A stretch of 64,000 bases of DNA, taken from sequence record MT446412.1, one strand, 5' to 3'. This DNA is from Escherichia virus TH41. Every line of letters begins with the position of its first letter. Position 1 is the first letter of the stretch. Under the pieces are notes generated by a model. The model was given only the letters and a program-made list of their open reading frames with translations, had not been told where the DNA came from and searched no databases. The position numbers were made by a program, and so were the translations under genes. This document shows positions 1 through 64,000 of this stretch, piece after piece.

Positions 1-111
1 ACAATTTATGTCGAAAGGCAAAAGATTCTCTTCCCAGAAAGTATGGAGAAATTCATAATCTATTATCGGTCAGTGTTATTGGTAAGGACAAAAGGTCTAG
101 AACCATTATAA
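1..111 (+). CDS. 3' end of an upstream gene (partial, starts before the window)
   Basis: Frame 1 is open from nt 1 to TAA at 109-111; no start codon in window. Confidence 0.3.
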   Translation, partial: TIYVERQKILFPESMEKFIIYYRSVLLVRTKGLEPL

Positions 112-143
112 CACTGATTGTTTTAAAGCAAACAAGGTGCACT

Positions 144-743
144 ATGTCAGGTTTATATAATCAAACTAACACGACTAACTTTATATTAGAGGTGAGCGAT
201 TCAAACCTCACACAGACCTTTAAACTCAACGTTCAAGACGTTACCCTCCCAGGAGTTCACATTCCTGTGACGGATGTTCCTGGCGGAACACAAGGTATAA
301 ATCGCTCCAGTCTTCCTGGTAGTACAATAGAATTCGACCCGCTGATTGTTAACTTTCTGTGTGACAAAGACCTAAGAGCGTGGCTTGACATCTATAAATG
401 GATGCTCTCGCTCAACAACTACATCACACACGAATCAAAAGCATGGCATCCGAAGGGTCGTCCCGAAGCGGTCACGCTTCATATCTTAGATAATAACAAG
501 GACAAAATTGTCATGTCAATCCATTACTATGGTGCATGGCCGTCCGACCTGTCAGAGATTCAGTATTCATATAAAGAAGATTCTGACCCGGCTATCAATG
601 CAACAGCAACTTTTAACTTTAAGTCTTTTGCTGTAGAAATTGATGGTATAATAATAGAAGGTAGACCACAGATTGATAGTAATGCAGCAATGCAACAGGA
701 AATCAGGTCTAAGTCAATGCATCCATCTATGAGAAACGTATGA
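144..743 (+). CDS. probable tail completion / sheath stabilizer protein (gp3-like, assigned by synteny only)
   Basis: 199-aa ORF, AAGGTG RBS 7 nt upstream, stop overlaps start of gene 1 (ATGA); T4 order 3-1-57A-57B. Confidence 0.45.
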   Translation: MSGLYNQTNTTNFILEVSDSNLTQTFKLNVQDVTLPGVHIPVTDVPGGTQGINRSSLPGSTIEFDPLIVNFLCDKDLRAWLDIYKWMLSLNNYITHESKAWHPKGRPEAVTLHILDNNKDKIVMSIHYYGAWPSDLSEIQYSYKEDSDPAINATATFNFKSFAVEIDGIIIEGRPQIDSNAAMQQEIRSKSMHPSMRNV

Positions 744-1416
744 AATTAATTGCGATTGTGGGTAAAAAACGCAGTGGTAAAGATACGACTGCTGATTATG
801 TTATTAGTCAAAATGGAACAAAGTGGCAGCTTGCAGGTCCGATTAAAGAAGCGCTTTATAACGCGTGGATTCGTCAAGACCTGCCACACAATTTGACCCT
901 GGAAAATTTTGATGGACAAGGTTACGACCGTGAAAAAACCTTAATAATGAACAACACCGAAGCTTATATTCTTCTGGTTGATGCTCTTGAATGGTTGAAA
1001 CAACAATACAATCTTGACCTTCCGAATCCGGATATGGTTCGTAAAATTATTGAATTTCACACACTAAATAATGTTGAGCCCTGGACAGTTAGACGTTTCA
1101 TGCAGACCCTTGGAACTGACATTGTTTGTACAGAGTTCGACAGCATGTTTTGGATTAAAACTTTTGCCTGCGACTATCTTGACAACCTCTATTCTGGATA
1201 TAAATATTACGTTGTCCCAGATGTTCGCCAAAAGAACGAACTTGATTCGCTTCGGGCGATGGGTGCTACAATAATCTTTGTAGAACGCGATGAAGCAAAT
1301 CATTCTACTGATACACACATTACGGAAGCTGGACTTCCACCACTAGCTAGTGACATTGTTATTAAAAACGATGGCACACTCGAAGAACTTTTTGATAAAA
1401 TTAATAAGGTAATATA

Positions 1417-1417
<1 letters not shown>
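740..1417 (+). CDS. 1: deoxynucleoside monophosphate kinase (gp1)
   Basis: N-terminal P-loop VGKKRSGKDTTADY and C-terminal THITEAGLP...NDGTLEELF closely match T4 gp1. Confidence 0.9.
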
Positions 1418-2108
<691 letters not shown>

Positions 2109-2168
2109 TGTACAAATGAGTGTAGGTGCAGTATTATGCTCCTACACCAACGAACAAACGGAGTTAAA

Positions 2169-2501
2169 ATGAACATCAAAACTTATAACGAGTTTTTAGC
2201 CGAATCCGCCATCAATGAGACCAAATCAATTGATGATAGTGAAGGCTCTCTGAAATTTGGTTTAACCAAAAACGCAGATGGTGTTTTCTTTCAGATTGGT
2301 AATGAACGTTTTCAAACGTCCAAATATTCCAAAGCTGCAGTTGAAGCTGTCCTAAAATCTGGTGGCAAGTGGAAAGGCAAAGAAGGTACTAAAGAAATTG
2401 GTATCGCTGTTGACGGTGGTATGGCTTATTTTAAAATTGGCGATGAACAATTTATTATGTCTGCTCGCGGACGTAAAGAACTGGCAAAACTTTATAAATA
2501 A
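2169..2501 (+). CDS. capsid-targeted internal protein (IPI-locus member)
   Basis: N-terminus MNIKTYNEFLAE resembles T4 capsid targeting sequence MKTYQEFIAE; located at ipI position next to 57B. Confidence 0.55.
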   Translation: MNIKTYNEFLAESAINETKSIDDSEGSLKFGLTKNADGVFFQIGNERFQTSKYSKAAVEAVLKSGGKWKGKEGTKEIGIAVDGGMAYFKIGDEQFIMSARGRKELAKLYK

Positions 2502-2509
2502 GGTTTCTT

Positions 2510-2782
2510 ATGAAAACTTTCAATGAATTTTTCAACGAGTCACAACTGAATGAAGAAGTAAAAATTAGTAAAGCAGTCAAATCTATGATTGACAATATCA
2601 ATCACCTGTATAGCATTGACTTGACTGACCATATAACAATTGGTAACAAACGCAACTTTTTCGCGTTTGACATTTCAGAACTTGACCAGAACCAAATTAA
2701 TAACATTGAGCGTTTTGCCAATGACAAGGGTCTCCGTCATGAGACAGCTGGTTATAAAAAATATGCAATTTATCTAAAATAG
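2510..2782 (+). CDS. capsid-targeted internal protein candidate
   Basis: N-terminus MKTFNEFFNE (CTS-like); RBS AAGG upstream. Confidence 0.5.
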   Translation: MKTFNEFFNESQLNEEVKISKAVKSMIDNINHLYSIDLTDHITIGNKRNFFAFDISELDQNQINNIERFANDKGLRHETAGYKKYAIYLK

Positions 2783-2790
2783 GATTTCAA

Positions 2791-3090
2791 ATGCAAACTT
2801 TTCATGAATTTTTGGTAGAAAACAATTACCTGGCAGAAGCAAAAACCTGGCCTCTGGGTCTTCAGAAGAAAAACACCTACAAATGGGTTGACTTCAAAGG
2901 TAAAGGCGACGCTGAAGACTTTGACCAGCTGCGTAAAAATGGTTATACCTTCCTTGACTCTAACTATAACAAAATTACCTCTTTTAGTCAGAAGTCAAGC
3001 ATTGCCTTCATTGAAACTGGTAAGAACTCTCCTAAAGATATCACTGACGACTTCACCGCTTATGGTGTAATTCGTGGTTCAAAAATGTAA
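2791..3090 (+). CDS. capsid-targeted internal protein candidate (paralog of 16952..17215)
   Basis: N-terminus MQTFHEFLVE; shares GDAEDF...RKNGY[TS]F...IAF..G with ORF 16952. Confidence 0.5.
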   Translation: MQTFHEFLVENNYLAEAKTWPLGLQKKNTYKWVDFKGKGDAEDFDQLRKNGYTFLDSNYNKITSFSQKSSIAFIETGKNSPKDITDDFTAYGVIRGSKM

Positions 3091-3145
3091 TGTACACGAT
3101 GGGATAGTTGCAGTATAATTATCCCATCAACTACTGGAGCTACTA

Positions 3146-3424
3146 ATGAAAACTTATCAAGAATTTATTAACGAATCAATTAGTCACCCGGATATGCTGG
3201 AAGACCTGAAAGGACATCTGATGGTTAAGGCCAAACCGGTTGATGGTGGCGCATTTGAGTTGTTTCTTGTTAAAGGCGAAAACGGTCCTGATAACAAGAA
3301 AGTTTCAGCAATGATGTTGACTAAAGGTTACAAAGTCAGTTCTTCCTGGAATGCTCCATTCACTTACGCGGTAAGCCCTCGTGAACTGAAAAAAGTTAAA
3401 GCTGGACAATATACAAAAATTTAG
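3146..3424 (+). CDS. capsid-targeted internal protein
   Basis: N-terminus MKTYQEFINE; preceded by promoter/stem-loop cassette and GGAG RBS. Confidence 0.65.
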   Translation: MKTYQEFINESISHPDMLEDLKGHLMVKAKPVDGGAFELFLVKGENGPDNKKVSAMMLTKGYKVSSSWNAPFTYAVSPRELKKVKAGQYTKI

Positions 3425-3478
3425 TGTACGTGATGGGATAACTGTAGTATGATTATCTCATCAACTACTGGAGACCAC

Positions 3479-3733
3479 ATGAAAACTTATCAAGAATTTA
3501 TTACTGAATCTGCAAATGCAAAAGTTGAGTTTGCTTATGTTGGTTCGCCGCGTGGCAGTTTTTCCAATGAGGAATTCCGTCGTTCACTGGACAATTTCAT
3601 GCAGTTAAGTGCTGAAGTATCGCATGATGGTCGTTATGACATCGTTACTATTAGCGGTTCTGAAGACCTTATCAAAAAGTGGCACAAGCAGAAAGATGTT
3701 GAGATGCGTTACTATCGTATCCCTAAAAAATAA
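3479..3733 (+). CDS. capsid-targeted internal protein
   Basis: N-terminus MKTYQEFITE; start chosen at RBS-supported ATG 3479 rather than upstream ATG 3449 that lies in the promoter. Confidence 0.65.
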   Translation: MKTYQEFITESANAKVEFAYVGSPRGSFSNEEFRRSLDNFMQLSAEVSHDGRYDIVTISGSEDLIKKWHKQKDVEMRYYRIPKK

Positions 3734-3790
3734 GTGTACTTTTAAATGGGATAGTGTATGATTATCCCATCAACTACTGAGGAGAATAAA

Positions 3791-3976
3791 ATGAAACGTT
3801 GCGAATTAATTAGAAATGTTACTGCCCTTGTTGCTGTTACCACTTTTGGTTTTAGCATGTTTGCTGGCTTTATGTTGAATATGCTTTCAACTTCTGAGAA
3901 TATAATCTCTTTAGTAGTTGCATTTTTAATTGGTTCAATCTCTTTCGTTATGGATAAAATCTCTAAAGGTGAGTAA
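3791..3976 (+). CDS. small hydrophobic membrane protein
   Basis: 61 aa, two predicted TM stretches; GAGGAG RBS; start 3791. Confidence 0.5.
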   Translation: MKRCELIRNVTALVAVTTFGFSMFAGFMLNMLSTSENIISLVVAFLIGSISFVMDKISKGE

Positions 3977-3977
3977 A

Positions 3978-4367
3978 ATGTATAAAGTGTATGCGGATTA
4001 TCAGGCAAATCCATCTGAAAAACCAGATTGTCAAATTGGGTGGGCGCATGACACCCTGCTTGAAGCGGTAGACGAAGCTCAAAAATTAGGGTATAGTTAT
4101 GTAGATATTGTTCAACCAAATGGAACAGTTATTACACTTGAAGAATTCAAGAATATCAAAACAAACTTTTTGCTTTTTGCAGGTGATAGCTATTATCCTC
4201 GTGGCGGTTATGCTGACTTAATCGCAAAGGCTGCGACTGAAGATGAACTGCGTGATATCATTAAAGAAAACGAGAAGAAGCCTTGTTATGGTTCCAACCG
4301 TTTTGACTGGTGGCAGATTGTTAATGCCAATACGCATACTATTGTTGATGAAGGAACATGCGAATGA
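3978..4367 (+). CDS. hypothetical protein
   Basis: 129-aa ORF starting 2 nt after upstream stop; stop overlaps next start. Confidence 0.5.
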   Translation: MYKVYADYQANPSEKPDCQIGWAHDTLLEAVDEAQKLGYSYVDIVQPNGTVITLEEFKNIKTNFLLFAGDSYYPRGGYADLIAKAATEDELRDIIKENEKKPCYGSNRFDWWQIVNANTHTIVDEGTCE

Positions 4368-4840
4368 ATATCAAATTTGGTCAGACCATCCCTAAAGGTT
4401 ATGTGATTGAAATTGAAACCTGGGAAAATGATGGTGACAACTATAAAACCCAAACGGTATTTGGCGTAGAAGAACAAGAAATCCAGCAGTACAAATATAT
4501 CCTGGAACTTTTCCATGGTTCGCATTGCAACAACCGCAACAAATGTGGTAATTCAGAATGGGATGTGGTTAAACACTTGGTTATCGCCCACATTGCATCT
4601 GGCGTAAAATCTGGCCAGTTGACTTATGAATTTTTGGATAAAGTTCTTGGTATCCAAGACTTAGAAGCCTTGCTGAATGATGATGAAGAAGCATACTATT
4701 TGAATGAAGCCCTTACTGAGCTCCTTGGTATGGCTTGCGAATATGATGGCGATTTCATGCGTGTAATTTCTTATGTTAAGCTATATATAATCGAAGAAGA
4801 AATCCGAATCCCATCTGTTAAAGGGCTTGATATGCTTTAA
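4364..4840 (+). CDS. hypothetical protein
   Basis: 158-aa ORF, ATGA overlap with upstream gene. Confidence 0.5.
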   Translation: MNIKFGQTIPKGYVIEIETWENDGDNYKTQTVFGVEEQEIQQYKYILELFHGSHCNNRNKCGNSEWDVVKHLVIAHIASGVKSGQLTYEFLDKVLGIQDLEALLNDDEEAYYLNEALTELLGMACEYDGDFMRVISYVKLYIIEEEIRIPSVKGLDML

Positions 4841-4961
4841 CAAAAACGCGTTATTATTAATAAGTACCCTCTATTACCAAAGGTTCTTCCCTCAAAGAAC
4901 CTTTCATAATAGCATGTGCTATTAATCAAACTTACTTTACTTAATTTTACTTGAGGTGCTT

Positions 4962-5231
4962 ATGTTAGTATTAAAATTAGCTTTTTACGACCCTAAAACA
5001 AAGACAACCACTACCAAACGTTGCTCTATTTCGTATGAGTGTCAATTTGGTGAAATTCAGCATCCAACAGGCGAAACCTTTATGTCAATTGGTTGTTCAA
5101 CATTCAATAAAGTCAAATTAATCCCGTTGGTTAATACGGCGGCTTATCTGGTTGCTCCAGAAGAAATGACTTATCATACAATTCAGCATATGGTTAAAGA
5201 TGATAATGCTCCTGCTGGATTTGTAATTTAA
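4962..5231 (+). CDS. hypothetical protein
   Basis: ATG at 4962 with GAGGTG RBS; ends 5 nt before tRNA. Confidence 0.4.
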   Translation: MLVLKLAFYDPKTKTTTTKRCSISYECQFGEIQHPTGETFMSIGCSTFNKVKLIPLVNTAAYLVAPEEMTYHTIQHMVKDDNAPAGFVI

Positions 5232-5236
5232 TTTTA

Positions 5237-5312
5237 GGCCCTGTAGCTCAATTGGTTAGAGCATCCGGCTCATAACTGGCAGGTTTCCGGTTCAAGTCCG
5301 GATGGGGCCACC
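5237..5312 (+). tRNA. tRNA with CAU anticodon (Met or lysidine-modified Ile)
   Basis: Cloverleaf by hand: acceptor GGCCCTG/TGGGGCC, D-arm GCTC..GAGC, anticodon loop CTCATAA, T-arm TCCGG-TTCAAGT-CCGGA; one mismatch in anticodon stem. Confidence 0.7.
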
Positions 5313-5389
5313 CGGGGTGTAGCTCAATTGTATAGAGCAACGGTCTTCTAAACCGTAGGTTGTGGGTTAGAATCCCACCACCCCGACCA
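5313..5389 (+). tRNA. tRNA-Arg (anticodon UCU)
   Basis: Acceptor CGGGGTG/CACCCCG, anticodon stem ACGGT/ACCGT, loop CTTCTAA, T-arm GTGGG-TTAGAAT-CCCAC, encoded CCA. Confidence 0.8.
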
Positions 5390-5404
5390 ATTACTGAGGA
5401 TATT

Positions 5405-5644
5405 ATGGTTATTAGTGAATCATATGCAGTTATGGATATAACCAGCAACGAGCTGGTTTATAGCTTTGATGAGTTTGACGAAAATGATAAACAAGTCCCA
5501 TGGTTTGCATTAACTGCTCCACCTGAACATAATAAATATCTAAGTTTCCCGACTCGCAGACTAGCAACAAATTTTATGGAATTCAATGACCTTGATTCCA
5601 ATTATAAGGTTGTTAAAGTCAAATTAGCTATTACAATTGAATGA
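5405..5644 (+). CDS. hypothetical protein (tRNA-region ORF)
   Basis: ATG 5405 with GAGGA RBS immediately after tRNA-Arg; 79 aa. Confidence 0.45.
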   Translation: MVISESYAVMDITSNELVYSFDEFDENDKQVPWFALTAPPEHNKYLSFPTRRLATNFMEFNDLDSNYKVVKVKLAITIE

Positions 5645-5649
5645 GAAGC

Positions 5650-5860
5650 CGGGTCGCTACCGGTAAGTCGTCGGGGCCTGTTCCCTGGGGTATTGTTCCT
5701 CCCACAGTTTTCTGTGTTCTGGTTCTTTACTATCACATCAGGCACGGCGCACCCTTTTACGGAGTTTTTCCAGAGCGGGCGGTGCGCCCGGTAGTATGAG
5801 AAATCCGAGCGGATGGTGCATCCGGTACTATGGAATATAAATATTAACAACAACCCTAAT
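5650..5860 (+). ncRNA. candidate structured small RNA(s), possibly analogous to T4 rnaC/rnaD
   Basis: GC-rich segment with no credible sense ORF, 8-bp inverted repeat GGCGCACC/GGTGCGCC and GGATG..CATCC hairpin; sits downstream of tRNA cluster. Confidence 0.35.
5836..5843 (+). promoter_or_regulatory. T4-type late promoter TATAAATA
   Basis: Exact TATAAATA about 30 nt upstream of ORF 5875. Confidence 0.5.
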
Positions 5861-5874
5861 AATGGAAAAACAAA

Positions 5875-6258
5875 ATGCTTACATATGCAGAATTTTTAAA
5901 TCGCAATACCATCACCGAATCCGTACTGACTGAAGCTGGCAAATTTTCTTTAGTGGCTCCAGAAAAAGCCGGCGTTTCAATTGGTGACCGTGTTATGTTC
6001 AAGAAACCAGTTAATGGCGTTTCTTGGGGTATCGTAACTGGGTTTGGTATCAAAGCTAAAGATGTTAAAAACGCCGCCGCGCCAGGTGCTAAACTAGCCG
6101 GTTCCAAAGTTTCAACTTATATGGTTCGTCCTAAACAGTCTCCAGGTAATGGTGCCGCTGACTGGGTTGGTGCTCCAATCGAAATCGCTCGTGATAAATT
6201 CTTGAACATCACTGACCGTGCCAACGAACGCGCTGCAATGGCATTCGCTCGCGGATAA
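5875..6258 (+). CDS. hypothetical protein with CTS-like N-terminus
   Basis: N-terminus MLTYAEFLNRNTITE; late promoter upstream; terminator downstream. Confidence 0.5.
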   Translation: MLTYAEFLNRNTITESVLTEAGKFSLVAPEKAGVSIGDRVMFKKPVNGVSWGIVTGFGIKAKDVKNAAAPGAKLAGSKVSTYMVRPKQSPGNGAADWVGAPIEIARDKFLNITDRANERAAMAFARG

Positions 6259-6295
6259 GAACACTTGCCTTGCAGGTGGAACCCCGACAAGGTAT

Positions 6296-6325
6296 AGCCC
6301 CTTCCGAAAGGTTGGGGCTTTTTTA
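6296..6325 (+). terminator. Rho-independent terminator
   Basis: AGCCCC-loop-GGGGCT followed by TTTTTT. Confidence 0.7.
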
Positions 6326-6347
6326 TAAATCAACTAAAGAGAAACGT

Positions 6348-6902
6348 ATGAAACTGTTAAAATATTTGAGTTGGATTCTGTTAGTTCCGCTGGATTTTAT
6401 CTCCATGATTCTGGCCGTTATCCTGGCTCCATTTGTAGTTCCGTTCCATAATAAAAAGACTGGTAAACTTCCGTTCGGGTTTGATTGGATGATGACTTAT
6501 GATAATCCGATTGATGGTGACCGTGGTCATATCAAACGTTGGTCAAAAATCCGAAAATGGCCATTAGGTGTTTACTTCCAACGAGTAGCCTGGCTCTGGC
6601 GAAACAAAGCATACAATTTTGCTTACCACAAGCTCGGTCGTGATTGCAATTCAGAATTCCATTATAAAGGTAATCCTGATGTTGAATCTGGTTCCCCAGA
6701 TAAAGCTCATCATGGATGGCTCTTTATGTGGACGGACAATGCCTGGGGTGTTTTTGCTTCTGTTCCTTATCTTAAGGTCGGTGGAATCACCTTTTATCTG
6801 CGTGTTTATTGTGGCTGGAAGCTCAAGAGCCTTCTGTCCCGACCCATCCCTAAGGCTATGCTCGCCTTTCATATAAATCCGTTCCGCTTTTATAAGAACT
6901 AA
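6348..6902 (+). CDS. membrane-anchored hypothetical protein
   Basis: N-terminal TM helix (WILLVPLDFISMILAVILAPFVVPF), 184 aa. Confidence 0.5.
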   Translation: MKLLKYLSWILLVPLDFISMILAVILAPFVVPFHNKKTGKLPFGFDWMMTYDNPIDGDRGHIKRWSKIRKWPLGVYFQRVAWLWRNKAYNFAYHKLGRDCNSEFHYKGNPDVESGSPDKAHHGWLFMWTDNAWGVFASVPYLKVGGITFYLRVYCGWKLKSLLSRPIPKAMLAFHINPFRFYKN

Positions 6903-6903
6903 C

Positions 6904-6926
6904 AGCCCGCATTGCGGGCTTTTTTA
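6904..6926 (+). terminator. Rho-independent terminator
   Basis: AGCCCGC-ATT-GCGGGCT plus T-run. Confidence 0.75.
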
Positions 6927-6963
6927 TACCCCGAATAAATTTGAAATTTTCTTCAAAAAGTAG

Positions 6964-6992
6964 TGTACATCCAAATTGTCTGGGTGCATAAT
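6964..6992 (+). promoter_or_regulatory. early sigma70-type promoter
   Basis: GTGTAC -35, 17-nt spacer, CATAAT -10. Confidence 0.5.
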
Positions 6993-7043
6993 GATTCCAT
7001 ACTGAGTTACACACTGAATCAAACAAAACTTTGGAGAAATAAA

Positions 7044-7469
7044 ATGAACTTTCTGACCCTGACCTCTGCATTCTCTGTTACCCGCATCACTAACAAAATG
7101 GTTGCTGACGAAGTATGTGAAATCTGCATTCGTGAAGATGCACTTATCCATCTGACTTCAACCCAGATTGTTGCCATTGCCAAGTCCCTTAATTCTGAAC
7201 TGAAGGTAAACACCAAACAGTCAAAAGAATCTATCATTGAATTAATCCAAGCTGAAATGATTGAATTCCCAATTGAAGAAGTTAAAGAAGAAAAAATCCA
7301 GTCCAAATCTGGTAACGCTCGTGACATTTGCTTCCAGGCATTTGCAGAAATTGATATGAATGATAATGCAGCTCGTCGCGCTCTGATTGATGTTCTGGTT
7401 ACCACCCATGATATCAAAAAGACTGTTGTTCAGTCATATGCATCCAACTTCCGCAAAGCTCAAAAATAA
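7044..7469 (+). CDS. hypothetical protein; paralog of 7553..7996 (shared C-terminal domain)
   Basis: C-terminus NAARRALID...VQSYASNFRK shared with next gene. Confidence 0.55.
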   Translation: MNFLTLTSAFSVTRITNKMVADEVCEICIREDALIHLTSTQIVAIAKSLNSELKVNTKQSKESIIELIQAEMIEFPIEEVKEEKIQSKSGNARDICFQAFAEIDMNDNAARRALIDVLVTTHDIKKTVVQSYASNFRKAQK

Positions 7470-7480
7470 TTGAGAAAAGT

Positions 7481-7510
7481 GTTTTACTTCCAGATGGGAT
7501 AGTGTATAAT
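7481..7510 (+). promoter_or_regulatory. early promoter with stem-loop
   Basis: TTTTAC -35, TATAAT -10 inside inverted repeat ATGGGATA/TATCCCAT. Confidence 0.5.
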
Positions 7511-7552
7511 TATCCCATACTGAGTTACCAAATAAACAAACGGGAAAATAAA

Positions 7553-7996
7553 ATGAAAACTTCAAAACTGGTTAAGTATGTTAAACTGGCATTAAACAAC
7601 TCTTCTGAAGCTGAAGCACAATCCGCAGCACGTATGTTCTTCAAACGTCTGACAGCTGAAGGTATTTCATTTAACCCGGCAGTATTTGGTATCACTCGTG
7701 GCGAAGCTGCTAAACTGGCAACTCTGGCAGGTAAAATTTTTAAAGGTCTGAATGATGGACAGGTTAAACCAGAAGTTAAACCTACTCCTAAAGCTGAACC
7801 AAAAGCTGAACGTAAGGCACCTAAACGCTCCGGTATGAGCAACAAAGATTTATGCTATGATATGTTCAAAACTGTTAATATGTCTAATGGTGCTGCTCGC
7901 AGAGCTGTTATTGATATGATTGTGCGTGAGTTTGGATTCAACAAAGCATCAGTTCAGTCTTATGCTTCCAACTTCCGCAAAGAATTTGAAATTTAA
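7553..7996 (+). CDS. hypothetical protein; paralog of 7044..7469
   Basis: C-terminus GAARRAVID...VQSYASNFRK; Lys/Pro/Glu-rich linker. Confidence 0.55.
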   Translation: MKTSKLVKYVKLALNNSSEAEAQSAARMFFKRLTAEGISFNPAVFGITRGEAAKLATLAGKIFKGLNDGQVKPEVKPTPKAEPKAERKAPKRSGMSNKDLCYDMFKTVNMSNGAARRAVIDMIVREFGFNKASVQSYASNFRKEFEI

Positions 7997-8078
7997 TTAA
8001 AAAGGGGGTATACAAGCCCCCTGCTTTAAGGCATAATGATTCCATACTGAGTTACACAATAAAACACTGGAGAATAAA

Positions 8079-8384
8079 ATGAAATTCATCATCAACCTGG
8101 CGCTTGTTGACTTTGATAAAACTGGTAATTTCGCATCTGCTGAAAATATGATTCGTAACACCAAGTTCAAAGTGCAAGTCCAACAGGCGGTAGCAAAAGA
8201 GTTCTTTACTGATAAATTAACTAACGTTGTTAATCACCTGAATGTGCAAGTTAAATTCACTCGTGAAGCGGAAACTACTGTTGCATTTGATTTTGACTGC
8301 CAATACCATGATGAATATGTTCGCCGCATCCTGGATATTGTGTCTGATGAACTTTATTATGGTGTGCAGGAAAACAAAATCTAA
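8079..8384 (+). CDS. hypothetical protein
   Basis: 101-aa ORF with GGAG RBS. Confidence 0.5.
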   Translation: MKFIINLALVDFDKTGNFASAENMIRNTKFKVQVQQAVAKEFFTDKLTNVVNHLNVQVKFTREAETTVAFDFDCQYHDEYVRRILDIVSDELYYGVQENKI

Positions 8385-8401
8385 ATTAGTGCTTTAATGG
8401 G

Positions 8402-8426
8402 AACATGATAGTATGTTCCCTGGATA
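8402..8426 (+). promoter_or_regulatory. candidate MotA-dependent middle promoter
   Basis: TGCTTTA box, about 12-nt spacer, TAGTAT -10 inside inverted repeat GGGAACAT/ATGTTCCC. Confidence 0.4.
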
Positions 8427-8456
8427 ATAAAACTTTAACCATCTGAAGGAAATACC

Positions 8457-9050
8457 ATGAATACTTTAAAGAAACTTGTTGAATTCATCCGCTCCAAACT
8501 GGGTACTGCAATGGCACAAAACCTGTCTATTGAAGACCAGTATACTAAAGCTGCTTCTACCCTGATTGATAAGATTACTGAGCTCCAGACTGCCCATGTT
8601 AAGTCTGTTAATGAAGAAAAACGCATTCGCGAGTTAGCGAATGAAAAAGACCAGCTCGCTTCTTCTAAAGAACGCGAAATTCGTAAACTGATTGCTGATG
8701 GCGCAGATGTCCAGGTCCATGCTAAACTGGGTCTCCTTTATCGTCGCACTGCTAAACAACTTCGTAAGAAGGCAGATGATTATGTTGAAATGCGTAATGA
8801 AATTAAATTGAAAGTTAAAGAGCTGGATGATTCTCGTCAGGAACTAGCTGTTAAACTGGAATATATCCGCGAAACCCGTAAGGTGTCTGCGCTGGGTATT
8901 GCAACCGCAGATGATGTTGTTGAAATCGCTGCATTGACTAAGATTGATATTGAAGACACTCTGATGCGTGTTGAAACCTTCAAAGGTCCACAGGTTGGTG
9001 TGGATACCACATCCGCTGACATTGAAGAATATATCAATTCACTTAAGTAA
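8457..9050 (+). CDS. coiled-coil hypothetical protein
   Basis: 197 aa, strongly helical heptad-rich sequence. Confidence 0.5.
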
Positions 9051-9094
9051 GATAAAAAGGGGGCTTTGCCCCCTAATTGGGAGAGGAGAATATT

Positions 9095-9649
9095 ATGAGC
9101 TTATATACTGACCTTCTATCAAATGTAGACTGGTTTGGTGGTAGTGGTCTTGCCACTGAAACTAACACAGTTCTTTATAGAATCCGCGGTGACCTAGGTT
9201 ATTCCAATGATTTCTTAAGAAGAACAACAAGTCGCGGCGATACTACAAAATTGCCTTTTATTTTTGCTTTAGCTGAAGACCTTTCTTTTGCAGATGCCTT
9301 GGAAATTATTGATGTAAATCTGGGTATTCAACGAGTGGAATTCGGCGGGCTGAGTTATTCCGTGTATGCATTAAACGACCCAAGCGATTATAAACAACTT
9401 ATTGATGCGGATGATTATGACCATTTGGTATGTTATTTGATGTTGGAAAATGGTGACCACTTTGGAATGGTTGACCGCCGCCCAACTTATACTGATATTA
9501 AAAATTATGATAAAGATGAGCTTCTTGATTTGGCGGCTGAGTACACATTAGAGAGTCGTAAACGGAAACGTAAGCTTAATCGTTTTATTGCTGAATGTCG
9601 TGAATATGCTAAAGGGGTTCAAAATGCGAACGTTATATCTGCCAAGTAA
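9095..9649 (+). CDS. hypothetical protein with basic RKRKRK segment and FIAEC motif
   Basis: ATG 9095 after GGAGG RBS; 3' end overlaps next gene. Confidence 0.5.
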   Translation: MSLYTDLLSNVDWFGGSGLATETNTVLYRIRGDLGYSNDFLRRTTSRGDTTKLPFIFALAEDLSFADALEIIDVNLGIQRVEFGGLSYSVYALNDPSDYKQLIDADDYDHLVCYLMLENGDHFGMVDRRPTYTDIKNYDKDELLDLAAEYTLESRKRKRKLNRFIAECREYAKGVQNANVISAK

Positions 9650-9983
9650 ACCAGAAAAATTTGTATACGCAGACAAGATTGATAAAGACCTTATGCCTCC
9701 ATTTGGAGCTTTGTCCATGTGCATCGTTGGGGTTATAATGATGGTGCTTTGTGGGGATATGAATATCATTAGTGTTGGAGTCGCCTGGTCACTAATAATT
9801 GCAGCACCTTTTATTACAGTCCTGAGCATGATATTGATAAATGTGTGGCATCAAAATCATATGAATAAAGGATATCGTGGGCGAGTTAAAGAGTGGGAAC
9901 AAAAATGCGTTTCCCTGCAAGAAGAGCACAAAATTAAATGTGCCGAAGAATTTATTAAGGAGGTTCGTAATGGAACGGCCTAG
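9624..9983 (+). CDS. small two-TM membrane protein (FIKE tail family)
   Basis: Two hydrophobic helices then basic segment and ...EEFIKEVRNGTA. Confidence 0.5.
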   Translation: MRTLYLPSKPEKFVYADKIDKDLMPPFGALSMCIVGVIMMVLCGDMNIISVGVAWSLIIAAPFITVLSMILINVWHQNHMNKGYRGRVKEWEQKCVSLQEEHKIKCAEEFIKEVRNGTA

Positions 9984-10323
9984 TCTTGCATCACATGTTT
10001 ATCAATTGGCTGAATATGATATTGGTGCCAATTTATTATTAGGGATTGTCACCGCCATGCTTGGTGGTTTGGTTGGTCTGGTAATGACCACGGTTATGGC
10101 TGCAATCGAGGGAGTCATGCCCATTGAGATGGGTTTCTTTATGATAATCGCTCCGGCTGTTGTGTCTTATTTTATCCCTGTTGTGTATGATATCTGTCAC
10201 ACAAATGCAGTGAATGCTCCTAGTCGGAAGAGATATGGTTCAGCAATGGCTGAGTATAATAAGTTCCTGAACAAAACAAAACGTAATGAACTTGAAACCT
10301 TTATTAAGGAATGTAAATCATGA
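9970..10323 (+). CDS. small two-TM membrane protein (FIKEC tail family)
   Basis: Two TM helices, C-terminus ...LETFIKECKS. Confidence 0.5.
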   Translation: MERPSLASHVYQLAEYDIGANLLLGIVTAMLGGLVGLVMTTVMAAIEGVMPIEMGFFMIIAPAVVSYFIPVVYDICHTNAVNAPSRKRYGSAMAEYNKFLNKTKRNELETFIKECKS

Positions 10324-10610
10324 ATAAAATTGAAATTGCTATCCCCAAGTATTATGATGAGAAATCTGCAGAAAAAGCTATCTATTCTCTTCTAAATAAG
10401 ACCTCTGAAATTGAAAAACACTGTGAAGAAATCGCAGATGAATATGGTATCGAATTCAGCACTGGTGATTACGGCACCGGCCGTACATATCACCCAGTCG
10501 GTTATGAATGTTCCGAATGGTTCGCTCACCATATTGAAAACAACGGCGGACAAGTTGAAAACGGCATTGTTACTGTTGGTGCCTGGGTTTCCTCTTCTGA
10601 GGTGTGCTAA
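10320..10610 (+). CDS. small protein, member 1 of C-terminal W-x-S-S-x-x-C tandem family
   Basis: Ends ...GAWVSSSEVC; ATGA overlap with upstream gene. Confidence 0.55.
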   Translation: MNKIEIAIPKYYDEKSAEKAIYSLLNKTSEIEKHCEEIADEYGIEFSTGDYGTGRTYHPVGYECSEWFAHHIENNGGQVENGIVTVGAWVSSSEVC

Positions 10611-10611
10611 T

Positions 10612-10893
10612 ATGATGAATGATTACCGTAAAAATAAAGAACTGGCTAACGCAGTAAATGACATCCATAAAGCTATTCGTCGTGCTGAGGAAATTGCAAA
10701 CAAATATGAGACTCATTTTAATATATACCCTGCTCGCGGTATGGGCGGTGACTATTATTCTCCTGGCGCCCTGAAAGCTGACCTTGCTCATTGGGAAGAA
10801 CATGGTCATCCTGAATGGGCTATTGTTAATACTCATGACTATACAACTGACCTGGAAAAAGGCGGTTGGGTGTCCTCCTCTTCTGAATGTTAA
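10612..10893 (+). CDS. small protein, member 2 of W-x-S-S-x-x-C tandem family
   Basis: Ends ...GGWVSSSSEC; ATG 1 nt after previous stop. Confidence 0.55.
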   Translation: MMNDYRKNKELANAVNDIHKAIRRAEEIANKYETHFNIYPARGMGGDYYSPGALKADLAHWEEHGHPEWAIVNTHDYTTDLEKGGWVSSSSEC

Positions 10894-10902
10894 GGAACTA
10901 TT

Positions 10903-11100
10903 ATGTCTCGTGAACTAGATTGTGCAATCCGTACTGCCGCGGCAGCTATTGAAAACGTTATCCAGATTTGTAAAGAAGAGCGTGAAGAAGCTGATATCTA
11001 TATCGATGGTGTTCGTGACCTAGAACGACATATCACGCTTTATAATGGTTGTATTACTATTAGTGGTACCTCTTGGGTGTCCTCCTCTTACGAATGCTAA
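10903..11100 (+). CDS. small protein, member 3 of W-x-S-S-x-x-C tandem family
   Basis: Ends ...TSWVSSSYEC; RBS TAAGGAA formed by previous stop. Confidence 0.55.
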   Translation: MSRELDCAIRTAAAAIENVIQICKEEREEADIYIDGVRDLERHITLYNGCITISGTSWVSSSYEC

Positions 11101-11109
11101 GGAAATAAA

Positions 11110-11328
11110 ATGACTGCTAAAACTGTTAAAGAAATTGAAGACCAAATCCGTGCACTAATCTGTGAAGGTGAACAACTGGCCGATAAAACCGGCGAACACT
11201 TCCGTAGCGGTGGCGAAGAATATATTCCAGCTTCTAGTCCGGAATATAACGATTATGAATGGGTTCGTGACGAATATTGTATTCCAGAAGGTGAAGGTTT
11301 CTGGTTTAACTCCTCTATGTCTTGCTAA
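11110..11328 (+). CDS. small protein, member 4 of W-x-S-S-x-x-C tandem family
   Basis: Ends ...GFWFNSSMSC; RBS TAAGGAA. Confidence 0.55.
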   Translation: MTAKTVKEIEDQIRALICEGEQLADKTGEHFRSGGEEYIPASSPEYNDYEWVRDEYCIPEGEGFWFNSSMSC

Positions 11329-11337
11329 GGTGATAAA

Positions 11338-11571
11338 ATGACTACTGCTGTTGAACATGCTGAATTAGAAAAAGCTGCCCTTGAACTGGCTGCACTGTAT
11401 AAGAAAGTAAAAGATATGGCTTTTGCTCAAGATTTCGGTGTTGAGCTTGATGATTATGACGGCGAAGTCCGTCTTGAAGACTGGTTGAACAGTTCTTGTT
11501 ATGGTGAAGAAGCTGGTCGTACCTTCGTTGCTCGTGCCGATGGTAAAATCTGGTACCCAAGTTCATGTTAA
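11338..11571 (+). CDS. small protein, member 5 of W-x-S-S-x-x-C tandem family
   Basis: Contains DWLNSSC and ends ...KIWYPSSC. Confidence 0.55.
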   Translation: MTTAVEHAELEKAALELAALYKKVKDMAFAQDFGVELDDYDGEVRLEDWLNSSCYGEEAGRTFVARADGKIWYPSSC

Positions 11572-11792
11572 AATTGAAAAAACGATACATTCGTAAAATA
11601 AATGGTCTTCGCGATTATGCCAAAGGTTGGCCATTAAATCTTATTATGGCTGATAGACATCCACGTTACAATACCGAGTTGACTTATTACAAAAAGTATG
11701 ATTCGTATTGTCGGTCTAAAGCGGGTCGTTTAGATGGTTCCTATGAAGAATATTTCGGTAAAAAACCTACTCGCATTTCGTTAGGAAAATAA
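11565..11792 (+). CDS. small basic hypothetical protein
   Basis: 75 aa, Lys/Arg/Tyr-rich; start overlaps previous stop. Confidence 0.45.
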   Translation: MLKLKKRYIRKINGLRDYAKGWPLNLIMADRHPRYNTELTYYKKYDSYCRSKAGRLDGSYEEYFGKKPTRISLGK

Positions 11793-11823
11793 TTTAATCA
11801 CAAGGATGTGATAGGAGGACTTT

Positions 11824-12153
11824 GTGCATAAAGATTCAGTATTCAAATATCTTTTGAAAACAGATAAAGAATTCTATATGAATGGGCAAGCTTTCTTGTT
11901 CGTTCGCGGTAAACGTGAGATGTTTTACAAATGCGACCTCTCAATGCATCATCATATGTATCATACCCACGGTGAGTTTATACTGGGGTTCTCTGGTGAC
12001 GAAACCAGACATATAGCTATGTACTACGACCATTTTAAGCTCAATGATTGCGGTGACAACGCTCTGGTCTGGAATCCATCTTGGCGTCGTTGGGATAAGG
12101 TAGACAACGATAAATTATTTTTAGAATATTGTAGAAGCAGTATACAAGTCTAA
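11824..12153 (+). CDS. His-rich hypothetical protein (GTG start)
   Basis: GTG start 7 nt after GGAGGA RBS; motif MHHHMYHTHGE. Confidence 0.45.
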   Translation: MHKDSVFKYLLKTDKEFYMNGQAFLFVRGKREMFYKCDLSMHHHMYHTHGEFILGFSGDETRHIAMYYDHFKLNDCGDNALVWNPSWRRWDKVDNDKLFLEYCRSSIQV

Positions 12154-12217
12154 AAAACTGTGTTACTATACTCCTATCAACTGATGACAATCACGTTATC
12201 AGAACAGGAGAATAAAA

Positions 12218-12418
12218 ATGTCTATCGCAAACGAATTAATCAAAGTTCTGAACGAAGCCAAAGTCAACCAACTGGAGGTTAATCTCCAGGAAGTTTCTGA
12301 TGGCATTAAAGTAACCATCAGTGGTGATTACGCAGGCGTCACAGAACGTGTTTGTGATTCTCTGGAAGAAGTAGTTTCCTGCATTAAAAGAGATATTTAC
12401 GCATACGGTATTATTTGA
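12218..12418 (+). CDS. hypothetical protein
   Basis: 66 aa, GGAG RBS. Confidence 0.45.
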   Translation: MSIANELIKVLNEAKVNQLEVNLQEVSDGIKVTISGDYAGVTERVCDSLEEVVSCIKRDIYAYGII

Positions 12419-12428
12419 GGAAAATATT

Positions 12429-12596
12429 ATGTATAATGTTCTTATTGTTTTTGTCACTCACCCGCAAGGTGGAGTAAGACAGAATACTTCTCAAGTGGTT
12501 CAATTTTCTTCACTAGAGGCCGCCAATCTTGCTGCCTCACGAATTGAAGCGAAAAAATCTGAACTAGGTAAATATGAAGTAACTCGTCTTTATTAA
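12429..12596 (+). CDS. small hypothetical protein
   Basis: 55-aa ORF (below the track cutoff) filling the gap before 12612; GAGGAAAA RBS. Confidence 0.35.
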   Translation: MYNVLIVFVTHPQGGVRQNTSQVVQFSSLEAANLAASRIEAKKSELGKYEVTRLY

Positions 12597-12611
12597 TCTG
12601 AGGAAAATATT

Positions 12612-13571
12612 ATGATGTTAGTTATTGGTTCTCGTGCATTGCATAACGCTGGTCTGATTGAAAGTCAGAAAATTGAAAATTCTGATTGGGACTTTATCGC
12701 TGACCAAGGTTCTTGGAACCACTTTAAAGCACGTATGTTCGGTGCTCATGTTCCTGTGGATAACCCTAACGTCCAAGCTTTTAAATGTATGTACAATGGC
12801 AAAGAAACCTATTTTGAAGCTTATATTGTCCGTGCCCTGACCAACGTACGAGAAATTACTGGTGAGCTTCAAGACGAAGATTTCACCTCAAGTTATCGTC
12901 TCCTGAAATATGCTGAAAATCATATTAAAAAAGATCGTCTTACAGGTTTTTACTGGGCAACTCCTGATATTTGTCTGGCAATTAAATTATCTCATCGTTA
13001 CCTGAAGAACAATCCATTCTTCCTGAAGACCATGAGTCATATTAATTACCTTCGCAATAAGGGTGTTGTTCTTAATGATGAACTGCAGAAAATCATGTTG
13101 CAGCGTCAGGCAGAAACACTGTCATACAGCCACCCTAAACTAGACGTGGGCAAGAAAACTTTCTTTAATGATACAATCTATACCCTTGACCATGACTCCA
13201 TCCACGAGGCTGTGGCGCTTGCTGATAAGCCTGCATATAAGTTCTATATGAAGGATGATTCAGAAGTCATGACCTCACGTGAAAAATTTGAAGCACTCCC
13301 TGATGTTATTAAACTGGCAGGGGTTTATGAAGAAGCATGTGTGCTTGCTCTGGAGCGTTCGCAGGTTCCAAATGAGTTCAATATCTCTCCATCCGTGAGC
13401 TTCCATATTGCGCTGGAAAAAGTCTGCACCTCCATTACTTCTGGATGGTTCCGTGAGTATGCCTGGGAACATTACCAGGAAGTGGTTAATATGTATAACA
13501 CTCTGGGGCGCGAAGACTATGTTAAACGCTTCAAGGCTAACCAACATTTAATTCGTCCTTTCACAAAATAA
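12612..13571 (+). CDS. hypothetical protein, possible nucleotidyltransferase-fold enzyme
   Basis: 319 aa; N-terminal VIGS(R)...17 aa...SDWDF resembles Pol-beta NTase hG[GS]...DxD, but the spacer is long. Confidence 0.5.
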   Translation: MMLVIGSRALHNAGLIESQKIENSDWDFIADQGSWNHFKARMFGAHVPVDNPNVQAFKCMYNGKETYFEAYIVRALTNVREITGELQDEDFTSSYRLLKYAENHIKKDRLTGFYWATPDICLAIKLSHRYLKNNPFFLKTMSHINYLRNKGVVLNDELQKIMLQRQAETLSYSHPKLDVGKKTFFNDTIYTLDHDSIHEAVALADKPAYKFYMKDDSEVMTSREKFEALPDVIKLAGVYEEACVLALERSQVPNEFNISPSVSFHIALEKVCTSITSGWFREYAWEHYQEVVNMYNTLGREDYVKRFKANQHLIRPFTK

Positions 13572-13630
13572 GTGTGTACATCCAAGTGGGACCATGACAC
13601 AATGGTCCCACAATCAATGAGGAAAATATT

Positions 13631-14317
13631 ATGAACAGTCCAAAAACTTTTAATTCTCAAGCTCGTGCAGTAGGCGGTTTCGCTGGTAAAATTTCTAATG
13701 ATAAAATCAAAAACGAAACTATGTTCTTCAACAGCTCATTGGCTTTCGCTTTTGACAATGGCGGTCCTATTACTCGCAGCTTTATCATGAACCTGCCGGA
13801 TGATTGGAACACTGACCAGGTTGTATTTGATTCTCGGGTTCATATGTTGATGCCTGGTTGGTATCCTGCTATCCCTGGGTATCACCATGATGATGTGCCA
13901 CGCCCGGATATTCCGGTTGGTCAACACTTTATTACTGCAGGGCAACCTGATTATGATAATCCTCGTTACCATTCTGAACATATTCTTGGTCTTGTTAACG
14001 CCGATGTGTGTCCTACTTATTTTGCAACCGGAACTGCGCAATTTAGTCAGATTCCTGAAGGCGAACTTATCTATCGCCAGTGGCATAAAGAAGTTCTGGA
14101 AAAAATTGAGTCCAATGAATTAACCAAGTGGGATGCTCCTGACCGCACGTTGCTCCAGTTTGATTGGCAGACATGGCATACAGGTTCTCGCGCAGTAAGT
14201 AATGGTTGGCGCTGGTTTGGTCGTGTGTCTCGTAATACCGACCGTGTTAAAAAGATTACAAATGAAATCCGCGTTAATGCTCAAGTATATCTGGAATTCC
14301 CTATGGAGGGCTGGTAA
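13631..14317 (+). CDS. hypothetical protein, possible 2OG-Fe(II)-oxygenase-like
   Basis: 228 aa with YHHDD and distal WHTGSR...R; weak motif evidence only. Confidence 0.45.
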   Translation: MNSPKTFNSQARAVGGFAGKISNDKIKNETMFFNSSLAFAFDNGGPITRSFIMNLPDDWNTDQVVFDSRVHMLMPGWYPAIPGYHHDDVPRPDIPVGQHFITAGQPDYDNPRYHSEHILGLVNADVCPTYFATGTAQFSQIPEGELIYRQWHKEVLEKIESNELTKWDAPDRTLLQFDWQTWHTGSRAVSNGWRWFGRVSRNTDRVKKITNEIRVNAQVYLEFPMEGW

Positions 14318-14904
14318 TGGCCCTTTATGAACCCGGTTGTATGGGTGTTGATGTAAACTTCATCCGCCGGGCAGAAAATGCAGGTATAATTGTATCAAGA
14401 GATGAATTTATGATTACCAAAAAATATTGGGCGAACCTTGATGATGGTGATGAAGGAATCAAGGTGGAAAATGTTGATTGGTCGCGATGCAATCGTCATG
14501 TGAAAGAGCTTTTAATTAAGGAATATAAAATGGGATACATCATTAACGGACATCAACCAGAACCACTCAAAGAACAGACACCCGACCCATTAATTTCTTA
14601 TAGCAAGAAATATGGATTTCGTACCTGGAGTGATGAATTTGATAAGTTAATTTGTTCCAGGTTTTATGCCTGGTCTGGAATCTTATTTTTACCATTCCTG
14701 TGGTTTTTCCTGACAGGTAAAAATGAAGCACCTGTAGCTGTAATGGGCGCGTGCTTTTCTACTGCTCTTGCTGGACTTATTGCATCATTTTTATGGACTA
14801 TGGTTATTGAAGTACCTTTTCGTATTTCTAAAGTTAAAAAGGTATATGACGATATCACTAAGAAAAATACATTGAACTCTTTTATTGAGGAATGCCGTAA
14901 ATGA
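14317..14904 (+). CDS. membrane protein with soluble N-domain (FIEEC tail family)
   Basis: C-terminal two hydrophobic helices and ...LNSFIEECRK. Confidence 0.5.
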   Translation: MALYEPGCMGVDVNFIRRAENAGIIVSRDEFMITKKYWANLDDGDEGIKVENVDWSRCNRHVKELLIKEYKMGYIINGHQPEPLKEQTPDPLISYSKKYGFRTWSDEFDKLICSRFYAWSGILFLPFLWFFLTGKNEAPVAVMGACFSTALAGLIASFLWTMVIEVPFRISKVKKVYDDITKKNTLNSFIEECRK

Positions 14905-15137
14905 GTATTGCAATTTATATTAAATCCGAGTCATGTGATTCTTATCTGTATTCCTATGACACTGGAACATCAGAAGAGAAAATAAAAGAAGATTTAGAAA
15001 CTGACTTGGATATGTTCCGACCAATTTCCGATTACATGATTCAAGTTTCTGATAGTGAAAGCCCTTCATTGGAAAATAGACTTGAATTTTTAATGAGCGA
15101 TATTTTTAACCAATCATGGAAACGAGACGATGAGTAG
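14901..15137 (+). CDS. small acidic hypothetical protein
   Basis: 78 aa, Asp/Glu/Ser-rich. Confidence 0.45.
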   Translation: MSIAIYIKSESCDSYLYSYDTGTSEEKIKEDLETDLDMFRPISDYMIQVSDSESPSLENRLEFLMSDIFNQSWKRDDE

Positions 15138-15588
15138 GAAAAACAAGGTGAAAGAATTATCTGCTGGCATTATTTTCATGACTGAAGATAAAGAGTTATT
15201 CATGGGTCGTGTGACCGGTTCTCGTAAACCAGGTATGCCTGCACACAAATGGGACATCCCTAAGGGTCATGTTGAAGCTGGTGAATCCCCGATTGAAGCG
15301 GCTATTCGTGAAACCGAAGAAGAAACTGGGTTTACCCAATACGACCCGGCATTCTTAAAAGACCTCGGTGAGTTCCGTTATTCAGATAATAAAAACCTTC
15401 ACCTGTTTTTGTATACGGTTCCTGTCGAGCATGAACAATTCAGGCACAGTAAATGCTCTGCCTATCATACCTTCCCGGATGGCAGTTCGGTCCCAGAGTT
15501 CGATGCATTTGCTCTGATTAAACCGAGTCAATGGCAGTACGTGATGGGTAAATCGATGTACAAGGTAATGACTCAAATTTTCGGATAA
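15130..15588 (+). CDS. nudE: Nudix hydrolase NudE
   Basis: Nudix box GHVEAGESPIEAAIRETEEETG; upstream of e as in T4. Confidence 0.85.
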   Translation: MSRKNKVKELSAGIIFMTEDKELFMGRVTGSRKPGMPAHKWDIPKGHVEAGESPIEAAIRETEEETGFTQYDPAFLKDLGEFRYSDNKNLHLFLYTVPVEHEQFRHSKCSAYHTFPDGSSVPEFDAFALIKPSQWQYVMGKSMYKVMTQIFG

Positions 15589-15614
15589 TAAATACCCCTA
15601 TATAAGGGGGTATT

Positions 15615-16103
15615 ATGAATATATTCGAAATGTTACGCATAGATGAAGGTTGTAAGTTGGATTTGTATAAAGATACAGAAGGCTTTTGGACCATCGGTAT
15701 CGGGCAACTGATAACTAAGAACCCATCGAAAGATGTAGCTCGCGCTGAGCTCGACAAGCTTATGGGTCGTGTTTGTAATGGTCGCATAACCCAGCACGAA
15801 GCTGAAACATTGTTTAATCGTTCGGTCGAAAAAGCTAAAGCCGGAATCTTGAGACACCCTGTCTTAAAACCTGTTTATGATGTACTGGATGAAGTTCGTC
15901 GTTGTGCGCTCATTAATATGGTATTCCAGATGGGTGTTGCTGGTGTTGCTGGTTTTCCTAAGGGTATGCGATTGTTGAAGGCTAAATCATGGGAAGCCGC
16001 CGCTAAGGAACTGGCCGACTCGAGATGGTATAAAGTCCAGACTCCGAACCGGGCTAAACGAGTTATCGAAACTTTCCGCACCGGAACTTTTGACGCATAT
16101 TAG
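15615..16103 (+). CDS. e: endolysin (T4 lysozyme e)
   Basis: [12 protein letters not shown]...[11 protein letters not shown] matches T4 lysozyme including catalytic Glu11/Asp20/Thr26 region. Confidence 0.95.
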
Positions 16104-16132
16104 TGTACATCTCCAAATGGTAGGGTTATAAT
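16104..16132 (+). promoter_or_regulatory. early promoter
   Basis: GTGTAC-17 nt-TATAAT, -10 flanked by inverted repeat TAGGG/CCCTA. Confidence 0.5.
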
Positions 16133-16158
16133 GGCCCTATCAACTACGGAGAACAAAC

Positions 16159-16575
16159 ATGACTCGCATTAATTTAACTCTGGTATCTGAACTTGCTGAC
16201 CAACATCTTATGGCTGAATATCGTGAGCTTCCTCGCGTGTTTGGTGCAGTTCGCAAACATATACAAAATGGTAAAAAGGTTTCTGACTTTAAAATTCCAT
16301 CATCTTTTCTTTTAGGAACTGGTCATGTCACCTTCTTTTATGATAAACTTTTGTTCCTTAAAAACCGTCATCAAGAACTTATTGCGGAATGTTTAAAGCG
16401 AGGGTTTAACATAAAAGATATTTCTACCCAAGATTTAAATGATATTCCTGATGAATGGAAGAATGATTATCAACCATCAATCTGGTCAATTGAAATCAGT
16501 CAAGCCAGACTGAATGAGAAAATTTCTCAAAAGCCTACCTGGTACAAATACTATGGGAAAGCTGTGTACGCTTAA
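16159..16575 (+). CDS. denV: endonuclease V (pyrimidine dimer DNA glycosylase, denV)
   Basis: [29 protein letters not shown]... near-identical to T4 denV. Confidence 0.95.
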
Positions 16576-16623
16576 CTAAAAAGGTTGTATAATGATTTTA
16601 TCAACCAAACAATGGAATATAAA

Positions 16624-16938
16624 ATGAAAACTTATCAAGAATTTATTACTGAATCTACCCAAAAACGTGTTGAAGGCGGTTATGTCTGGATTGAACAGTT
16701 AACCCCACCAAGTGAAACAAGCACAGGTTCATGGAAAATTACTGTTGATGGTCCTGGCGGCAAACGCAAGACTATTAAAGAAATTAAAGGCTATTATGAT
16801 GAAGCTAAATCATGGGCGGGTAGTCATGTAATGCAGATTAAAATTGCAAATCCGGATAACGTTCATGCAGCAAAAGCATTCCGTCGTATTGGTAATAAAC
16901 TTTATGATGCGTTTTTGCGCGATTTCCCTAAAGCTTAA
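16624..16938 (+). CDS. capsid-targeted internal protein (IPII/IPIII-locus member)
   Basis: MKTYQEFITE at RBS-consistent ATG 16624 (upstream in-frame ATGs lie in the promoter). Confidence 0.6.
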   Translation: MKTYQEFITESTQKRVEGGYVWIEQLTPPSETSTGSWKITVDGPGGKRKTIKEIKGYYDEAKSWAGSHVMQIKIANPDNVHAAKAFRRIGNKLYDAFLRDFPKA

Positions 16939-16951
16939 TTAAAGAGACATT

Positions 16952-17215
16952 ATGAAAACGTATCAAGAATTTATTACTGAATCTGCCAAAGCTCCTGCTG
17001 GTTCCTTTAAAGTCCGCGCCTTCGCTGGCGATGCTGAAGACTTTGGCACCATGAAGCGCAATGGTTATTCTTTCTTTGGTGGCGATGGTAAAGAAATTGT
17101 CACATATGCAAAACGTCGCGAAATCGCATTCGTGGTTGCTGGTAAGAAAGTTGATGCTGACGATATTGAATGGGACTTTGAGACCTTTGGTATTGTTTCT
17201 GGCGGTAAAGCATAA
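16952..17215 (+). CDS. capsid-targeted internal protein
   Basis: MKTYQEFITE; paralog of 2791..3090. Confidence 0.6.
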   Translation: MKTYQEFITESAKAPAGSFKVRAFAGDAEDFGTMKRNGYSFFGGDGKEIVTYAKRREIAFVVAGKKVDADDIEWDFETFGIVSGGKA

Positions 17216-17217
17216 CT

Positions 17218-17246
17218 GTTTACTTTATGATGGGATAGTGTATAAT
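17218..17246 (+). promoter_or_regulatory. early promoter with -10 inside stem-loop
   Basis: GTTTAC-17 nt-TATAAT; inverted repeat ATGGGATA/TATCCCAT brackets the -10; followed by GAGGAG RBS. Confidence 0.6.
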
Positions 17247-17274
17247 TATCCCATCAACTACTGAGGAGAATAAA

Positions 17275-17472
17275 ATGTTAACTTATAAAGAATTTATGAA
17301 AGAAGTTAAAAAACTTAAAAAGACTTCTGGCGATGTTAAAATTGAAATCCATGGTCAAAACGTAAATGTGGTAGCGGATGGCCAGGCATTAGTTCTTTAT
17401 AGTGATAAAGACCAAGAATTTCGTGAAGCACAAAAGAAAAAATTTACCGTATGGCTTAAAAAAGCTGTTTAA
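17275..17472 (+). CDS. small basic protein with CTS-like N-terminus
   Basis: MLTYKEFMKE...; 65 aa. Confidence 0.5.
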   Translation: MLTYKEFMKEVKKLKKTSGDVKIEIHGQNVNVVADGQALVLYSDKDQEFREAQKKKFTVWLKKAV

Positions 17473-17480
17473 GGACCAAT

Positions 17481-17780
17481 ATGAAAACGTATCAAGAATT
17501 TATCACAGAAGCCAAAGCTCCTAAAGCATTTCAAATCGGAGTCCAGGGCAATTTAGACCAACAATATGTTGATGCTATTGTCGCAAGCCTCGGTAAACAA
17601 GGTGTACAAGTGGATTTGGTTGATTTTACTAAAGGTAATACTTTTAATATTGTCGCATCTAAAGGTTCTTTAGCTAAAGTTAAAAAGGCCTTTGGCGTAG
17701 CACAAGCATATGAAATTGACCATTCTGAATTAGAAAATAAAGGTCGCCAGAACACAATTAAAGGCTCTGGTTCTTTTTAA
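17481..17780 (+). CDS. capsid-targeted internal protein
   Basis: MKTYQEFITEAKAP... Confidence 0.6.
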   Translation: MKTYQEFITEAKAPKAFQIGVQGNLDQQYVDAIVASLGKQGVQVDLVDFTKGNTFNIVASKGSLAKVKKAFGVAQAYEIDHSELENKGRQNTIKGSGSF

Positions 17781-17941
17781 TAAAGGCAAACCGACCCTCT
17801 CCTCATGAACTTCGTGTCCTCTGAGTGATGGACCTTTCCCTACCTGTAATAAGGTCGAGCCCGAGTGCGGTAAGGGGTTTACATTCGGATACATGGACGA
17901 ATTAATGTGCCAAGGAATGGCCCCACAACTAAGAGACAACT

Positions 17942-18469
17942 ATGAAATTTTTAACTCCCATTTATCTAACTTTAATGCACGCCTTCGCTGAACGCGCCAT
18001 TGAACGCTTAGATTCAGACCAATACACCTGGTATGAACCCGCTTCAAGAATGCAAGAGTTTGGTACCCTTAGACTTGACGGTGGAAGACAAACAGGTAAA
18101 ACAAGTGCCATTGCGCAGTTCGCGGCGGATTGGGTTTCTAAAGGTAATGATGTGATTGTTATGTCGAGTTCTTCGCATCGCTCACGAGAAATCTGTAATA
18201 TAATAAAGCGGGTGTCTAAGGCACAACCACATCTTAATGTTGAACGACCTGGATTCGTTGTCTATGATACTGTACGCAGTTTCCTTGATGAAGATAATTT
18301 TCATAAGTACCGTGGATTGCGTTTTACGCGTCTTTTAATCATTATTGAAGAACCTATTCGCCTCCCTGCAATGGATAAGTTCTATGAAGCTTATCAGGTA
18401 ATGATGAATAAATTTATGTGTCAAGGTGATAAGCCTTTGCCACTGTTCTTTGTGATAGGAATGCAATGA
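17942..18469 (+). CDS. small P-loop NTPase-like protein
   Basis: Walker A GGRQTGKTS and Walker B-like LLIIIEEP. Confidence 0.5.
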   Translation: MKFLTPIYLTLMHAFAERAIERLDSDQYTWYEPASRMQEFGTLRLDGGRQTGKTSAIAQFAADWVSKGNDVIVMSSSSHRSREICNIIKRVSKAQPHLNVERPGFVVYDTVRSFLDEDNFHKYRGLRFTRLLIIIEEPIRLPAMDKFYEAYQVMMNKFMCQGDKPLPLFFVIGMQ

Positions 18470-18765
18470 TGACCCATGAAGAGCTTTTTGACCAAATCTA
18501 TTTTATTCCAAAAGTTAGGTCTGAAGATTTCGTAAAGAATTTTGAAATCTTTAATAAAGCAAATTTCTTTGAGTATGTGTTTTTGTCTGGACCTTTTATT
18601 GGGTCCAGATTTCGTTGCACTGCTCCGAGTATTCGCTTGATGAAGTTGGTTCCTTACTTTACTCTGGAATTTATTTCTGGACCGTGTAAGGGTATTATCA
18701 CTCGTAGCCTCCTGACCTATGACCAGGATGTGCGATTAATTAGTGACTGGAAAAAATATGTCTAA
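18466..18765 (+). CDS. hypothetical protein
   Basis: 99 aa, ATGA overlap. Confidence 0.45.
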   Translation: MMTHEELFDQIYFIPKVRSEDFVKNFEIFNKANFFEYVFLSGPFIGSRFRCTAPSIRLMKLVPYFTLEFISGPCKGIITRSLLTYDQDVRLISDWKKYV

Positions 18766-18972
18766 ATTGACAATTGAAGGCTCTGATGAAGCTCTGAAAA
18801 GATTTGTTGAATGGTTTAATGGACCAGGTGAACAAGACTTTCTGGAAGTCTGGGATGGCGGTCGGTGGAATGGTAAAGAAATGATTTACCCGACTACCTA
18901 TATCTCCGTGCAAGGTTGGACTGAAGGCCTTCGTTTGGTAGAATATGATATCGCAACTGGCGAGGAAGTGAA

Positions 18973-18976
<4 letters not shown>
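18758..18976 (+). CDS. hypothetical protein
   Basis: 72 aa; start overlaps previous gene. Confidence 0.45.
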
Positions 18977-19556
<580 letters not shown>

Positions 19557-19612
19557 TGTACAAGCAGATTGAAATGAGTTATGATTATCCCATCAAACAA
19601 AAGGAGATAATC

Positions 19613-20071
19613 ATGACTACTATCGATTCAAGTGTTTACATTCGCCGCAATAAACTTCGTCGCATTTTTGAAACGGAGTTCCTCAAAATTAATAATGCTA
19701 TCAACAAGGCTTGTAAAGAAGCAGGCCTTGAGGCATTCTTCATTAAGTACAGTCCACATCTGTTGGACCGTGCAATCCAACGTGAAATTGATGAACAATA
19801 TGTTTTTGACTTGTTTGGAAAAATCACACCACATGTAAAAGAAATCGTTGAATTCTTGGAGATGAAACCGCTCCCGGAAGTTGAAGCACAAATTGACCCG
19901 AATATGAACTACCGTCCACTTCGTCTGGAAATTACAGACAAGAACCTGTGGTTAGGAATGACAGTTAACCCAGCTCTTCCTGGGAAGTCTCCGACCATGT
20001 GTTGTCGTATGGCGTTTGTTAACTCTAATCGTCTGGAAGGAAAAATTAGCACAAAAGTGATTTATATCTAA
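19613..20071 (+). CDS. regB: RegB site-specific endoribonuclease
   Basis: VYIRRNKLRR.FE.EF..INN...HLLDRAIQREIDE.YVF.LF...CRMA closely matches T4 RegB; AAGGAG RBS. Confidence 0.9.
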   Translation: MTTIDSSVYIRRNKLRRIFETEFLKINNAINKACKEAGLEAFFIKYSPHLLDRAIQREIDEQYVFDLFGKITPHVKEIVEFLEMKPLPEVEAQIDPNMNYRPLRLEITDKNLWLGMTVNPALPGKSPTMCCRMAFVNSNRLEGKISTKVIYI

Positions 20072-20081
20072 TGGGGAATTC

Positions 20082-20624
20082 ATGAAAAAAGTAATCGCCA
20101 CCTTACTATTGACAGTTAGTATGTCTGCCCATAGCGTAGAGCCTACTTTCAGTAATGAACAAATGGAAAACCTCCAATATGCTTATGCGTTTGGAGAACA
20201 GTTCCAGAAAAATGGTAAGTACAAAGAAAATCCGCACCAACATAATGGTTTGGGATATATCATGGCTGGTTTAACCTGGCAGGAGAGTTCTGCTGGGATT
20301 AATACTGGATTAAATAAAGATAAGCATCATGCATATGGTATATTCCAAAATTATCTTCCAACCGTGCGCGAACGTGTGAAACAGGTTGGGTGGACAATGA
20401 CAGATAAAGAAATAATCAAGATGATAAGCAAGAGAGAGAACAGTGCACGCTGGGCTTACATTGAGCTTTCATACTGGTTGAATATTCATAAGGGGGATAT
20501 AAGGAAAACACTATCATCATATAACGCAGGATGGAATGTGAAAGCTGGTAATACGTATGCTTCACAGGTCCTAGAAAAAGCTAACTACTTAAAATCACGA
20601 GGCCTATTAAAAACGGTGGATTAA
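20082..20624 (+). CDS. secreted lytic-transglycosylase-like protein
   Basis: Signal peptide; SLT-like WQESS...AYGIFQ motif. Confidence 0.5.
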   Translation: MKKVIATLLLTVSMSAHSVEPTFSNEQMENLQYAYAFGEQFQKNGKYKENPHQHNGLGYIMAGLTWQESSAGINTGLNKDKHHAYGIFQNYLPTVRERVKQVGWTMTDKEIIKMISKRENSARWAYIELSYWLNIHKGDIRKTLSSYNAGWNVKAGNTYASQVLEKANYLKSRGLLKTVD

Positions 20625-20626
20625 AA

Positions 20627-20986
20627 ATGGTAAGAGTTATAACTTTAGCCATAGGGTTAGTATTCAGCATGGGAGGAATAGCTTCAGTACAGAGCGACGA
20701 CAACAACAGCATCATAGAATATGCAACGAGGACGGCTAAAGATTATTGCGCCGCAAGCAATGTGGATTGTATAATCCAGTTCAGCGCCAAGCTCACCGCG
20801 GCATATAAAGATGGTCAAAATGATGTTGAACATACACTTTTGAAAAAGAATGTATTATCCAACAAATATGAAAAGAAATTATTTGAAATGGATTGCATTC
20901 TGTCAAGTGCAAAATATAAGGCGGCCTGCACCAGTATGGTTGACAGGTTAGTGGATTCATATAATAGAGGATTGAACTCTAAATGA
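20627..20986 (+). CDS. secreted hypothetical protein
   Basis: N-terminal signal-like hydrophobic segment; 119 aa. Confidence 0.45.
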   Translation: MVRVITLAIGLVFSMGGIASVQSDDNNSIIEYATRTAKDYCAASNVDCIIQFSAKLTAAYKDGQNDVEHTLLKKNVLSNKYEKKLFEMDCILSSAKYKAACTSMVDRLVDSYNRGLNSK

Positions 20987-21462
20987 TTACCCAGTATATT
21001 AAGGGCGATATCGTCGCCCTCTTTCTTCAAGGCAATATTATTGCACATGGTTGTAACTGCTTTCACACAATGGGTTCTGGTGTAGCTGGACAGTTGGCGA
21101 AGGCTTATCCAAAAGTTTTAGAAATAGATAAAACCACTACTGAATATGGTTCTCGTGATAAATTAGGCGATATGTCTATTGTTTTTAAACATAAGCCGAC
21201 AGGTTTTGGCATGTGCTATAACTTGTATACACAATACGAGCCAGGCCCTAATCTTGATTATGGCGCTTTAGTAAATTGTATGATAGAATTAAATCTACAA
21301 GCAGAAACCCTTTTGTTTAAACCGGTAATTTATATTCCACGTATTGGTTGTGGTATTGCAGGTGGAGATTGGGAAAAGGTTTCTAAATTAATCGACATGT
21401 TTACTCCTGATATTGATTTAATAGTGGTGGATTATGAAAGCACATTACCCACATCCGTTTGA
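20983..21462 (+). CDS. macro-domain protein (ADP-ribose binding/processing)
   Basis: GDIV...NIIAHGCNCF...GSGVAGQL and ...IPRIGCGIAGGDW resemble the macro-domain Gly-rich signature. Confidence 0.5.
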   Translation: MITQYIKGDIVALFLQGNIIAHGCNCFHTMGSGVAGQLAKAYPKVLEIDKTTTEYGSRDKLGDMSIVFKHKPTGFGMCYNLYTQYEPGPNLDYGALVNCMIELNLQAETLLFKPVIYIPRIGCGIAGGDWEKVSKLIDMFTPDIDLIVVDYESTLPTSV

Positions 21463-21646
21463 CCCTAAAAACAAAGCGGAAATTATTCGACGCTGGACCG
21501 AAACTCGAGTAACCAAATGTCCTATAAAAAGTCAACACAACACTGATAAATGGTATATCGGTGAATATGTTGAATATACTTTTATAGATAAAAATAAACG
21601 TAAACAGCACGTAGAAGAATATTGCCTAAAGGTACAATGGTTATGA
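21434..21646 (+). CDS. hypothetical protein
   Basis: 70 aa overlapping upstream gene end. Confidence 0.4.
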   Translation: MKAHYPHPFDPKNKAEIIRRWTETRVTKCPIKSQHNTDKWYIGEYVEYTFIDKNKRKQHVEEYCLKVQWL

Positions 21647-21849
21647 GCCAAGCCCGAATTCTTAAAACGGCCAAATGTGAAAAATGTGAATGGCCGGTAA
21701 TCGCAGCTTTGTGCAACGATGAAATGAATTGCGAATACGATTACTGGTGGTACTGTTCTAATAAAGGATGTTCTAATCATAAGGGTGAAGGTTTTCATTC
21801 TGGTTATTGCGAACATCCTAAATTTGTGCGATATGGGGAACCGAAATGA
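21643..21849 (+). CDS. Cys-rich small protein (putative zinc-binding)
   Basis: CEKCEW...CNDEMNCEYDYWWYCSNKGCSNH...C. Confidence 0.45.
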   Translation: MSQARILKTAKCEKCEWPVIAALCNDEMNCEYDYWWYCSNKGCSNHKGEGFHSGYCEHPKFVRYGEPK

Positions 21850-22031
21850 GTTTAAGCATTAGTCAGAAAAGTAGATTATTTGAGCTTATCCATGAGCTTT
21901 TGGATGAGCATACAGAAGCAAACGCCTTTTATGATGAATACGGCCCAATAGATGCCGAACATCAGGAAGAATTTGCCAATCGATTTGATGCGAAAGAAAA
22001 CGAATTAATAGCTTATGTGAATACGCTTTAA
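21846..22031 (+). CDS. small acidic hypothetical protein
   Basis: 61 aa. Confidence 0.4.
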   Translation: MSLSISQKSRLFELIHELLDEHTEANAFYDEYGPIDAEHQEEFANRFDAKENELIAYVNTL

Positions 22032-22040
22032 GAAGGTGAT

Positions 22041-22613
22041 ATGGCGAGTTTAATTTATCATTACGCAGCAATGAATGCAGGCAAAACAGCTTCATTGCTG
22101 ACTGCAGCTTATTCCTATAAAGAGCGTGGAATGAGTGTGCTTTTGCTAAAACCTGTTATTGATAATCGGGACTCGGAAGGCGAAATTAAATCACGCATCG
22201 GTATTAGCCAGGAAGCAAACCTGGTAACGGCCGACATGAACCTGTTTGAATTCTATAAATGGGCCGAGTCTCAAAAGGATATCCATTGTGTCCTGGTCGA
22301 TGAAGCTCAATTTTTGTTACCAGAGCAAATTGACCAGTTAGCTCAAGTGGTTGATAATTACAATATCCCCGTTATGTGTTACGGGTTAAGAACAGATTTT
22401 CGGGGTCAATTATTTCCCGGTTCGGCCAGACTTCTGGCTATTTCGGATAAACTGGTTGAATTAAAGGGCGTCTGTCATTGCGGCCGGAAAGCAACCATGA
22501 CCGCTCGAGTAATCGACGGTGCTGCTGTAAAGGACGGCGAGCAAGTATTGGTCGGTGGGAATGAATCGTACGTATCTTTGTGCAGAAAACATTGGCTCGA
22601 ATTAACAAGCTGA
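22041..22613 (+). CDS. tk: thymidine kinase
   Basis: MASLIYHYAAMNAGKTASLL...VDEAQF...CHCGRKA matches T4 Tk. Confidence 0.95.
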   Translation: MASLIYHYAAMNAGKTASLLTAAYSYKERGMSVLLLKPVIDNRDSEGEIKSRIGISQEANLVTADMNLFEFYKWAESQKDIHCVLVDEAQFLLPEQIDQLAQVVDNYNIPVMCYGLRTDFRGQLFPGSARLLAISDKLVELKGVCHCGRKATMTARVIDGAAVKDGEQVLVGGNESYVSLCRKHWLELTS

Positions 22614-22620
22614 GGTTCGC

Positions 22621-22896
22621 ATGGTATACAAGGTTTGGACGTATATCTCTATTTTGATATTCCTGGTTTTGGTTTTTGTTCCTATGCAACAGGACCAGGA
22701 AAGGTATGAGCGCGAAGTCGAAATCGTTGCAAGTACCTATCACTCGTTCAACAAAGAGTGCCCCAATAAAAACGGAATAAGCCTGCAACAAGCATACTAT
22801 TTGTCAACGGTCACCAGTCCAAAACAACGGGTCTGGGTTGAACGTAATTTTGCAGGTTTATTTTCAGAGTACTGCTTTAATTTTAAACGTCTATAA
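22621..22896 (+). CDS. small membrane protein
   Basis: N-terminal TM helix; 91 aa. Confidence 0.45.
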   Translation: MVYKVWTYISILIFLVLVFVPMQQDQERYEREVEIVASTYHSFNKECPNKNGISLQQAYYLSTVTSPKQRVWVERNFAGLFSEYCFNFKRL

Positions 22897-22899
22897 ATA
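22892..22899 (+). promoter_or_regulatory. late promoter TATAAATA (MotA-box TGCTTTA lies 12 nt upstream)
   Basis: Exact TATAAATA upstream of rI; TGCTTTAA at 22874-22881. Confidence 0.5.
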
Positions 22900-22968
22900 C
22901 AGTTACTAACTAGTATTCCGCTATGTTAAGGCTGCAAAGCGTAATCATGACCAACAATAGGAGTCCTT

Positions 22969-23262
22969 ATGGACCTTATTCGAGGACTTTCATTAAGTCT
23001 AATAATCCTGGGCTGTTTAGGTCCAAATCTGTCCTCTGCAACAGATGGGAAGTTTACCCAATATGCAGATAGTGCGATGAAGATTTATTCGCAATTCAAA
23101 GAACCAAGCGTGCACCAATCCGAACAGTTCTGGGCGTTTATCAAGACTGAATGGAACAACAAAAGCCAATGCGAAACTGAAATTACCTGCAAAAGCGATG
23201 GTAAAGCTGCGGCGAGAGAGTACGCTAAATTAATGAAGGTAAAATTGGAAGATGAAATTTGA
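22969..23262 (+). CDS. rI: lysis inhibition regulator RI (antiholin)
   Basis: 97 aa with N-terminal signal-anchor; SEQFWAFIK and AREYAKLMKVKLEDE match T4 RI; adjacent to tk. Confidence 0.75.
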   Translation: MDLIRGLSLSLIILGCLGPNLSSATDGKFTQYADSAMKIYSQFKEPSVHQSEQFWAFIKTEWNNKSQCETEITCKSDGKAAAREYAKLMKVKLEDEI

Positions 23263-23635
23263 TGATTTCGTAACGGGTCGTGGGTCTGAGGTGGATTCAT
23301 ATATTGGGTGGTTGTTAGTCTCTTTGGCTTATTTTAAGTCCGCCCATCTTGAAACCAAAAGTTACGCCCGCCATAAAGCTTATGATTTCTACTTCACAGA
23401 AATCCAAGGTCCACTCGACCAGTTCAGTGAGCAATGGTTAGGTTACAGCGGGAAACAATACAAAGCTGCATTACCGTCCGCCTCGGACTTGCCGAAAGAT
23501 ACAATTTTGTTTTTAGATGAAATGATTAAAAGCTCGGAAAGAGTCTATAAAGTTGTACCCAAGGCTATTCAATCGACTCTGGACGATATCGTTGGAGTTT
23601 TCTTTCAGACTAAGTATCTGTTAACATTAGAGTAA
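23252..23635 (+). CDS. hypothetical protein (rI.1 position)
   Basis: 127 aa. Confidence 0.45.
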   Translation: MKFDDFVTGRGSEVDSYIGWLLVSLAYFKSAHLETKSYARHKAYDFYFTEIQGPLDQFSEQWLGYSGKQYKAALPSASDLPKDTILFLDEMIKSSERVYKVVPKAIQSTLDDIVGVFFQTKYLLTLE

Positions 23636-23639
23636 TTCA

Positions 23640-23668
23640 AAAGGTCTGCCTTCGGGTGGACCTTTTTT
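23640..23668 (+). terminator. Rho-independent terminator
   Basis: AAGGTC-loop-GACCTT followed by TTTTTT. Confidence 0.65.
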
Positions 23669-23677
23669 CATTTAGGG

Positions 23678-23707
23678 GTTTACATCACCATAAAAAGGGT
23701 GTACTAT
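23678..23707 (+). promoter_or_regulatory. early promoter
   Basis: GTTTAC-18 nt-TACTAT followed by TATCCCATCAACTACTGAGGAG 5'UTR cassette. Confidence 0.5.
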
Positions 23708-23735
23708 TATCCCATCAACTACTGAGGAGAACACA

Positions 23736-23939
23736 ATGAGAATTAAAAATATCAAGATTGATGCAGTTAATACTGGTGATGAGGTTGTTATCTATCTTAA
23801 TGATTATGCAATCTTTATGGACAGTGCCACTGATGAAGAAGTGGTTGAACTCTTACAGAAAGCTCCATTTGAACTGTGTGAAGAAGATGCTACCCATCTT
23901 TCATCAGCAATTTTCTCATTATCATATGTGGTGGAATAA
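23736..23939 (+). CDS. small acidic hypothetical protein
   Basis: 67 aa. Confidence 0.45.
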   Translation: MRIKNIKIDAVNTGDEVVIYLNDYAIFMDSATDEEVVELLQKAPFELCEEDATHLSSAIFSLSYVVE

Positions 23940-24175
23940 TGAAACTTACAAATACCATGGTTTCATTGGAATATGAAACCAATAATCATATTCTTGAAAT
24001 TAAGATATTTGATGATGGAAGCATATTTGCTGATTACCGCGGATATAGAATCCGCCTGGAAAAGGATGAGCTCAAGGAACCATGGCTCCTTAAAGACACC
24101 TTAAAGGGCTGTGGGTGTAAACTGAAGACTACTCAAGTCCAAGAATTAATTTCTACCATCAAAAAATACTGGTGA
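23939..24175 (+). CDS. hypothetical protein
   Basis: 78 aa. Confidence 0.45.
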   Translation: MKLTNTMVSLEYETNNHILEIKIFDDGSIFADYRGYRIRLEKDELKEPWLLKDTLKGCGCKLKTTQVQELISTIKKYW

Positions 24176-24179
24176 TATT

Positions 24180-24362
24180 ATGTTAACTACTGAACAGATT
24201 GAACAAATCCTTAAACTCGCATGGCATATTGAAAATGCTGCTAATGACCTGGCTGTTGAATATTGTGAAGGTTATTCATATTCTGGAATAGAGCAGTGCA
24301 AGCGTGATTTGGCTAACTCTAAAGCAGCATTGGTTGGGTATCTGAATGAGTTGAAAGAATAA
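24180..24362 (+). CDS. hypothetical protein
   Basis: 60 aa. Confidence 0.4.
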   Translation: MLTTEQIEQILKLAWHIENAANDLAVEYCEGYSYSGIEQCKRDLANSKAALVGYLNELKE

Positions 24363-24619
24363 TGGCTGTTGGATTTGCAAAAGATGGTGCTGAACAGTTA
24401 GAGATGGAAGCGGTTGTCCAGGCCGCTATCACCCATGCGAGAGCACAAGTTGCAGTTGAAAGGGAGTCTGCTGAATTCTGTTTTGACTGCGACGAAAAAA
24501 TTCCTGAAGCGCGGAGACAAGCGATTAAAGGCGTGATATATTGTGTTGGTTGTCAATCAATGCATGATGAAATTTTTAAACGTGAGCCAAGAAACTGTTG
24601 GCATAGGAGCATGAGATGA
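24362..24619 (+). CDS. C4 zinc-finger protein (DksA/TraR-like)
   Basis: CFDCDEKIPEARRQAIKGVIYCVGCQ = CxxC-x17-CxxC. Confidence 0.55.
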   Translation: MAVGFAKDGAEQLEMEAVVQAAITHARAQVAVERESAEFCFDCDEKIPEARRQAIKGVIYCVGCQSMHDEIFKREPRNCWHRSMR

Positions 24620-24710
24620 TTTACTATCTTGAACCTTGGGCTTGGTTAACAATGGCTGTAGGGCCTGTTTTAATTGGTTTATTCTTTTCATGGTTAGCGA
24701 GGAAACTGTA

Positions 24711-24926
24711 ATGTTATATGACCCAAGTGGTAATTCTGAAAATGGTGTGATTGTTCTGGAGCCTGAGCATCCAGTTGGTGACGTATACCGCCCAGTTGAA
24801 GTGTGCGAATGTAATTTTGTTAAAGGTAATACTGGTGGGATTTCCATTGAGCAAGATGATGATGTTATTTACCTGGATGCAAGCCAAGTAGAAGCGCTTT
24901 ATAGTATTTTAAAACATAACCGTTGA
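24711..24926 (+). CDS. hypothetical protein
   Basis: ATG 24711 after GAGGAAA RBS; 71 aa. Confidence 0.4.
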   Translation: MLYDPSGNSENGVIVLEPEHPVGDVYRPVEVCECNFVKGNTGGISIEQDDDVIYLDASQVEALYSILKHNR

Positions 24927-24936
24927 GGAACAGAAA

Positions 24937-25497
24937 ATGATTATTGAAACAACTGAATTGTTTGGCGAACTGACCGCTGAAGTAGTTAATAACGCAATTG
25001 AGCTTTGTCAAGAAGACGATAAAATCGTACTAACTATCCAAGATATCAAACCACTTTACGATTTAAAGGTTTTGGACAGACACGATTATCTTAATGGTCG
25101 TGCTAGTGCTTCTGTTGATATCAATGATGATATGTATGCCTATATCTATAAAAATGAAAACGGGTTTAATCTGGAAAATGGTATTGAATGTCTGAGCATC
25201 AGCGATTCTGATAAATTCTTTGATTGTATTTTCAAACTCTTCCAGGAAGAATGCAAGCCGGAAGTTGAATGGAAAGTCCCGGGCCAGGATGCGGTGATTC
25301 GTTCTAGTGAAACCTTTGAGGGTGACGAAGAAGAACTGAATTATGATACCGAATTAACCGTGTATCAACATCAGGGTCGTGATTTGCTATCCTTGACCCA
25401 GACCCACGACGGTTTTAATGAAGTGGTATTTACTAAAGACGAGCTAAAAGTTTTAGTCTCTTATCTGAACTCTGTTATCCCAACTATGAACTCTTAA
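24937..25497 (+). CDS. acidic hypothetical protein
   Basis: 186 aa. Confidence 0.5.
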   Translation: MIIETTELFGELTAEVVNNAIELCQEDDKIVLTIQDIKPLYDLKVLDRHDYLNGRASASVDINDDMYAYIYKNENGFNLENGIECLSISDSDKFFDCIFKLFQEECKPEVEWKVPGQDAVIRSSETFEGDEEELNYDTELTVYQHQGRDLLSLTQTHDGFNEVVFTKDELKVLVSYLNSVIPTMNS

Positions 25498-25507
25498 GGA
25501 AAATATT

Positions 25508-25960
25508 ATGATTATCAATGCAAACTCTTGGCACGCTCGCTTCCATGACCGTTTTTATGACCGTCATTCTCGTCCACACTCATTGTGTGCTTACTTTTGG
25601 AAAATGGTTTGGGCTTGTTTTGTTTGTGCCATTTTTATCGGTAGTATGGTTTTTGGATTAACTGTCGCTGGGGCTGGTGTATTAGAGCATTTCTTTGTAT
25701 TAAGTACCCCGGTTGGTTTAGGTTTAGGGTTTATTTTAGGACTAGCTACACTGGCTCTTATTCTGGCGGTAGCATTTGGTTTAATGTATGGTCTAATGAA
25801 TTTATGGTCCTGGTATGATTTACGTAAAGAAGAAAAGGAATGGCAACGTATTCTAGCCAAACGTGAAGGAAAGGAAACTAAAGAAAACATCGTTATTCAA
25901 TACATTAAAGCTCGTAAATCTAAGATGTGTCCTGTAATCCACTTCGAGGACAAAAAATGA
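25508..25960 (+). CDS. membrane protein
   Basis: Two or three hydrophobic helices; 150 aa. Confidence 0.5.
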   Translation: MIINANSWHARFHDRFYDRHSRPHSLCAYFWKMVWACFVCAIFIGSMVFGLTVAGAGVLEHFFVLSTPVGLGLGFILGLATLALILAVAFGLMYGLMNLWSWYDLRKEEKEWQRILAKREGKETKENIVIQYIKARKSKMCPVIHFEDKK

Positions 25961-26967
25961 GAACAGTTATGAAAGGCTACTTCGGTAGCCACCTTTATGG
26001 AACAAGTACTCCTGAATCTGATGTTGATTTTAAAGAAATCTTTGTTCCTCATCCGCGAGATATCCTGCTCGGAACCGCGATGAACCATACCAACCTGAAC
26101 ACGAATAATACGGCTACCAAAAATACAAAAGATGATGTTGACCATGAACTTTATAGTCTGAAATATTTCTTTAAACTGGCGGCCGAAGGCGAAACCGTTG
26201 CTCTGGACATGATTCACACGCCGGCTGACCTGGTTGTCAAATCCGATTTACCAGATGTATGGAAGTTTATCCAGGATAACCGTTCACGGTTCTATACAAC
26301 TAACATGAAAGCCTATTTGGGGTATGTCCGTAAGCAAGCTTCCAAATATGGTGTTAAAGGTTCACGATTGGCCGCTCTACGTGGTGCACTGACAATCATT
26401 AACCAGATTCCTGAACAGTGGGTCGACTATCAAGAAGATGGTTCGACTAAGCAACGTCGAACTAAGGTAGAAGATATCAAACACCGGCTTCCAGAGAATG
26501 AATTCTGCGAATGGGTATTTCATAACCACGAGAAAACAGGTCCTCAAACGTTCTATACTGTTCTTGGACGTAAGTACCAAACAACGTTATCAATTACAGA
26601 GCTCAAGCAATCTCTGAATAAACTCGATGCCGAATATGGTGAACGTGCTCGTAAGGCAGAAGCCAATGAAGGTATTGACTGGAAAGCTCTGAGCCATGCT
26701 TATCGTGCTGGATACCAGTTGAAGGAAATCTATCAAACTGGTGACCTGGTTTATCCGCTCAAAAACGCTTCTATTATTAAAGCAATCAAAGCTGGCGATA
26801 TGCCTTTCAAAGTAGTCCAAGGCCTGTTGGAAAATACTGTCGATGAAGTCGAAGTCCTGGCTATCCAGGCCCATAAGAACGGTATGCCTGAGAAGGTAGA
26901 CATGAAGTTCTGGGACAAGTTCGTTGAAGAGGTATACCTTGACAACCACAATTCCTATTATCGTTAA
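25957..26967 (+). CDS. predicted nucleotidyltransferase (Pol-beta superfamily)
   Basis: YFGSHLYGTSTPESDVDF = hG[GS]-x9-13-DhD NTase signature; ATGA overlap start. Confidence 0.6.
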   Translation: MRTVMKGYFGSHLYGTSTPESDVDFKEIFVPHPRDILLGTAMNHTNLNTNNTATKNTKDDVDHELYSLKYFFKLAAEGETVALDMIHTPADLVVKSDLPDVWKFIQDNRSRFYTTNMKAYLGYVRKQASKYGVKGSRLAALRGALTIINQIPEQWVDYQEDGSTKQRRTKVEDIKHRLPENEFCEWVFHNHEKTGPQTFYTVLGRKYQTTLSITELKQSLNKLDAEYGERARKAEANEGIDWKALSHAYRAGYQLKEIYQTGDLVYPLKNASIIKAIKAGDMPFKVVQGLLENTVDEVEVLAIQAHKNGMPEKVDMKFWDKFVEEVYLDNHNSYYR

Positions 26968-26970
26968 ATT

Positions 26971-26999
26971 CTAAGGAACCCTTCGGGGTCCTTTTTTAT
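26971..26999 (+). terminator. Rho-independent terminator
   Basis: GGAACCC-TTCG-GGGTCC then TTTTTT. Confidence 0.65.
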
Positions 27000-27010
27000 T
27001 TTAAAAAGTA

Positions 27011-27040
27011 GTGTACAACCAGATGGTCATGAGGCATAAT
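27011..27040 (+). promoter_or_regulatory. early promoter
   Basis: GTGTAC-18 nt-CATAAT. Confidence 0.5.
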
Positions 27041-27081
27041 GATTCCATACTGAGTTAACAAATAAACAAACGGAGAATAAA

Positions 27082-27288
27082 ATGTTAGAATTAATCAAAG
27101 CTGCTGGTGAAAAAGGTCTGATGGTTAACACTCGTGACCCAGAACAACGTCAAGCATTTGGTGAGTTAAAAGCCAAAGGTCTGGTTAAAGCATCCCTTGG
27201 TATTGGTAATGCTTTGCGTGTGACTTTGACCCCTGCAGGTAAAGCAATGTTCTTCCCTAAACCATTACCAAAACGTCGTCGCAAGTGA
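27082..27288 (+). CDS. small basic protein, possible DNA-binding
   Basis: 68 aa with basic C-terminus PKRRRK. Confidence 0.45.
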   Translation: MLELIKAAGEKGLMVNTRDPEQRQAFGELKAKGLVKASLGIGNALRVTLTPAGKAMFFPKPLPKRRRK

Positions 27289-27294
27289 GGAATT

Positions 27295-27597
27295 ATGAAA
27301 AAGTATGAACTTGACATGATTGAGGCATGTCTGAAATCTGCTGACCATTTTAAGTTGAAAATGCACAAGTTAAGAGGAATGGTCAAAACTTCAGAAGAGA
27401 AGAAGCGATATGCTCTGAAGGAGAAATGTAAAGCTCTTATCATGATGGATAAGCTGCAAATGGTCGCCGCAGAAGCTCACAGGACACGTAAGGCTGAGGC
27501 CCTTGGTGTTTATATGGCAGAGCAGCTTCATCGTGCCCAGCAAGCCGTTAAGAGCGTCTGGTTCAGCGGTGAAAATACTGAAAGAACTTTTAATTAA
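27295..27597 (+). CDS. hypothetical protein
   Basis: 100 aa. Confidence 0.45.
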   Translation: MKKYELDMIEACLKSADHFKLKMHKLRGMVKTSEEKKRYALKEKCKALIMMDKLQMVAAEAHRTRKAEALGVYMAEQLHRAQQAVKSVWFSGENTERTFN

Positions 27598-27599
27598 AT

Positions 27600-27629
27600 G
27601 TGTACATAGTATGGGGATAGACGTATAAT
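27600..27629 (+). promoter_or_regulatory. early promoter
   Basis: GTGTAC-18 nt-TATAAT inside inverted repeat GGGGATAG/..TTCCCAT. Confidence 0.5.
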
Positions 27630-27665
27630 GTTCCCATACTGAGTTACCAAATACTGGAGAATAAA

Positions 27666-28190
27666 ATGGAAGCCAAATCAATCTTTAATCTGATTAATTA
27701 CAATAATGGTAATTTTAAATCAGAAGCACAAAGTAAGTTCTTTAATGATGTTGCTTGTGCAGGCGAGATTACAGTATCAGGTGGTCAGACTTATAAAAAC
27801 GCCTGGAACTGGATTGTGACTGTTGATTCAGTTGGTATTGTTGATGTGTATAAAAACACCAACAAAAACCGCTCTTTGTTCTGGTCAAGAGAGACTAATG
27901 CAGAATATCAAGCGGCAAGAGCAAAGAAAAATATGCCTACTGAATCTGATGTACAAAACATCAAATCAGATATCCAATATTATGATGGTCTGATTGCTGA
28001 ACAACAAGCAGTGCTTGATAAGTTCAATGAAATCAAAGCATGTAAAGAGATTCCTGAATTCATGCGGGAATCAGTTAATGAACAATACAATCTCACTTCA
28101 GAGCGTATTGAAACCTATACCAAACAAAGAGCAGAGCGCCAGGTACTCCTTCAGAAGTTTGAAGAGCGTTTAAAGACGGTTCTCGCATAA
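27666..28190 (+). CDS. hypothetical protein
   Basis: 174 aa. Confidence 0.5.
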   Translation: MEAKSIFNLINYNNGNFKSEAQSKFFNDVACAGEITVSGGQTYKNAWNWIVTVDSVGIVDVYKNTNKNRSLFWSRETNAEYQAARAKKNMPTESDVQNIKSDIQYYDGLIAEQQAVLDKFNEIKACKEIPEFMRESVNEQYNLTSERIETYTKQRAERQVLLQKFEERLKTVLA

Positions 28191-28192
28191 AC

Positions 28193-28216
28193 GCTTTATA
28201 CCAAGGATGGTATAAT
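28193..28216 (+). promoter_or_regulatory. candidate MotA-dependent middle promoter
   Basis: GCTTTATA box, 12-nt spacer, TATAAT. Confidence 0.45.
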
Positions 28217-28253
28217 GGTTCTGACCTTTGATTAATCTATTGAGGAAATTATT

Positions 28254-29105
28254 ATGTCACAAGCAATTAATGAAATTCGTTCTGAAGTTAAAAACGCTGT
28301 TAAATTCACAGGACGTATTCCAAGCACTAAAGATGTGGTTTTAAATGTTCTGTATATGATGTGGAATAAGTTCAATGTTTGTACTAATTCTGCTGAATTC
28401 ACTAAAATCTTTGAAAAGACCAAAGGCCTTCTTACATTAGAAGACCGAGTCATGAAATCTCTTCATCGTTCGGGTATGTTGTCTCGCGCTAATGCCAAAA
28501 TTATTCTTAAAAAATATAACAAAGGTTACGACCTTTATGGTCGTGCGATTAGCACCATGACGTTTGATGAAGTGGTTAAAGACCTTTGGAAGAACCAACG
28601 CCGTTTGCTGGCGCTTGGTGCGCGTCTTGCGAGTGGTCAAGATAAACAAATGACCTTTAAAACCAATAATTCTTTAGATTATAAACTATTTAATGTTATT
28701 AAAGGTCAAAATGAAGGTGAATACAGTATTTCTTCTTTTAGTGGATGTCAATACGAAAACTGGAAATTCCATCTTCGTTTGGCGTTGTCTGTACTGGAAT
28801 GTCATGGTGTTCTTACCTTTTATGATGTTCAAACTGGAGGCGTCCAGCGTATTAAATTATGTCAAATTAAAGACCAAGTTGAAGTCGAGAGTCCTTCAGA
28901 ACAAGCTCCTAAAATGGAACCTGTTCCAGTGCGAAGCAATGAAAAATATTCAGAGCAAATTGAGCTTTTCACTAAACAGATTGAAGAACTTAACATCACC
29001 ATCCAGCAACAAGATGATGAAATTTTCCGCCTGACAGGATTGAACAGTGCAGCGAAAGCTGAACGTCAGAAACTGATGAACGTTATTGAATTACTTAAGG
29101 ATTAA
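28254..29105 (+). CDS. hypothetical protein with C-terminal coiled coil
   Basis: 283 aa. Confidence 0.55.
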   Translation: MSQAINEIRSEVKNAVKFTGRIPSTKDVVLNVLYMMWNKFNVCTNSAEFTKIFEKTKGLLTLEDRVMKSLHRSGMLSRANAKIILKKYNKGYDLYGRAISTMTFDEVVKDLWKNQRRLLALGARLASGQDKQMTFKTNNSLDYKLFNVIKGQNEGEYSISSFSGCQYENWKFHLRLALSVLECHGVLTFYDVQTGGVQRIKLCQIKDQVEVESPSEQAPKMEPVPVRSNEKYSEQIELFTKQIEELNITIQQQDDEIFRLTGLNSAAKAERQKLMNVIELLKD

Positions 29106-29189
29106 TAATGGAATGGCTTGCTGTTCTTGGTTATGTAATTGCCGCCACAGGTATTCTGTGGCTTATATTCTCAAATATTGTAGGTTAAT

Positions 29190-29405
29190 ATGGAAATCGT
29201 AGGTTTTATTCTCCTTTACTTTGTGCTAGGATTCATGACGACCATTATCATTCATAAATCGGGTGATTGGAATCCAATCGAAATTGAATCAAGCTATGAC
29301 GCAGTATTCATTACACTAGTATGGCCTCTGCTTTGGTTTGTTTGGGCAATTATGATGGTGTTTTGGCCTATTGCTAAATTCTATGAAAAATTATTTGGAC
29401 TATGA
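29190..29405 (+). CDS. small membrane protein
   Basis: 71 aa, two TM helices. Confidence 0.45.
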   Translation: MEIVGFILLYFVLGFMTTIIIHKSGDWNPIEIESSYDAVFITLVWPLLWFVWAIMMVFWPIAKFYEKLFGL

Positions 29406-29406
29406 T

Positions 29407-30288
29407 ATGAAAATTAAAACACGTAAAGAATATTCTCGATTTGAACAGCGTGAAGGACGTGCAACCCGTCTTATCGCGATGAATTCTCTGGTTAACTTTG
29501 GCAAAATTAAATCAGGTTCTGCCACCCAGGGTTATGGCCAACGTATTGTAAGAATTAACTCTCTGAATGATTACTGCCGCCGCCCGGCGTTTTTGTTTGG
29601 TGCTACGGTTCGTAAGAGCATCAAGGAACTCCTGGCAGCTGGACTTCGTATTCGTAAAGCTCCGGTTAACATCAAGAACTATAATTTCAATTCCAGTAAC
29701 TTGATTATCAATATCAAGAATGATGGCGTGCAGATTAAGTTCAAGCCAACCACCAAGGGCGATGTTGCTCTTTGTGATACCTTTAAAGAGGTTATGGGTA
29801 TTGCACTGTTTTATATGCGTTATGCCGTTGAAGCATACACGTTTGAAGAAGATACAAATTATATCCATCAAACAGAAAAATTCCTTAAAACTATAGTCAT
29901 TGATATTAAATTAACTAAAGAATATCTTTTGTCTTATGCTCCTTATCAAGAGAAAAAGGAACCAGAAATGGCGGAACGTATCCCTACTGCATCATATGGT
30001 CCAGCATTTGCGGGTCAGTTTAAATCTTATGACCAGGCTAAAATTTCGCCACTGGACGTTAAAAACATGTACAAATGGAAAGTCCAACCATCCAGCTCTC
30101 TTGAAATCTTTAACCCACCAATGAAGCCTATTGAGAGCTATCATGCTGATGCTATCCAGGAATCAGTTAACCGCTTAAATGGTCTGATTGAAGATGAGAA
30201 AAAGGGTATCCAGGATGTCCTGAATCGCATCAAGAACATGGAAACGCAACGCAATAAATTGCAAGCTGCAATCAAAGCATTAAAATAA
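29407..30288 (+). CDS. hypothetical protein with C-terminal coiled coil
   Basis: 293 aa from ATG 29407. Confidence 0.5.
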   Translation: MKIKTRKEYSRFEQREGRATRLIAMNSLVNFGKIKSGSATQGYGQRIVRINSLNDYCRRPAFLFGATVRKSIKELLAAGLRIRKAPVNIKNYNFNSSNLIINIKNDGVQIKFKPTTKGDVALCDTFKEVMGIALFYMRYAVEAYTFEEDTNYIHQTEKFLKTIVIDIKLTKEYLLSYAPYQEKKEPEMAERIPTASYGPAFAGQFKSYDQAKISPLDVKNMYKWKVQPSSSLEIFNPPMKPIESYHADAIQESVNRLNGLIEDEKKGIQDVLNRIKNMETQRNKLQAAIKALK

Positions 30289-30289
30289 T

Positions 30290-30319
30290 GTTTACTTCCA
30301 AGGATGGAGGGAGTATAAT
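30290..30319 (+). promoter_or_regulatory. early promoter
   Basis: GTTTAC-18 nt-TATAAT. Confidence 0.5.
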
Positions 30320-30346
30320 GAATTCCTACTTTATGAGGAGAACACT

Positions 30347-31336
30347 ATGACACGTAACGAATATATCCAGGCCTTTAACGCAACTATCGACACAAAAGTA
30401 AAACCATTAATAGGCGAATTGGCTATCCTTTTAATTATCAATTATTGGTTAAATCAGATTGACTCGACGATTGTTGCATCTGGGCGCTTCAAGAAAGACA
30501 TTGCAACTATTGCGAGTCGTGCTGGTAACGATGATATCAAGAAAACTTTTAAAAGTTCCCGAGTCCTGGCATACCTGGTTAATAAAGACCTTCTTAATAA
30601 GTTTGGTGTTGAATCCAGGCGTGGTAAAGGTACAATTGGATATCATTGGTTTGGCGATGTTGAAAAATACTATCTTGATAAACAAGGCTATACTGCTTCT
30701 GAATTCGCAAATTGTTGGGCTCGTGAATTCAGAGATAACAAAATGTCTATCATCAAATCAGCGACAAAAATGATGGATGGTGATTACCGCACTATCTGCC
30801 ATTTGGCAGAGCACATGATAAATGTTAAAGAGTCTGGCGAAAACCAGGTAATTATTACAGTTAAGTATGAATTCTTTACGCCAGTGGCTACTCCAGAAAA
30901 TGTCAAAAAGTATCTTGATGCTGCGAGCGCGCTTACTTCACAGCTGCAGTGCGCCCTTAACTATATGCGCACTGTTGAAAAAATTAAAGTAGACCCTATC
31001 ACCAGTACTCATGGTTGGAAAGGTTGGAAAATTGTGGCGACATTGCGTGAAGTTAAATGTGCAAAACAACCAACTGTTGCAGAAATTTATAAAAAGAAAA
31101 GTGAGGAAATTATGAATGCACCACAAGAAACCACCCTTGAAGACCTGATTGATAATCTGAATAATGAGCCAGTGGAACAAAAAGCGCCTGAAATTGTTGC
31201 TCTGGAAATGGCGTATAATAAAGCTCTTGCTGTTAATAAAAAGGCAACTGAAGACTATACCAAAGCCAAGCGACTTTGGGAAGAATCAACTAATCGTCTG
31301 GATAAACTGGAACAGGCTCTGGAGCTGCTGAAATGA
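30347..31336 (+). CDS. hypothetical protein with C-terminal coiled coil
   Basis: 329 aa. Confidence 0.55.
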   Translation: MTRNEYIQAFNATIDTKVKPLIGELAILLIINYWLNQIDSTIVASGRFKKDIATIASRAGNDDIKKTFKSSRVLAYLVNKDLLNKFGVESRRGKGTIGYHWFGDVEKYYLDKQGYTASEFANCWAREFRDNKMSIIKSATKMMDGDYRTICHLAEHMINVKESGENQVIITVKYEFFTPVATPENVKKYLDAASALTSQLQCALNYMRTVEKIKVDPITSTHGWKGWKIVATLREVKCAKQPTVAEIYKKKSEEIMNAPQETTLEDLIDNLNNEPVEQKAPEIVALEMAYNKALAVNKKATEDYTKAKRLWEESTNRLDKLEQALELLK

Positions 31337-31650
31337 AACAACGTTTAGCTGAAGATATTGCTTCAGCATCTAATACAGGTTTATTGGAATTTATTAAAGA
31401 AGCCGACCTTGCTGAAGTTGAACTGAATGGTAAGATTCATGGCTGTGATGATTATAGCCAAGATATTCCTGATTGGAATGCTATTATTAAAATTGTCGAA
31501 CGTCGTGAAAAAGCTTCTAAGAACGTTCCGAACTGTCCTATGTGTGGAACCGAACAGGTCCAGTTGGTTCAATGGCGGCATAATCCGCTTCAATATAAAT
31601 GCAGACATTGTAAACACCGATTTGAGCGAGAAGAAAATGGCAAAGCGTAA
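31333..31650 (+). CDS. zinc-ribbon protein
   Basis: CPMCGTEQ...CRHCKHRF. Confidence 0.5.
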
Positions 31651-31879
31651 AGAATATGTTGAGACCGCTGAAAGAGTGGTCCGTGAATTAACTCTGGCTT
31701 ATTATAAAGAACACGGTAAACTTCCGGATAGTTATTCAGTATTGAAATCTGCTTTAACTCGTTCATATAATAATATGCGTTCAGAAGTTTATGGTATTAT
31801 GGTCAAACATAAAGAACAAACCGGTCAATACCCCGATTATACTGAGACCTTCAAACAAGTATTAGGAATTAAGGAATAA
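31637..31879 (+). CDS. hypothetical protein
   Basis: 81 aa. Confidence 0.45.
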
Positions 31880-31880
31880 T

Positions 31881-32144
31881 ATGTTTAAAGTATATGGTTA
31901 CGATTCATCTATCCATCGCTGTGTTTTCTGTGATAATGCAAAACGTTTACTTGACGTTAAAAAACAACCTTACGAATTCATTAACGTTATGCCTGAAAAA
32001 GGTGTGTTTGATGATGAGAAGATTGCTCAACTCCTGGTTGCGCTTGGTCGCGAATCCCAAATTGGTTTGACCATGCCGCAAGTATTTGCCCCTGATGGAA
32101 GTCATATTGGTGGCTTCGACCAACTGCGAGCTTATTTTAAATGA
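31881..32144 (+). CDS. nrdC: thioredoxin/glutaredoxin NrdC
   Basis: MFKVYGYDS.IH.CV.CDNAKRLL.VKKQP.EFIN.MPEKGVFDDEKIA.LL..LGR..QIGLTMPQVFAPDGSHIGGFDQLR.YFK, near-identical to T4 NrdC. Confidence 0.95.
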   Translation: MFKVYGYDSSIHRCVFCDNAKRLLDVKKQPYEFINVMPEKGVFDDEKIAQLLVALGRESQIGLTMPQVFAPDGSHIGGFDQLRAYFK

Positions 32145-32304
32145 TTGAATTATTGTTGGGTGTTTTGTATCTTATCATCGGTATTGGTTATGCTAAGACC
32201 CTAGCTAAATTAGATGATTTCGGTGCAGGTGACTTTTGTTGGTGGCTGACGTCTATGATTTGTTGGCCTTTATTTCTGGTTGGTGCTTCATTCTGGAACT
32301 TTAA

Positions 32305-32493
32305 ATGACCGAATTTGATATGGCTTATGAAACCTGCGCAAGAGAGTTCACAAGAGAGTTTGATACTCCTGCGCTTAGTAAAGAAACCGTATTGGCAAAT
32401 CTCCCGGATTGGTTAAAAGAAGAAGCCAACAAATGGGGTTGGACTGATACTTGTGTACGCGACCAGCTATTTGAATTTATGGTGGAATTATGA
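32305..32493 (+). CDS. hypothetical protein
   Basis: 62 aa. Confidence 0.4.
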   Translation: MTEFDMAYETCAREFTREFDTPALSKETVLANLPDWLKEEANKWGWTDTCVRDQLFEFMVEL

Positions 32494-32798
32494 GTGAATT
32501 AGACGGACAAACAATTTATCTGGGTGACGGTAAAGAAGACGACCTGGAATATAAACTCTATGAATATATGGTAGCCTTGGCGAAAGAAGAAGGTATTGAC
32601 TTTGCTGTGGCTAACCCGTATGGCGAGAACACTGTTGTAATCGGCGGCACTGCTTATGAAGTCCAATGGCAATATGTTGGACTTGAATCTGAAATATACG
32701 AAGAAGATAAGCATGGCGATTGGCATCCGGTTGGTCCTTGGTACTGGGACGACGGCGAGCCTGATTTTGAAGTATCAAGCTATTGGAGTGACCAATGA
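32490..32798 (+). CDS. acidic hypothetical protein
   Basis: 102 aa. Confidence 0.45.
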   Translation: MSELDGQTIYLGDGKEDDLEYKLYEYMVALAKEEGIDFAVANPYGENTVVIGGTAYEVQWQYVGLESEIYEEDKHGDWHPVGPWYWDDGEPDFEVSSYWSDQ

Positions 32799-33115
32799 CT
32801 ATTGAAAATGAATTAGATGTTGATGCTGTTTTAAGCGAAATCATTGAAGACCATGACGCGTTTACTGAATCATACGAGTTTGAATTTTCGGACTACCTGG
32901 TTCCGGTTGAATTAGGCGAATGGACACAAACCGGCAAATACCAATATCGCCAGGCAATTTATTTCAGCAAAAAACATAATGTGCATGTGGCTGTAAACGA
33001 AACTCGTACCGGCTCTTATCATACTGACTGGGACCATACGGTCCCGACTGTTGAACTGGTTAAGCTCCAAGAACGTGTCGTAACCCAAACTATCAGAGAA
33101 TGGATTACGCTATAA
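32795..33115 (+). CDS. hypothetical protein
   Basis: 106 aa. Confidence 0.45.
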   Translation: MTIENELDVDAVLSEIIEDHDAFTESYEFEFSDYLVPVELGEWTQTGKYQYRQAIYFSKKHNVHVAVNETRTGSYHTDWDHTVPTVELVKLQERVVTQTIREWITL

Positions 33116-33232
33116 AACCATGGTATACCGCTCGATGGGAAACTGTCGAGCCAGAGGAACCTGTTTACAACGATTCCGAAATAGATTATAATGAACCTTC
33201 AAACAATGATTTAATTGATATGGAGTTTGGAT

Positions 33233-33406
33233 ATGAGTACCAAAATTGAAGTTGGCCGTCATAAAGGCCGTCTGATTGAGCATTCGCTTTACGAATTGTC
33301 GGATTCTCGTAAGTTACCCGATGAAGAATCTGCTTTAATTTTTGCTGCAGCTGACTACATTCATTGGCTTGAAGCCCAACTCCGCTTTTCTGATGAGGCC
33401 TTTTAA
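33233..33406 (+). CDS. hypothetical protein
   Basis: about 57 aa from internal ATG. Confidence 0.35.
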   Translation: MSTKIEVGRHKGRLIEHSLYELSDSRKLPDEESALIFAAADYIHWLEAQLRFSDEAF

Positions 33407-33678
33407 TGTTTTTAGAAATTGTTAATATTCATGCTGCGGCTCAATCAGGTTTTATGAAAGAGCTTCAAGACGCAGGATTTAAAAATGGCGATGTTATCCA
33501 GGCGTTAAGACAACGTTTTGACCCTGATGTTGAATGTAATGTTTGGGACGTTGTTGAAACAGATGAATACCTTTTTGATACCATAGAAATTGAAGGGTCA
33601 TGGACCTGTATCACTGAGTATATGATAATTGATAATGGTAACGTTGACTGCCATTATCCTTGTTTTAGGATTGTTTAA
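33406..33678 (+). CDS. hypothetical protein
   Basis: 90 aa. Confidence 0.45.
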   Translation: MFLEIVNIHAAAQSGFMKELQDAGFKNGDVIQALRQRFDPDVECNVWDVVETDEYLFDTIEIEGSWTCITEYMIIDNGNVDCHYPCFRIV

Positions 33679-33983
33679 TGAAAACTGCATTAGTCTATAC
33701 CGAAAAGTTAAACGGTGACAAGGTCTGGAAACTTCTTATCAAAGGAAGTCCTACTGACCAGTTTATGGCCACCTGTGTGGGATTGTATACTCGTCCTACC
33801 AAAAAGATGATTCGTCAATTTAAACGGTTGCATCGTTCGTTCTATGGGGTCTGATATGGATGCTCTTATTACGGTATTTTGGGCCGGAGTTGCTTTATTC
33901 GGATTGTTGTTAGTGCTAAGTTGCACTGCTAAACTATTAGGATATTAATAAATACCCTTATCTAATAATGGTAAGGGTTTATT

Positions 33984-34457
33984 ATGTTGTTGACTGGCAA
34001 ATTATACAAAGAAGAAAAACAAAAACTTTATGATGCACAAGCTGGTAAGTGTCCAATTTGCCACCGTGATTTGGACTCCGATGTTCAGGCCAACCATCTT
34101 GACCATGACCACGAATTGAACGGGCCAAAAGCTGGTAAGGTTCGCGGGTTACTATGCAATCTGTGCAATGGAACAGAAGGACAAATGAAGCATAAGTTCA
34201 GCCGTTCGGGTCTAAAAGGTCGCAATGTTGACTACCTGGAATGGTTAGAGAGTTTGCTTGTCTATCTGAAATCTGATTATACCGAAAACAATATTCACCC
34301 TAATTTTGTGGCAGACAAAGCCAAAGAGTTCGGTCGTCTGGGGAAAGAAGAAATGATTCGGGAAATGCTTTTGAACGGTATGACTTATAATGAATCTGAC
34401 ACAAAAACACAATTAATGGCTTCATTTAAGAAGCAGCTTAGAAAGAGTTTAAAATGA
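33984..34457 (+). CDS. 49: endonuclease VII (Holliday junction resolvase gp49)
   Basis: MLLTGKLYKEEKQK.YDAQ.GKC.IC.R.L..DVQANHLDHDHELNGPKAGKVRGLLCNLCN closely matches T4 gp49. Confidence 0.95.
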   Translation: MLLTGKLYKEEKQKLYDAQAGKCPICHRDLDSDVQANHLDHDHELNGPKAGKVRGLLCNLCNGTEGQMKHKFSRSGLKGRNVDYLEWLESLLVYLKSDYTENNIHPNFVADKAKEFGRLGKEEMIREMLLNGMTYNESDTKTQLMASFKKQLRKSLK

Positions 34458-36271
34458 CAATTGAAAACGAAATTGAAGGATTGATTCATAAAACTAATAA
34501 AGACCTTTTAAACGAGAATGCTAATAAAGATTCTCGTGTTTTTCCAACTCAACGGGACCTTATGGCTGGTATTGTATCTAAACACATTGCCAAAAATATG
34601 GTCGCGTCTTTTATTATGAAAGCACATGAAAGCGGAATTATTCATTTCCATGATATTGATTATTCCCCTGCTCTTCCATTTACTAATTGCTGTTTAGTAG
34701 ATTTAAAAGGAATGCTTGAGAACGGGTTTAAGCTCGGTAATGCACAGATTGAAACTCCTAAATCAATCAGTGTTGCTACTGCAATTATGGCACAAATTAC
34801 TGCGCAGGTTGCTTCCCATCAATATGGCGGAACGACTTTTGCGAATGTAGATAAAGTACTTTCTCCTTATGTTAAACGTACCTATGCGAAACATATTGAG
34901 GACGCGGAAAAATGGCAAATCACTGATGCGTTGAATTATGCTCAATCTAAAACAGAAAAAGACGTATATGATGCATTCCAAGCTTATGAATATGAAGTAA
35001 ATACTCTCTTTAGTTCAAATGGTCAGACTCCTTTTGTGACAATTACATTTGGTACTGGAACTGACTGGACTGAACGAATGATTCAGAAAGCAATTCTGAA
35101 AAATCGTATTAAAGGTCTTGGTCGTGATGGGATAACTCCTATTTTCCCTAAACTTGTTATGTTTGTTGAAGAAGGTGTTAATCTTTATAAAGACGACCCG
35201 AACTATGATATTAAGCAGCTTGCTTTAGAGTGTGCAAGCAAAAGAATGTATCCTGATATCATTTCAGCTAAGAATAACAAAGCTATCACTGGTTCATTTA
35301 TTCCTGTTTCTCCAATGGGTTGCCGTAGTTTCTTGGGCGTATGGAAAGATTCGACTGGTAATGAAATTCTTGATGGACGTAATAATCTTGGTGTTGTAAC
35401 ACTGAATCTTCCTCGCATTGCATTAGATTCTTATATTGGAACACAGTTCAATGAACAGAAATTTACTGAATTGTTCAATGAGCGAATGGATTTATGTTTT
35501 GAAGCTTTGATGTGTAGAATTAGTTCCTTAAAAGGAGTTAAAGCGACTGTTGCTCCTATTCTTTATCAAGAAGGTGCATTCGGGGTTCGTCTTAAACCTG
35601 ATGACGATATAATTGAGTTATTTAAAAACGGTAGAAGTTCAGTATCCCTGGGATACATCGGTATTCACGAATTGAATATTCTTGTCGGTCGTGATATTGG
35701 GCAAGAAATTTTGACTAAAATGAATGCTCGTCTTAAGCAGTGGACTGAAAGAACCGGATTTGCTTTTAGCTTGTATTCTACACCTGCTGAAAACCTGTGT
35801 TATCGCTTCTGTAAACTCGATACCGAAAAATATGGAAGTGTAAAAGATGTTACTGATAAAGGCTGGTACACTAACAGTTTCCATGTTTCAGTAGAAGAAA
35901 ATATTACTCCGTTTGAAAAGATTTCTCGTGAAGCCCCATATCATTTCATTGCGACAGGCGGTCACATTTCTTATGTTGAACTTCCTGATATGAAAAATAA
36001 CTTAAAAGGTCTTGAGGCTGTATGGGATTATGCTGCACAGCATTTAGATTATTTTGGTGTTAATATGCCAGTGGATAAATGTTTTACATGTGGAAGTACC
36101 CATGAAATGACTCCTACTGAAAACGGATTTGTTTGTTCTATTTGTGGAGAAACTGACCCTAAAAAGATGAACACAATAAGAAGAACATGCGGCTATTTGG
36201 GAAATCCGAACGAACGCGGATTTAATCTCGGCAAAAATAAAGAAATCATGCATAGGGTTAAACACCAATGA
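34454..36271 (+). CDS. nrdD: anaerobic ribonucleoside-triphosphate reductase NrdD
   Basis: 605 aa with C-terminal glycyl-radical motif RTCGYLG and zinc ribbon CxxC..CxxC; uninterrupted. Confidence 0.95.
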   Translation: MTIENEIEGLIHKTNKDLLNENANKDSRVFPTQRDLMAGIVSKHIAKNMVASFIMKAHESGIIHFHDIDYSPALPFTNCCLVDLKGMLENGFKLGNAQIETPKSISVATAIMAQITAQVASHQYGGTTFANVDKVLSPYVKRTYAKHIEDAEKWQITDALNYAQSKTEKDVYDAFQAYEYEVNTLFSSNGQTPFVTITFGTGTDWTERMIQKAILKNRIKGLGRDGITPIFPKLVMFVEEGVNLYKDDPNYDIKQLALECASKRMYPDIISAKNNKAITGSFIPVSPMGCRSFLGVWKDSTGNEILDGRNNLGVVTLNLPRIALDSYIGTQFNEQKFTELFNERMDLCFEALMCRISSLKGVKATVAPILYQEGAFGVRLKPDDDIIELFKNGRSSVSLGYIGIHELNILVGRDIGQEILTKMNARLKQWTERTGFAFSLYSTPAENLCYRFCKLDTEKYGSVKDVTDKGWYTNSFHVSVEENITPFEKISREAPYHFIATGGHISYVELPDMKNNLKGLEAVWDYAAQHLDYFGVNMPVDKCFTCGSTHEMTPTENGFVCSICGETDPKKMNTIRRTCGYLGNPNERGFNLGKNKEIMHRVKHQ

Positions 36272-36738
36272 ATTATGATAGAATTTATCCTTGCGATTTT
36301 GTGAATGGCCCTGGTTGTAGGGTCGTTCTTTTCGTTACAGGTTGTTTGCATAAATGCGAAGGGTGTTATAATAAATCAACATGGAATGCTAGAAATGGTG
36401 TTCCATTCACTGGTGAAACACTAGAACAATTAATTGAATGTTTGAATAATGATTATATAGAAGGATTAACTATAACCGGAGGAGACCCTCTCTATCCTGA
36501 TAACCGAGATGTTATTCACTCTGTGGTTCAAACTATTAAAAATCTTTATCCCAATAAAAGCATTTGGATGTGGACAGGATATAAGTTTGAAGATATTAAA
36601 CAACTAGAAATGCTTAAATATGTTGATGTTATTATTGATGGGAAGTATGAGAAAAATCTTCCGACCAAAAAACTGTGGCGAGGGTCAGATAATCAGCGAC
36701 TTTGGTCAAATACCGATGGGGTGTGGAAACATGATTAA
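36268..36738 (+). CDS. nrdG: anaerobic RNR activating protein NrdG (radical SAM)
   Basis: CLHKCEGC radical-SAM cluster motif; downstream of nrdD. Confidence 0.9.
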   Translation: MNYDRIYPCDFVNGPGCRVVLFVTGCLHKCEGCYNKSTWNARNGVPFTGETLEQLIECLNNDYIEGLTITGGDPLYPDNRDVIHSVVQTIKNLYPNKSIWMWTGYKFEDIKQLEMLKYVDVIIDGKYEKNLPTKKLWRGSDNQRLWSNTDGVWKHD

Positions 36739-36852
36739 ATTGAATTACATTATGGGTACTATAAATGATATGATTTTTCATTTTGGTCCAGAATTTTATT
36801 CGCAGTATAGTTTAGTGCTTATCAATGCTTGGTTAATCAATTAAGGGTAAAT

Positions 36853-37068
36853 ATGGATAAATTTCGTAATGCTGCAGCAGATATTCTGGCAAACATAACG
36901 CTTGTGTTGTTCATCGTTTGCCTGCTTATTCTGGCTATTCCGTTTGGTTTGCTGTTTGTTATCATCGGTTGGTTAAGTACCAATCCTGGCCTCGAAAGCT
37001 CTGAATTCAACAAACGAATCCAGGCTATCCATAATACCATCGCAAAAATGATGAAGGTGAAAGAATGA
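36853..37068 (+). CDS. small membrane protein
   Basis: TM helix LVLFIVCLLILAIPFGLLFVIIGWL. Confidence 0.45.
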   Translation: MDKFRNAAADILANITLVLFIVCLLILAIPFGLLFVIIGWLSTNPGLESSEFNKRIQAIHNTIAKMMKVKE

Positions 37069-37364
37069 AACGTTTTGAAGAATATGTAACTACTAATTGG
37101 ACCGCGTGGGACAAGTTCGGTGATGAATGGTACTTCCACGACTGTGACCTGAACCCGGAATTCTTTGTCGATAAGGAAGAAGACCTTAAAGACATCTATG
37201 CTCTATCAGAGATTCACGGAATCAAACCGACGGTTTATTTCAGCTTCGACGATACCAGATTTCTTATTCGGATTTATGTTCCATACGAAACCGTTGATGA
37301 TGAAGAAGATATTACAACCTGGGACTACCAAGGAGTGATTTCCTGTGGACCAAAAGTTAACTAA
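37065..37364 (+). CDS. acidic hypothetical protein
   Basis: 99 aa. Confidence 0.45.
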   Translation: MKRFEEYVTTNWTAWDKFGDEWYFHDCDLNPEFFVDKEEDLKDIYALSEIHGIKPTVYFSFDDTRFLIRIYVPYETVDDEEDITTWDYQGVISCGPKVN

Positions 37365-37662
37365 GATTGAAATCTATGGTATCCCCGAAGAAGTCGGTCG
37401 ATGCCCCGGTTGTATGCACGTCAGGAGCCTTCTGGGCTCCTTAAACCTTCCTTATACATTCTATTCAGTCCTTAACAAACAAGGCTCTGAAATCGCTTAT
37501 GACAGGCCTTTAATCGTGTCTTTGGCTAAGCGTGCTGGATATCCTACCCTTAACATTCGTTACCCAGTGATTTTTGTCAATGATGAAAAAATGACCAATA
37601 TTCCTGCCTTTAAAACAAAACTGATATCCCTGGGGTATGACCAGGACTTAATTGAAGATTAA
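37345..37662 (+). CDS. nrdH: glutaredoxin-like redoxin (NrdH position)
   Basis: CPGC redox motif near N-terminus; syntenic with T4 nrdH. Confidence 0.6.
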   Translation: MDQKLTKIEIYGIPEEVGRCPGCMHVRSLLGSLNLPYTFYSVLNKQGSEIAYDRPLIVSLAKRAGYPTLNIRYPVIFVNDEKMTNIPAFKTKLISLGYDQDLIED

Positions 37663-37902
37663 AAAGGGGTGTACAAGCCCCTTTGAATGATGTATCATTA
37701 TCCCATCAACTACTGATGAGGAGAACATTATGACTATCCAAGATAAAGAAATTAAAGTCAACCAGTATTATTCAATCAACGGCAAAGCTGTTCTAGTAAC
37801 TGAAATATCTAGCCTGGATGTGTGGTATACCATAATTGACCTTAATATTAAAATGATTTGTGACCGTGGTGTATTTTGCTCGATAGCTAAGGAAATTAAA
37901 TT

Positions 37903-38157
37903 ATGAGCCTGAAATTACATTCAATGAAAAATGTCGCCACCCTTAATCTGGATGATGAGCGCCTAATTTTTATCACCGTCACTGATAAGAATATTGAAAT
38001 TGCAAATGGTCCTAAGACTTATTGTTGTCCAGTGAAGAATTGGAAACATGTAACCTTTTTGACCCTGGGTGACCGTCTGAAAGACCTTAAGTTGGATTTG
38101 GATGTCAAAGATATCCAGTACATTAAAAATCTTATTGGATACAAACTGCTGAGGTAA
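37903..38157 (+). CDS. hypothetical protein
   Basis: 84 aa. Confidence 0.45.
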   Translation: MSLKLHSMKNVATLNLDDERLIFITVTDKNIEIANGPKTYCCPVKNWKHVTFLTLGDRLKDLKLDLDVKDIQYIKNLIGYKLLR

Positions 38158-38159
38158 CT

Positions 38160-38453
38160 ATGGGTAAAACTATTCGTCGCAAAGAATTGTCTGTAAAAGA
38201 TTTTTATTATTCAGGGCGTCGTCAGGCGCCTGATGGTGTAAGTCAAGAACAAGTTGAAGAAAATATCTTCCGTTCAGACAAATGGAAGCGTATGCGTGGC
38301 GTTGATTCAGAAGTCAAGAATGAGATGAATCGTCAACTGCGTAAAGAAGTTCGTCAGTTGAAAAAAGATGTATACGTTGAGGATGATTTGGATTATAATA
38401 CTTCTCATCGTGTTGCAAAACGTAAATCAAACGAGTGTTATCGTTACAGCTGA
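38160..38453 (+). CDS. basic hypothetical protein
   Basis: 97 aa Arg/Lys-rich. Confidence 0.45.
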   Translation: MGKTIRRKELSVKDFYYSGRRQAPDGVSQEQVEENIFRSDKWKRMRGVDSEVKNEMNRQLRKEVRQLKKDVYVEDDLDYNTSHRVAKRKSNECYRYS

Positions 38454-38460
38454 GGAAAAT

Positions 38461-38658
38461 ATGAATCCACAATCTAAATTATCACAGCGAATTGCTGAAT
38501 CTCGTCGTCAGTTCTTTGAAAATATGATAGCTCAAGGTATTGATGACGAAGTTTTTCTAAACTGGTTTTGGAATCTCTATTATTCAAAATGTGCAGGAGC
38601 AATATTAATTTCTGCCGCGATGATGTATGAAGGTTGGAAAGGCGCAAAAGCGCAGTAA
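38461..38658 (+). CDS. hypothetical protein
   Basis: ATG 38461 after GAGGAAAA RBS; 65 aa. Confidence 0.45.
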   Translation: MNPQSKLSQRIAESRRQFFENMIAQGIDDEVFLNWFWNLYYSKCAGAILISAAMMYEGWKGAKAQ

Positions 38659-38730
38659 AAACCAGCGGGGTCATGGTATAATGACCCCAGGATAATAAAA
38701 TTTTAATTTAATGAGACTGAGGAATATATC

Positions 38731-39057
38731 ATGACTGCATCTATCACTAACACCATCGCTAATTTCGCATTTGCTAAAGTTAACACTCTGATGAAATCTG
38801 GTTTCGTTACCCCTGAGATTCTGGACCAGTGGGAAGGCGATGTACAGAAGCTGATTATTGCAGAAGGTCAGACAATGGGTAAAGCGCGTATTCGTGAAAG
38901 CCTTGTTCAGTATATCCTGAATGAATTTGATGTAGTAGCGTTTGGTCTGCCGCTTCCACGCGAAAACAAAGAAGTTTCTGACAAAGCCATCAAGCGCATG
39001 AACTCCCAACGTAAGAAAGGTTTTGTTGACCTGAAAATTATTAAGGGTGCGAAATGA
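38731..39057 (+). CDS. hypothetical protein
   Basis: 108 aa. Confidence 0.5.
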   Translation: MTASITNTIANFAFAKVNTLMKSGFVTPEILDQWEGDVQKLIIAEGQTMGKARIRESLVQYILNEFDVVAFGLPLPRENKEVSDKAIKRMNSQRKKGFVDLKIIKGAK

Positions 39058-39317
39058 TGTGTCCTGCTATTGAATTACCTGAAGGTGTTGCGGTAATAGT
39101 ATCATACAAACATACGTATGCTAATGGAATTCGCCGAGCTCATAAAATTAGTCAAGGTTACTATTTACAAAGGACTTTAAATTATTTCATTTCAATGGGA
39201 TATGAATTCAGAATCTATCCTATGTGTACTAAAACCAAGTACACTAAAATCGATGCTTGGGAAGCTTGGGCGGAAGGCATGACATTAGACGAATTCCTGG
39301 ACTACTTAAATGATTAA
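39054..39317 (+). CDS. hypothetical protein
   Basis: 87 aa. Confidence 0.45.
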   Translation: MMCPAIELPEGVAVIVSYKHTYANGIRRAHKISQGYYLQRTLNYFISMGYEFRIYPMCTKTKYTKIDAWEAWAEGMTLDEFLDYLND

Positions 39318-39576
39318 AATAAAACTCTCTAATTACGATAAAAACTTGGAAATGATTACTATGAAAGAAGAACTCCTGAATGATGTTCGCTTTACGGGTT
39401 ATGCAGTTCAATTTAATGGTGATGGGGTTCTCCAGATTGAAGGTGACCACTTTATTATTGAATATGAATTCCACCAATATTGGTTGTATGCTAAAGATGA
39501 AGTTGGTGGGATTGATTATATTGACCAGTTTGATAAGCTTGATGATGTTTTAGAAGCTGCTCAATTGGTGTACTGA
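39310..39576 (+). CDS. hypothetical protein
   Basis: 88 aa. Confidence 0.45.
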   Translation: MIKIKLSNYDKNLEMITMKEELLNDVRFTGYAVQFNGDGVLQIEGDHFIIEYEFHQYWLYAKDEVGGIDYIDQFDKLDDVLEAAQLVY

Positions 39577-39842
39577 TGCACATCAATCATACAATGATAT
39601 CTATCCAGGACCTGGGAACGTTTTGGGTGGATGAATTCATGAAAATAACATTCTTCCCACACGCAGAAGGGTATGGCTCTTGGGAGTCTCATATCGGCAT
39701 GTTGAATGAAGGACAATACCGCAACGAGCATGACCGTCTGATGGAATTCATTAGTGATGCCGAGGTTATCCCTTATATTGACATCCATGAATTTAAGGCA
39801 ATTATGGAGAAGGTCTTCCAGGCTTACTGTTTACTTCGCTAA
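39576..39842 (+). CDS. hypothetical protein
   Basis: 88 aa. Confidence 0.45.
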   Translation: MHINHTMISIQDLGTFWVDEFMKITFFPHAEGYGSWESHIGMLNEGQYRNEHDRLMEFISDAEVIPYIDIHEFKAIMEKVFQAYCLLR

Positions 39843-39867
39843 TGCTTTGTATCAAGGATGATATAAT
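39843..39867 (+). promoter_or_regulatory. candidate MotA-dependent middle promoter
   Basis: TGCTTTG box, 12-nt spacer, TATAAT; upstream of gene 55. Confidence 0.45.
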
Positions 39868-39890
39868 ATTCATATACTAAGTGAGGCGAT

Positions 39891-40448
39891 ATGAACGAAA
39901 TTAAATTAACCAAGAATAACTATGTAAATAATAAAGAGCTTTTGAAAGCTATTTCGGAGTGGAAACAGAAGCTGAATGCGAACACCGACCCGAACAAAAT
40001 TATTCGCCAGAACGATGTTATTGGTCTGGCGATTATGCTTATAGCCGAAGGTCTTAGCAAACGTTTCAACTTCTCCGGATATACCCAATCCTGGAAGCAA
40101 GAAATGATTGCTGACGGTATTGAGGCCGCAATAAAAGGTCTTCACAACTTCGACGAAACAAAATACGATAATCCACATGCTTACATAACAATGGCTTGCT
40201 TCAATGCTTTCGTTCAGCGTATCAAAAAAGAACGTAAAGAAATGGCAAAGAAATATAGCTACTTCGTCCATAACGTATATGATTCACGTGACGACGATAT
40301 GGTGGCTCTGGCTGATGAAACATTTATCCAGGACATCTATGACAAAATGACACAGTACGAATCCTCTTTAGTTAAAGCGCCAGGGTCTGATAAGAGCGCC
40401 AAAGATAAAGAAGGTGATTTGGATTTTTTATATGGAACATCAATTTGA
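39891..40448 (+). CDS. 55: late-transcription sigma factor gp55
   Basis: [13 protein letters not shown].....[45 protein letters not shown], near-identical to T4 gp55. Confidence 0.95.
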
Positions 40449-40665
40449 TATTACCGATTTTTTAGATAAAATCGAGGAAGACTTTACGGCTCTCCCATAT
40501 TTCATTAAACTTTATCTGCGAGACATAAAAGGTCTTCCAATTGATATCGACCCTTTAAACGTCCGGAATCTGGAATTTACTTCTCCGGACAATAACGTTG
40601 ATTACCGTTATCATGTGGATAATGCTAATCTATATTTTACAATTGAGTTAACTCCCAAGGATTAA
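40432..40665 (+). CDS. hypothetical protein
   Basis: ORF overlapping end of gene 55; start uncertain. Confidence 0.4.
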
Positions 40666-40666
40666 T

Positions 40667-40978
40667 ATGCAAGCTCCAGATATTTCTCAACTGACCGATA
40701 AGCAGATTGAAGAAGCACAGGAACGTCTCGAAGAAGCGAACGCACTCGAAGCAACCAGTCAAGCAGCGAAGATTCTGAAAAAGAATGCTCGTGAAATTGC
40801 ACGACTGAATAAGCATGCTCAAGGCGCAGTGCTGGAAAACAATTTTGAAGCATACAAATACGCTTTAGTTAAACTGCGTGGGATTTACCGCCAACCCGTT
40901 ACGGAAGACCTGATTAAGTTGATGTGGGATTCTACTCGCAAACAAATTTGGGAAATCGTAAATGGCATTAGTAAATAA
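40667..40978 (+). CDS. hypothetical protein
   Basis: 103 aa helical. Confidence 0.45.
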   Translation: MQAPDISQLTDKQIEEAQERLEEANALEATSQAAKILKKNAREIARLNKHAQGAVLENNFEAYKYALVKLRGIYRQPVTEDLIKLMWDSTRKQIWEIVNGISK

Positions 40979-41162
40979 ACCCTTTAAACGGCTTCTTATT
41001 GGAGCCGCTTTCAGACTTCGCTCATATGGTAATATCTGTATCAAGCAGACCGAAACCGAATACAAAATGATGGGCCAATATTCTGATGGTATTTTTAAGA
41101 TTGAGCCTGTAGCCAAGGTTTGGGTAGATTCTCATCAACTTAAGAAATGGTGGCAACGATGA
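40962..41162 (+). CDS. hypothetical protein
   Basis: 66 aa. Confidence 0.4.
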   Translation: MALVNKPFKRLLIGAAFRLRSYGNICIKQTETEYKMMGQYSDGIFKIEPVAKVWVDSHQLKKWWQR

Positions 41163-41384
41163 TAACATGGACAGGTGGCTAATGAACGACGAACATCCAG
41201 ATTTTTAAGAGGTCATATGAATGACGAATTCGACGGATTTTGATAAGATTAAATCTGACAAAAACGAGATGATTCTTCAATTTGAAGCTGCTCGTATTAA
41301 AGCAGAAAATGAAGGTACTATTACCTATAAGCCTATCAAGTTCAGGTCTTCTCACGAACCTCTGTACGGTGTATTAATTGGAAA

Positions 41385-41407
41385 GGAAGCCTAGTGCTTC
41401 CTTTTTT
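41385..41407 (+). terminator. Rho-independent terminator
   Basis: GGAAGC-CTAGT-GCTTCC then TTTTTT. Confidence 0.7.
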
Positions 41408-41591
41408 GCTTTATATTCGGGATGATAAAATGAACCAACTGAGGAGAGTATATGGAATTATTTTTAGGATATGTCGTGTTATTCATGGCATTCTACACAT
41501 TCACAAGAGCTTGTTGGATAGGATTCTTTTCTACTCCTGACGGGTTCATTTCAGTAATTTTATTTTGCATTGCAATAACGGTGCTTGGCTT

Positions 41592-42611
41592 ATGAAAATT
41601 TTAAATTTAGGTGATTGGCACTTAGGTGTCAAAGCTGACGACCCATGGGCTCAAAACATTCAACGCGATGGTATTTTACAGGCGATTGCATATTCCAAAG
41701 CGAATGGGATTAAAGTCTGGATTCAATATGGTGATATTTTTGACGTCCGTAAGGCCGTAACGCATAAGACGATGGAATTCAGCCGTGAGATTATGGAACT
41801 CCTTCGTGAAGCAGGAATTACTATGCACACGATAGTCGGGAACCATGACATGAATCTGAAGAATAAGATTCATCCTAATGCTATCACTGAGCTCCTGAAT
41901 AAGTATGACCATGTTAAAATCTATGATAAGCCAACGACTGTTGATTTTGACGGTTGTCAGATTGATATGATTCCATGGATGTGCGACGAGAACGCAACTG
42001 ACATTCATCAACACATCAAAACTTCTGGGGCTGAATATTGCATCGGTCACTGGGAATTAACCGGGTTTTATTTCTATAAAGGATTGAAATCCCACGGACT
42101 TGAGCCTGATTTCCTTAAGAAGTACAAGCAAGTTTGGTCTGGTCACTTTCACACAATTTCAGAAGCTGCAAACGTTAAGTACATCGGGACCCCATGGACA
42201 TTAACAGCAGGTGATGAGAACGACCCACGCGGGTTCTGGGAATTTGATACCGAAACCGAAGAGATGAAATTTATTCCGAATGAAACCACCTGGCATCGGA
42301 AGATTTTTTATCCAAACGAAACTATTAACTACGACGACTTCAAAGACTTATCAGTCCGTGTTATTGTAGAAAAAGTCGATAAAGACCTGACCAAGTTCGA
42401 ATCTGAATTAGAAAAGCGTGTACATGAATTGCGTGTTGTCAATAAGGTTGATAACAGTGTTGATACGACTGACTCCGAAGAAGAGTTAGACATAAAACGC
42501 TTAACTGATATGATGGCAGAATATATTGATGCATTACCTGACACCAATGAGAAAGAATCAAAAGCTCTTAAAGCATTGGCCAACAAATTATATCTTGAGG
42601 TGCAACCGTGA
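41592..42611 (+). CDS. 47: recombination endonuclease subunit gp47 (Mre11-like)
   Basis: MKILNLGDWHLGVKADD...GNHD phosphoesterase motifs; matches T4 gp47 start. Confidence 0.9.
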   Translation: MKILNLGDWHLGVKADDPWAQNIQRDGILQAIAYSKANGIKVWIQYGDIFDVRKAVTHKTMEFSREIMELLREAGITMHTIVGNHDMNLKNKIHPNAITELLNKYDHVKIYDKPTTVDFDGCQIDMIPWMCDENATDIHQHIKTSGAEYCIGHWELTGFYFYKGLKSHGLEPDFLKKYKQVWSGHFHTISEAANVKYIGTPWTLTAGDENDPRGFWEFDTETEEMKFIPNETTWHRKIFYPNETINYDDFKDLSVRVIVEKVDKDLTKFESELEKRVHELRVVNKVDNSVDTTDSEEELDIKRLTDMMAEYIDALPDTNEKESKALKALANKLYLEVQP

Positions 42612-42871
42612 GACTTTATGATTTTAATGAAGCGGGGCTTGAACATATCCGCGAATGTGATGTGGTTGACGACGATAATCAACCGAATACTATTAAGTAT
42701 TGGTTTGAAGCTATCACTGACCGGGAAACTGGTCAACTTATCAAAGTCTATGTAGTCACCGATTGGGCCGTAGAATTTAGCTTTAATGTAATGGAAGATG
42801 ATACTCCAGAGACATTAATCCATATGGCTGAATCATGTATCAAGGATGCTTATTATGATGAAAATGTATAA
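42608..42871 (+). CDS. hypothetical protein
   Basis: 87 aa between 47 and 46. Confidence 0.45.
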   Translation: MRLYDFNEAGLEHIRECDVVDDDNQPNTIKYWFEAITDRETGQLIKVYVVTDWAVEFSFNVMEDDTPETLIHMAESCIKDAYYDENV

Positions 42872-43070
42872 ACATGATTTTCATATTGGCGATGGCTGGT
42901 TCGGTAATGTAGAATGGGACGTGGATGGTTCTTGGTATACCGGAACTATGTATGTCACTTCTGAATATTCTGAAGGTGTTTCATGGGCCATGGAACTTGA
43001 CGACGTGTTTGCTTCTTCCGAAGAAATGCTAGAATATGCTGAACAAACAATTCGTGAGAACAATACATGA
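42846..43070 (+). CDS. hypothetical protein
   Basis: 74 aa. Confidence 0.4.
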   Translation: MLIMMKMYKHDFHIGDGWFGNVEWDVDGSWYTGTMYVTSEYSEGVSWAMELDDVFASSEEMLEYAEQTIRENNT

Positions 43071-44749
43071 AAACGTTTAAGTTAAAGAAAGTAACGTATA
43101 AAAATATTATGTCGGTAGGCCAGCAACCTATTACAATCCAACTTGATAAGGTCCAAAAGACCTTAGTCACCGGTAAAAATGGCGCTGGGAAATCTACGTT
43201 CCTTGAAGCTGTTACATTTGCTCTGTTTGGTAAGCCTTTTCGTGATGTTAAGAAAGGGCAATTAATTAACTCAAGTAACAAGAAAGACCTTTTGGTCGAA
43301 CTGTGGATGGAATATGATGGAAAAGAATACTATATCAAACGCGGGCAAAAACCCAATGTTTTTGAAATCTCTTGTGGCGGTAAACGTCTTGATGAATCTG
43401 CCAGCAGTAAAGACTTCCAAGCGGAATTTGAACAGCTCATCGGAATGTCCTATGCAAGCTTCAAACAAATTGTCGTACTCGGCACAGCTGGATATACCCC
43501 TTTTATGGGCCTATCCACTCCTGCAAGAAGAAAACTCGTCGAAGACCTTTTAGAGGTTTCTGTACTGGCCGATATGGATAAGCTGAACAAATCTCTTATC
43601 CGCGAAGTCAATAGTCAAATCCAGGTGCTGGATGTGCAGCATGATGGTATTGTTCAACAGATTAAAATCTATCAGGACAACGAAGACCGTCAAAGAAAAT
43701 TATCAGGTGATAATCTGTTGCGGCTGCAAACGATGTATGATGAACTTGCCACAGAAGCACGTGGAATCAAAACGACTATCGAAGAAGCAACGACAAGACT
43801 GACCGAGATAATCTTGGGAGAAGACCCTGAGCATGAACTCACGAAGTTAAAGCAAGAATCATTCCTGATTAAGTCGAAGATAGACGATTACCGAAAGGTT
43901 GTTGGTCTGTACGAGAAAGGTGGTTGTTGTCAGACTTGTGCCAGCCAGTTGCATCCAGGAGACCCTATTGTCGCCAGGATTGAGTCAAAGATTGAAGAAT
44001 GTAATGTATCAGCTGATAACCATAAAGCTCGCCAGAACGCTGTTCAGGAGCAATTTGATGCGTATTCTGCTGCAAGACAAAAACAACGTACAATAGCTCA
44101 AGACATTCAAACTAAGAAACAAACCTTAGTTCAGACTGTCGAAAAAGCTAAAAAGGTTAAAGCATTAATCGAGCAAGCTAAGTCAGAATTCATTGACCAT
44201 GCGGCAGACATTAAAATGCTTCAAGACCAGCTTGATAAAATAGTCAAACAGAAATCCGACCTTGTGATGGAAAAATATCAACGTGGTATCCTAACGGATA
44301 TGTTGAAAGATTCCGGTATCAAAGGTGCGATTATTAAGAAATATATTCCTATCTTTAATAAGCAGATAAATGCTTACCTTAAAGTTATGGAAGCTGATTA
44401 TAGTTTTACGTTAGATGAAGAGTTCAACGAAACGATTAAATCTCGTGGACGTGAAGACTTCAGCTATGCATCATTTAGCCAGGGTGAAAAAGCTCGTATC
44501 GATATTGCATTGCTGTTTACATGGCGTGATATTGCTGCGAAAGTATCTGGTGTTAATATTAACACCTTGATTCTGGACGAAGTTTTCGATTCAGCTACTG
44601 ATGTAGAGGGGGTTAAAGCAATTGCTACCATCCTGAACAAATTGGAAGACACCAACATCTTTATTATCAGTCACCGAGACCATGACCCGGAAGCATACGG
44701 GCAACATCTCCAGATGAAAAAAGTTGGTCGATTCACTGTTATGGAATAA
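43067..44749 (+). CDS. 46: recombination endonuclease subunit gp46 (Rad50/SbcC-like ATPase)
   Basis: Walker A GKNGAGKST, long coiled coil, C-terminal LILDEVFD; 560 aa. Confidence 0.9.
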   Translation: MKTFKLKKVTYKNIMSVGQQPITIQLDKVQKTLVTGKNGAGKSTFLEAVTFALFGKPFRDVKKGQLINSSNKKDLLVELWMEYDGKEYYIKRGQKPNVFEISCGGKRLDESASSKDFQAEFEQLIGMSYASFKQIVVLGTAGYTPFMGLSTPARRKLVEDLLEVSVLADMDKLNKSLIREVNSQIQVLDVQHDGIVQQIKIYQDNEDRQRKLSGDNLLRLQTMYDELATEARGIKTTIEEATTRLTEIILGEDPEHELTKLKQESFLIKSKIDDYRKVVGLYEKGGCCQTCASQLHPGDPIVARIESKIEECNVSADNHKARQNAVQEQFDAYSAARQKQRTIAQDIQTKKQTLVQTVEKAKKVKALIEQAKSEFIDHAADIKMLQDQLDKIVKQKSDLVMEKYQRGILTDMLKDSGIKGAIIKKYIPIFNKQINAYLKVMEADYSFTLDEEFNETIKSRGREDFSYASFSQGEKARIDIALLFTWRDIAAKVSGVNINTLILDEVFDSATDVEGVKAIATILNKLEDTNIFIISHRDHDPEAYGQHLQMKKVGRFTVME

Positions 44750-44773
44750 TGCTTTAAACAAGGATGTTATAAT
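44750..44773 (+). promoter_or_regulatory. candidate MotA-dependent middle promoter
   Basis: TGCTTTA box, about 11-nt spacer, TATAAT. Confidence 0.45.
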
Positions 44774-44783
44774 AGAGGCTATT

Positions 44784-44975
44784 ATGGCTGACTTCTTAAC
44801 CGGGCAGCATTTACTGGCTGTCCCTGAAATTAAACGGTATGTGTTAGTTAATACCTTTTCGAAAGATGAACACCTTGTTACTGAACGTGACTTACAAAAC
44901 GCTTTCGGTGAAGAATATGTTAAAATAATCGCGAACAGACACAAAGCCTGGTTCGCATATGAATACTTTGATTAA
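44784..44975 (+). CDS. hypothetical protein
   Basis: 63 aa. Confidence 0.4.
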   Translation: MADFLTGQHLLAVPEIKRYVLVNTFSKDEHLVTERDLQNAFGEEYVKIIANRHKAWFAYEYFD

Positions 44976-44999
44976 TTGATAATGAATAGAGAGAATATT

Positions 45000-45407
45000 A
45001 TGAACAACGTAACTGCTAAAGATATCCAAGTTAAAACCATCCGCACCGACGCCAACCCACATAACCAAAACCGCATCCGCAAATCCTGGGTCCTGGCATG
45101 TGATGAAGCATCTGCTACCCGTCTGCAGTCTCTGCCGCAAGAAATTAAATTCATGCTGTACGGTGTGATTGATACTGATGTATCTGATAAGTGGATTGAA
45201 CTGATGCGTAATCACTACAACGATTCACTGGCTGCTGGTGCTAAACTGGTTATCGACCGTGACGGTTCCGAACGTCTTGAAGATGATTATTGTGTTAACT
45301 CTGACGACCATCTGGTGCAAGCTGGTTCTATTATTGCTGCGCAACTTCCAGAGTATATTGAATCTCTTCCGGAAGCTATCCGCAAACAAATGGCAGTTGT
45401 TGCTTAA
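45000..45407 (+). CDS. hypothetical protein (RpbA position)
   Basis: 135 aa from ATG 45000 with GAGAG RBS; between 46 and 45. Confidence 0.45.
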   Translation: MNNVTAKDIQVKTIRTDANPHNQNRIRKSWVLACDEASATRLQSLPQEIKFMLYGVIDTDVSDKWIELMRNHYNDSLAAGAKLVIDRDGSERLEDDYCVNSDDHLVQAGSIIAAQLPEYIESLPEAIRKQMAVVA

Positions 45408-45434
45408 TTTTTGATTTGAATAAAAGGTAATTAA

Positions 45435-46130
45435 ATGAAATTCTCTAAAGACACTATCGCAGTTCTGAAAAACTTCACCTCCATTTACTCTGGCATTATG
45501 CTTAAGCCGGGTAATACCATCCTGACTCGTTCTGTAACCGGAGCGTCATATGGTGAATCTGAAATCAATGATACAATCGACTTTGAAGCTGCAATTTATG
45601 ACCTGAACGGCTTCTTAAGTATCCTGGGTCTGGTAACTGACCAAGCTGAAGTATCTCTGGCTGAAGATGCATCGAATATCATTATCAAAGACCAACGTTC
45701 AACGATTCACTGGCCTGCAGCTGACCCGAGCACTATCGTGTTCCCTGCTAAGAAGATTCCTTTCCCGGTAGCTAAGGTTATCTTCGACCTGAAAGGTAGT
45801 GACCTGCAGCAGCTTCTGCGTGTGGCTGGTGGGTTGTCTCTGGATACTTTTGCAATCACCAACAAAGACGGTAAGATTGTTATCCATGGTTATAACCAGC
45901 TCGAAGATAAAGAATTAGCACGCCCATTGTATTCCCTGGTGTGTGGCGATTACGAAGGCGATGCAGCGTTTAAATTTATCATTAACAAACTGAACATGAA
46001 AATGATTCCGGCTGATTACCGTGTTATGCTTTGGGCGAAAGATGATAAATTTGCTACGAAGTTTGAAGGCACACAAGCAAGCTATGTGATTGCAATGGAA
46101 CAAGGCTCTAGCCACGAATTCCAAGATTAA
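45435..46130 (+). CDS. 45: sliding clamp gp45
   Basis: MKFSKDTIAVLKNF..I.SGIMLK...IYDLNGFL.IL.LV...E.S...D..I.I.D.RSTI.WPAADPST closely matches T4 gp45. Confidence 0.95.
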   Translation: MKFSKDTIAVLKNFTSIYSGIMLKPGNTILTRSVTGASYGESEINDTIDFEAAIYDLNGFLSILGLVTDQAEVSLAEDASNIIIKDQRSTIHWPAADPSTIVFPAKKIPFPVAKVIFDLKGSDLQQLLRVAGGLSLDTFAITNKDGKIVIHGYNQLEDKELARPLYSLVCGDYEGDAAFKFIINKLNMKMIPADYRVMLWAKDDKFATKFEGTQASYVIAMEQGSSHEFQD

Positions 46131-46188
46131 TAAATGGGGCTTCGGCCCCATGGAGTACAAAGTAGAAACTAATATGAGGAAAATAATA

Positions 46189-47166
46189 ATGGCAACAGTA
46201 ATTAACGGTTTGACAGTCAACGAATCCGACTTCATGTGGGAACAAAAATACCGCCCAGGTACATTATCAGAGTGTATTCTCCCGGCCCATGATAAAGAAA
46301 CATTAGAGGCGATTGTTAAAAAAGGTTTGATTCCTAACTTGATTCTGGTCAGTAGTTCCCCTGGTACTGGTAAGACAACAGTTGCAAAAGCTATGTGTGC
46401 AGATACGAATTCTGATATGCTGTTTGTTAACGGCTCCGATTGCCGAATTGACTTTGTGCGTAATGAATTGACTCGCTTTGCATCATCCAAATCAATCGAA
46501 GGTCGCCGCAAGGTAATCGTTATCGATGAGTTTGACCGTGCAGGTCTGGCTGAATCACAACGGCACCTCCGTAGCTTTATGGAAGCTTATTCGAGTAACT
46601 GTTCAATCATTATGACCGCGAACAATATTGATGGCATCATCACTCCGTTGCAGTCTCGTTGTCGCGTCATTAAGTTCGGTGAAGCAACTCCGGCTGACCA
46701 GACTACCATGATGAAAGAGATGATTCATCGTGCAGTTGCGGTATGTAAAAATGAAGGCGTTGAAATCGAAGACCTGAAAGTTGTTGCTGCTCTGGTTAAG
46801 CATAACTTCCCGGACCTGCGTAAGACAATTAACGAGCTTGACCGTTACTCTGCAAAGGGTGTTATCGATTCTGGTATTCTGAGTATCGTGACAAACAATC
46901 GCACGCCAATTGATGATGTGATTGATGCCCTTAAGGACCGTAATTTTAAAGTTCTCCGTGGTCTGGCTCCTAAGCATGCAAATGATTATTCAAGCTTCAT
47001 TGCAAAGCTGGCTGATGAAATGTATGGCAAACTGACTGGTGCAAGTATCATCCGCATGTATGAGATTGTAGGTGAGAATAATCAGTATCATGGCATTGCG
47101 GCCAATACCGAAGTTCACTTGACTTATCTGTTTGCTCAACTGGCTGGGGAAATGAAATGGCTGTAA
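46189..47166 (+). CDS. 44: clamp loader large subunit gp44
   Basis: EQKYRP....CILPA.DKET...I..KG.IP..IL.S.SPGTGKTTVAKA.C.D.N.DM.FVNGSDC.IDFVR...FAS; start at RBS-supported ATG 46189. Confidence 0.9.
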   Translation: MATVINGLTVNESDFMWEQKYRPGTLSECILPAHDKETLEAIVKKGLIPNLILVSSSPGTGKTTVAKAMCADTNSDMLFVNGSDCRIDFVRNELTRFASSKSIEGRRKVIVIDEFDRAGLAESQRHLRSFMEAYSSNCSIIMTANNIDGIITPLQSRCRVIKFGEATPADQTTMMKEMIHRAVAVCKNEGVEIEDLKVVAALVKHNFPDLRKTINELDRYSAKGVIDSGILSIVTNNRTPIDDVIDALKDRNFKVLRGLAPKHANDYSSFIAKLADEMYGKLTGASIIRMYEIVGENNQYHGIAANTEVHLTYLFAQLAGEMKWL

Positions 47167-47735
47167 GTCTCTTTGATGATGACGTTCAATTAAACGAACA
47201 TGAGGTTGCGTGGAAATCACGCGACTTTAACAAAATTCAGGAATTGTCCGATTCATACAAAGAGAAAGCAGAAAATGAATTGTTCGCGATTCTTAACGAC
47301 ATAACCGTTAGCAAAAAACCACGGAACCTGATTCAATCGGAAAACTACAATAAATTCTGGCTGGATAACGCATTGAGTCAACATGTTGATTGCATCATGC
47401 AGGTGAACGTGATGAACTTAATCGGTTCCGGGTTAACAGACCAGCAGCATTATAATTATTTGCTGCATGCAGTTCCGCAAGGTAAGCGTTACGGCAAATG
47501 GGCGAAGGCTGAACCGGATGTAGTCAACGTCCAGCTTGTGCTCAAGCTTTTAATGAAATATTATACAATTAATGCAGATGATGCTTTGATGTATATGGAA
47601 ACATTGAAAGTCAAAGGTAGTCTTAAAGATGTTTTGAAAAAGACAAAAGGTCTGGTAACGGATGAATTCTTAAAGACCGTTACCAGTAATGTGAAAGAAC
47701 AAAAAGAAATTAAAAAACAAATATTGGAATGGTAA
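47157..47735 (+). CDS. 62: clamp loader small subunit gp62
   Basis: DD.QLNEH.VAW.S.D...KRYGKWAK...KGLVTD.FLK.VT.NVKEQK..KK..LEW matches T4 gp62. Confidence 0.9.
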   Translation: MAVSLFDDDVQLNEHEVAWKSRDFNKIQELSDSYKEKAENELFAILNDITVSKKPRNLIQSENYNKFWLDNALSQHVDCIMQVNVMNLIGSGLTDQQHYNYLLHAVPQGKRYGKWAKAEPDVVNVQLVLKLLMKYYTINADDALMYMETLKVKGSLKDVLKKTKGLVTDEFLKTVTSNVKEQKEIKKQILEW

Positions 47736-47736
47736 A

Positions 47737-48105
47737 ATGATTGAAATTACATTAAAGCAACCTGAAGACTTCCTGAAAGTTAAAGAAACTCTGACCCGTA
47801 TGGGCATCGCAAATAATAAAGACCGTGTGCTGTACCAGAGCTGCCACATCCTCCAAAAGCAAGGTCGTTATTATATTGTTCACTTCAAAGAAATGCTGCG
47901 CATGGATGGTCGTCAGGTTGATATTGACGGTGAAGACTATCAGCGCCGTGATTCCATCGCCCAACTGCTTGAAGACTGGGGCTTAATCGCTATCAAAGAA
48001 GAAGAGCATAATGAATTGTTCGCAGTAACAAATAACTTCCGTGTTATTTCATTCAAACAAAAAGACGACTGGAAGCTCGTAGCCAAATATACAATTGGTA
48101 ATTGA
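47737..48105 (+). CDS. regA: translational repressor RegA
   Basis: MIEITLK.PEDFLKVKETLTRMGIANNKD.VLYQSCHILQK.G.YYIVHFKEMLRMDGRQV near-identical to T4 RegA. Confidence 0.95.
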   Translation: MIEITLKQPEDFLKVKETLTRMGIANNKDRVLYQSCHILQKQGRYYIVHFKEMLRMDGRQVDIDGEDYQRRDSIAQLLEDWGLIAIKEEEHNELFAVTNNFRVISFKQKDDWKLVAKYTIGN

Positions 48106-48106
48106 T

Positions 48107-48322
48107 ATGAAGCATGAAATTGAAACATGTGAACGCCTTAAAGAAGTATATGGACTTTCCCCAACTCAAACTATTTTTGACCTTTCCGAAGAACTTCAAA
48201 TAGAATTTCAAAAGGAACTCAATAAATTATTGCATCCTGGACAGAGAGTCTTCCAGGCTATGGTTAGAACTAAAGATGAAAATGGTAATCCGACCATCGA
48301 ACGTCGTACAATAGAAATTTAA
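48107..48322 (+). CDS. hypothetical protein
   Basis: 71 aa between regA and 43. Confidence 0.45.
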   Translation: MKHEIETCERLKEVYGLSPTQTIFDLSEELQIEFQKELNKLLHPGQRVFQAMVRTKDENGNPTIERRTIEI

Positions 48323-48326
48323 AGCA

Positions 48327-48347
48327 AAGGGACTTCGGTCCCTTTTG
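48327..48347 (+). terminator. stem-loop terminator
   Basis: AAGGGAC-TTCG-GTCCCTT then TTTG. Confidence 0.55.
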
Positions 48348-48407
48348 TAGTATAATAGCGTCAAGTCATAAAACAAAAGTCAATCACTCGACTATAAAGG
48401 AAATCAA

Positions 48408-51122
48408 ATGCAAGAATTTTATTTAACTATCGAACAAATCGGTGACAACCTACTCGAACGATATATTGACAAGAATGGTCATGAACGTGTTCGTGAAATC
48501 CCTTATGCTCCATGCTTGTTTATGCACGCCCGCGAAGACCAAGCTGCAAAGTATACAGACATCTATAATAAAGGTTGTGTGAAAAAAGAATTCGATTCCA
48601 TGCGTGATGCATCCCAGTGGATGAAGCGAATGAATGACATGGGTCTCGAAGCTATGGGTATGGACGACTTTAAACTCGCATACTTGTCCGACCGTTACCC
48701 ACACGAAATCAAATATGATTCAAGTAAAATCCGTGTTGCTAACTTCGATATCGAGGTGACATCTCCTGATGGGTTCCCTGAACCGTCTGAAGCACGTCAC
48801 CCTATTGACGCCCTGACGCACTATGATTCGGTAGACGATAAATTCTATGTCTTTGACCTTTTGGGCTCACCATACGCCACTGTGGAGCAATGGTCTATTG
48901 ATATTGCTGCTAAGCTGCAGGAAGACGGTGGTGATGAAGTCCCGGAAGAAATCCTGGAAAAAATTGTTTATATGGCTTTCGATTCAGAAGAAGAAATGCT
49001 CCAGCAGTATTTGGTATTCTGGAACGAGAAAACTCCGGTTATGTTAACTGGTTGGAACATCGAGAAGTTTGATATTCCATATATCTACAACCGCCTTAAA
49101 AATGTATTTGGTGAAGCTACAGCAAAACGTCTGAGCCCACATCGTCGTACAAAAGTTAAGGTCATTAACAACGGCTTTGGCGAAGAACAAGAAATCATTC
49201 AGATTCTGGGTATCTCTGTTCTGGATTATCTGGACCTGTATAAAAAGTTCAGCTTCACAAACCAACCGTCTTATTCGTTGGATTATGTTGCGGAATCTGA
49301 ACTGGGTGTTGGTAAACTCCCGTATGATGGCCCGATTTCTAAACTGCGCGAATCAAATCACCAGCGGTATATTTCTTATAACATCATCGACGTTTATCGT
49401 GTTGTGCAGATTGACCGTAAGCGACAGTTTATTAACCTGAGTCAGTCAATGGGTTATTACGCAAAAATGCAGATTCAGTCTGTATTCAGCCCAATCAAAA
49501 CTTGGGATGCGATTATCTTTAACAGCTTGAAGACTCAAAACAAAGTTATTCCGGAAACCAAATCGCATGTTCGCCAATCGTTCCCTGGTGCATTTGTTAA
49601 GGAACCTATTCCGAACGCATACAAATATGTAATGAGCTGTGACTTAACATCTCTGTATCCGAGCATCATCCGACAGATTAACATCAGTCCAGAAACGATT
49701 GCCGGGTCATTTGCGCCAGCCCAGATGTATGAATACATCGCAGGAACTGCTGACCGTCCATCTGATACATTTAGTTGTGCTCCAAATGGTATGATGTATT
49801 TTAAAGATGTTGCGGGTATTATTCCGACAGAAGTCACCAAGGTGTTTAATCAGCGTAAAGAGCACAAAGGCTATATGCTTGCGGCTCAACGTAATGGTGA
49901 ACTGATTAAGGAAGCTCTGCGTAATCCAGGAACTGGCACAACCGAACCAGAAGTTGATTATCGTCATGACTTTGATGACAATATGAAAACGGCCCTGCAT
50001 GGTCTGAATCAAACAGTCCTAAATGGTATGCTGTACAAAGCGCAGATGGAAGAAGTTGCAGGCATGACCGCACAGATTAACCGTAAACTGCTTATCAACA
50101 GTTGTTATGGCGCTCTGGGTAATATCTGGTTCCGTTACTTTGACCTGCGAAATGCAACCGCGATTACATCTTTCGGACAACTTGCACTGCAGTGGATTGA
50201 GCGTAAAGTTAACGAATACTTCGATAGTGTTTGTGGTACAAGCGGTGAAACTTATGTGTTCTATGGCGATACTGACTCCATTTATATCCAGTGCGATAAC
50301 CTGATTAAAAAGGTTGGTGGCGAATCTAAATTCCGCGATACAAACCACCTGGTTGACTTCATGGACAAGTTTGCGAAAGACCGTCTGGAACCGGCAATCG
50401 ATAAAGCTTTCCGTGAGCTGGCTGAATACATGAACAACAAACAGCACCTTATGTTTATGGACCGTGAGGCGATTGCATGTCCTCCGCTGGGTTCGAAGGG
50501 TGTGGGTGGATTCTGGACGGCGAAGAAGCGTTATGCGTTGAACGTGTACGATATGGAAGGCACACGTTATGCTGTTCCAAAATTGAAAATCATGGGTCTG
50601 GAAACTCAAAAGTCGAGTACTCCAAAGGCATGTCAGAAAGCTCTGAAAGAATGCATCCGCCGTATGCTGCAAGAAGGTGAAGAATCTCTGCAGACATACT
50701 TCAAGGAATTCAATAAGGAATTTAATGAGCTTAACTACATGACCATCGCAGGGGTATCATCGGTTAACAACATCCAGAAATATAATGAAGGTGGTTTCCC
50801 TGGATTTAAGTGCCCGGCTCATATCAAAGGTGTGCTTGCATATATGCGTGCAACTAAAGGTCTGAAGACTGTTCCGCAAATCATGGAAGGGGAAAAGGTG
50901 TATGTACTTCCTCTTAAAGTCGGCAACCCATTTGGTGAAACCGTGATTGCATGGCCATCAGGGATTGAACTCCCGATTGAAATTCGTGACCAAGTCTTGC
51001 AGTGGATGGACTACAACACACTGTTCCAGAAGACTTTTGTCAAACCGTTAACAGGTTTCTCTGAAGCTGCAAAGGTTGATTACGAAAAGAAAGCAACTCT
51101 TTTTGATATGTTTGACTTTTAA
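48408..51122 (+). CDS. 43: DNA polymerase gp43 (family B)
   Basis: 904 aa; exo motifs (FDIE, YNIIDV), polymerase motifs (DLTSLYPSII, YGDTDS) and long colinear similarity to T4 gp43. Confidence 0.97.
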   Translation: MQEFYLTIEQIGDNLLERYIDKNGHERVREIPYAPCLFMHAREDQAAKYTDIYNKGCVKKEFDSMRDASQWMKRMNDMGLEAMGMDDFKLAYLSDRYPHEIKYDSSKIRVANFDIEVTSPDGFPEPSEARHPIDALTHYDSVDDKFYVFDLLGSPYATVEQWSIDIAAKLQEDGGDEVPEEILEKIVYMAFDSEEEMLQQYLVFWNEKTPVMLTGWNIEKFDIPYIYNRLKNVFGEATAKRLSPHRRTKVKVINNGFGEEQEIIQILGISVLDYLDLYKKFSFTNQPSYSLDYVAESELGVGKLPYDGPISKLRESNHQRYISYNIIDVYRVVQIDRKRQFINLSQSMGYYAKMQIQSVFSPIKTWDAIIFNSLKTQNKVIPETKSHVRQSFPGAFVKEPIPNAYKYVMSCDLTSLYPSIIRQINISPETIAGSFAPAQMYEYIAGTADRPSDTFSCAPNGMMYFKDVAGIIPTEVTKVFNQRKEHKGYMLAAQRNGELIKEALRNPGTGTTEPEVDYRHDFDDNMKTALHGLNQTVLNGMLYKAQMEEVAGMTAQINRKLLINSCYGALGNIWFRYFDLRNATAITSFGQLALQWIERKVNEYFDSVCGTSGETYVFYGDTDSIYIQCDNLIKKVGGESKFRDTNHLVDFMDKFAKDRLEPAIDKAFRELAEYMNNKQHLMFMDREAIACPPLGSKGVGGFWTAKKRYALNVYDMEGTRYAVPKLKIMGLETQKSSTPKACQKALKECIRRMLQEGEESLQTYFKEFNKEFNELNYMTIAGVSSVNNIQKYNEGGFPGFKCPAHIKGVLAYMRATKGLKTVPQIMEGEKVYVLPLKVGNPFGETVIAWPSGIELPIEIRDQVLQWMDYNTLFQKTFVKPLTGFSEAAKVDYEKKATLFDMFDF

Positions 51123-51124
51123 GT

Positions 51125-51154
51125 GTTTACAACGGCAATGGATTGCCGTATGAT
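51125..51154 (+). promoter_or_regulatory. early promoter
   Basis: GTTTAC-18 nt-TATGAT with inverted repeat CGGCAAT/ATTGCCG in spacer. Confidence 0.5.
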
Positions 51155-51191
51155 TACCCCATCAACTGATGAATAACTTGAGGATATTAAA

Positions 51192-51434
51192 ATGGAAACA
51201 TTAATTGCGGGTACTGTTGTTCTTGGTGCAGGTTCTTTCTTCCTGGCTGCACTGGCATATTTTCTGCCGTGGATTATCGCGCTACTGCGTGGAACCAAAA
51301 GTAATTGCGGAATCTTCTTTGTTAACCTCCTGTTAGGTTGGACAATGGTCGGATGGTTTATTGCATTTATCTGGGCACTCGTTGCTGAACGTAAATCAAA
51401 CGCACAAGTAATTATCATCAAGGAATCAAAATGA
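51192..51434 (+). CDS. small two-TM membrane protein (Imm-like by position)
   Basis: 80 aa, two TM helices; adjacent to gene 43 as T4 imm. Confidence 0.45.
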   Translation: METLIAGTVVLGAGSFFLAALAYFLPWIIALLRGTKSNCGIFFVNLLLGWTMVGWFIAFIWALVAERKSNAQVIIIKESK

Positions 51435-51582
51435 AGATAATTACAATTATTGTATTGATTGCATTTTTTAGTATGTCAATCTATTGGGCAATAATGACTC
51501 CACATATGATTCCAACTTTAATTTTGGGTTGGGTATTTTTGGGGCTCCAAGCCCGCTATGAATGTTTTAATTAGGAAGCAAA

Positions 51583-52086
51583 ATGAAAAAGTTAGCTATC
51601 GCAGCTGTTATGCTGCTATCTGGTTGTGCTTACCAGGGTGATGTTGTTAATGCCAACGAGATTGGTAAAGCGCGAATTGCTGCAGACCGTCAGGTGCATA
51701 ATGGTTCCTTTGATTTCAAAGGTGGTACTGGACTTATCTACAAACGCGACAACAATCAATGTGGAAACAACTGCGCGAAATATGCTCAACAAGAAATTGA
51801 GTACAAACGCGAGCAAGCTGCGAAGCATGACGAAATCATTGCCAAGCTGGAAGCAGAAACCAAGCGACAAAATGACCTGGACACTGTTAACCAGATTTCA
51901 CAGGTCTGCATGTCATACATCAATATGCAGATAAACATCATGCGCGCAGAAGCTTATCAGGCAGCGGAGATGGGTTCTCCAAAAGCTAATGAGTACCGCG
52001 ATATGTATCAGCGTTCTGCTCAAAACCGTCTGAGCTATATTAATAAATGTGTAGCTAAAGAGAAAGCACGCCAAGGTATTAACTGA
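51583..52086 (+). CDS. lipoprotein
   Basis: Signal peptide with lipobox LLSGC; 167 aa. Confidence 0.55.
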   Translation: MKKLAIAAVMLLSGCAYQGDVVNANEIGKARIAADRQVHNGSFDFKGGTGLIYKRDNNQCGNNCAKYAQQEIEYKREQAAKHDEIIAKLEAETKRQNDLDTVNQISQVCMSYINMQINIMRAEAYQAAEMGSPKANEYRDMYQRSAQNRLSYINKCVAKEKARQGIN

Positions 52087-52277
52087 TGTTATTATTACTT
52101 CTGATTGTTGTAACAGTAATTGGTTTGCTGCTATTAGAAAAGCGTAATAAGCATTTGGCTGAAGAAAACTGGAAATGTGGTAACGTTTACTGAGTTAATT
52201 GCTCTAAAAATACAGTGATATAATTATCCTATCTTAAACCTGTGAGAAAAATATAATGGTGCCTATGGAAAAAATGA

Positions 52278-53456
52278 ATGTCTATTGCAGATTTGAAATC
52301 CCGTTTGATTAAAGCTTCTACATCCAAAATGACTGCGACTCTTACCAAGTCCAAGTTCTTTAATGATAAAGATGTAGTTCGTACAAAAATCCCGATGCTG
52401 AACATTGCAATCAGCGGTGCACTAGATGGTGGTATGCAGTCAGGTTTGACTATTTTTGCTGGTCCGTCAAAACACTTTAAATCCAATATGGGTTTAACGA
52501 TGGTCTCTGCATATATGAACAAATACCCCGATGCAATCTGTTTGTTCTATGATTCAGAATTTGGTATCACAGAAGCATATCTTCGTGCAATGAAAGTTGA
52601 CCCGGAACGTGTTATCCATACACCAATCCAGTCGGTTGAACAATTGAAAGTTGATATGGTTAACCAGCTTGAAGCAATTGAGCGTGGTGAAAAAGTCATT
52701 ATCTTTATTGACTCAATCGGTAACATGGCGTCGAAAAAAGAAACAGAAGATGCGATGAACGAAAAAGTTGTTGGCGATATGACTCGTGCTAAATCCCTGA
52801 AATCTCTGTTCCGTATTGTTACCCCATATTTTAGTATCAAGGATATTCCTTGTGTCGCGGTTAACCATACAATTGAGACGATTGAGATGTACAGCAAAAC
52901 CGTTATGACCGGTGGCACAGGTGTTATGTATTCCGCAGACACCGTATTCATTATCGGCAAACGCCAGATTAAAGAAACTGGTAAAGAACTTGAAGGCTTC
53001 CAATTTGTTCTGAACGCCGAAAAATCTCGTATGGTCAAAGAGAAAAGTAAATTCTTCATTGATGTAAAATTCGATGGGGGTATTGACCCGTATTCTGGCC
53101 TGCTTGATATGGCAATGGAAATCGGATTTGTGGTGAAACCAAAAGTTGGTTGGTATAACCGTGAATATCTTGATGTTGAGACCGGCGAAATGGTCCGCGA
53201 AGAAAAATCATGGCGCGCAAAAGATACTAACTGCACCGAATTCTGGGGTCCGCTGTTCAAGCACGAACCTTTCCGTGATGCAATTAAACGCCATTACCAA
53301 CTGGGTGCAATCGATAGCAATGCTGTTGTTGATGCTGAAGTTGATGCGCTTATTGCCTCCAAGGTTGAAAAATACTCTGCTCCTGAAGGTAAGACAAAAC
53401 CGTCCGCTGCAGATATCGAAAACGATTTAGATATGATGGAAGACCTTGATGAATGA
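52278..53456 (+). CDS. uvsX: recombinase UvsX (RecA-like)
   Basis: LKSRLIKASTSK.TA.LT.SKFFN.KDVVRTKIPM.NIA.SG...GGMQSGL.I.AGPSK.FKSN.GLTMVS near-identical to T4 UvsX. Confidence 0.97.
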   Translation: MSIADLKSRLIKASTSKMTATLTKSKFFNDKDVVRTKIPMLNIAISGALDGGMQSGLTIFAGPSKHFKSNMGLTMVSAYMNKYPDAICLFYDSEFGITEAYLRAMKVDPERVIHTPIQSVEQLKVDMVNQLEAIERGEKVIIFIDSIGNMASKKETEDAMNEKVVGDMTRAKSLKSLFRIVTPYFSIKDIPCVAVNHTIETIEMYSKTVMTGGTGVMYSADTVFIIGKRQIKETGKELEGFQFVLNAEKSRMVKEKSKFFIDVKFDGGIDPYSGLLDMAMEIGFVVKPKVGWYNREYLDVETGEMVREEKSWRAKDTNCTEFWGPLFKHEPFRDAIKRHYQLGAIDSNAVVDAEVDALIASKVEKYSAPEGKTKPSAADIENDLDMMEDLDE

Positions 53457-53790
53457 TATCGATTTATCTGATTTAGATAATTTCGAGAAAGATGCGGAGG
53501 GAGCTAAGGCTCCTTCTGTACCTTACTACGAAAAAAGTTTGGAGATTATCCGGCAATCCATGGGAACCGTACGACAGGAAATTCTGTTATCACTCCCTGA
53601 TGGGTCCAGTCACATTGTGTACGTAACCGGAATTAAAATTGAACCATCTGGAAAAGTTTCAGTTGATTTCGGCACCCCTTCTGAAGACCGCAAAGCGGAG
53701 CTTGCAGTGCATGTAGAAAAGTGTGTTACAATGCAAATACAAGATGAAATTGATAAGATTAAAATGAAAAAGAGGTGGTGGAAGTGGTAG
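53446..53790 (+). CDS. hypothetical protein (gene 40 position)
   Basis: 114 aa between uvsX and 41, same length as T4 gp40; identity not verified. Confidence 0.45.
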   Translation: MMNDIDLSDLDNFEKDAEGAKAPSVPYYEKSLEIIRQSMGTVRQEILLSLPDGSSHIVYVTGIKIEPSGKVSVDFGTPSEDRKAELAVHVEKCVTMQIQDEIDKIKMKKRWWKW

Positions 53791-55214
53791 AAACTATTTT
53801 ATCCCAGCTACTCTTTAACAAGGAATATTTTGTTAAAGTCTGGCCATATCTGAATAACACATATTTTGAAAAGGGTCCAGCAAAGACCCTTTTTAATACG
53901 ATTAACGAACACGTAAAAGAATATCAAGCGGTACCAACTAAGACTGCACTTGATATCGCGCTCGACAGTTCTGACCTTTCTGAAGTCGAATATGAAGGCA
54001 CAAAGAAACTCTTAGGAGTCCTGGCCGATACTCCAGAAGACCAGGAATGGTTGGTTAAAGAAACCGAGAAGTATGTACAGAAGTCTGCGATGTTCAATGC
54101 CACATCCAGGATTATCGAAATCCAGAGCAATGCCGAACTTCCGAAAGATAAACGTGATAAACGAATCCCGGATATTGGTGCTATCCCTGACATCATGCGC
54201 GATGCATTGTCTATCTGTTTTGACTCTGCTCTGGGCCATGACTGGTTAAACGATTACGAAGCTCGATTCCAGACTTATCTGAACAAATCGAAGAAGGTTC
54301 CGTTCCGTATTAACATCCTGAATAAAATCACGAAGGGCGGGGTTGAGTACGGTACAGAGAACGTTTTACTGGCCGGGACGAACGTCGGCAAATCCCTTGG
54401 ACTTTGTTCGCTGGCGGCTGACTATCTTCAGACTGGTCATAATGTGCTTTATATAAGCATGGAAATGGCTGAAGAAGTATGTGCCAAACGTATTGATGCC
54501 AACTTGCTGGATGTGTCTCTGGATGATATTGATGAAGGTCATGTGTCATGGGCGGAATACAAAAGTAAGATGGAAAAATGGCGTGCAGCCGGGACCCTTG
54601 GGACTCTGAAGATAAAACAATATCCAACTGGCGGTGCTCATGCGGATACCTTCCGTGCATTGCTGAATGAATACAAACTGAAGCAAGGGTTTGTGCCGGA
54701 TGTGATTATTGTTGACTACCTGGCAATCTGTGCAAGCTCAAGACTGAAAACGTTTACCGAAAACAGTTACGGCCTGATTAAGATGGTTGCAGAAGAACTT
54801 CGTGGTCTGGCGGTCGAGAAAAATGTGGTCCTGTGGACTGCAGCGCAGACAACCAGGGGTGCGAACGTTGCAGCTGAGATTGATATGGCTGACATCGCTG
54901 AATCTTTTGGTATTGCTCACACGGCCGACTTTATGTTGGGTGTTGTTGAGACCGAAGAATTCGCTCAAATGGGACTACAGTTAATCAAACAGCTTAAGTC
55001 TCGTTACGGCGATAAGAACTACTATAATAAATTCAAGATGGGTGTTAAGAAAGGTAATCAGCGCTGGTACGAGGTTGATGATGATTCAGCTCCTAAACAA
55101 GGCCCTACGGTTAAAGAAGCCACTGGTGAGATGAATCGCCAGGCTGAAATGAATAGACAAACCAGGGTCAACAGGAGCGACCTGGACGACCTTGCTGCTC
55201 AAATGAAATTCTAA
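53775..55214 (+). CDS. 41: replicative DNA helicase gp41 (DnaB-like)
   Basis: 479 aa; VWPY...YFE.GPAK and Walker A GTNVGKSLGLCSLAADYLQ.GHNVLYISMEMAEEV match T4 gp41. Confidence 0.95.
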   Translation: MVEVVETILSQLLFNKEYFVKVWPYLNNTYFEKGPAKTLFNTINEHVKEYQAVPTKTALDIALDSSDLSEVEYEGTKKLLGVLADTPEDQEWLVKETEKYVQKSAMFNATSRIIEIQSNAELPKDKRDKRIPDIGAIPDIMRDALSICFDSALGHDWLNDYEARFQTYLNKSKKVPFRINILNKITKGGVEYGTENVLLAGTNVGKSLGLCSLAADYLQTGHNVLYISMEMAEEVCAKRIDANLLDVSLDDIDEGHVSWAEYKSKMEKWRAAGTLGTLKIKQYPTGGAHADTFRALLNEYKLKQGFVPDVIIVDYLAICASSRLKTFTENSYGLIKMVAEELRGLAVEKNVVLWTAAQTTRGANVAAEIDMADIAESFGIAHTADFMLGVVETEEFAQMGLQLIKQLKSRYGDKNYYNKFKMGVKKGNQRWYEVDDDSAPKQGPTVKEATGEMNRQAEMNRQTRVNRSDLDDLAAQMKF

Positions 55215-55233
55215 AGACCTTCGGGTCTTTTTC
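55214..55233 (+). terminator. Rho-independent terminator
   Basis: AAGACC-TTCG-GGTCTT then TTTTT. Confidence 0.7.
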
Positions 55234-55241
55234 ATTTAGAG

Positions 55242-55271
55242 GTTTACAACACCATAAAAAGGGTGTACTAT
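55242..55271 (+). promoter_or_regulatory. early promoter
   Basis: GTTTAC-18 nt-TACTAT; near-identical copy of the cassette at 23678. Confidence 0.5.
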
Positions 55272-55302
55272 TATCCCATCAACTACTGATGAGGATAATA
55301 AA

Positions 55303-55551
55303 ATGTTATTAGTTAATGTGCAGTACCAGTTCAAATCTGAAGAAGCTCTCCAAAAGTATGCTGATATTTGTGAGCATAATAAAAGAACAGCTGCCATTGT
55401 TGGTCTGAAGCCTTTTAAAATTTTGGATTGCTCCTTGAACAGAGCAAGACGCTGGTGTAGTGTTGCCTGTCATGCTTCAGTTGAAGGGAATGATTATTTT
55501 TTCATTACTTTCAATGCACAAGATTTTCATTTAATTAATGAATTAAAATAG
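55303..55551 (+). CDS. hypothetical protein
   Basis: 82 aa. Confidence 0.45.
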   Translation: MLLVNVQYQFKSEEALQKYADICEHNKRTAAIVGLKPFKILDCSLNRARRWCSVACHASVEGNDYFFITFNAQDFHLINELK

Positions 55552-55629
55552 TGTACAAGCCCCTTGTCTTAGGACATAATGATTCCATACTGAGTTACAC
55601 AATAAACCAACTGTTAAAAGGAAAACCAT

Positions 55630-55932
55630 ATGTTTAATCAAACCGATATGAACCGTTACTATTTTGGTCAGTTCGCTCGCCGTGATGAAAACTGTGCTGC
55701 TCTTATCGCATCAGGCATTCAAACTGGTAAATTAATAAAGCTCAAAAGCGATGTTCAACCTTCATCTGTTCGCAGCTCTCTTCGTGAGTATCTGCTTGCA
55801 GGCGGGGCAGTATATGTTATCGCTGAACCTTTTGTTAACGTGTGCGACGATTACACAATTAGTGTGACTGTTATGCACCCAACTACTGGGAAAATTCGTT
55901 GTCTGACTATGCACAACTATGAGTTGGCGTAA
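55630..55932 (+). CDS. hypothetical protein
   Basis: 100 aa. Confidence 0.45.
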   Translation: MFNQTDMNRYYFGQFARRDENCAALIASGIQTGKLIKLKSDVQPSSVRSSLREYLLAGGAVYVIAEPFVNVCDDYTISVTVMHPTTGKIRCLTMHNYELA

Positions 55933-55938
55933 GTGAAT

Positions 55939-55962
55939 AAAGGGGCTTACAGCCCCTTTTTC
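55939..55962 (+). terminator. Rho-independent terminator
   Basis: AAAGGGGC-TTACA-GCCCCTTT then TTC. Confidence 0.65.
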
Positions 55963-56000
55963 TTATGTTATAATGACTCTATCAACTACTGGAGAATAAA

Positions 56001-56318
56001 ATGAAAACCATTGATTGCAAGGCAGAATACAAAGTTTATTATCATGGGTCAAGTTCTAATGCTGGAATCCAAAATATGCTTTGTCCTCCTGATGCAACTG
56101 GTGTTCTGTCAGAAGTTGGGCGTAAGAAAAATTTAGGGCGTGTGTTTTTTACTGAAGATATTGGTTTGGCGCGTATCTATGCAGGAAGAGCAGCTCGCTC
56201 ATATGGAGGAGAACCCCGTCTTTATCGTGTGATTGCACCTGTTGACGTGGTTTGTTTAAATGATACTAAAGGCGCAACAGTTTATCACGCTGACTGGGCC
56301 TTCTGTGAGGAAATCTAA
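56001..56318 (+). CDS. hypothetical protein
   Basis: 105 aa; C-terminus ...AFCEEI shares junction with dmd-like gene. Confidence 0.45.
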   Translation: MKTIDCKAEYKVYYHGSSSNAGIQNMLCPPDATGVLSEVGRKKNLGRVFFTEDIGLARIYAGRAARSYGGEPRLYRVIAPVDVVCLNDTKGATVYHADWAFCEEI

Positions 56319-56522
56319 ATGTATAAATTAGAGAACGTAGTATTTATTGGTTGGTTTGAAAATGGTAATATGTTTACCAAAGAAACCGCGCTGGATGTCA
56401 GTGACAAAAATATGATTGAATGGGTTACAGTGCAGTATGCGGAAGTGAATAATGCGCTGGTTAAAGCCTTTGTTAATGACAATAAAGTTTTTGAATATGA
56501 TGCCCGCATTGAGGAAATCTAA
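56319..56522 (+). CDS. dmd: Dmd-like antitoxin (inhibitor of RnlA/LsoA-type RNases)
   Basis: VVF.GWF.N..MFTKE......D....W.T.QYAEVN.ALVKAF..D.KV resembles T4 Dmd as recalled; located between 41 and 61 as in T4. Confidence 0.6.
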   Translation: MYKLENVVFIGWFENGNMFTKETALDVSDKNMIEWVTVQYAEVNNALVKAFVNDNKVFEYDARIEEI

Positions 56523-56864
56523 ATGACTTTTAATCCAGAAGACCGCGTAAAAGTAACAATCAAAGTGAGTGCCGTTGGCGTTCCATCTTTTGAGCGCTCA
56601 AGTATGTTCCATCCCGCAGGTATTCACTGGTATGTTCAGAAGACTGCTGATAACTATAATGCGCTTGTTGAAGCTTTTGTTGATGGCGAGCTAATCCATA
56701 AAGTAGACATGCGTAAGGGCACTGCATTGCGTAATCTTATCTTGACCGTTGAAGCTCAACTGGTAAATGAAGAAATCTGCCTTACTGATATTGAAGCAGC
56801 TCTTCATATTGCACGTGCTGAATATTACAAATTGACTGGTTTTTCAGTTGAAGGTGAAAAATAA
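56523..56864 (+). CDS. Dmd paralog with N-terminal extension
   Basis: HWYVQKTADNYNALVEAFVDGELIHKVDMRKG parallels the Dmd core; tandem to dmd-like gene. Confidence 0.45.
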   Translation: MTFNPEDRVKVTIKVSAVGVPSFERSSMFHPAGIHWYVQKTADNYNALVEAFVDGELIHKVDMRKGTALRNLILTVEAQLVNEEICLTDIEAALHIARAEYYKLTGFSVEGEK

Positions 56865-56894
56865 GTGTACATCAAAGGGGTAATGCAGTATATT
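56865..56894 (+). promoter_or_regulatory. early promoter
   Basis: GTGTAC-18 nt-TATATT followed by CCCTATCAACTACTGAGGAG cassette. Confidence 0.45.
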
Positions 56895-56922
56895 ATCCCT
56901 ATCAACTACTGAGGAGATTGAA

Positions 56923-57216
56923 ATGAAAAAGTTATTAATCGCAGCAATTCTTACCGTAGCATCATGTGGTACAGCCCCAGTTACTGCTGGGCTTGATAAA
57001 GACCTTTGTGAGTGGTCCATGACTGCGGACCAGACTGATGTTGAACACCAGATTTATGCTGACATCATGAACATTACTAAACGTGACCACCCAGATATGG
57101 TTAAAGAAGTATCTGACCAACTGGCTTCTGGTGACGTTATGCAGTATAACTATGTTCTGTATTGCGATGCTTCATTTGACAACAGCAAGATTGTTCAATG
57201 GGTTACAGGTGAATAA
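56923..57216 (+). CDS. sp: Spackle (periplasmic lysozyme inhibitor / superinfection exclusion)
   Basis: 97 aa, signal peptide, DKDLCEWSMTADQT.VE.QI.ADIMNI.KRD.P.M...V...L.SG.VMQYNYVLYCD matches T4 Sp. Confidence 0.75.
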   Translation: MKKLLIAAILTVASCGTAPVTAGLDKDLCEWSMTADQTDVEHQIYADIMNITKRDHPDMVKEVSDQLASGDVMQYNYVLYCDASFDNSKIVQWVTGE

Positions 57217-57217
57217 A

Positions 57218-57658
57218 ATGATTAACAGAAATTTAGTTATCAAAAAACTTCGTTGTAAAAATCAAAATGCACAAGCATACAGGATGTTTTGGAGCGACGA
57301 ACCCATTCAATACCTGGGTTATTTTCTTGTTGATAGTGATAATAGAATTACGTTTGCTCATAAACTTCTTAACAAAGAATTAAACCATTGGCAAGAACTT
57401 ATTGCGGTCAAGTCTAAATTATTTTCGCGCAATACAATGCACCAATTGGTTTATTTTTTCGCTGACGGTATTCCTGACAAGGTTGAGTTTGATGGGTTTG
57501 AATTTAAAGACATCACCCCTGATAATGAATTGAATGACAGTATTGTTAATATGGGTATCCCGGGTAAGTACATCAAAAACAGTCTTTTGAAACTTCTGGA
57601 AACCCCTGTATATTCAGTTGACGACCAGATTTTTAATGCCTTCATGAAGCGAGATTAG
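57218..57658 (+). CDS. hypothetical protein (DDQIFNAFMKR tail)
   Basis: 146 aa; C-terminal 11 residues identical to next gene. Confidence 0.45.
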   Translation: MINRNLVIKKLRCKNQNAQAYRMFWSDEPIQYLGYFLVDSDNRITFAHKLLNKELNHWQELIAVKSKLFSRNTMHQLVYFFADGIPDKVEFDGFEFKDITPDNELNDSIVNMGIPGKYIKNSLLKLLETPVYSVDDQIFNAFMKRD

Positions 57659-57659
57659 T

Positions 57660-58019
57660 ATGAGTTATTATAATTTTCTGAATTTTGAACTGGCGAGCAA
57701 TAATGATGGTAATGCTCATTATGAATTTCGTGAGCCACGGTTTAATCAAGCGATTGGTTATATTATCGTCAAAGATGATGTTATCATAAAGGCTCGCTCA
57801 TTTATGGTAATGAATGGACCTTATGAAGATACTCGCGGCTATCCATTTGATAAAAAGAATGTGCGCGATTGTGCAGCATGGATAACCGGAAACCCCGAAA
57901 TTGGGGTCATGATATCTACTGAAGCGAATGACATTCTGGAAGGGGTTTGGGCCAAAGCTCAAGAATCGTCTATTGCTATTGACGACCAGATTTTTAATGC
58001 CTTCATGAAACGAGGTTAA
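57660..58019 (+). CDS. hypothetical protein (DDQIFNAFMKR tail)
   Basis: 119 aa; same C-terminal tail. Confidence 0.45.
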   Translation: MSYYNFLNFELASNNDGNAHYEFREPRFNQAIGYIIVKDDVIIKARSFMVMNGPYEDTRGYPFDKKNVRDCAAWITGNPEIGVMISTEANDILEGVWAKAQESSIAIDDQIFNAFMKRG

Positions 58020-58020
58020 T

Positions 58021-58242
58021 ATGTTTGTTTTAACTCAATTTTCTAAAGCAACATATAGCTACTCTTGTCAATGGGAAGTCTTCATTGATACACCGTCTCC
58101 CAAGTATGGAGTTTTCGGACGAGTAACTACACAAGCTTATGTTGCGCGACCAACCAAACGTCAGATTCGTAAGCTTAAAAAGGCGCATCGCCAACTGATT
58201 AAAAGAAGGGAACAATATGAGTGCAATGTGTACGGGCTCTAA
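58021..58242 (+). CDS. small basic hypothetical protein
   Basis: 73 aa. Confidence 0.4.
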   Translation: MFVLTQFSKATYSYSCQWEVFIDTPSPKYGVFGRVTTQAYVARPTKRQIRKLKKAHRQLIKRREQYECNVYGL

Positions 58243-58408
58243 GATTTCCGTATTCGAGATTTTTGAAGAATATGAAATCGTGTCGCAAGACCAAGAAGCA
58301 ATCCATGTTATCGCTGATGATGGTGTTACCTGGATTATTCCGTTGTATCATGAAGACACTTATGAAGTGACTGATGCAAATGGTGATAAAGCTGTCTTCG
58401 TTGTATAA
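58217..58408 (+). CDS. small acidic hypothetical protein
   Basis: 63 aa. Confidence 0.4.
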   Translation: MSAMCTGSKISVFEIFEEYEIVSQDQEAIHVIADDGVTWIIPLYHEDTYEVTDANGDKAVFVV

Positions 58409-58411
58409 ATA
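58404..58411 (+). promoter_or_regulatory. late promoter TATAAATA
   Basis: Exact TATAAATA 17 nt upstream of CTS-like ORF 58428. Confidence 0.45.
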
Positions 58412-58427
58412 GCGGAAAGGGGGTGTT

Positions 58428-58595
58428 ATGAAAACATTCAAAGATTTTATCAACGAAAATATGGTTGCCGGTGATGCAGGTGGAAATCCAACTAATATCG
58501 CAACAGGTACCACTTCCGGGGCAGTTGTCAATAAAGGCCCTGAACAAATCCCATCAAAAAAGCGTAAGAACAAAGACGATAAACCTACAGTATAA
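58428..58595 (+). CDS. small protein with CTS-like N-terminus
   Basis: MKTFKDFINE...; 55 aa, Gly/Thr-rich, basic C-terminus. Confidence 0.4.
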   Translation: MKTFKDFINENMVAGDAGGNPTNIATGTTSGAVVNKGPEQIPSKKRKNKDDKPTV

Positions 58596-58627
58596 TGGTC
58601 CTCCGGGGCCATTGAAATGAGGAAACT

Positions 58628-59656
58628 ATGTCATATATTGATAAAGAATTTGCGGTTAGAGCTTTATCGTATCAACCACGTTATAGAGAAGTCACCGGGA
58701 GCACATTTAAAGCAAACTGTCGTTGCAAGGTTTGTGGGGACTCCCAGAAAGATTCACACAAGGCTCGATTCTGGGCGTATACTAATCCGGCTGATGGCGC
58801 GGTTTACGTGAAATGTTTTAACTGTGACTACTCCACGCATATAAGCAAATACATAAAAGAGTTTGAGCCGGATTTACACTGGGAATATATGGTTGAGAAG
58901 TATAAGGAGAATGCCTTTGGCAGACAACGTAATGAAGTTGCCGAAACTCCGAAAGAACCAGAAAAAACTCCGGTTATCGAAGAGCTTGCTTTTTGTGAAA
59001 GACTCGATACTTTACCAGAAGCGCATCCTATAATTAAGTATGTAAAAAGTCGGTGTATTCCTAGCAATGTTTGGAACCGGTTATGGTTTACAAACAAATG
59101 GCCTGCATTAGTTAACTCCGTTAATCCTGGGACGTATAAGAATGAAACGAATGAACCACGCTTGGTTATTCCTATCTTCAACGGCAAAAAAGAAATCGAA
59201 TCTTTCCAAGGACGAGCTCTTCGCAAAGATGCACCACAAAAATATATCACAATCAAAGCTCACCCAGAAGCTTCCAAAGTCTATGGTGTAGACAAGATTG
59301 ATGAGCGCAAGCGCGTGTGGGTAATGGAAGGTCCGATTGATAGTTTGTTTATCCCTAACAGCATTGCGATAACTGGTGGAACATTGTCATTGGAAGCCGT
59401 TCCTTATCCAGAAACCAGAGTATGGGTAATGGACAACGAACCAAGACATCCGGATACGATTAAACGTATGAAGAAGCTCGTTGAAGCTGGCGAAGCTGTT
59501 ATGTTCTGGGACAATGCACCATGGCATACGAAAGACATAAATGAGATGGTTAAATCAGAAGGAGCAACCCCTGAACAAATCGAATCATATATGGCTGATA
59601 ACGTTGCCCAAGGATTGATGGCGAGAATGCGACTTTCGAAGTACGCAAAAGTTTAG
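58628..59656 (+). CDS. 61: DNA primase gp61
   Basis: Zinc ribbon C.C.VCGDS..D..KAR.W.Y and C-terminal GPIDSLFI.N.IAITGG...VW..DNEPRHPDTIKRM.KLV.AGE.VMFWD match T4 gp61. Confidence 0.95.
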   Translation: MSYIDKEFAVRALSYQPRYREVTGSTFKANCRCKVCGDSQKDSHKARFWAYTNPADGAVYVKCFNCDYSTHISKYIKEFEPDLHWEYMVEKYKENAFGRQRNEVAETPKEPEKTPVIEELAFCERLDTLPEAHPIIKYVKSRCIPSNVWNRLWFTNKWPALVNSVNPGTYKNETNEPRLVIPIFNGKKEIESFQGRALRKDAPQKYITIKAHPEASKVYGVDKIDERKRVWVMEGPIDSLFIPNSIAITGGTLSLEAVPYPETRVWVMDNEPRHPDTIKRMKKLVEAGEAVMFWDNAPWHTKDINEMVKSEGATPEQIESYMADNVAQGLMARMRLSKYAKV

Positions 59657-59853
59657 GAAGGGATTCCGGTAAAGTAACCAATAATAGAATGGATATGTTC
59701 CATTGTGACCTGAGGTAAGTGCACCCCTTGTGTTGCGGCGATGGGTACAACCAGTAAGTTCCACAGGAAAACATCAAGAGCTAAAAAGCCCATGATGAGC
59801 TTCTTGTCTTTCTTACTGGTTAATTTCCAAATCTGATAGAATAATGTTCCCAT
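59653..59853 (-). CDS. small membrane protein (antisense to neighbours)
   Basis: 66 aa, hydrophobic core LALDVFLWNLLVVPIAATQGV; GGTGG RBS on minus strand. Confidence 0.5.
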   Translation of the reverse strand: MGTLFYQIWKLTSKKDKKLIMGFLALDVFLWNLLVVPIAATQGVHLPQVTMEHIHSIIGYFTGIPS

Positions 59854-59861
59854 AGTTCCAC

Positions 59862-60059
59862 CTATATAAGGCCGATTAATGCCAGTGAAACATCTACAAC
59901 TGATTCGAGCGCGACGACTGGTAATATAACACCATGTGCCAATGCAATAGGGGCAACAATGAAATTCCAGAGTAGAACTAAACAGAGTACCGAAAGGACC
60001 AGAATCGTTCGCTTACGACTGCCTTTGATGGCTTGAATTAGACTAGATAGTTTTAGCAT
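59862..60059 (-). CDS. small membrane protein, paralog of 59653..59853
   Basis: 65 aa; LVLLWNFIVAPIALAHGV; AAGGAGG RBS 5 nt upstream on minus strand. Confidence 0.55.
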   Translation of the reverse strand: MLKLSSLIQAIKGSRKRTILVLSVLCLVLLWNFIVAPIALAHGVILPVVALESVVDVSLALIGLI

Positions 60060-60081
60060 ACATCCTCCTTTCTTGTATTTA

Positions 60082-60106
60082 TGCTTTAAACCAATACGAT
60101 ATAATT
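60082..60106 (+). promoter_or_regulatory. candidate MotA-dependent middle promoter for gene 56
   Basis: TGCTTTA box, 12-nt spacer, TATAAT. Confidence 0.45.
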
Positions 60107-60143
60107 AACATACAAACAACATGAATTGATAAGGAAAAATATA

Positions 60144-60662
60144 ATGGCACATTTTAACGAATGTTCTCAACTGATTGCTGGTGTTGATAAAGCTCAAGGC
60201 GCTTATGATAATGCAATTTTTGAAGGCACTGACCCACTGCAAATTATGCTTGATATGCAGAAATCGTTGCAGGTTCGTCTGGCTAAAGAAAAACCAGAAT
60301 ATAACGAACATCCTGATAACCTGGCGACTGCTGGTGAAGTTGTTACCTGGCTCCGCAACCAGAAAGATTATATTGATGATGAATTCCGTGAACTGATTAC
60401 TGCATTAGGTGGCATGTCCAATGGCGAGAAAGCTGCCTCGGCCGTATGGAAGCCTTGGAAAGCACAACATGGCGAAATGCAGCAAACCCTAATTAATGAT
60501 TTATCTCCTGAAGACCAGCTCGAAATTAAATTTGAGATGATTGATATCCTGCACTTTGTTCTGAATATGTTCCATGGCCTTGGACTGACTGCAGAAGAAA
60601 TCTTTAAATTGTATTACCTGAAAAATGCTGAGAACTTTGCTCGTCAAGACCGAGGTTATTAA
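60144..60662 (+). CDS. 56: dCTPase/dUTPase gp56
   Basis: MAHFNEC..LI.GVDKAQ...DPLQ.MLDMQ..LQ.RLA...IDDEFREL...SPEDQLEIKFE..DI.HFVLNMF.GLG..AEEIFKLYYLKN.ENFARQD.GY matches T4 gp56. Confidence 0.9.
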   Translation: MAHFNECSQLIAGVDKAQGAYDNAIFEGTDPLQIMLDMQKSLQVRLAKEKPEYNEHPDNLATAGEVVTWLRNQKDYIDDEFRELITALGGMSNGEKAASAVWKPWKAQHGEMQQTLINDLSPEDQLEIKFEMIDILHFVLNMFHGLGLTAEEIFKLYYLKNAENFARQDRGY

Positions 60663-60943
60663 TGGCTCGTTTAAATAAACGTCAGCTTAAGAAAGCTCGC
60701 AAGAAATATATTAACGATATAATTGAAAATGTTAATACCGAAATCTTCGTAGAACTCTTATCTAATCAACTAAAACATTTATCTAAACATGAAATTGATA
60801 TGAATACTGAAAATGCTAAAAATGTAATTGAAACTCATAATGCTTTTGCTAATGCAACAGCAGAATGGATGGCGAATCCTACTGCTGAAAATCTAGCTAA
60901 AATGACTGAAGCCAATAAAGCAGTTCAAGCCATCAAATTGTAA
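60662..60943 (+). CDS. hypothetical protein
   Basis: 93 aa. Confidence 0.45.
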   Translation: MARLNKRQLKKARKKYINDIIENVNTEIFVELLSNQLKHLSKHEIDMNTENAKNVIETHNAFANATAEWMANPTAENLAKMTEANKAVQAIKL

Positions 60944-60945
60944 GT

Positions 60946-60953
60946 TATAAATA
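60946..60953 (+). promoter_or_regulatory. late promoter TATAAATA for soc
   Basis: Exact TATAAATA about 30 nt upstream of soc start. Confidence 0.55.
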
Positions 60954-60984
60954 CACCTGTAATTAAACAACAAAGGAGTTAATT

Positions 60985-61218
60985 ATGGGTGGTTTCGTTA
61001 ATATCAAAACCTTTACGCATCCAGCTGGTGAAGGTAAAGAAGTTAAAGGTGTTGAAGTATCTGTTCCGTTTGAAATCTATTCAAATGAGCACCGTATTGC
61101 CAATGCTCATTATCAGACTTTTCCTTCCGAAAAGGCCGCTTATGTCACCGTAGCGTCTAGTGCAGCTGATTGGCGAACTAAGAACGCGGCGATGTTTACG
61201 CCTACCCCAGTAGTTTAA
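60985..61218 (+). CDS. soc: small outer capsid protein Soc
   Basis: VNIKTF...HYQTFPSEKAAY.TV matches T4 Soc. Confidence 0.8.
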   Translation: MGGFVNIKTFTHPAGEGKEVKGVEVSVPFEIYSNEHRIANAHYQTFPSEKAAYVTVASSAADWRTKNAAMFTPTPVV

Positions 61219-61222
61219 TTAT

Positions 61223-61247
61223 AGGGAACCTTCGGGTTCCCTTTTTG
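61223..61247 (+). terminator. Rho-independent terminator
   Basis: GGGAACC-TTCG-GGTTCCC then TTTTT. Confidence 0.75.
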
Positions 61248-61294
61248 CTTTTAATAGAAGCGGTATAATTATTTCAATTACAGAGGAGAATACT

Positions 61295-61492
61295 ATGTTA
61301 AACCGTTGGATTAAACCAAATAAAACTTTAGATGAAGTTATTGCCCATGATGTCCATTTTAAGTATGGTCTGGGTGTGTTTGATGAGGTTGTCGTACATT
61401 CATTCATGATGCACGATGATGATTCTTTAGAATTCAATATTGAAATCCGTTGTGATGATGGTAAAGTTGAATTTAAACGAGGTTTTCTATGA
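61295..61492 (+). CDS. hypothetical protein
   Basis: 65 aa. Confidence 0.4.
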   Translation: MLNRWIKPNKTLDEVIAHDVHFKYGLGVFDEVVVHSFMMHDDDSLEFNIEIRCDDGKVEFKRGFL

Positions 61493-61830
61493 TTAGTTGG
61501 CTCAAGAATTTATTCAAGACCAAACCGAATGAAGGTGTGGTTCCCGTTAGCCTACCGGATGTTAAGCTAAGAGAATATGTTTACATGGGCGATGGCATGA
61601 TGGAAGAAGTGGTCAAATCAAAATCAAAAGACCTATATTCTACAATGTCAGAAGAAGACTTACAAAAACGTTTAACTCGACTGCAAGAACAAAGAGCTCA
61701 AGCCCAAAGCAGTATCGATACTACTTCGATTGTGGTTACCGCTGCTGCAGTTAGTTCGTGGACTGGTGATTCGTCTTATTCCTCCTATGATTCAGGAAGC
61801 TGCGATTCGTCTTCCAGCTCGTGTGATTAA
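61489..61830 (+). CDS. hypothetical protein with Ser-rich C-terminal low-complexity tail
   Basis: ...SSWTGDSSYSSYDSGSCDSSSSSCD. Confidence 0.45.
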   Translation: MISWLKNLFKTKPNEGVVPVSLPDVKLREYVYMGDGMMEEVVKSKSKDLYSTMSEEDLQKRLTRLQEQRAQAQSSIDTTSIVVTAAAVSSWTGDSSYSSYDSGSCDSSSSSCD

Positions 61831-62025
61831 ATGAGAATTACAAGTTGGCTTAAAGATTGGTTGGTTACTCCAGGGATTGATGATTCCTGGGTGGCCAGAG
61901 CCGAGGAAGAAATGCAGCGCGAAGCTGAAGAATGGGCTGCTACAGGGCTTAAAGCTATGCAGGAAAAGAAGACCGAACGAGCTGCGCTTAAACTGATGCG
62001 TGATATCTACGGAGATAAATCATGA
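61831..62025 (+). CDS. hypothetical protein
   Basis: 64 aa. Confidence 0.4.
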
Positions 62026-62167
62026 CACAAGAAGAAGCTGAACGCCGGGCAAAAGAAGCACTGGATTTGCTTTTGAAAATTGGCAGTAAAATGATGGAAG
62101 AAAATGAAAAGTACATCAAGGAAAATAAAGTTCCTGATGGTCCATTAGTTGGTAAGAGGAAAACATT

Positions 62168-62656
62168 ATGAAAGTATATGAATTAGAATTCTATGTCCGT
62201 GATTCTGCTGGGCAAACACGACCTTACGATGCAACAGCCTGTCTTATCTTTGCATATAATGGCATGGATTCGGTTACTGAGTTGGAAACAAAATTAATGA
62301 ACCTGACGATGCCAGAAAACGTTATGCTGAAGGTATTTCATAGAAAAAACGTTAATGTGGCTGAAGGGTGTCCGTTTACTGTTTCCGAAGCTCTGCATAT
62401 CAAAGGCTATCGTCACCCGGACCCATATGCAGAAGGTACTGCGGATATTTTCTATAAAGATAGAGATAAAATGGCCACTGAACGTCTCCAAGGTCGCACA
62501 TATCTGATTTCCACTACCGACGACCTTGCTGAAGTTGAACGTCAGATTTGGAAGCACTTTGATATCGGCTTGCGCTTTACTTTAACAGAAGAAGCTATTC
62601 AAGATACTAAAATGCGTGCTCGTATGTATGGTTACGGTCCTATCGGTGGCTACTAA
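62168..62656 (+). CDS. hypothetical protein
   Basis: 162 aa. Confidence 0.5.
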
Positions 62657-62831
62657 TGGATTTATTTGAACTTTTTGAAGAGCCTAAAGCTCCTACGGAA
62701 GCCCGTGTGGACCTAGTTGACGAACTTGATGCGATTATACAGAAGCATGGTTTTAGTCTCCCAATGGAAGTTCTACGCGACCTGGCCTCATATTACGACG
62801 ACCCACCTCCATGGGCACCATGGGTGAAACG

Positions 62832-63065
62832 ATGAACTGGTTAACAAATATCCCCACATCGGCGCTGGATATCGACCGTAAACACGCTCATAAGGAAATT
62901 GAGCAACAAAAAATTAATCGCTTACAAAGGATTAAGACTGAATCCAAGACAATTAAAGCCGAACGCCCGACAGAATCGAAAAGTTCTTACTCATCATATC
63001 AATCTCCGATTGGCATGGCCGCAGACATTGCAGTCTTTGGCGTCCCACTTGGAGTATTTAAGTAG
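62832..63065 (+). CDS. hypothetical protein
   Basis: 77 aa from ATG overlapping upstream stop. Confidence 0.4.
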   Translation: MNWLTNIPTSALDIDRKHAHKEIEQQKINRLQRIKTESKTIKAERPTESKSSYSSYQSPIGMAADIAVFGVPLGVFK

Positions 63066-63121
63066 TTTACTTACTCCCCTCCTAATGACATAATGGTCTT
63101 TCTTACAACAGAGAGGCCATT

Positions 63122-63682
63122 ATGAACATCATCAAATCTGATACCGAACCCAACCAGTTAAAATTTAATGAAATGGAGATAGCTTCATTATTTGAATGCC
63201 GCGCATCAAAGGTTGATAAGACCTTACATTCAAACATCAACTCAATCATCAAGTCAAGGTTGTCTATACCTGATACAGTCTTGTATCGTGGGGTAACCCA
63301 GCAAGAGATTGATTTGTTAGATGAAGCAAAAGAATCAATGCAACCTTTTGAATTTGGAAGGATAACCTCCTTTACAGAAGACTATGGTATTGCCAGGGAT
63401 TTTGCTGCAATGGAATATGTGTCAAGGACTATCATCAGATTGAATCATACAAAAGCTTTTTGTTATCATGATGCGATGCGCAAAATCGCGCTTGACGTTC
63501 CACTGGAATTCTTCAATACAGCCTCTGGTTCCGAACAGGCAGCAACGTTAAGGCGTGAAGAATACATGGACATGATTGATTCTGAGCTTGAATGGTTTGT
63601 TCCAGTTGACCAGAAATTCGTGATAGTTGATGCTGGATTTGTTGATGATTATTATGTTCTTGACTGTGTACAAGAGCAATAA
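63122..63682 (+). CDS. ADP-ribosyltransferase (ModA/ModB-like)
   Basis: R-S-E type motifs: LYRGV, ITSFTED, SELEWFVP; position matches T4 mod locus. Confidence 0.55.
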   Translation: MNIIKSDTEPNQLKFNEMEIASLFECRASKVDKTLHSNINSIIKSRLSIPDTVLYRGVTQQEIDLLDEAKESMQPFEFGRITSFTEDYGIARDFAAMEYVSRTIIRLNHTKAFCYHDAMRKIALDVPLEFFNTASGSEQAATLRREEYMDMIDSELEWFVPVDQKFVIVDAGFVDDYYVLDCVQEQ

Positions 63683-63726
63683 GACACGTTAAGATGTTCC
63701 TATCAACTACTGATGAGGATAATAAA

Positions 63727-64000
63727 ATGCTGTACACTGATGACGTTTTGAATGGAATTATTGACATTGCCGCTTCTAGTGAGTCTTTTCGTAACCAATG
63801 TCAAGCGGAGATTGATGCTCTTTATACAGATAATGAACAATCAGTACTCTGGCAGTGTATGGAAAATAAACCCGACCTGATTCAAGAAGACTTAACCAGG
63901 ATTATCCGCAACAATCTGAATACTGCACCACCTGCGGCATTGTTCCGTGGTATATCAAAGAAAACTATGGAATACCTGGAAGATTTCAGATATGTTGGTG
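63727..64000 (+). CDS. ADP-ribosyltransferase paralog (partial, runs off window end)
   Basis: LFRGIS Arg motif; ORF open to end of window. Confidence 0.4.
   Translation, partial: MLYTDDVLNGIIDIAASSESFRNQCQAEIDALYTDNEQSVLWQCMENKPDLIQEDLTRIIRNNLNTAPPAALFRGISKKTMEYLEDFRYVG

Follow-up and report, generated by a model that had tools for sequence, protein, structure and literature searches.

The promoter at position 17,218 of bacteriophage TH41 has its −10 box within an inverted repeat, and the locus raises the question of whether this repeat acts on the promoter as DNA or folds in an RNA. TH41 is a T4-like Gaprivervirus whose nearest relatives are Shigella phage SP18 and Escherichia phage TH44. 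The DNA stretch of 64,000 nucleotides analysed here (MT446412.1, referred to as the window) is the early-gene region, which goes from e, denV, the ip genes and regB via tk and the nrd genes to gp43, gp41, modB and modA. SP18, also a Gaprivervirus, showed 96.6% identity with the window across 8 kb.

Anatomy and distribution of the cassettes

The elements of the cassette at 17218 are the following:

17213..17215 (+): TAA stop codon of the upstream internal-head-protein gene (16952-17215; phrog_2667), 2 nt before the −35 box
17218..17223 (+): −35 box GTTTAC
17228..17256 (+): hairpin TGATGGGATAGT-gtata-ATTATCCCATCA, 12 bp including one G·U; folding energy as RNA −16.4 kcal/mol (z=−3.3)
17241..17246 (+): −10 box TATAAT, after a 17-nt spacer
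17253..17274 (+): predicted start A (7 nt past the −10 box, from sigma70 geometry) and 22-nt A-type leader ATCAACTACTGAGGAGAATAAA
17265..17275 (+): GGAGAATAAAA, Shine-Dalgarno (SD) sequence and strong RegB/S1 consensus GG*AGRAYARAA, 11/11 matches, the final A being the A of the ATG
17275..17472 (+): 65-aa ORF with an internal-protein-like N-terminus (MLTYKEFMKE), without PHROG family

The perfect 8-bp inverted repeat reported for this site by an earlier, sequence-only reading was found (ATGGGATA, 17230-17237; TATCCCAT, 17247-17254), and it is part of a longer stem of 12 bp, one of them G·U (17228-17239 and 17245-17256), around a 5-nt loop. The first four bases of TATAAT are in this loop and the last two in the 3' arm. 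The stem is followed by CAACTACTGAGGAGAATAAAATG and then by the ATG at 17275. The 65-aa ORF that starts there is present in TH44 and absent from SP18 and TH54.

About 25 cassettes of some 60 nt were identified in the window, each of them 5' of a gene and all on the coding (+) strand, 19 as strong profile matches and six as weaker ones. A profile HMM gave 19 sites at E≤2e-5 and five further ones at E<0.1 on the + strand, and no site below E=3 on the − strand of the window. A loose regular expression for the −35 and −10 boxes yielded 98 + strand matches versus about 84 in shuffled sequences; since it is uninformative alone at this near-shuffle level, the profile HMM and the position relative to the ORFs were used. 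The claim of a unit repeated before more than fifteen genes is thus borne out by the motif and profile search. Every site previously listed exists, but there are 18 distinct ones and not 19, because 7481 and 7520 belong to one hybrid cassette; moreover, 19565, 37690 and 63690 fall mid-unit, the corresponding −35 boxes being at 19556, 37669 and 63666. The cassettes at 2108, 13574, 16564, 30290, 55945 and 63065, and a weak one at 12140, were missing from that list. Besides 17218, the window contains:

2108..2171 (+): peripheral cassette, GTGTAC-18-TATTAT; interrupted 11-bp stem GTGTAGGTGCA/TGCTCCTACAC over the −10 box
3090..3148 (+): A-type cassette, 13-bp stem over the −10 box; 5' of an internal-protein-like gene (MKTYQEFI)
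3424..3481 (+): A-type cassette, 11-bp stem; the true start of the following internal-protein gene is the ATG at 3479, and this entire ORF is missing in SP18
3734..3793 (+): A-type cassette, 10-bp stem; leader identical to that of 17218
6963..7046 (+): B-type cassette without stem at the −10 box; canonical terminator upstream (6904-6920)
7482..7555 (+): hybrid cassette, A-type promoter and stem with B-type leader
8008..8081 (+): B-type cassette, AGGGGGT/GCCCCCT hairpin whose loop contains the −35 box
12140..12220 (+): weak cassette (HMM E=0.08) without stem; exact RegB site
13574..13633 (+): peripheral cassette, different perfect 10-bp stem GTGGGACCAT/ATGGTCCCAC (13586-13611)
16103..16161 (+): A-type cassette 5' of denV, variant 11-bp stem TGGTAGGGTTA/TGGCCCTATCA
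16564..16626 (+): peripheral cassette 5' of an Ip10-like gene, only a weak G·U-rich stem
19556..19615 (+): A-type cassette 5' of regB, without stem
19613..20071 (+): regB endoribonuclease gene (phrog_1323, E=1e-71)
23678..23738 (+): A-type cassette with TACTAT as −10 box, only a short spacer hairpin; nearly identical to 55242
27011..27084 (+): B-type cassette, bulged 8-bp stem; terminator close upstream (~26975-27000)
27600..27668 (+): B-type cassette, 13-bp stem TAGTATGGGGATA/TGTTCCCATACTG with 3 G·U pairs
30290..30349 (+): peripheral cassette 5' of nrdC.4; the −10 box has a 6-bp stem, and the −35 box is overlapped by an 8-bp hairpin
37669..37732 (+): A-type cassette, AAAGGGGT/GCCCCTTT hairpin whose loop contains the −35 box
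51125..51194 (+): A-type cassette 5' of imm, spacer hairpin CGGCAA/TTGCCG
55242..55305 (+): A-type cassette 5' of goF
55551..55632 (+): B-type cassette without intact stem
55945..56003 (+): A-type cassette, terminator-like hairpin GGGGCT/AGCCCC with the −35 box in its loop and TTTTTCTT after it
56865..56925 (+): A-type cassette 5' of sp (spackle), 10-bp stem AGGGGTAATG/TATTATCCCT (56876-56900)
63065..63124 (+): peripheral promoter 5' of modB, 15-bp hairpin (63089-63124) in which the −10 region pairs with the SD and ATG
63666..63729 (+): A-type cassette 5' of modA with TAAGAT as −10 box, hairpin around the −35 box

The common order from 5' to 3' is the stop codon of the upstream gene, the −35 box GTKTAC, a spacer of 17/18 nt, the −10 box, an A at +1, the leader, the SD and the ATG. 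The promoter pattern GTKTAC-17/18-TAnnnT was present at 25 sites, always on the + strand, and a generic sigma70 scan also recovered these promoters with 9-10 matches out of 12. In 23 of the 25 cassettes the predicted +1 is an A, the leader measures 20-45 nt from this position, and all 25 finish with the SD and start codon of the downstream gene. A TAA or TAG codon touches or overlaps the −35 box in most of them (e.g., AAAAATAAGTGTAC), the stop codon of the −10-stem class being 0-12 nt from this box, and the A+T content of the 20 nt upstream ranges from 55 to 95%. Of the traits typical of T4-type early promoters, these sites have both hexamers and the A/T-rich sequence upstream; the extended −10 motif TGn was seen at none of the cassette promoters that the sigma70 scan listed. 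A middle-promoter reading was rejected, as a MotA box was found in none of the 25 cassettes; MotA boxes are present elsewhere in the window, at 8390-8432 and ~61240-61280.

Two 17-nt cores, TATCCCATCAACTACTG and ATTCCATACTGAGTTAC, occur at 11 and six intergenic + strand sites, respectively. The common leader described after the stem is real, with four matches at up to three mismatches (0.00 expected), but its full 23 nt are exact in only two cassettes. Its 3' end, however, holds an element that had been overlooked. The sequence GGAGAATAAAA(TG) is common to the cassettes, and GGAGAATAAAA matches at 11 of 11 positions the consensus of strong RegB/S1 sites, GG*AGRAYARAA (PMC3014915; PMC1702504). 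Exact matches were found at seven cassettes, and all seven exact + strand copies finish on a cassette start codon. With at least 10 of 11 matching positions, 12 of the 25 cassette genes have such a site versus none of the other 137 predicted genes. In addition, the leader was unpaired in the centroid fold. Since the leader ending is both SD and RegB consensus, the phage RegB is predicted to cut there, and the RBS of the cassettes would double as a RegB site.

The genes preceded by cassettes are ip genes and also regB, denV, imm, goF, sp, modA and nrdC.x genes. A whole-window Rfam scan at the gathering threshold matched only two tRNAs (5237-5386) and no family at the cassettes. The family was found only in Gaprivervirus-type genomes of about 170 kb. 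When IMG/VR was scanned with the 15-mer TCCCATCAACTACTG, 77 loci were obtained, of which only nine, from VR20, VR25 and VR26, have a real cassette; the other 68 were discarded as chance matches. No specific earlier description of these cassettes was found in the searched literature on VR7, JS98 and Gaprivervirus, which included neither the genome paper of VR7 nor the MMBR review on T4.

The inverted repeat and the RNA hairpin

The perfect repeat around the −10 box had been taken as typical of the unit. This is correct at 17218 but not for the family, because only four cassettes have the ATGGGATA/TATCCCAT repeat in its exact form. As a spaced motif, ATGGGATA-N(5-14)-TATCCCAT gave four matches versus 0.00 expected, with 9-13 nt between the arms. 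A significant stem spanning the −10 box, defined as at least 10 bp with G·U allowed and P≤0.002 against spacer shuffles, was present in nine of the 25 cassettes, or in 10-12 if interrupted and bulged stems are counted. About half of the cassettes have unchanged −35, −10 and leader sequences without a stem at the −10 box. In terms of position, 10-12 cassettes have stems over the −10 box, about six around the −35 box and three in the spacer, two are associated with upstream terminators and 3-4 have none. In the latter group (12140, 19556, 55551 and, leaving aside its upstream terminator, 6963) no convincing hairpin was found and, as a consequence, the hairpin is not obligatory.

Pairing was conserved where sequence was not. 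In an arm-swap test, the 5' region of each cassette paired best with its own 3' arm in comparison with those of other cassettes, and none of 20000 permutations reached the observed value, whether near-identical copies were removed or kept. Stem alleles were scored by per-cassette stem finding, together with a comparison of G·U and A·C pairs. Column-by-column scoring on MAFFT alignments of orthologues was discarded, as it gave a wrong register for 2108 and misaligned an intact VR26 stem. The 32 distinct alleles from five genomes all retain at least 8 bp, with 1-4 G·U pairs per allele and loops of 3-11 nt. Differences between orthologues were changes from G-C to G·U, from A-U to G·U, from G·U to A-U, or double changes from G-C to A-T. 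Stems were longer when G·U was allowed than when A·C was allowed (8.03 versus 7.29, p=0.013), a difference that is statistically modest; in shuffled spacers the bias runs the opposite way. As the variation maintains pairing by way of G·U pairs, which are A·C on the complementary strand, it has the signature of a sense-strand RNA and not that of a DNA cruciform. Covariation and G·U tolerance thus point to a sense-strand RNA hairpin as the nature of the inverted repeat.

This RNA cannot be the transcript of the cassette itself. The promoter is embedded in the hairpin, with the 5' arm upstream of the −10 box and consequently absent from the RNA started there, so only read-through RNA can fold. 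At 17218, the hairpin at 17228..17256 can only form in RNA begun upstream of that promoter.

The stems at the −10 box are A/U-rich, bear G·U pairs and have energies from −7 to −16 kcal/mol. The sequence after them is CAACTACTG or ACTGAGTTAC; the 8 nt past the stem contain 0-3 T, and a terminator scan of the + strand called none of these stems terminator-like. The combination of a G+C-rich stem and a U-run was seen only in the −35-type hairpin of 55945 and in the separate terminators at 6904-6920 and ~26975-27000. For the −10-stem class, the missing T-run casts doubt on termination, the role ascribed to the stems of promoter-early stem-loop (PeSL) cassettes. Two other roles were rejected: the stems are too short for an RNase III site, and the main hairpin cannot mask the RBS because its 3' arm ends before the SD.

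Working model and rival explanations

Taken as a whole, the cassette is probably a portable PeSL-type early-expression unit of about 60 nt, located between two early-strand genes. The host sigma70 RNA polymerase would start at the A about 7 nt past the −10 box, giving an unstructured leader, AUCAACUACUG... or AUACUGAGUUAC..., that finishes in GGAGAAUAAAAUG. This ending would be at once a strong SD and a full 11-nt RegB/S1 consensus match, which RegB, as in T4, would cut at GG^AG, ending translation of the early genes within minutes. Start sites, promoter timing and RegB cleavage are predicted from T4 and RB49. In read-through RNA the hairpin would most likely be an intercistronic insulator; it may attenuate read-through, or be a protective 3' hairpin for the upstream message after the leader is cut. 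The location of the −10 or −35 hexamer in the loop may be a packing solution, in which the constrained hexamers stay unpaired and the arms occupy the spacer and the discriminator/+1 region.

Near-identical stretches of 50-70 nt, present in copy after copy, would also provide homology for recombination, by which small genes are inserted, deleted and swapped between cassettes. This step of the model is shown by the comparison with relatives. Cassettes represent 2.9% of the sequence and contain ten of the 53 breakpoints versus SP18, TH44 and TH54 (p=3e-6). Counted by gene junction, it is 14 of 47 versus 16% expected (p=0.012), so that against this gene-junction-restricted null the enrichment is only moderate. 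SP18 has a chimeric cassette made of the 5' half of 3424 and the 3' half of 3734, without the intervening ORF, and an extra ORF inserted at the 13574 cassette. TH44 and TH54 have an extra ORF inserted at 7482, between two B-type cassettes, and TH44 has an extra internal-protein gene at the 5' edge of the 16103 cassette. Insertions at the 5' edge of the 27011 cassette were found in SP18, TH44 and TH54, the segment from the 55242 to the 55945 cassette is replaced in TH54, and the ORF upstream of the 56865 cassette (56523-56864) is missing in SP18. Many indels fall outside cassettes, and several breakpoints are in the internal-protein coding repeat (17310/17481, 16662/16952 and 3175).

According to the sequence-only reading, the strength of the promoter would depend on whether the hairpin forms. 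A DNA hairpin or cruciform, or altered melting of the −10 region, would then set this strength, as in the promoters of the N4 virion RNA polymerase (vRNAP). The −10 hexamer does lie in or at the loop of an inverted repeat of 8-13 bp in about ten cassettes, and a short loop with arms of 10-13 bp is physically conceivable in supercoiled DNA. However, a cruciform needs both strands folded, and the G·U pairs accumulated by the stems are A·C mismatches on the other strand, an asymmetry incompatible with such a structure; loops of 5-11 nt also disfavour its extrusion. Moreover, half of the cassettes have the same −35, −10 and leader without the repeat, other cassettes have equivalent hairpins at the −35 box or, as terminators, 5' of the promoter, the 5' arm is outside the cassette's own transcript, and canonical sigma70 boxes at 17/18-nt spacing require no hairpin. 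These data do not sustain the proposal, and a promoter governed by the hairpin must be regarded as very unlikely. The repeat could also be the operator of a dimeric phage DNA-binding protein shutting early promoters minutes after infection. A palindrome over the −10 box is the classic geometry of a repressor site, the ATGGGATA/TATCCCAT version recurs exactly four times, and the shut-off mechanism of T4 early promoters is described in a review as not completely understood (PMC3014915). Nevertheless, at least 32 arm sequences preserve pairing and not sequence (e.g., GTGGGACCAT, TGGTAGGGTTA, TAGTATGGGGATA and GTGTAGGTGCA), G·T positions disrupt the DNA palindrome, the loop varies from 3 to 11 nt and many early-type cassettes have no repeat. 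An operator is accordingly highly improbable.

Two further explanations accept the hairpin and dispute its role. It might be a functionless passenger of the duplicated unit, kept similar by gene conversion or by quasi-palindrome template-switch correction in T4-type replication; only promoter, leader and homology would matter under this explanation. Near-identical copies exist (3734/17218, 23678/55242 and, in SP18, the cassettes corresponding to 27011 and 27600) and hairpin-less cassettes otherwise look intact. But the swap test demonstrated that unrelated arms all pair in a cassette-specific manner, single substitutions between orthologues favour sense-strand pairing, and cassettes without a −10 stem mostly have another hairpin nearby, which suggests that some hairpin is required. 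Only a small chance is left for a passenger. Plain intrinsic termination, the original PeSL model, would isolate each gene as a transcription unit, and the RB49 PeSL211/210 stem-loop lowered lacZ expression about as far as rrnB T1 (PMC2839356). In the window, the 55945 hairpin GGGGCT/AGCCCC followed by TTTTTCTT and the true terminators 5' of 6963 and 27011 agree with it. The −10-box stems do not, given their A/U-rich, G·U-bearing composition and the T-poor sequence after them, and T4 delayed-early and middle expression depends on read-through of early transcripts (PMC2988021). As a general role of the stems, simple termination is unlikely, though to be taken seriously.

Within the PeSL-type model, we tentatively propose, as a rather unlikely reading, that the −10 hairpin is an element specific to transcript origin which, with the RegB/S1 site 10-30 nt downstream, makes up a processing and insulation module. 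The RegB cut would silence the downstream gene, and the hairpin would cap the new 3' end and protect the upstream message; alternatively, it might pause or attenuate read-through without a U-run. Such a role has not been described previously for PeSL stem-loops. If it is true, each cassette-bounded gene would be an autonomous unit of expression and decay, permitting free gene shuffling. If confirmed experimentally, the RegB/S1 site at the 3' end of the cassette would be a portable switch-off beside the switch-on signal, and a stem restricted to read-through RNA would argue against a DNA promoter switch and, in the −10 class, against a simple intrinsic terminator. The cassettes also provide a map of about 25 predicted immediate-early genes, among them several ORFans probably involved in host takeover. 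For engineering these phages, whose group is widely isolated for phage therapy, they are the safest points of gene insertion or deletion.

Comparison with known systems

PeSL cassettes were described in RB49/phi1 (Arbiol et al. 2010, PMC2839356) and also in T4/PST and KVP40/nt-1 (Comeau et al. 2014, PMC4122927). Their stem-loops fall into five positional subclasses, overlap with the −10 or the −35 box among them, and their traits include mini-circle formation and experimental promoter and terminator/attenuator activity (PMC2839356; PMC4122927); the RB49/phi1 PeSLs, in which stems overlapping the −10 box are included, showed promoter and terminator activities with reporters (PMC2839356). The fit to PeSLs previously suggested for the TH41 cassettes was corroborated. 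A stop codon in an AT-rich stretch, sigma70-type boxes, a stem-loop, an SD and an ATG follow in the same order as in RB49/phi1, stem positions are variable, there are dozens of copies 5' of small early genes, and indel and replacement borders of near relatives fall in cassettes, with chimeric ones such as that of SP18. All these likenesses support the view that they are a lineage-specific version of the PeSL type, which would extend it to a fourth T4-like lineage, the Gaprivervirus group. Since PeSL cassettes were already described, the finding is to this extent largely ordinary. On the other hand, PeSLs have TTGACA as −35 box and polyG/polyC stems, whereas Gaprivervirus cassettes have GTKTAC and stems of the GGGATA/TATCCC type, a far more conserved leader with a full RegB/S1 site, and −10-box stems without T-run. 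The RB49/phi1 PeSLs were reporter-tested, while those of Gaprivervirus are known here from their sequence.

T4 early promoters have strong −35 and −10 boxes, an UP-like A/T-rich upstream region and, typically, an extended −10 TGn (PMC2988021). The cassettes resemble them in being predicted strong sigma70-type promoters with A/T-rich upstream sequences and in preceding regB, modA, modB, imm, goF, denV and ip, but differ in the absence of TGn and in the conservation of 20-45 nt past the start among copies, a property not listed for T4 early promoters. T4 RegB/S1 sites (Durand et al. 2006, PMC1702504; Uzan and Miller 2010, PMC3014915) similarly have GGAG in the SD of early genes followed by an A-rich tract, and regB is present in TH41; in T4, however, they are individually evolved RBSs, and the predicted Gaprivervirus site is part of a repeated mobile cassette. 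In T-even ip loci, as far as they are summarised in later papers, variable genes are flanked by a conserved promoter and leader (Repoila et al. 1994, via PMC4122927 and PMC2839356), and the conserved N-terminal targeting sequence MKTYQEFI... that flanks the variable ip genes in these accounts is a further likeness. Gaprivervirus cassettes, in contrast, also precede non-ip genes (regB, denV, imm, goF, sp, modA and nrdC.x).

Finally, two systems combine promoters with hairpins. In the T4 genes e, soc, 49 and I-TevI, long transcripts form a hairpin that masks the RBS, which is free in transcripts begun inside the hairpin. The cassettes share with them a promoter within the hairpin, so that folding is limited to read-through RNA. 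The modB promoter (63065-63124) fits this T4 case fully because its SD and ATG are paired, but in the main cassettes about 10-30 nt separate the end of the 3' arm from the SD, and the RBS is therefore unmasked. The hairpin promoters of the N4 virion RNA polymerase, with their own polymerase, a DNA stem of 5-7 bp, a 3-nt loop and no sigma70 boxes, also have an inverted repeat at the promoter and are the precedent for the hairpin-dependent promoter idea. The cassettes differ from them in having canonical sigma70 boxes and an RNA-like pattern of variation.

Layout, number and promoters of the cassettes

The units studied here, of about 60 nt and placed before early genes, are named by the coordinate of their −35 box. 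The cassette 17218 contains the following elements, all on the + strand:

17213-17215, +, TAA stop codon of the upstream gene
17218-17223, +, −35 box GTTTAC, followed by a 17-nt spacer
17228-17239 / 17245-17256, +, perfect inverted repeat ATGGGATA/TATCCCAT, extending to 12 bp, with a 5-nt loop
17241-17246, +, −10 box TATAAT, followed by TATCCC
17253, +, predicted +1, an A
ATG at 17275, +, start codon, preceded by the leader TCAACTACTGAGGAGAATAAA

As RNA, the 17228-17256 hairpin has an energy of −16.4 kcal/mol; its 101-nt context gives a folding z of −3.3, with the leader unpaired in the centroid structure. The gene located 3' of this cassette (17275-17472) is an ORFan with an N-terminus like that of internal protein (ip) genes.

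The inverted-repeat pattern and the 23-nt leader were each matched four times, with no matches expected, and the two leader cores were present in 11 and 6 copies, intergenic and on the + strand. A profile HMM built from 17 cassette copies identified 19 + strand sites at E≤2e-5 plus five weaker ones, and no site at E<3 on the − strand of the window. Counting one extra promoter found by pattern (63065), the total is about 25, and the sequence and its computational analysis establish how the cassettes are laid out, on which strand they lie and how many copies there are. All the sites listed in the sequence-only reading exist; three of its coordinates fall mid-unit, and 7481 and 7520, given as separate sites, are one hybrid cassette with A-type promoter and stem and B-type leader (A and B being the two leader variants). 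The repeat, described there as typically a perfect 8-bp one, is real, but its exact version occurs in just four cassettes. Stems of at least 10 bp span the −10 box in nine cassettes (P≤0.002 versus spacer shuffles); in cassette 2108 an 11-bp stem is interrupted, and cassette 27011 has a bulged one. The hairpin encloses the −35 hexamer in cassettes 8008, 37669, 55945, 63666, 30290 and 63065, and lies in the spacer in 51125, 23678 and 55242. A separate upstream terminator takes its place in 6963 and 27011, and three or four of the approximately 25 cassettes in the window have no hairpin. After cassette 3424, the longest-ORF call begins at an ATG within the −10 hexamer TATGAT (3449-3481); the true start is the ATG at 3479, where both an SD and the motif MKTYQEFI are present.

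The promoters are of sigma70 type, with a −35 GTKTAC and a spacing of 17 or 18 nt. The region 5' of them is A/T-rich and includes the end of the preceding gene, whose stop codon abuts the −35 box (e.g., ...AAAAATAA/GTGTAC). The predicted +1 is an A in 23 of 25 cassettes. None of the cassettes has a MotA box, and they are therefore early-type and not middle-type promoters. In contrast to T4 early promoters, of which the extended −10 TGn is a feature (PMC2988021), this motif is missing from the cassette promoters.

Hairpin pairing and the RegB site of the leader

The arms vary among cassettes and their pairing is always kept, for example in ATGGGATA/TATCCCAT, GTGGGACCAT/ATGGTCCCAC, TGGTAGGGTTA/TGGCCCTATCA, TAGTATGGGGATA/TGTTCCCATACTG, GTGTAGGTGCA/TGCTCCTACAC and AGGGGTAATG/TATTATCCCT. 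When arms were swapped, each 5' region showed better pairing to the 3' arm of its own cassette than to those of other cassettes; the observed value was reached by 0 of 20000 permutations, also after dropping the near-identical ATGGGATA copies. The window and the related phages SP18, TH44, TH54 and VR26 contain 32 distinct stem alleles, all of at least 8 bp. The changes seen from one orthologue to another preserve the pairing: opposite G, C is replaced by U (2108, 3424, 17218 in TH54 and 38664 in SP18); opposite U, A is replaced by G (7482 and 56865); and G·U becomes A-U (16103). In TH44, cassette 2108 has GU instead of AC at two of the outer pairs, and an internal mismatch is repaired; in VR25 it has one double change, G-C to A-T. 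Altogether, the varied arms, swap test, alleles and orthologue differences indicate selection for pairing.

The inverted repeat could also act as DNA, either as a cruciform or as a protein operator. However, with G·U allowed, stems reached 8.03 bp, against 7.29 bp with A·C, the counterpart of G·U on the opposite strand (p=0.013), and shuffled spacers showed the reverse bias. This asymmetry argues against a cruciform or an operator and points to a hairpin of the sense-strand RNA; that the stems covary and tolerate G·U was itself evident. The earlier proposal that promoter strength depends on hairpin formation was not supported. Since the 5' arm is upstream of the −10 box, it is missing from transcripts begun at the cassette's own promoter, and the hairpin is therefore possible only in RNA reading through from upstream. 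No T-run follows the stems at the −10 box, and they were therefore not classed as intrinsic terminators; the −35-type hairpin of cassette 55945 qualifies as one.

The A-type (ATCAACTACTG...) and B-type (ATACTGAGTTAC...) leaders have unlike 5' ends and both run into GGAGAATAAAATG. In T4, strong intergenic sites of RegB/S1 cleavage have the consensus GG*AGRAYARAA (PMC3014915; PMC1702504), and GGAGAATAAAA matches it at 11/11 positions. In all seven exact copies of GGAGAATAAAA on the + strand, the last base is the A of the start codon of a cassette. The consensus match is restricted to cassette genes, a fit of at least 10/11 being found in 12/25 of them vs. 0/137 other predicted genes. The regB gene is within the window at 19613-20071 (PHROG endoribonuclease, E=1e-71), with a cassette in front of it. 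The RBS of the cassettes is therefore at the same time a predicted target of RegB; such a target in the RBS leads, in T4, to functional inactivation of early mRNAs within minutes.

Genomic context, related elements and recombination

The 8-kb piece around cassette 17218 matched Shigella phage SP18 (Straboviridae, Tevenvirinae, genus Gaprivervirus) with 96.6% identity; further matches were the coliphages of about 170 kb P896, P479, VR7, VR20, VR25, VR26, TH44 and TH54. The 62-nt cassette was found in only 30 of 50,697 phage records, all Gaprivervirus-type, and in IMG/VR only VR20, VR25 and VR26 carried it. By synteny with SP18, the + strand, with nearly all the ORFs of the window, is the early-gene strand, and the order is gp3, gp1, 57A, ip genes, tRNAs, e, denV, regB, tk, nrdC.x, nrdD/G, gp55, gp46/47, gp45/44/62, gp43, uvsX, gp41, modB and modA. 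The tRNA region (4354-6916) is very unlike that of SP18 (about 2.2 vs. 0.57 kb), with two tRNAs (5237-5310 and 5313-5386) vs. three annotated in SP18. The nrdD-nrdG pair (34444-36853; ORFs 34454-36271 and 36268-36738) is present in SP18, without annotation in VR26 and replaced by 134 bp in TH44.

Related elements were also observed. Upstream of modB (63122-63682), the SD and ATG are paired with the −10 region of a GTTTAC-18-CATAAT promoter in a 15-bp hairpin CATAATGGTCTTTCT/AGAGAGGCCATTATG (63065-63124, −19.1 kcal/mol). Transcripts begun at this 63065 promoter would not include the 5' arm and could be translated, and read-through RNA would be masked, an arrangement that resembles those of T4 e, soc and gene 49. 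At 8390-8432, an 8-9-bp hairpin GGGAACAT/ATGTTCCC covers the −10 box of a middle-promoter-like site with a MotA box (TGCTTTA, 12 nt, TAGTAT), and GGATAATAAAA comes next; the site is similar in appearance to the nt-1 variant known as "PmSL", and TH54 has a 447-bp insertion exactly there. The hairpin GGGGTCAT/ATGACCCC at 38660-38700 surrounds TGgTATAAT (extended −10, no clear −35), precedes GGATAATAAAA and is possibly a variant cassette or a degraded one; in SP18, its 3' arm has a C to T change that keeps a G·U pair, and indels of about 125 bp occur nearby, at 38460, in SP18 and TH54. The 61219-61294 region, with, in this order, a terminator-like hairpin (GGAACC-ttcg-GGTTCC), T-run, MotA box (TTTGCTTTTA), TATAAT and GAGGAGAATACTATG, is by its sequence a terminator plus middle-promoter composite.

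Recombination at the cassettes was established by colinear comparison of the window with SP18, TH44 and TH54, which gave 53 distinct breakpoints. The cassettes account for 2.9% of the window and contain ten of these breakpoints (p=3e-6), and 15 are within 45 nt of a cassette. Under a stricter null placing breakpoints at gene junctions, 14/47 were at cassette-bearing junctions, 16% of the total (p=0.012). SP18 lacks the ip gene 3479-3733 and has there a single cassette, in which the 5' half of 3424 is joined to the 3' half of 3734. At 7530, both TH44 and TH54 contain an additional ORF with one B-type cassette on each side; TH44 has additional ip genes set against cassettes 3090 and 16103, and in TH54 the segment between 55242 and 55945 is replaced. 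The 17275-17472 gene is present in TH44 and absent in SP18 and TH54, with the junction in repeated N-terminal coding sequence.

The internal-protein capsid-targeting motif (MKTYQEFI...) opens six small genes (3146, 3479, 16624, 16952, 17275, as the variant MLTYKEFM, and 17481), and several indel junctions relative to the related phages (3175, 16662/16952 and 17310/17481) are inside this coding repeat and not in the promoter cassette. Cassettes 23665-23738 and 55230-55305, 31 kb apart, have nearly the same sequence for about 70 nt, also 5' of the −35 box (TTTTTCATTTAGRGGTTTACA...), which suggests a recent copy or gene conversion. In TH44 (about 5085-5110, beside window 3101), an extra ip gene is preceded by a perfect palindrome GGGGATAATTATCCCC with TTTTT after it; this looks like a cassette stem that lost loop and −10 box and is now a canonical terminator.

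Proposed working and relation to PeSLs

By analogy with T4 and RB49, early sigma70 transcription would initiate at the A residue and RegB/S1 would cleave the leader at GG^AG. On read-through RNA, the hairpin would most likely be an intercistronic insulator, either as an attenuator or as a protector of the 3' end after leader cleavage. The constrained −10 or −35 hexamer would take unpaired loop positions, with the arms using spacer and discriminator, because RNA hairpin and DNA promoter could in this way share a gap of about 60 nt. We consider it rather unlikely that, through a module of hairpin and RegB site, every gene bounded by cassettes is expressed and decays as an autonomous unit.

Our literature search, with key subscription papers outside its scope, found no earlier description of the cassettes for Gaprivervirus, VR7 or SP18. 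They show all the sequence-testable defining features of the promoter-early stem-loop (PeSL) cassettes of T4-type phages, their closest known family, and the PeSL classification proposed from the sequence-only reading is supported. In T4/PST and in KVP40/nt-1, PeSLs occur in sequence variants of their own (PMC4122927). Compared with published PeSLs, the cassettes of the window are a lineage-specific sequence family, with a far more conserved leader that contains a full RegB/S1 site and with −10-box stems that lack U-runs and vary in an RNA-type pattern.

Follow-up and report, generated by a model that had tools for sequence, protein, structure and literature searches.

The T4 gene tk.4 was the single significant hit when a T4 transposon library was screened on DarTG2 (HIDEN-SEQ), a clean T4 tk.4 knockout was sensitised to DarTG2, and the gene was renamed adfM, for anti-DarT factor macrodomain (bioRxiv 10.1101/2025.11.20.689424). 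Its essentiality is conditional, in that it scored only with DarTG2 present, and the authors infer that its product removes ADP-ribose from DNA, an activity they term only 'likely' (10.1101/2025.11.20.689424). The name AdfM has also been given to gp104 of phage PhiKZ, which strips DarT2-installed ADP-ribose from DNA in vitro and for which an N23A mutant is described (PMC13309987). AdfB of ICP1 was considered as a further relative and rejected, since it is a DarT binder and not a macrodomain.

Two other enzymes frame the comparison. SCO6735 of Streptomyces coelicolor removes thymidine-linked ADP-ribose from DNA by hydrolysis and relieves the toxicity of DarT; mutation of Q85 and N27 abolishes this hydrolysis, Gln85 being essential. 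Asn27 locks Gln85, and the proton donor is proposed to be a water bound to the backbone of Val25 (PMC9411070). Adpp of Vibrio phage Gary, a macrodomain protein encoded between Adps and Namat, is an ADPR-1''-phosphate phosphatase: purified Adpp turns ADPR-1P into ADPR, it is required for NARP1-AP to overcome the RES-domain defence aRES, and it works solely within the Adps-Adpp-Namat operon (bioRxiv 10.64898/2026.01.28.702374). A term search of the aRES paper found no 'tk.4' and no AdfM (10.64898/2026.01.28.702374). The preprints naming T4 AdfM and Adpp do not connect the two proteins.

The window analysed here is a 64,000-nt stretch of Escherichia virus TH41 (MT446412.1). Across positions 19500-23000 its identity to two Straboviridae (Gaprivervirus), Escherichia phage P479 and Shigella phage SP18, is 98.2-98.4%, and by this similarity the window is that of a T4-like phage. 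The gene under study, ORF 20983, starts with ATG and encodes 159 aa, the stop codon being included in its span (ORF table and sequence); it overlaps both neighbours.

20983..21462, plus strand: tk.4/adfM ortholog, a stand-alone macrodomain protein (ORF, Pfam, T4 and SP18 identity, AlphaFold2, Foldseek)
20983..20986, plus strand: ATGA overlap of the vs stop with the tk.4 start, read as translational coupling (sequence and ORF table)
21434..21462, plus strand: 29-nt overlap of tk.4 with tk.3 (ORF table)

The genes run regB, vs.1, vs, ORF 20983, tk.3, a small zinc-binding ORF, tk.2 and tk, and the order regB-vs.1-vs-tk.4-tk.3-tk.2-tk is common to T4, SP18 and the window. The product aligns with T4 Tk.4 at 56% identity over 155 aa, gapless (E=1e-68), and with SP18 tk.4 at 98.7%. 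Judged by position and identity together, ORF 20983 is the syntenic ortholog of T4 tk.4; GenBank labels near-identical genes as tk.4, phosphatase or macro-domain protein. The window and T4 proteins both stand alone between vs and tk.3, measure about 155 aa and carry the same HGCNCF and NLYTQ motifs. They differ in the second Gly loop, which is GCGIAGGDW (the family consensus) in the window and GAGIGKGNW in T4, and in the four additional C-terminal residues of the window protein that go with its 29-nt overlap with tk.3 (21434..21646, DUF7202), an overlap of just 4 nt in T4. The shared 29-nt stretch encodes a short C-terminal tail absent from T4 Tk.4, and residues 157-159 have pLDDT <50. A further difference is that an anti-DarTG2 phenotype is known for the T4 protein only. 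Divergence of tk.4 was considered as a sign of an arms race and rejected, as its neighbours range from 45 to 71% in identity to T4 (vs, 45%; tk.2, 49%; regB, 59%; vs.1, 65%; tk and tk.3, 71%) and tk.4, at 56%, falls inside that range. Since this identity is typical of the neighbouring genes, we see no sign of a functional switch in ORF 20983.

Between 19000 and 23000 we found 10 sigma-70-like sites, compared with 12.5 +/- 3.4 in shuffled sequence. A dedicated tk.4 promoter was therefore rejected, promoter-like sites being no commoner than in the shuffles, and this together with the start/stop overlaps suggests that tk.4 is read within a longer transcription unit.

The first-pass annotation of this DNA had placed the gene beside secreted and SLT-like proteins. 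These are Vs (20627..20986), whose N-terminus is hydrophobic, and Vs.1 (20082..20624), which begins with a signal-like N-terminus, resembles SLT only weakly (E=0.029, under the Pfam cut-off) and is labelled an SLT or lytic transglycosylase protein in some GenBank records. From the gene order, the adjacency to Vs and Vs.1 is conserved T4 synteny and not evidence of a shared function.

ORF 20983 is a real gene, and its similarity to known families is far above chance. Its product scores 33 bits (E=6.2e-8) with the Pfam Macro profile PF01661, for which the gathering cut-off is 22 bits, aligning to profile positions 2-117 of 118, and it matches PHROG 335 ('phosphatase') at E=9e-71. Together with the Pfam score, the presence of the quoted strings NIIAHGCNCF (residues 18-27), GSGVAGQL (31-38) and IPRIGCGIAGGDW (118-130) bears out the earlier report of macro-domain-like motifs. 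Relatives were found by tblastn in 2756 of 50,697 phage records (5.4%), at 2762 places and so nearly always in single copy, and an exhaustive HMMER scan matched 5993 50%-identity cluster representatives at E<=1e-3, with 1541 at E<=1e-10.

Structure prediction had been proposed as a check on the macro domain, and it gives the same answer. The AlphaFold2 model, built from an alignment of 103 homologs, has pLDDT 94.2 and pTM 0.89 and takes the three-layer alpha/beta/alpha macro fold. Foldseek against the PDB places TARG1, BT1257, Poa1p and DarG (Thermus aquaticus and Mycobacterium tuberculosis) on top (E 2.6e-10 to 1e-7, TM 0.65-0.82), with viral and MacroD-type macrodomains ranking below them; each of the top 50 matches, at probability 1.00, is a macrodomain or one of the designed enzymes ranked with them. 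Sequence searches rank the same group: with the single sequence, E-values are 6e-11 for BT1257, 1.7e-9 for Poa1p, 3.6e-7 for SCO6735, 5.5e-5 for M. tuberculosis DarG and 2e-3 for TARG1, and with the family profile 4e-19 for BT1257, 3e-16 for both SCO6735 and TARG1, 1.5e-14 for Poa1p and 1e-11 to 1e-9 for DarG. Since the structure and sequence rankings agree, we place the product in the ALC1-like macrodomain class (TARG1/DarG/SCO6735/Poa1p).

Within this class the active site distinguishes the possible relatives, and four segments of the window protein carry it.

21046..21063, plus strand: HGCNCF motif, residues 22-27 (homolog invariance, nine-sequence MAFFT alignment)
21073..21090, plus strand: first Gly-rich loop GSGVAG, residues 31-36 (alignment conservation)
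21220..21234, plus strand: NLYTQ motif, residues 80-84 (HMMER alignments to TARG1 and SCO6735, MAFFT column)
21337..21372, plus strand: PRIGCGIAGGDW, second Gly-rich phosphate-binding loop, residues 119-130 (HMMER and MAFFT alignments)

Asn25 is the conserved macrodomain Asn and aligns with N27 of SCO6735 and N23 of PhiKZ AdfM, while Gly23 aligns with Val25 of SCO6735. The first Gly-rich loop of macrodomains binds the diphosphate of ADP-ribose; its G31 and G33 are invariant in all nine sequences of the MAFFT alignment, TARG1 and DarG included. The conservation of both Gly-rich loops and of Asn25 leads us to infer that the product binds ADP-ribose. Among the 103 homologs H22, G23, N25, C26, G33, A35, D49, N80, Y82, Q84, G88, P119 and W130 are invariant and G122, G124, G127 and G128 are kept in at least 90%, so that the motifs HGCNCF, NLYTQ and P-x-IG-C/A-GIAGGDW are nearly unvaried.

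The column of Gln84 divides the compared proteins. Gln is found there in the window protein, T4 Tk.4, Gary Adpp, SCO6735 (Q85) and BT1257 (HMMER and the nine-sequence MAFFT alignment), and Lys in TARG1 (K84), both DarG macrodomains (K80) and PhiKZ gp104 (K78). This column was taken from the ungapped HMMER alignments (TARG1, SCO6735) and MAFFT in preference to hhalign, which, with the family profile against PhiKZ gp104, paired Tyr82 with the PTK lysine, two residues off, in a segment of low confidence. This residue makes the window protein, like T4 AdfM, Gln-type and SCO6735-like, and PhiKZ AdfM Lys-type and DarG-like. The T4-type and PhiKZ proteins named AdfM belong to different macrodomain lineages.

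The closest solved structures by sequence are SCO6735 (PDB 5E3B) and Bacteroides BT1257 (2AFC/2FG1), which resemble the window protein in the Gln of the catalytic position, in the conserved Asn and in the GCGLAGG-W loop. Both are cellular proteins, at 26-29% identity to it. SCO6735 differs further in having Val at the position of Gly23, in being basic (pI 9.5, as against 5.05 for the window protein, which is acidic) and in its longer mobile loop, which offers Lys89 and Lys94 to DNA; the loop that follows Gln84 in the window protein has 8 residues (YEPGPNLD) and neither lysine. Net charge was considered as a clue to a DNA or a small-molecule substrate and found uninformative, since PhiKZ AdfM is also acidic yet acts on DNA.

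Human TARG1/OARD1 (4J5R/4J5S) is the best Foldseek match (E 2.6e-10, TM 0.72-0.81) and aligns without gaps through the catalytic segment, but its K84/D125 catalytic dyad is replaced by Q84/A126 in the window protein, Ala126 occupying the site of the catalytic Asp125. The DarG macrodomains (T. aquaticus 5M31/5M3E, M. tuberculosis 5M3I) and PhiKZ gp104 have the same fold, and their reaction, removal of DarT2-installed ADP-ribose from thymidine, is also the one proposed for the window protein, but they carry a Lys-type FPTK motif where the window protein has Gln84. The PADLOC DarG model gives 132.9 bits to PhiKZ gp104, 36 to T4 Tk.4 and 27.7 to the window protein (macro part only), and the window protein scores 28.5 bits with the NCBIfam DarG model NF048014, for which the cut-off is 250. 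DarG, in addition, ends in a DarT-binding domain and is encoded next to darT, whereas the window protein ends at residue 159 and is flanked by vs and tk.3. Membership in DarG was rejected on the score far under the cut-off and the lack of the C-terminal domain and of the catalytic Lys; nor does the window protein seem to be a DarG antitoxin that was captured. Fusions of Gln-type macrodomains to DarG-like C-termini were also sought and rejected, as the longer homologs considered (P0249, P0141 and P0221) match DarG models in the macro part only; the bacterial homologs examined are stand-alone or have unrelated extensions, and one from Pelagimonas (P0094) is stand-alone with no darT nearby. Recognition of T4-type AdfM as an SCO6735-like, Gln-type macrodomain and not a captured DarG antitoxin is of modest value to the field.

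We consider it probable that the window protein clears phage DNA of the ADP-ribose that DarT2 puts on thymidines, by SCO6735-type hydrolysis with Gln84 and Asn25. The protein would be expressed as part of the longer unit, transcribed from regB through to tk. On triggering of a host DarTG2 system, DarT2 places ADP-ribose on thymidines of single-stranded phage DNA and blocks replication. The two Gly-rich loops of the macrodomain would bind the ADP-ribose, Asn25 would position Gln84, Gln84 would orient the distal ribose, and a backbone-held water would be the proposed proton donor. Hydrolysis of the C1''-N3(thymine) bond would then release free ADP-ribose and restore replicable DNA. By analogy, the window protein, 56% identical to the T4 protein, should have the same activity and role as its relatives. 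The anti-DarT function itself is already known, having been published for the T4 ortholog. The suggestion in the first-pass annotation that a phage macrodomain could reverse host ADP-ribosylation such as that of DarT fits the T4 tk.4/adfM genetics, obtained with a 56%-identical ortholog (10.1101/2025.11.20.689424), and a tool-less reading of raw sequence had in this case predicted a real anti-defence function.

Several points were counted against this role. The evidence for T4 AdfM is a phenotype in a preprint. The loop after Gln84 is short and is without the two lysines that SCO6735 presents to DNA. Adpp, at 38% identity and with the same motifs, is a proven phosphatase, so that other substrates are possible for the family. 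The Aravind group, moreover, argued that most phage macrodomains target small ADP-ribose derivatives.

A main role as an ADPR-1''-phosphate phosphatase on a small-molecule substrate, as in Adpp or Poa1p, is unlikely, though the likeliest of the alternatives. The substrate of the protein would then be ADPR-1''P from RES-type NAD+ phosphorylases (e.g. aRES, which is present in E. coli, Klebsiella and Enterobacter), to be turned into ADPR, or the protein would clear by-products of RNA repair. Gary Adpp (KNV71_gp137, L005:2501-2977), a proven enzyme of this kind and itself a phage anti-defence enzyme, belongs to PHROG 335, shows 38% identity with the window protein and 35% with T4 Tk.4, and has in common with the window protein the motifs H-x-CNCF, N-x-Y-x-Q and GCG-AGGDW. 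Yeast Poa1p (6LFQ-6LFU), an ADP-ribose-1''-phosphate phosphatase, is among the top fold matches, has the H-x-CNC motif and resembles the window protein in the N-terminal half (E=1.7e-9), but it is eukaryotic, its substrate is a by-product of tRNA splicing, and only the two ends of the proteins align well by sequence. T4 Tk.4, too, has long been annotated with an 'A1pp phosphatase motif'.

The genomic setting argues the other way. Adpp needs the Adps-Adpp-Namat operon and is flanked by Adps and Namat, unlike the window gene. In tblastn searches with the Gary proteins as queries, Adps and Namat homologs were absent from the window, from SP18 (1-50000 and 51014-157000) and from two T4 stretches (best E 0.25). 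A NARP1 context for ORF 20983 was therefore rejected for the window, the 157 kb of SP18 and the parts of T4 covered. ADPR alone, in the absence of NARP1, cannot rebuild NAD+. It is on these two grounds, the failure to find NARP1 genes and the inability of the phosphatase alone to rebuild NAD+, that we hold an Adpp role unlikely to be the main one. The demonstrated substrate of Adpp is a small molecule, and the window protein is nearer to T4 AdfM (56%) than to Adpp (38%), whose loop after the Gln has 15 residues in place of 8. Macro genes associated with NARP1 occur in about 0.6% of phages, by our own arithmetic from 15% of 859 pathways in 20,185 genomes (10.64898/2026.01.28.702374), compared with the 5.4% of records that hold the tk.4-type family.

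An ADPR-1''P phosphatase side activity of the window protein is, on its motifs, possible. T4-type AdfM and Adpp are, by their common active-site motifs, one Gln-type family, and we put forward tentatively, as a conjecture with less than even chances, that the window protein could be a C1''-hydrolase of dual specificity, which takes DarT2-installed ADP-ribose off DNA and also dephosphorylates ADPR-1''P. A single protein of 159 aa would in that case counter two classes of defence that are unrelated, and phages that carry Adpp might resist DarTG2 for free. The link between AdfM and Adpp raises the possibility that a single small enzyme of phages acts against both the ADP-ribosylation of DNA by DarTG2 and RES-type NAD+ phosphorolysis by aRES.

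It is improbable that the protein neutralises DarT2 mainly by binding or sequestration, in mimicry of an antitoxin, or acts only as a reader of ADP-ribose, with no catalysis. Such action has precedents in the catalytically dead SCO6735 Q85A, which still inhibits DarT in vitro, more than DarG and TARG1 mutants do (PMC9411070), and in the ICP1 factor AdfB, which acts by binding DarT. The window protein, however, has no DarG-like C-terminal DarT-binding domain, and every residue that SCO6735 needs for catalysis is invariant throughout the family, a point in favour of selection on catalysis.

Another host ADP-ribosylation target, such as CmdT-like ADP-ribosylation of RNA, or nucleotide signals derived from ADPR, has very little probability: macrodomains are versatile, and in the Aravind survey most of those in phages have small molecules as their predicted targets, but DarTG2 provides the sole genetic phenotype known for the ortholog (10.1101/2025.11.20.689424).

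The first-pass annotation had also noted ADP-ribosyltransferases encoded in the same window and proposed that the macrodomain might tune the ADP-ribosylation of the phage itself. The transferases are there: the ORFs that begin at 63122 and 63727 are ModB/ModA-like (PHROG 832, E=3e-27 and 1e-10) and 33-41% identical to T4 ModB. The tuning found no support, and that the protein reverses or tunes marks made by Alt, ModA or ModB (Arg-ADPr, or ModB RNAylation) is very doubtful, since these marks are arginine-linked through an N-glycosidic bond and no genetic link to tk.4 is seen. Macrodomains of the TARG1/DarG/SCO6735 class are known to act on Asp/Glu esters, thymidine-ADPr and phosphate-linked ADPr, Arg-ADPr being removed by enzymes of the ARH1/DraG type, and no macrodomain of this class is known to cleave Arg-ADPr. 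The ModB/ModA-like genes lie ~42 kb from tk.4 and are not co-located with it, and T4 tk.4 scored only with DarTG2 (10.1101/2025.11.20.689424). By its annotation SP18 carries two alt genes, a point in favour of such tuning alongside the ModB/ModA-like genes, and also gp30.3, an AdfN homolog. The presence of gp30.3 in SP18, the closest sequenced relative, is consistent with layered anti-DarT equipment.

Homologs of the window macrodomain, with 38-41% identity to it, are encoded by the Vibrio phages Pontus and Gary (stretches L003 and L005), where each is flanked directly by Adps on one side and Namat on the other:

L003:3129-6192, Adps–macrodomain homolog–Namat locus of Vibrio phage Pontus
L005:1629-4659, Adps–macrodomain homolog–Namat locus of Vibrio phage Gary

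This gene arrangement has been published as the NARP1-AP operon; Adpp, its macro protein, has ADPR-1''P phosphatase activity. Of the flanking genes, Adps is annotated as 'ribose-phosphate pyrophosphokinase' and Namat as 'nicotinamide phosphoribosyl transferase'.

In some metagenomic homologs, large extra regions are joined to the Tk.4-like Gln-type macrodomain, none of which was matched in Pfam or PADLOC searches:

P0221, 546 aa, ~400 residues without assignment, N-terminal of the macro domain
P0249, 321 aa, ~170 residues without assignment, C-terminal of the macro domain
P0141, 350 aa, ~170 residues without assignment, C-terminal of the macro domain

The phage lineage has a tandem ModB-like/ModA-like pair. 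With two Alt paralogs in addition, the related Shigella phage SP18 encodes a total of four ADP-ribosyltransferases, and its genome also has tk.4, coding for a macrodomain, and gp30.3, a NADAR homolog:

window 63122-64000, plus strand, ModB-like and ModA-like genes in tandem
SP18 121812-125756, adjacent Alt paralogs alta and altb

A partial Pfam match to AdfA (anti-DarT factor A, T4 gene 61.2) was found in one ORF:

window 57660-58019, plus strand, ORF with partial AdfA match, 119 aa

The match is confined to the last 19 residues and, at 23 bits, falls short of the cut-off of 27; alignment with T4 gp61.2 (208 aa) is limited to the C-terminal 21 aa of the latter. Since the similarity is C-terminal only, intact AdfA seems to be missing or replaced in TH41.

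In T4 the DNA polymerase gene (gp43) is separated from uvsX by imm, gene 42 (for dCMP hydroxymethylase) and beta-gt, whereas the corresponding interval at window 51122-52278 holds only imm and one 167-aa ORF, which belongs to PHROG 1754 (function not assigned). The SP18 annotation tables, covering 1-157 kb, do not list gene 42, a-gt or b-gt, and divide alc between two ORFs. The TH41/SP18 lineage may have DNA without glucosyl-hydroxymethylcytosine.

Immediately upstream of the macrodomain ORF are two genes:

window 20082-20986, plus strand, Vs.1 and Vs

Both Vs.1 (MKKVIATLLLTVSMSAHS...) and Vs (MVRVITLAIGLVFSMGGIASVQS..., 'valyl-tRNA synthetase modifier') begin with a hydrophobic, signal-peptide-like segment; in Vs such a start is oddly at variance with the supposed modification of a cytoplasmic synthetase. 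Vs.1 matches SLT weakly (E=0.029, under the Pfam cut-off).

A simple terminator scan placed a perfect, GC-rich 8-bp hairpin followed by a T-rich run within the macrodomain ORF, 20 nt past its start codon; the scan yielded 5 such elements in total, not clearly higher than the 2.7 +/- 1.7 in shuffles:

window 21002-21020, plus strand, hairpin and T-rich run, AGGGCGATATCGTCGCCCT CTTTCTT

Just two tRNA genes were found in the whole window, whereas the equivalent SP18 cluster has three annotated (Arg, Asn, Met):

window 5237-5389, plus strand, tRNA genes Met-CAT and Arg-TCT

Follow-up and report, generated by a model that had tools for sequence, protein, structure and literature searches.

An RlaP-family nucleotidyltransferase of Escherichia virus TH41, ortholog of T4 NrdC.11, and its possible place in phage tRNA repair

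The tk-to-nrdC early region of Escherichia virus TH41 (MT446412.1; 64,000 nt were analysed, referred to here as the window) includes a 336-codon reading frame that was singled out from the DNA letters, and from translations of its reading frames, as a minimal Pol-beta-type nucleotidyltransferase (NTase). The question it raises is to which NTase family it belongs, and what it might do for the phage. Two kinds of role had been put forward in that sequence-only reading: RNA or tRNA repair or modification to counter host anticodon nucleases, and interference with nucleotide second-messenger immunity. As set out below, the NTase call is borne out by a family profile match and by conservation of the catalytic residues, and the gene, though genuine, is nothing unusual in a T4-like phage, being already known as nrdC.11 and as an RlaP.

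The gene and its family

The reading frame lies on the + strand, and its ATG, stop codon, and length are all as originally reported. A GTG at 25927 is ruled out as the start codon, because every homolog begins at the Met encoded by the ATG at 25957. This start codon overlaps the stop codon of the ORF upstream as ATGA (25957-25960), and a 68-aa ORF follows downstream. Features at the DNA level, in window coordinates, are:

25508..25960, + strand: upstream 150-aa ORF, predicted membrane protein, whose stop overlaps the NTase start
25946..25949, + strand: GAGG Shine-Dalgarno sequence, 7 nt 5' of the ATG, read directly from the sequence
25957..26967, + strand: CDS of the T4 NrdC.11 ortholog, an RlaP-family (PF10127) Pol-beta nucleotidyltransferase, 336 aa plus stop
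26973..27002, + strand: possible intrinsic terminator, a bulged GC-rich hairpin and then UUUUUUAUUUU, 6 nt past the stop

The hairpin has a folding energy of -10 kcal/mol with a z-score of only -1.26, which is not exceptional, and it was not picked up by a terminator consensus scan; its function as an intrinsic terminator is plausible but not established. To judge from substitution patterns, the NTase gene is under purifying selection, with a dN/dS of 0.18 relative to VR20, the closest RefSeq phage, and of ~0.03 relative to T4, for which dS is saturated. Among the other window ORFs of at least 80 aa, a string resembling hG[GS]..DhDh occurs only in 20983-21459, which by position is Tk.4, annotated as a phosphatase in VR20 and T4. 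There is no RNA ligase or kinase gene within the window.

The predicted protein is 80% identical to T4 NrdC.11 (NP_049709.1) over 336 of 336 residues, without gaps, and the window is from a Gaprivervirus-like T4-type phage. Homologs are found in 1522 phage records, and 3134 representatives of 50%-identity clusters are homologous at E ≤ 1e-3. Comparison with RlaP, CCA-adding, and CD-NTase profiles had been proposed along with the original call: the outcome is membership of RlaP (PF10127), scored at 45.3 bits where the gathering cutoff is 23 (E 1.1e-11), and neither of the other two families gives a Pfam match at E values up to 1. The RlaP match spans amino acids 8-134, equivalent to 25-142 of the 249 profile positions. 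Of 136 diverse relatives, 135 match the same profile; PHROG 388 matches over the full length (E 1e-129). At the sequence level, the NTase family match is far above chance.

What the sequence-only reading lacked was the identity of the gene: this is T4 nrdC.11, already a “nucleotidyltransferase” in RefSeq and already an RlaP in the literature, where T4 NrdC.11 has been named as a member of RlaP cluster 5 (2025 preprint, 10.64898/2025.12.29.696909). The practical outcome for the window is an annotation as nrdC.11 ortholog, RlaP-family nucleotidyltransferase, rather than “thioredoxin”. T4 NrdC.10 was considered as a possible tandem second RlaP and rejected; it has only weak AAA/STAND ATPase matches and is absent from the window.

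Catalytic residues and predicted structure

The NTase signature, MRTVMKGYFGSHLYGTSTPESDVDF, is present as first quoted, with one correction: G10-S11 and D22 are separated by 10 residues, not 11. Conservation was assessed in a sample of 136 diverse representatives at 34-52% identity. G10, D22, and D24 are invariant among these, and S11, D60, D62, and D84 are at least 90% conserved; variation at the catalytic aspartates, which had been named as evidence against the call, is thus not seen at D22 or D24. The whole Pol-beta constellation (hG[GS], DhD, and third carboxylate) aligns with S30-G31-S32, D43, D45, and D82 of the canonical, short RlaPs. D62, which aligns with their invariant D82, is on this basis probably the third catalytic carboxylate.

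An AlphaFold (AF2) model was built on the 136-sequence alignment (pLDDT 95.3); one made from 25 close homologs was dropped, with a pLDDT of 72.6 overall and below 50 for the catalytic N-terminus. The retained model predicts an NTase core and a helical domain, the latter split by a beta-rich insert. A helical region of ~250 aa had been described as following the signature: the helical domain itself does appear in the model, but a beta-rich segment, at roughly residues 154-208, divides it. Features at the protein level, again in window coordinates, are:

25957..26241, + strand: NTase core, aa 1-95; beta1, GS, helix, beta2, helix, beta3, loop, beta4, two helices, and a short strand (AF2)
25984..25989, + strand: G10-S11 of the hG[GS] motif
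26020..26028, + strand: D22-V23-D24, the two metal-binding aspartates (DhD), aligning with D43/D45 of canonical short RlaPs
26140..26142, + strand: D62, probable third catalytic carboxylate, in strand beta4 (model strand E61-67)
26359..26664, + strand: insert of ~100 residues, aa 135-236; helix, beta-rich subdomain (aa 154-208), and long helix, absent from canonical RlaPs
26677..26706, + strand: D241-W-K-A-L-S-H247-A-Y-R250, in the C-terminal helical domain, with the K-x3-[H/Y]-A-x-R pattern common to canonical RlaP

The insert alone has no match in Pfam, and a sequence and profile search of the PDB with the protein gave chance matches only (E>0.3). Alignment to the canonical short RlaPs with hhalign (probability 94.5%) covers 120 columns, the significant part being the N-terminal ~130 residues. 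Deleting the insert in silico lengthens this alignment to 166 columns (E 5.5e-9), with DWKAxSHAxR now paired with KxKxYxYALR of the short RlaPs (K161..Y165-A-L-R168). The C-terminal fragment by itself gives an E value of 0.21, which is not significant, in an unchanged register. Within this motif H247 and R250 are invariant among the 136 representatives, and D241, W242, and K243 are at least 90% conserved.

Possible functions

Activity in this family is known from two Pseudomonas enzymes, PfRlaP and PaRlaP, which extend the 3'-OH ends of RNA by one or two NMPs, prefer Mn2+, and are inactive on DNA and protein; they favor the 3' end of an anticodon-loop break over an acceptor-type end, but in total E. 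coli RNA they also label species the size of rRNAs, tRNAs, and fragments, and they extend single-stranded RNAs as well (10.64898/2025.12.29.696909).

The genomic neighborhoods of relatives offer a second line of evidence. For the 80 closest cellular loci, neighbors within 6 kb were surveyed by a simple ORF and BLAST screen. RtcB, Pnkp-ligase, Pnkp/Hen1, Ro60, or T4-type Pnkp plus Rnl1 is near the relative in 16 of these, and a canonical RlaP adjoins the long-type relative in 18; in about 50 of the 80, this simple screen picked up no RNA-repair gene and no other RlaP. At one locus (L007) a long RlaP, a T4-type Pnkp, and an Rnl1-type ligase form a tight same-strand cluster. At 25 distant viral loci, RtcB, Pnkp, Hen1, Ro60, Rnl1, or a PseT-like kinase is nearby in six (RtcB in three, Rnl1 in two), and an HD-domain phosphohydrolase is immediately downstream of the relative in five. 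Among the T4-like phages themselves, VR20 encodes pseT and rnlA, about 85 kb from the NTase gene, and these are not adjacent to nrdC.11 in T4 or in the window phage. Counted genus by genus, phage records containing NrdC.11 and those containing Rnl1 are almost equal in number, a correspondence confounded by the common descent of the Straboviridae.

Taken together, a role for NrdC.11-type RlaPs as the nucleotide-restoring step in phage tRNA repair seems to us the probable one, by a modest degree of confidence; we infer the activity, the substrate, and the cooperation with Pnkp and Rnl1. D22, D24, and D62 would bind an NTP and a pair of divalent metal ions (probably Mn2+), and one or two NMPs would be added without a template to an RNA 3'-OH. 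Pnkp (the pseT product) would act first, on the ends that host anticodon nucleases leave, turning 2',3'-cyclic phosphate into 3'-OH and 5'-OH into 5'-phosphate; RlaP would then put back the nucleotide removed by “excising” nucleases such as RloC; and Rnl1 (the rnlA product) would finally seal the break. The chemistry of the ends is compatible with this order: T4 Pnkp leaves the 3'-OH that RlaP needs, and Rnl1 joins a 3'-OH to a 5'-phosphate. The end-incompatibility with RlaP that has been raised for RtcB (10.64898/2025.12.29.696909) therefore does not arise for the T4 route.

Of the roles first put forward, RNA or tRNA repair against anticodon nucleases is thus the one favored, by the RlaP assignment, the biochemistry of the Pseudomonas enzymes, and the RNA-repair genes beside relatives. 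The same prediction for RlaP has been made in a comparative study of jumbo phages (PMC7824862). If the proposal is correct, nrdC.11 would be a dispensable counter-defense accessory; in keeping with accessory status, a viable genome-reduced T4 lacks the nrdC.11-mobD.3 block. What the phage would gain is uncertain, however, because nucleotides added without a template would in most cases be the wrong ones, as is conceded in the preprint describing the Pseudomonas enzymes (10.64898/2025.12.29.696909).

Other functions could be at the level of RNA ends in general, of proteins or small molecules, or of nucleotide signals. In the first case, the enzyme would tail or repair tRNA 3'-CCA, mRNA, or sRNA ends outside of anticodon-loop repair, changing the stability of host or phage RNA. 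The wide range of RNA sizes labeled by PfRlaP and PaRlaP in total E. coli RNA, and their extension of single-stranded RNAs, would fit such a function, as would the lack of linkage between nrdC.11 and pseT/rnlA in T4-like genomes. An HD-domain protein follows the RlaP relative at seven loci, and the pairing of NTase and HD domain is reminiscent of how bacterial CCA-adding enzymes are built. The Pseudomonas RlaPs nonetheless favor the 3' end created by a nick in the anticodon loop over an acceptor-type end, and the recurrent neighbors RtcB, Pnkp, Hen1, and Rnl1 are ligases and end-healing enzymes, which point to break repair rather than tailing. Nor is there a profile match to the CCA-adding/poly(A) polymerase family (PF01743) in Pfam or NCBIfam, or a member of it among the top 50-60 fold matches. 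A general RNA 3'-end function is accordingly considered unlikely.

Modification of a protein or small molecule, whether AMPylation of a host HEPN-type RNase toxin in the manner of MntA or nucleotidylation resembling that by the antibiotic nucleotidyltransferases KNTase and LinB, has still less to recommend it, and we would give it little chance. The MntA profile (NCBIfam NF047752) scores 13.4 bits against a cutoff of 60, over 18 residues around the GS motif only, and the fold matches are of a kind generic for minimal NTases, at 10-13% identity. E. coli proteins are not substrates of the Pseudomonas RlaPs; the genes conserved beside relatives serve RNA repair and are not HEPN toxins; and no HEPN family was found among the neighboring window ORFs scanned against Pfam.

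Interference with nucleotide immune signaling, either by CD-NTase-like synthesis or capping of a signal or by a HalB-like decoy oligonucleotide that holds a host effector off, appears very improbable. The resemblance to HalB is to a generic NTase core, at only 12% identity. No PADLOC match was obtained at E≤1, in a version (v2.0 of 2023) that predates the 2025 release of the HalB structures and may not cover Hailong; CD-NTase/SMODS families are absent from the Pfam hits to E=1, and CD-NTase-type structures from the top 50-60 fold matches. The second-messenger role suggested from sequence is therefore unsupported. No defense-type effector recurs among the neighbors of relatives, and the Pseudomonas RlaPs add only one or two nucleotides, to pre-existing RNA. 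Finally, that the protein is an inactive or purely structural member of the NTase fold is scarcely credible, given GS, DxD, and third-Asp positions that are invariant or nearly so in the 136 representatives (34-52% identity) and a gene under apparent purifying selection.

There is the further question of whether NrdC.11-type RlaPs differ in function from the canonical enzymes. Long and short RlaPs often occur side by side as separate genes, as in the 18 cellular loci noted above, and are therefore probably not interchangeable. It is conceivable, although we would put it forward only tentatively and as a minority view, that the NrdC.11 type is a functionally distinct “long” RlaP whose conserved beta-rich insert could serve as an RNA-recognition module, which might give it a selectivity for substrate or nucleotide that the promiscuous canonical RlaP lacks. 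This would explain the paired cellular genes, and also the division among phages: in the records searched, nearly all long-type matches are in T4-like phages, whereas short-type matches are mostly in Pseudomonas and other large-genome phages, and in no Escherichia phage.

RNA repair as a form of counter-defense has its founding example in the Pnkp/Rnl1 pathway of T4, which nucleases that excise the wobble nucleotide, such as RloC, have been proposed to overcome. Were NrdC.11-type RlaPs to put the missing nucleotide back, T4-like phages would answer the RloC move with a third repair step, and a gene conserved in >1500 sequenced phages would gain a function; if the long type is indeed distinct, that third step in T4-type tRNA repair against RloC-type excising anticodon nucleases would be a selective one.

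Comparison with known systems

The closest structural likenesses outside the family are distant. HalB (the Hailong defense NTase, PDB 9dbh) and the nucleotidyltransferase-like protein 3c18 share 10-12% identity with the window protein; 113-138 residues superpose on the model at about 4 Å rmsd, with no relationship detected at the sequence level. Kanamycin nucleotidyltransferase ANT(4') and the MNT/HEPN-type minimal NTases likewise have no family-level sequence match to it, and they differ in genomic setting: ANT(4') and MNT types are found with resistance cassettes or HEPN toxins, relatives of the window protein with RNA-repair genes.

T4 NrdC.11, annotated as “nucleotidyltransferase” in NC_000866, is the ortholog of the window protein. 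Gene order in the tk-to-nrdC early region is common to the window, VR20, and T4, with the NTase gene on the same strand as its neighbors. The immediate flanks differ: T4 nrdC.11 has the homing endonuclease gene mobD upstream, in the place occupied in the window by the 150-aa predicted membrane-protein ORF, which has no apparent connection with the NTase function, and nrdC.10 downstream, where the window has the 68-aa ORF.

The canonical RlaPs of P. fluorescens and P. aeruginosa share with the window protein the PF10127 family, the GS/DxD/third-Asp constellation, the K-x3-[Y/H]-A-x-R helix motif, and, to judge from the model, an overall plan of N-terminal NTase and then C-terminal helical domain. 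The window protein is about 70 residues longer, owing to the insert at aa 135-236, and belongs with NrdC.11 in cluster 5, while the known activity is that of cluster 1a RlaPs; an insert of ~100 residues could alter substrate or activity. Like the canonical RlaPs, relatives of the window protein are found in operons with RtcB and Pnkp.

The gene and its surroundings

The open reading frame lies on the forward strand and has 336 codons, just as the sequence-only reading had placed it, quoted start included:

25957-26967, forward: NrdC.11-type coding sequence, from ATG to the end of the stop codon, 336 codons, beginning MRTVMKGYFGSHLYGTSTPESDVDF
7 nt upstream of ATG 25957, forward: Shine-Dalgarno sequence GAGG, from the sequence
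25508-25960: 150-aa membrane ORF, its stop overlapping the nucleotidyltransferase start, in the place of a T4 neighbour
27082-27288: 68-aa ORF, in the place of a T4 neighbour

The overlap with the preceding stop codon has the form ATGA. A longer reading from a GTG at 25927 was rejected, since all homologs start at the Met of ATG 25957. The gene is clearly real. Its dN/dS is 0.18 against the ortholog in Gaprivervirus VR20, the closest RefSeq relative, and ~0.03 against T4, a pair for which dS is saturated; homologs are found in 1522 of 50,697 phage records, and clustering at 50% identity gives 3134 cluster representatives that contain one.

The window comes from a T4-type phage near VR20 (93% nucleotide identity over positions 20000-34000), with the regB-vs-tk-rI-...-nrdC-49 gene order conserved. 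T4 NrdC.11 is 80% identical to the product over 336 residues with zero gaps, and on sequence comparison the ORF is its ortholog. The protein scores 45.3 bits against the RlaP family (PF10127; gathering score 23) and aligns over its whole length with PHROG 388, “nucleotidyltransferase” (E 1e-129); the same label is already carried in RefSeq by the T4, VR20, SP18, and other copies. “Thioredoxin” is instead the name of the ortholog in many UniRef entries and records of T4-like phages (P896, dhabil, dhaeg, vB_YenM_P8, and X20 among them), and one record, ZCEC14, has “putative HNH homing endonuclease.” Homology is probably not the source of these names, which would have spread from the label of the locus, nrdC.11, and from mobD next to it.

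In T4 (locus L002, 10344-13209), nrdC.11 lies between the HNH homing endonuclease gene mobD and nrdC.10, which encodes a 325-aa protein with weak AAA/STAND NTPase matches; the window lacks both. In the window the gene is flanked by small ORFs of unknown function, with no RNA ligase or kinase gene near; VR20 does have pseT (Pnkp) and rnlA (Rnl1), ~85 kb off. Further along the window, three consecutive ORFs of ~280-330 aa (28254-29105, 29371-30288, and 30347-31336) correspond by VR20 annotation to NrdC.6, NrdC.5 (Pfam DUF7235), and NrdC.4. Neither that annotation nor Pfam gave a function for them; in translations read by eye, their C-terminal tails look charged and coiled-coil-like.

Conserved residues, predicted fold, and an insert

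The sequence-only reading had proposed an hG[GS]-x11-DhD signature followed by a helical region. The motif is present, but the spacer from G10-S11 to D22 is 10 residues, not 11. Only one other window ORF of at least 80 aa has an hG[GS]-x8-14-[DE]h[DE]h string (AGGDWEKVSKLIDMFTPDIDL, at aa 126 of ORF 20983-21459); it is probably coincidental, because this is the position of Tk.4, an annotated phosphatase in VR20 and T4. In an alignment of 136 representatives (34-52% identity), G10, S21, D22, D24, Y131, H247, R250, and P267 are invariant, and conservation is 90% or more at S11, D60, D62, D84, Q127, K130, and D241-W242-K243. The sequence-only reading had named catalytic aspartates not conserved in homologs as a refutation; this case therefore does not arise.

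A first structure model, from 25 close homologs, was discarded for its poor N-terminus. The model from the 136-sequence alignment (pLDDT 95.3, pTM 0.86) predicts:

aa 1-95: nucleotidyltransferase core; strand 2 begins at D22/D24, and strand 4 carries D62
aa 99-149: helices
aa 154-208: beta-rich segment
aa 213-335: helical bundle

The expected helices are there, but the region is not purely helical. Comparison with a profile of canonical short RlaPs (14 sequences from bacterial loci; the two scanned match PF10127 end to end, E 1e-62 and 1e-73) aligned aa 6-133 with 94.5% probability, pairing D22/D24 with D43/D45, D62 with D82, and D84 with E104. With aa 135-236 removed, the alignment lengthens to 166 columns (E 5.5e-9), and DWKAxSHAxR aligns with the helix that bears KxKxYxYALR in the short type; the C-terminal piece alone keeps this register at a non-significant E of 0.21. 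A Pfam search of the insert gave zero matches. We read the NrdC.11 type, the “long” RlaP, as an RlaP with an insert of ~100 residues within its helical domain.

Neighbourhoods of the long RlaP in cells and viruses

Eighty bacterial and archaeal loci were fetched (product 34-51% identical, full length), their ORFs called, neighbours clustered, and cluster representatives checked against Pfam. In 18 of the 80, a long RlaP (~320 aa, at about 8001-8990) is followed directly on the same strand, after 0-300 bp, by a canonical short one (~265 aa, full-length PF10127); these include L014, L016, L018, L021, L026, L033, L035, L049, L053, L054, L058, L075, L077, L079, L084, and others. Both members keep their catalytic residues, and the arrangement suggests two non-redundant nucleotidyltransferases, or a complex. 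Sixteen loci have RtcB, a bacterial Pnkp kinase-phosphatase-ligase, Hen1, Ro60/TROVE, or T4-type Pnkp/Rnl1 within 6 kb. The RNA-repair genes and short RlaP are typically single-copy at most, so these frequencies are far above chance placement. On a 4-kb contig of a Bathyarchaeota MAG (L007, 62-3803), five genes stand close together on one strand. They encode the long RlaP, an NT5C-like nucleotidase, a Pnkp of T4 type with kinase and HAD phosphatase parts, a 143-aa product for which no matches were found, and an RNA ligase of Rnl1 type.

Of the distant viral loci, 25 in number, three have RtcB, two have Rnl1, and one has a PseT-like kinase. An HD-domain protein (~170 aa) is encoded directly downstream in five (L151, where it is 804 bp away, L154, L159, L161, and L164) and likewise in two bacterial loci (L030 and L059), a pairing reminiscent of bacterial CCA-adding enzymes. 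In KVP40-like and large T4-type viral contigs (L139-L150), nicotinamide/nicotinate phosphoribosyltransferase-like genes (nine loci) and PRPP-synthetase-like genes (five loci) recur 1.5-4 kb downstream; this probably reflects an NAD-salvage module whose gene order is conserved, and not a functional link.

In the phage database the 1522 long-type records are T4-like almost throughout. The short type has 78, mostly Pseudomonas phages including phiKZ and others with ~250-350 kb genomes, and zero from Escherichia phages. Record counts for NrdC.11 and Rnl1 nearly match by genus (Escherichia 608/636, Klebsiella 286/287, Shigella 83/83, Acinetobacter 69/69); Streptomyces is in the top-ten list for Rnl1 (131 records) and absent from that for NrdC.11. 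The match is compatible with a shared pathway; common descent alone would yield the same.

A candidate role in tRNA repair

A December 2025 preprint assigns T4 NrdC.11 to cluster 5 of a PF10127 similarity network, “of unknown function,” and shows that two Pseudomonas cluster-1a RlaPs, favouring Mn2+, extend an RNA 3′-OH by one or two NMPs (or dNMPs), preferably at an anticodon-loop break, are inactive on DNA and protein, and partly rescue aminoacylation of a tRNA lacking one nucleotide (10.64898/2025.12.29.696909). A jumbo-phage comparative study had earlier predicted that phage RlaPs replace nucleotides lost to RloC-type nucleases before ligation (PMC7824862). From family, residues, fold, and neighbourhoods, together with this activity of another subfamily, we infer that in vivo the NrdC.11-type protein is, on balance, probably an untemplated RNA 3′-end nucleotidyltransferase in phage tRNA repair. 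A host anticodon nuclease would cleave the tRNA, some also taking out a nucleotide; Pnkp would make 3′-OH and 5′-phosphate ends, RlaP would put back one or two nucleotides, and Rnl1 would seal the break. T4-type ends fit the 3′-OH need of RlaP, avoiding the end incompatibility noted for RtcB (10.64898/2025.12.29.696909). The nrdC.11-mobD.3 block is missing from a viable genome-reduced T4, which fits an accessory counter-defence gene.

The same chemistry on another RNA target is a distinctly less likely reading. An MNT- or KNTase-type enzyme acting on protein or small molecules is improbable: NCBIfam gave an MntA match only, below threshold, and protein was not a substrate of the Pseudomonas enzymes (10.64898/2025.12.29.696909). 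That the protein interferes with signalling by nucleotides, by a HalB-like activity or otherwise, is more improbable still, with zero matches in the 2023 version of PADLOC, which may not cover the Hailong system of HalB, and an inactive protein is scarcely credible beside the invariant aspartates. The remaining probability goes to explanations outside these.

Gene, family, and proposed tRNA repair role already stand in the literature and RefSeq annotation. Three points were not found stated in the texts read, and may be in the original RlaP description: the insert, the frequent tandem with canonical RlaP in cellular RNA-repair loci, and the largely different phage groups of the two types. Together they suggest a hypothesis of modest interest and open to testing, namely that the long-type enzyme is specialised and perhaps selective; what sets the T4 type apart from the characterised RlaPs is its conserved beta-rich insert.
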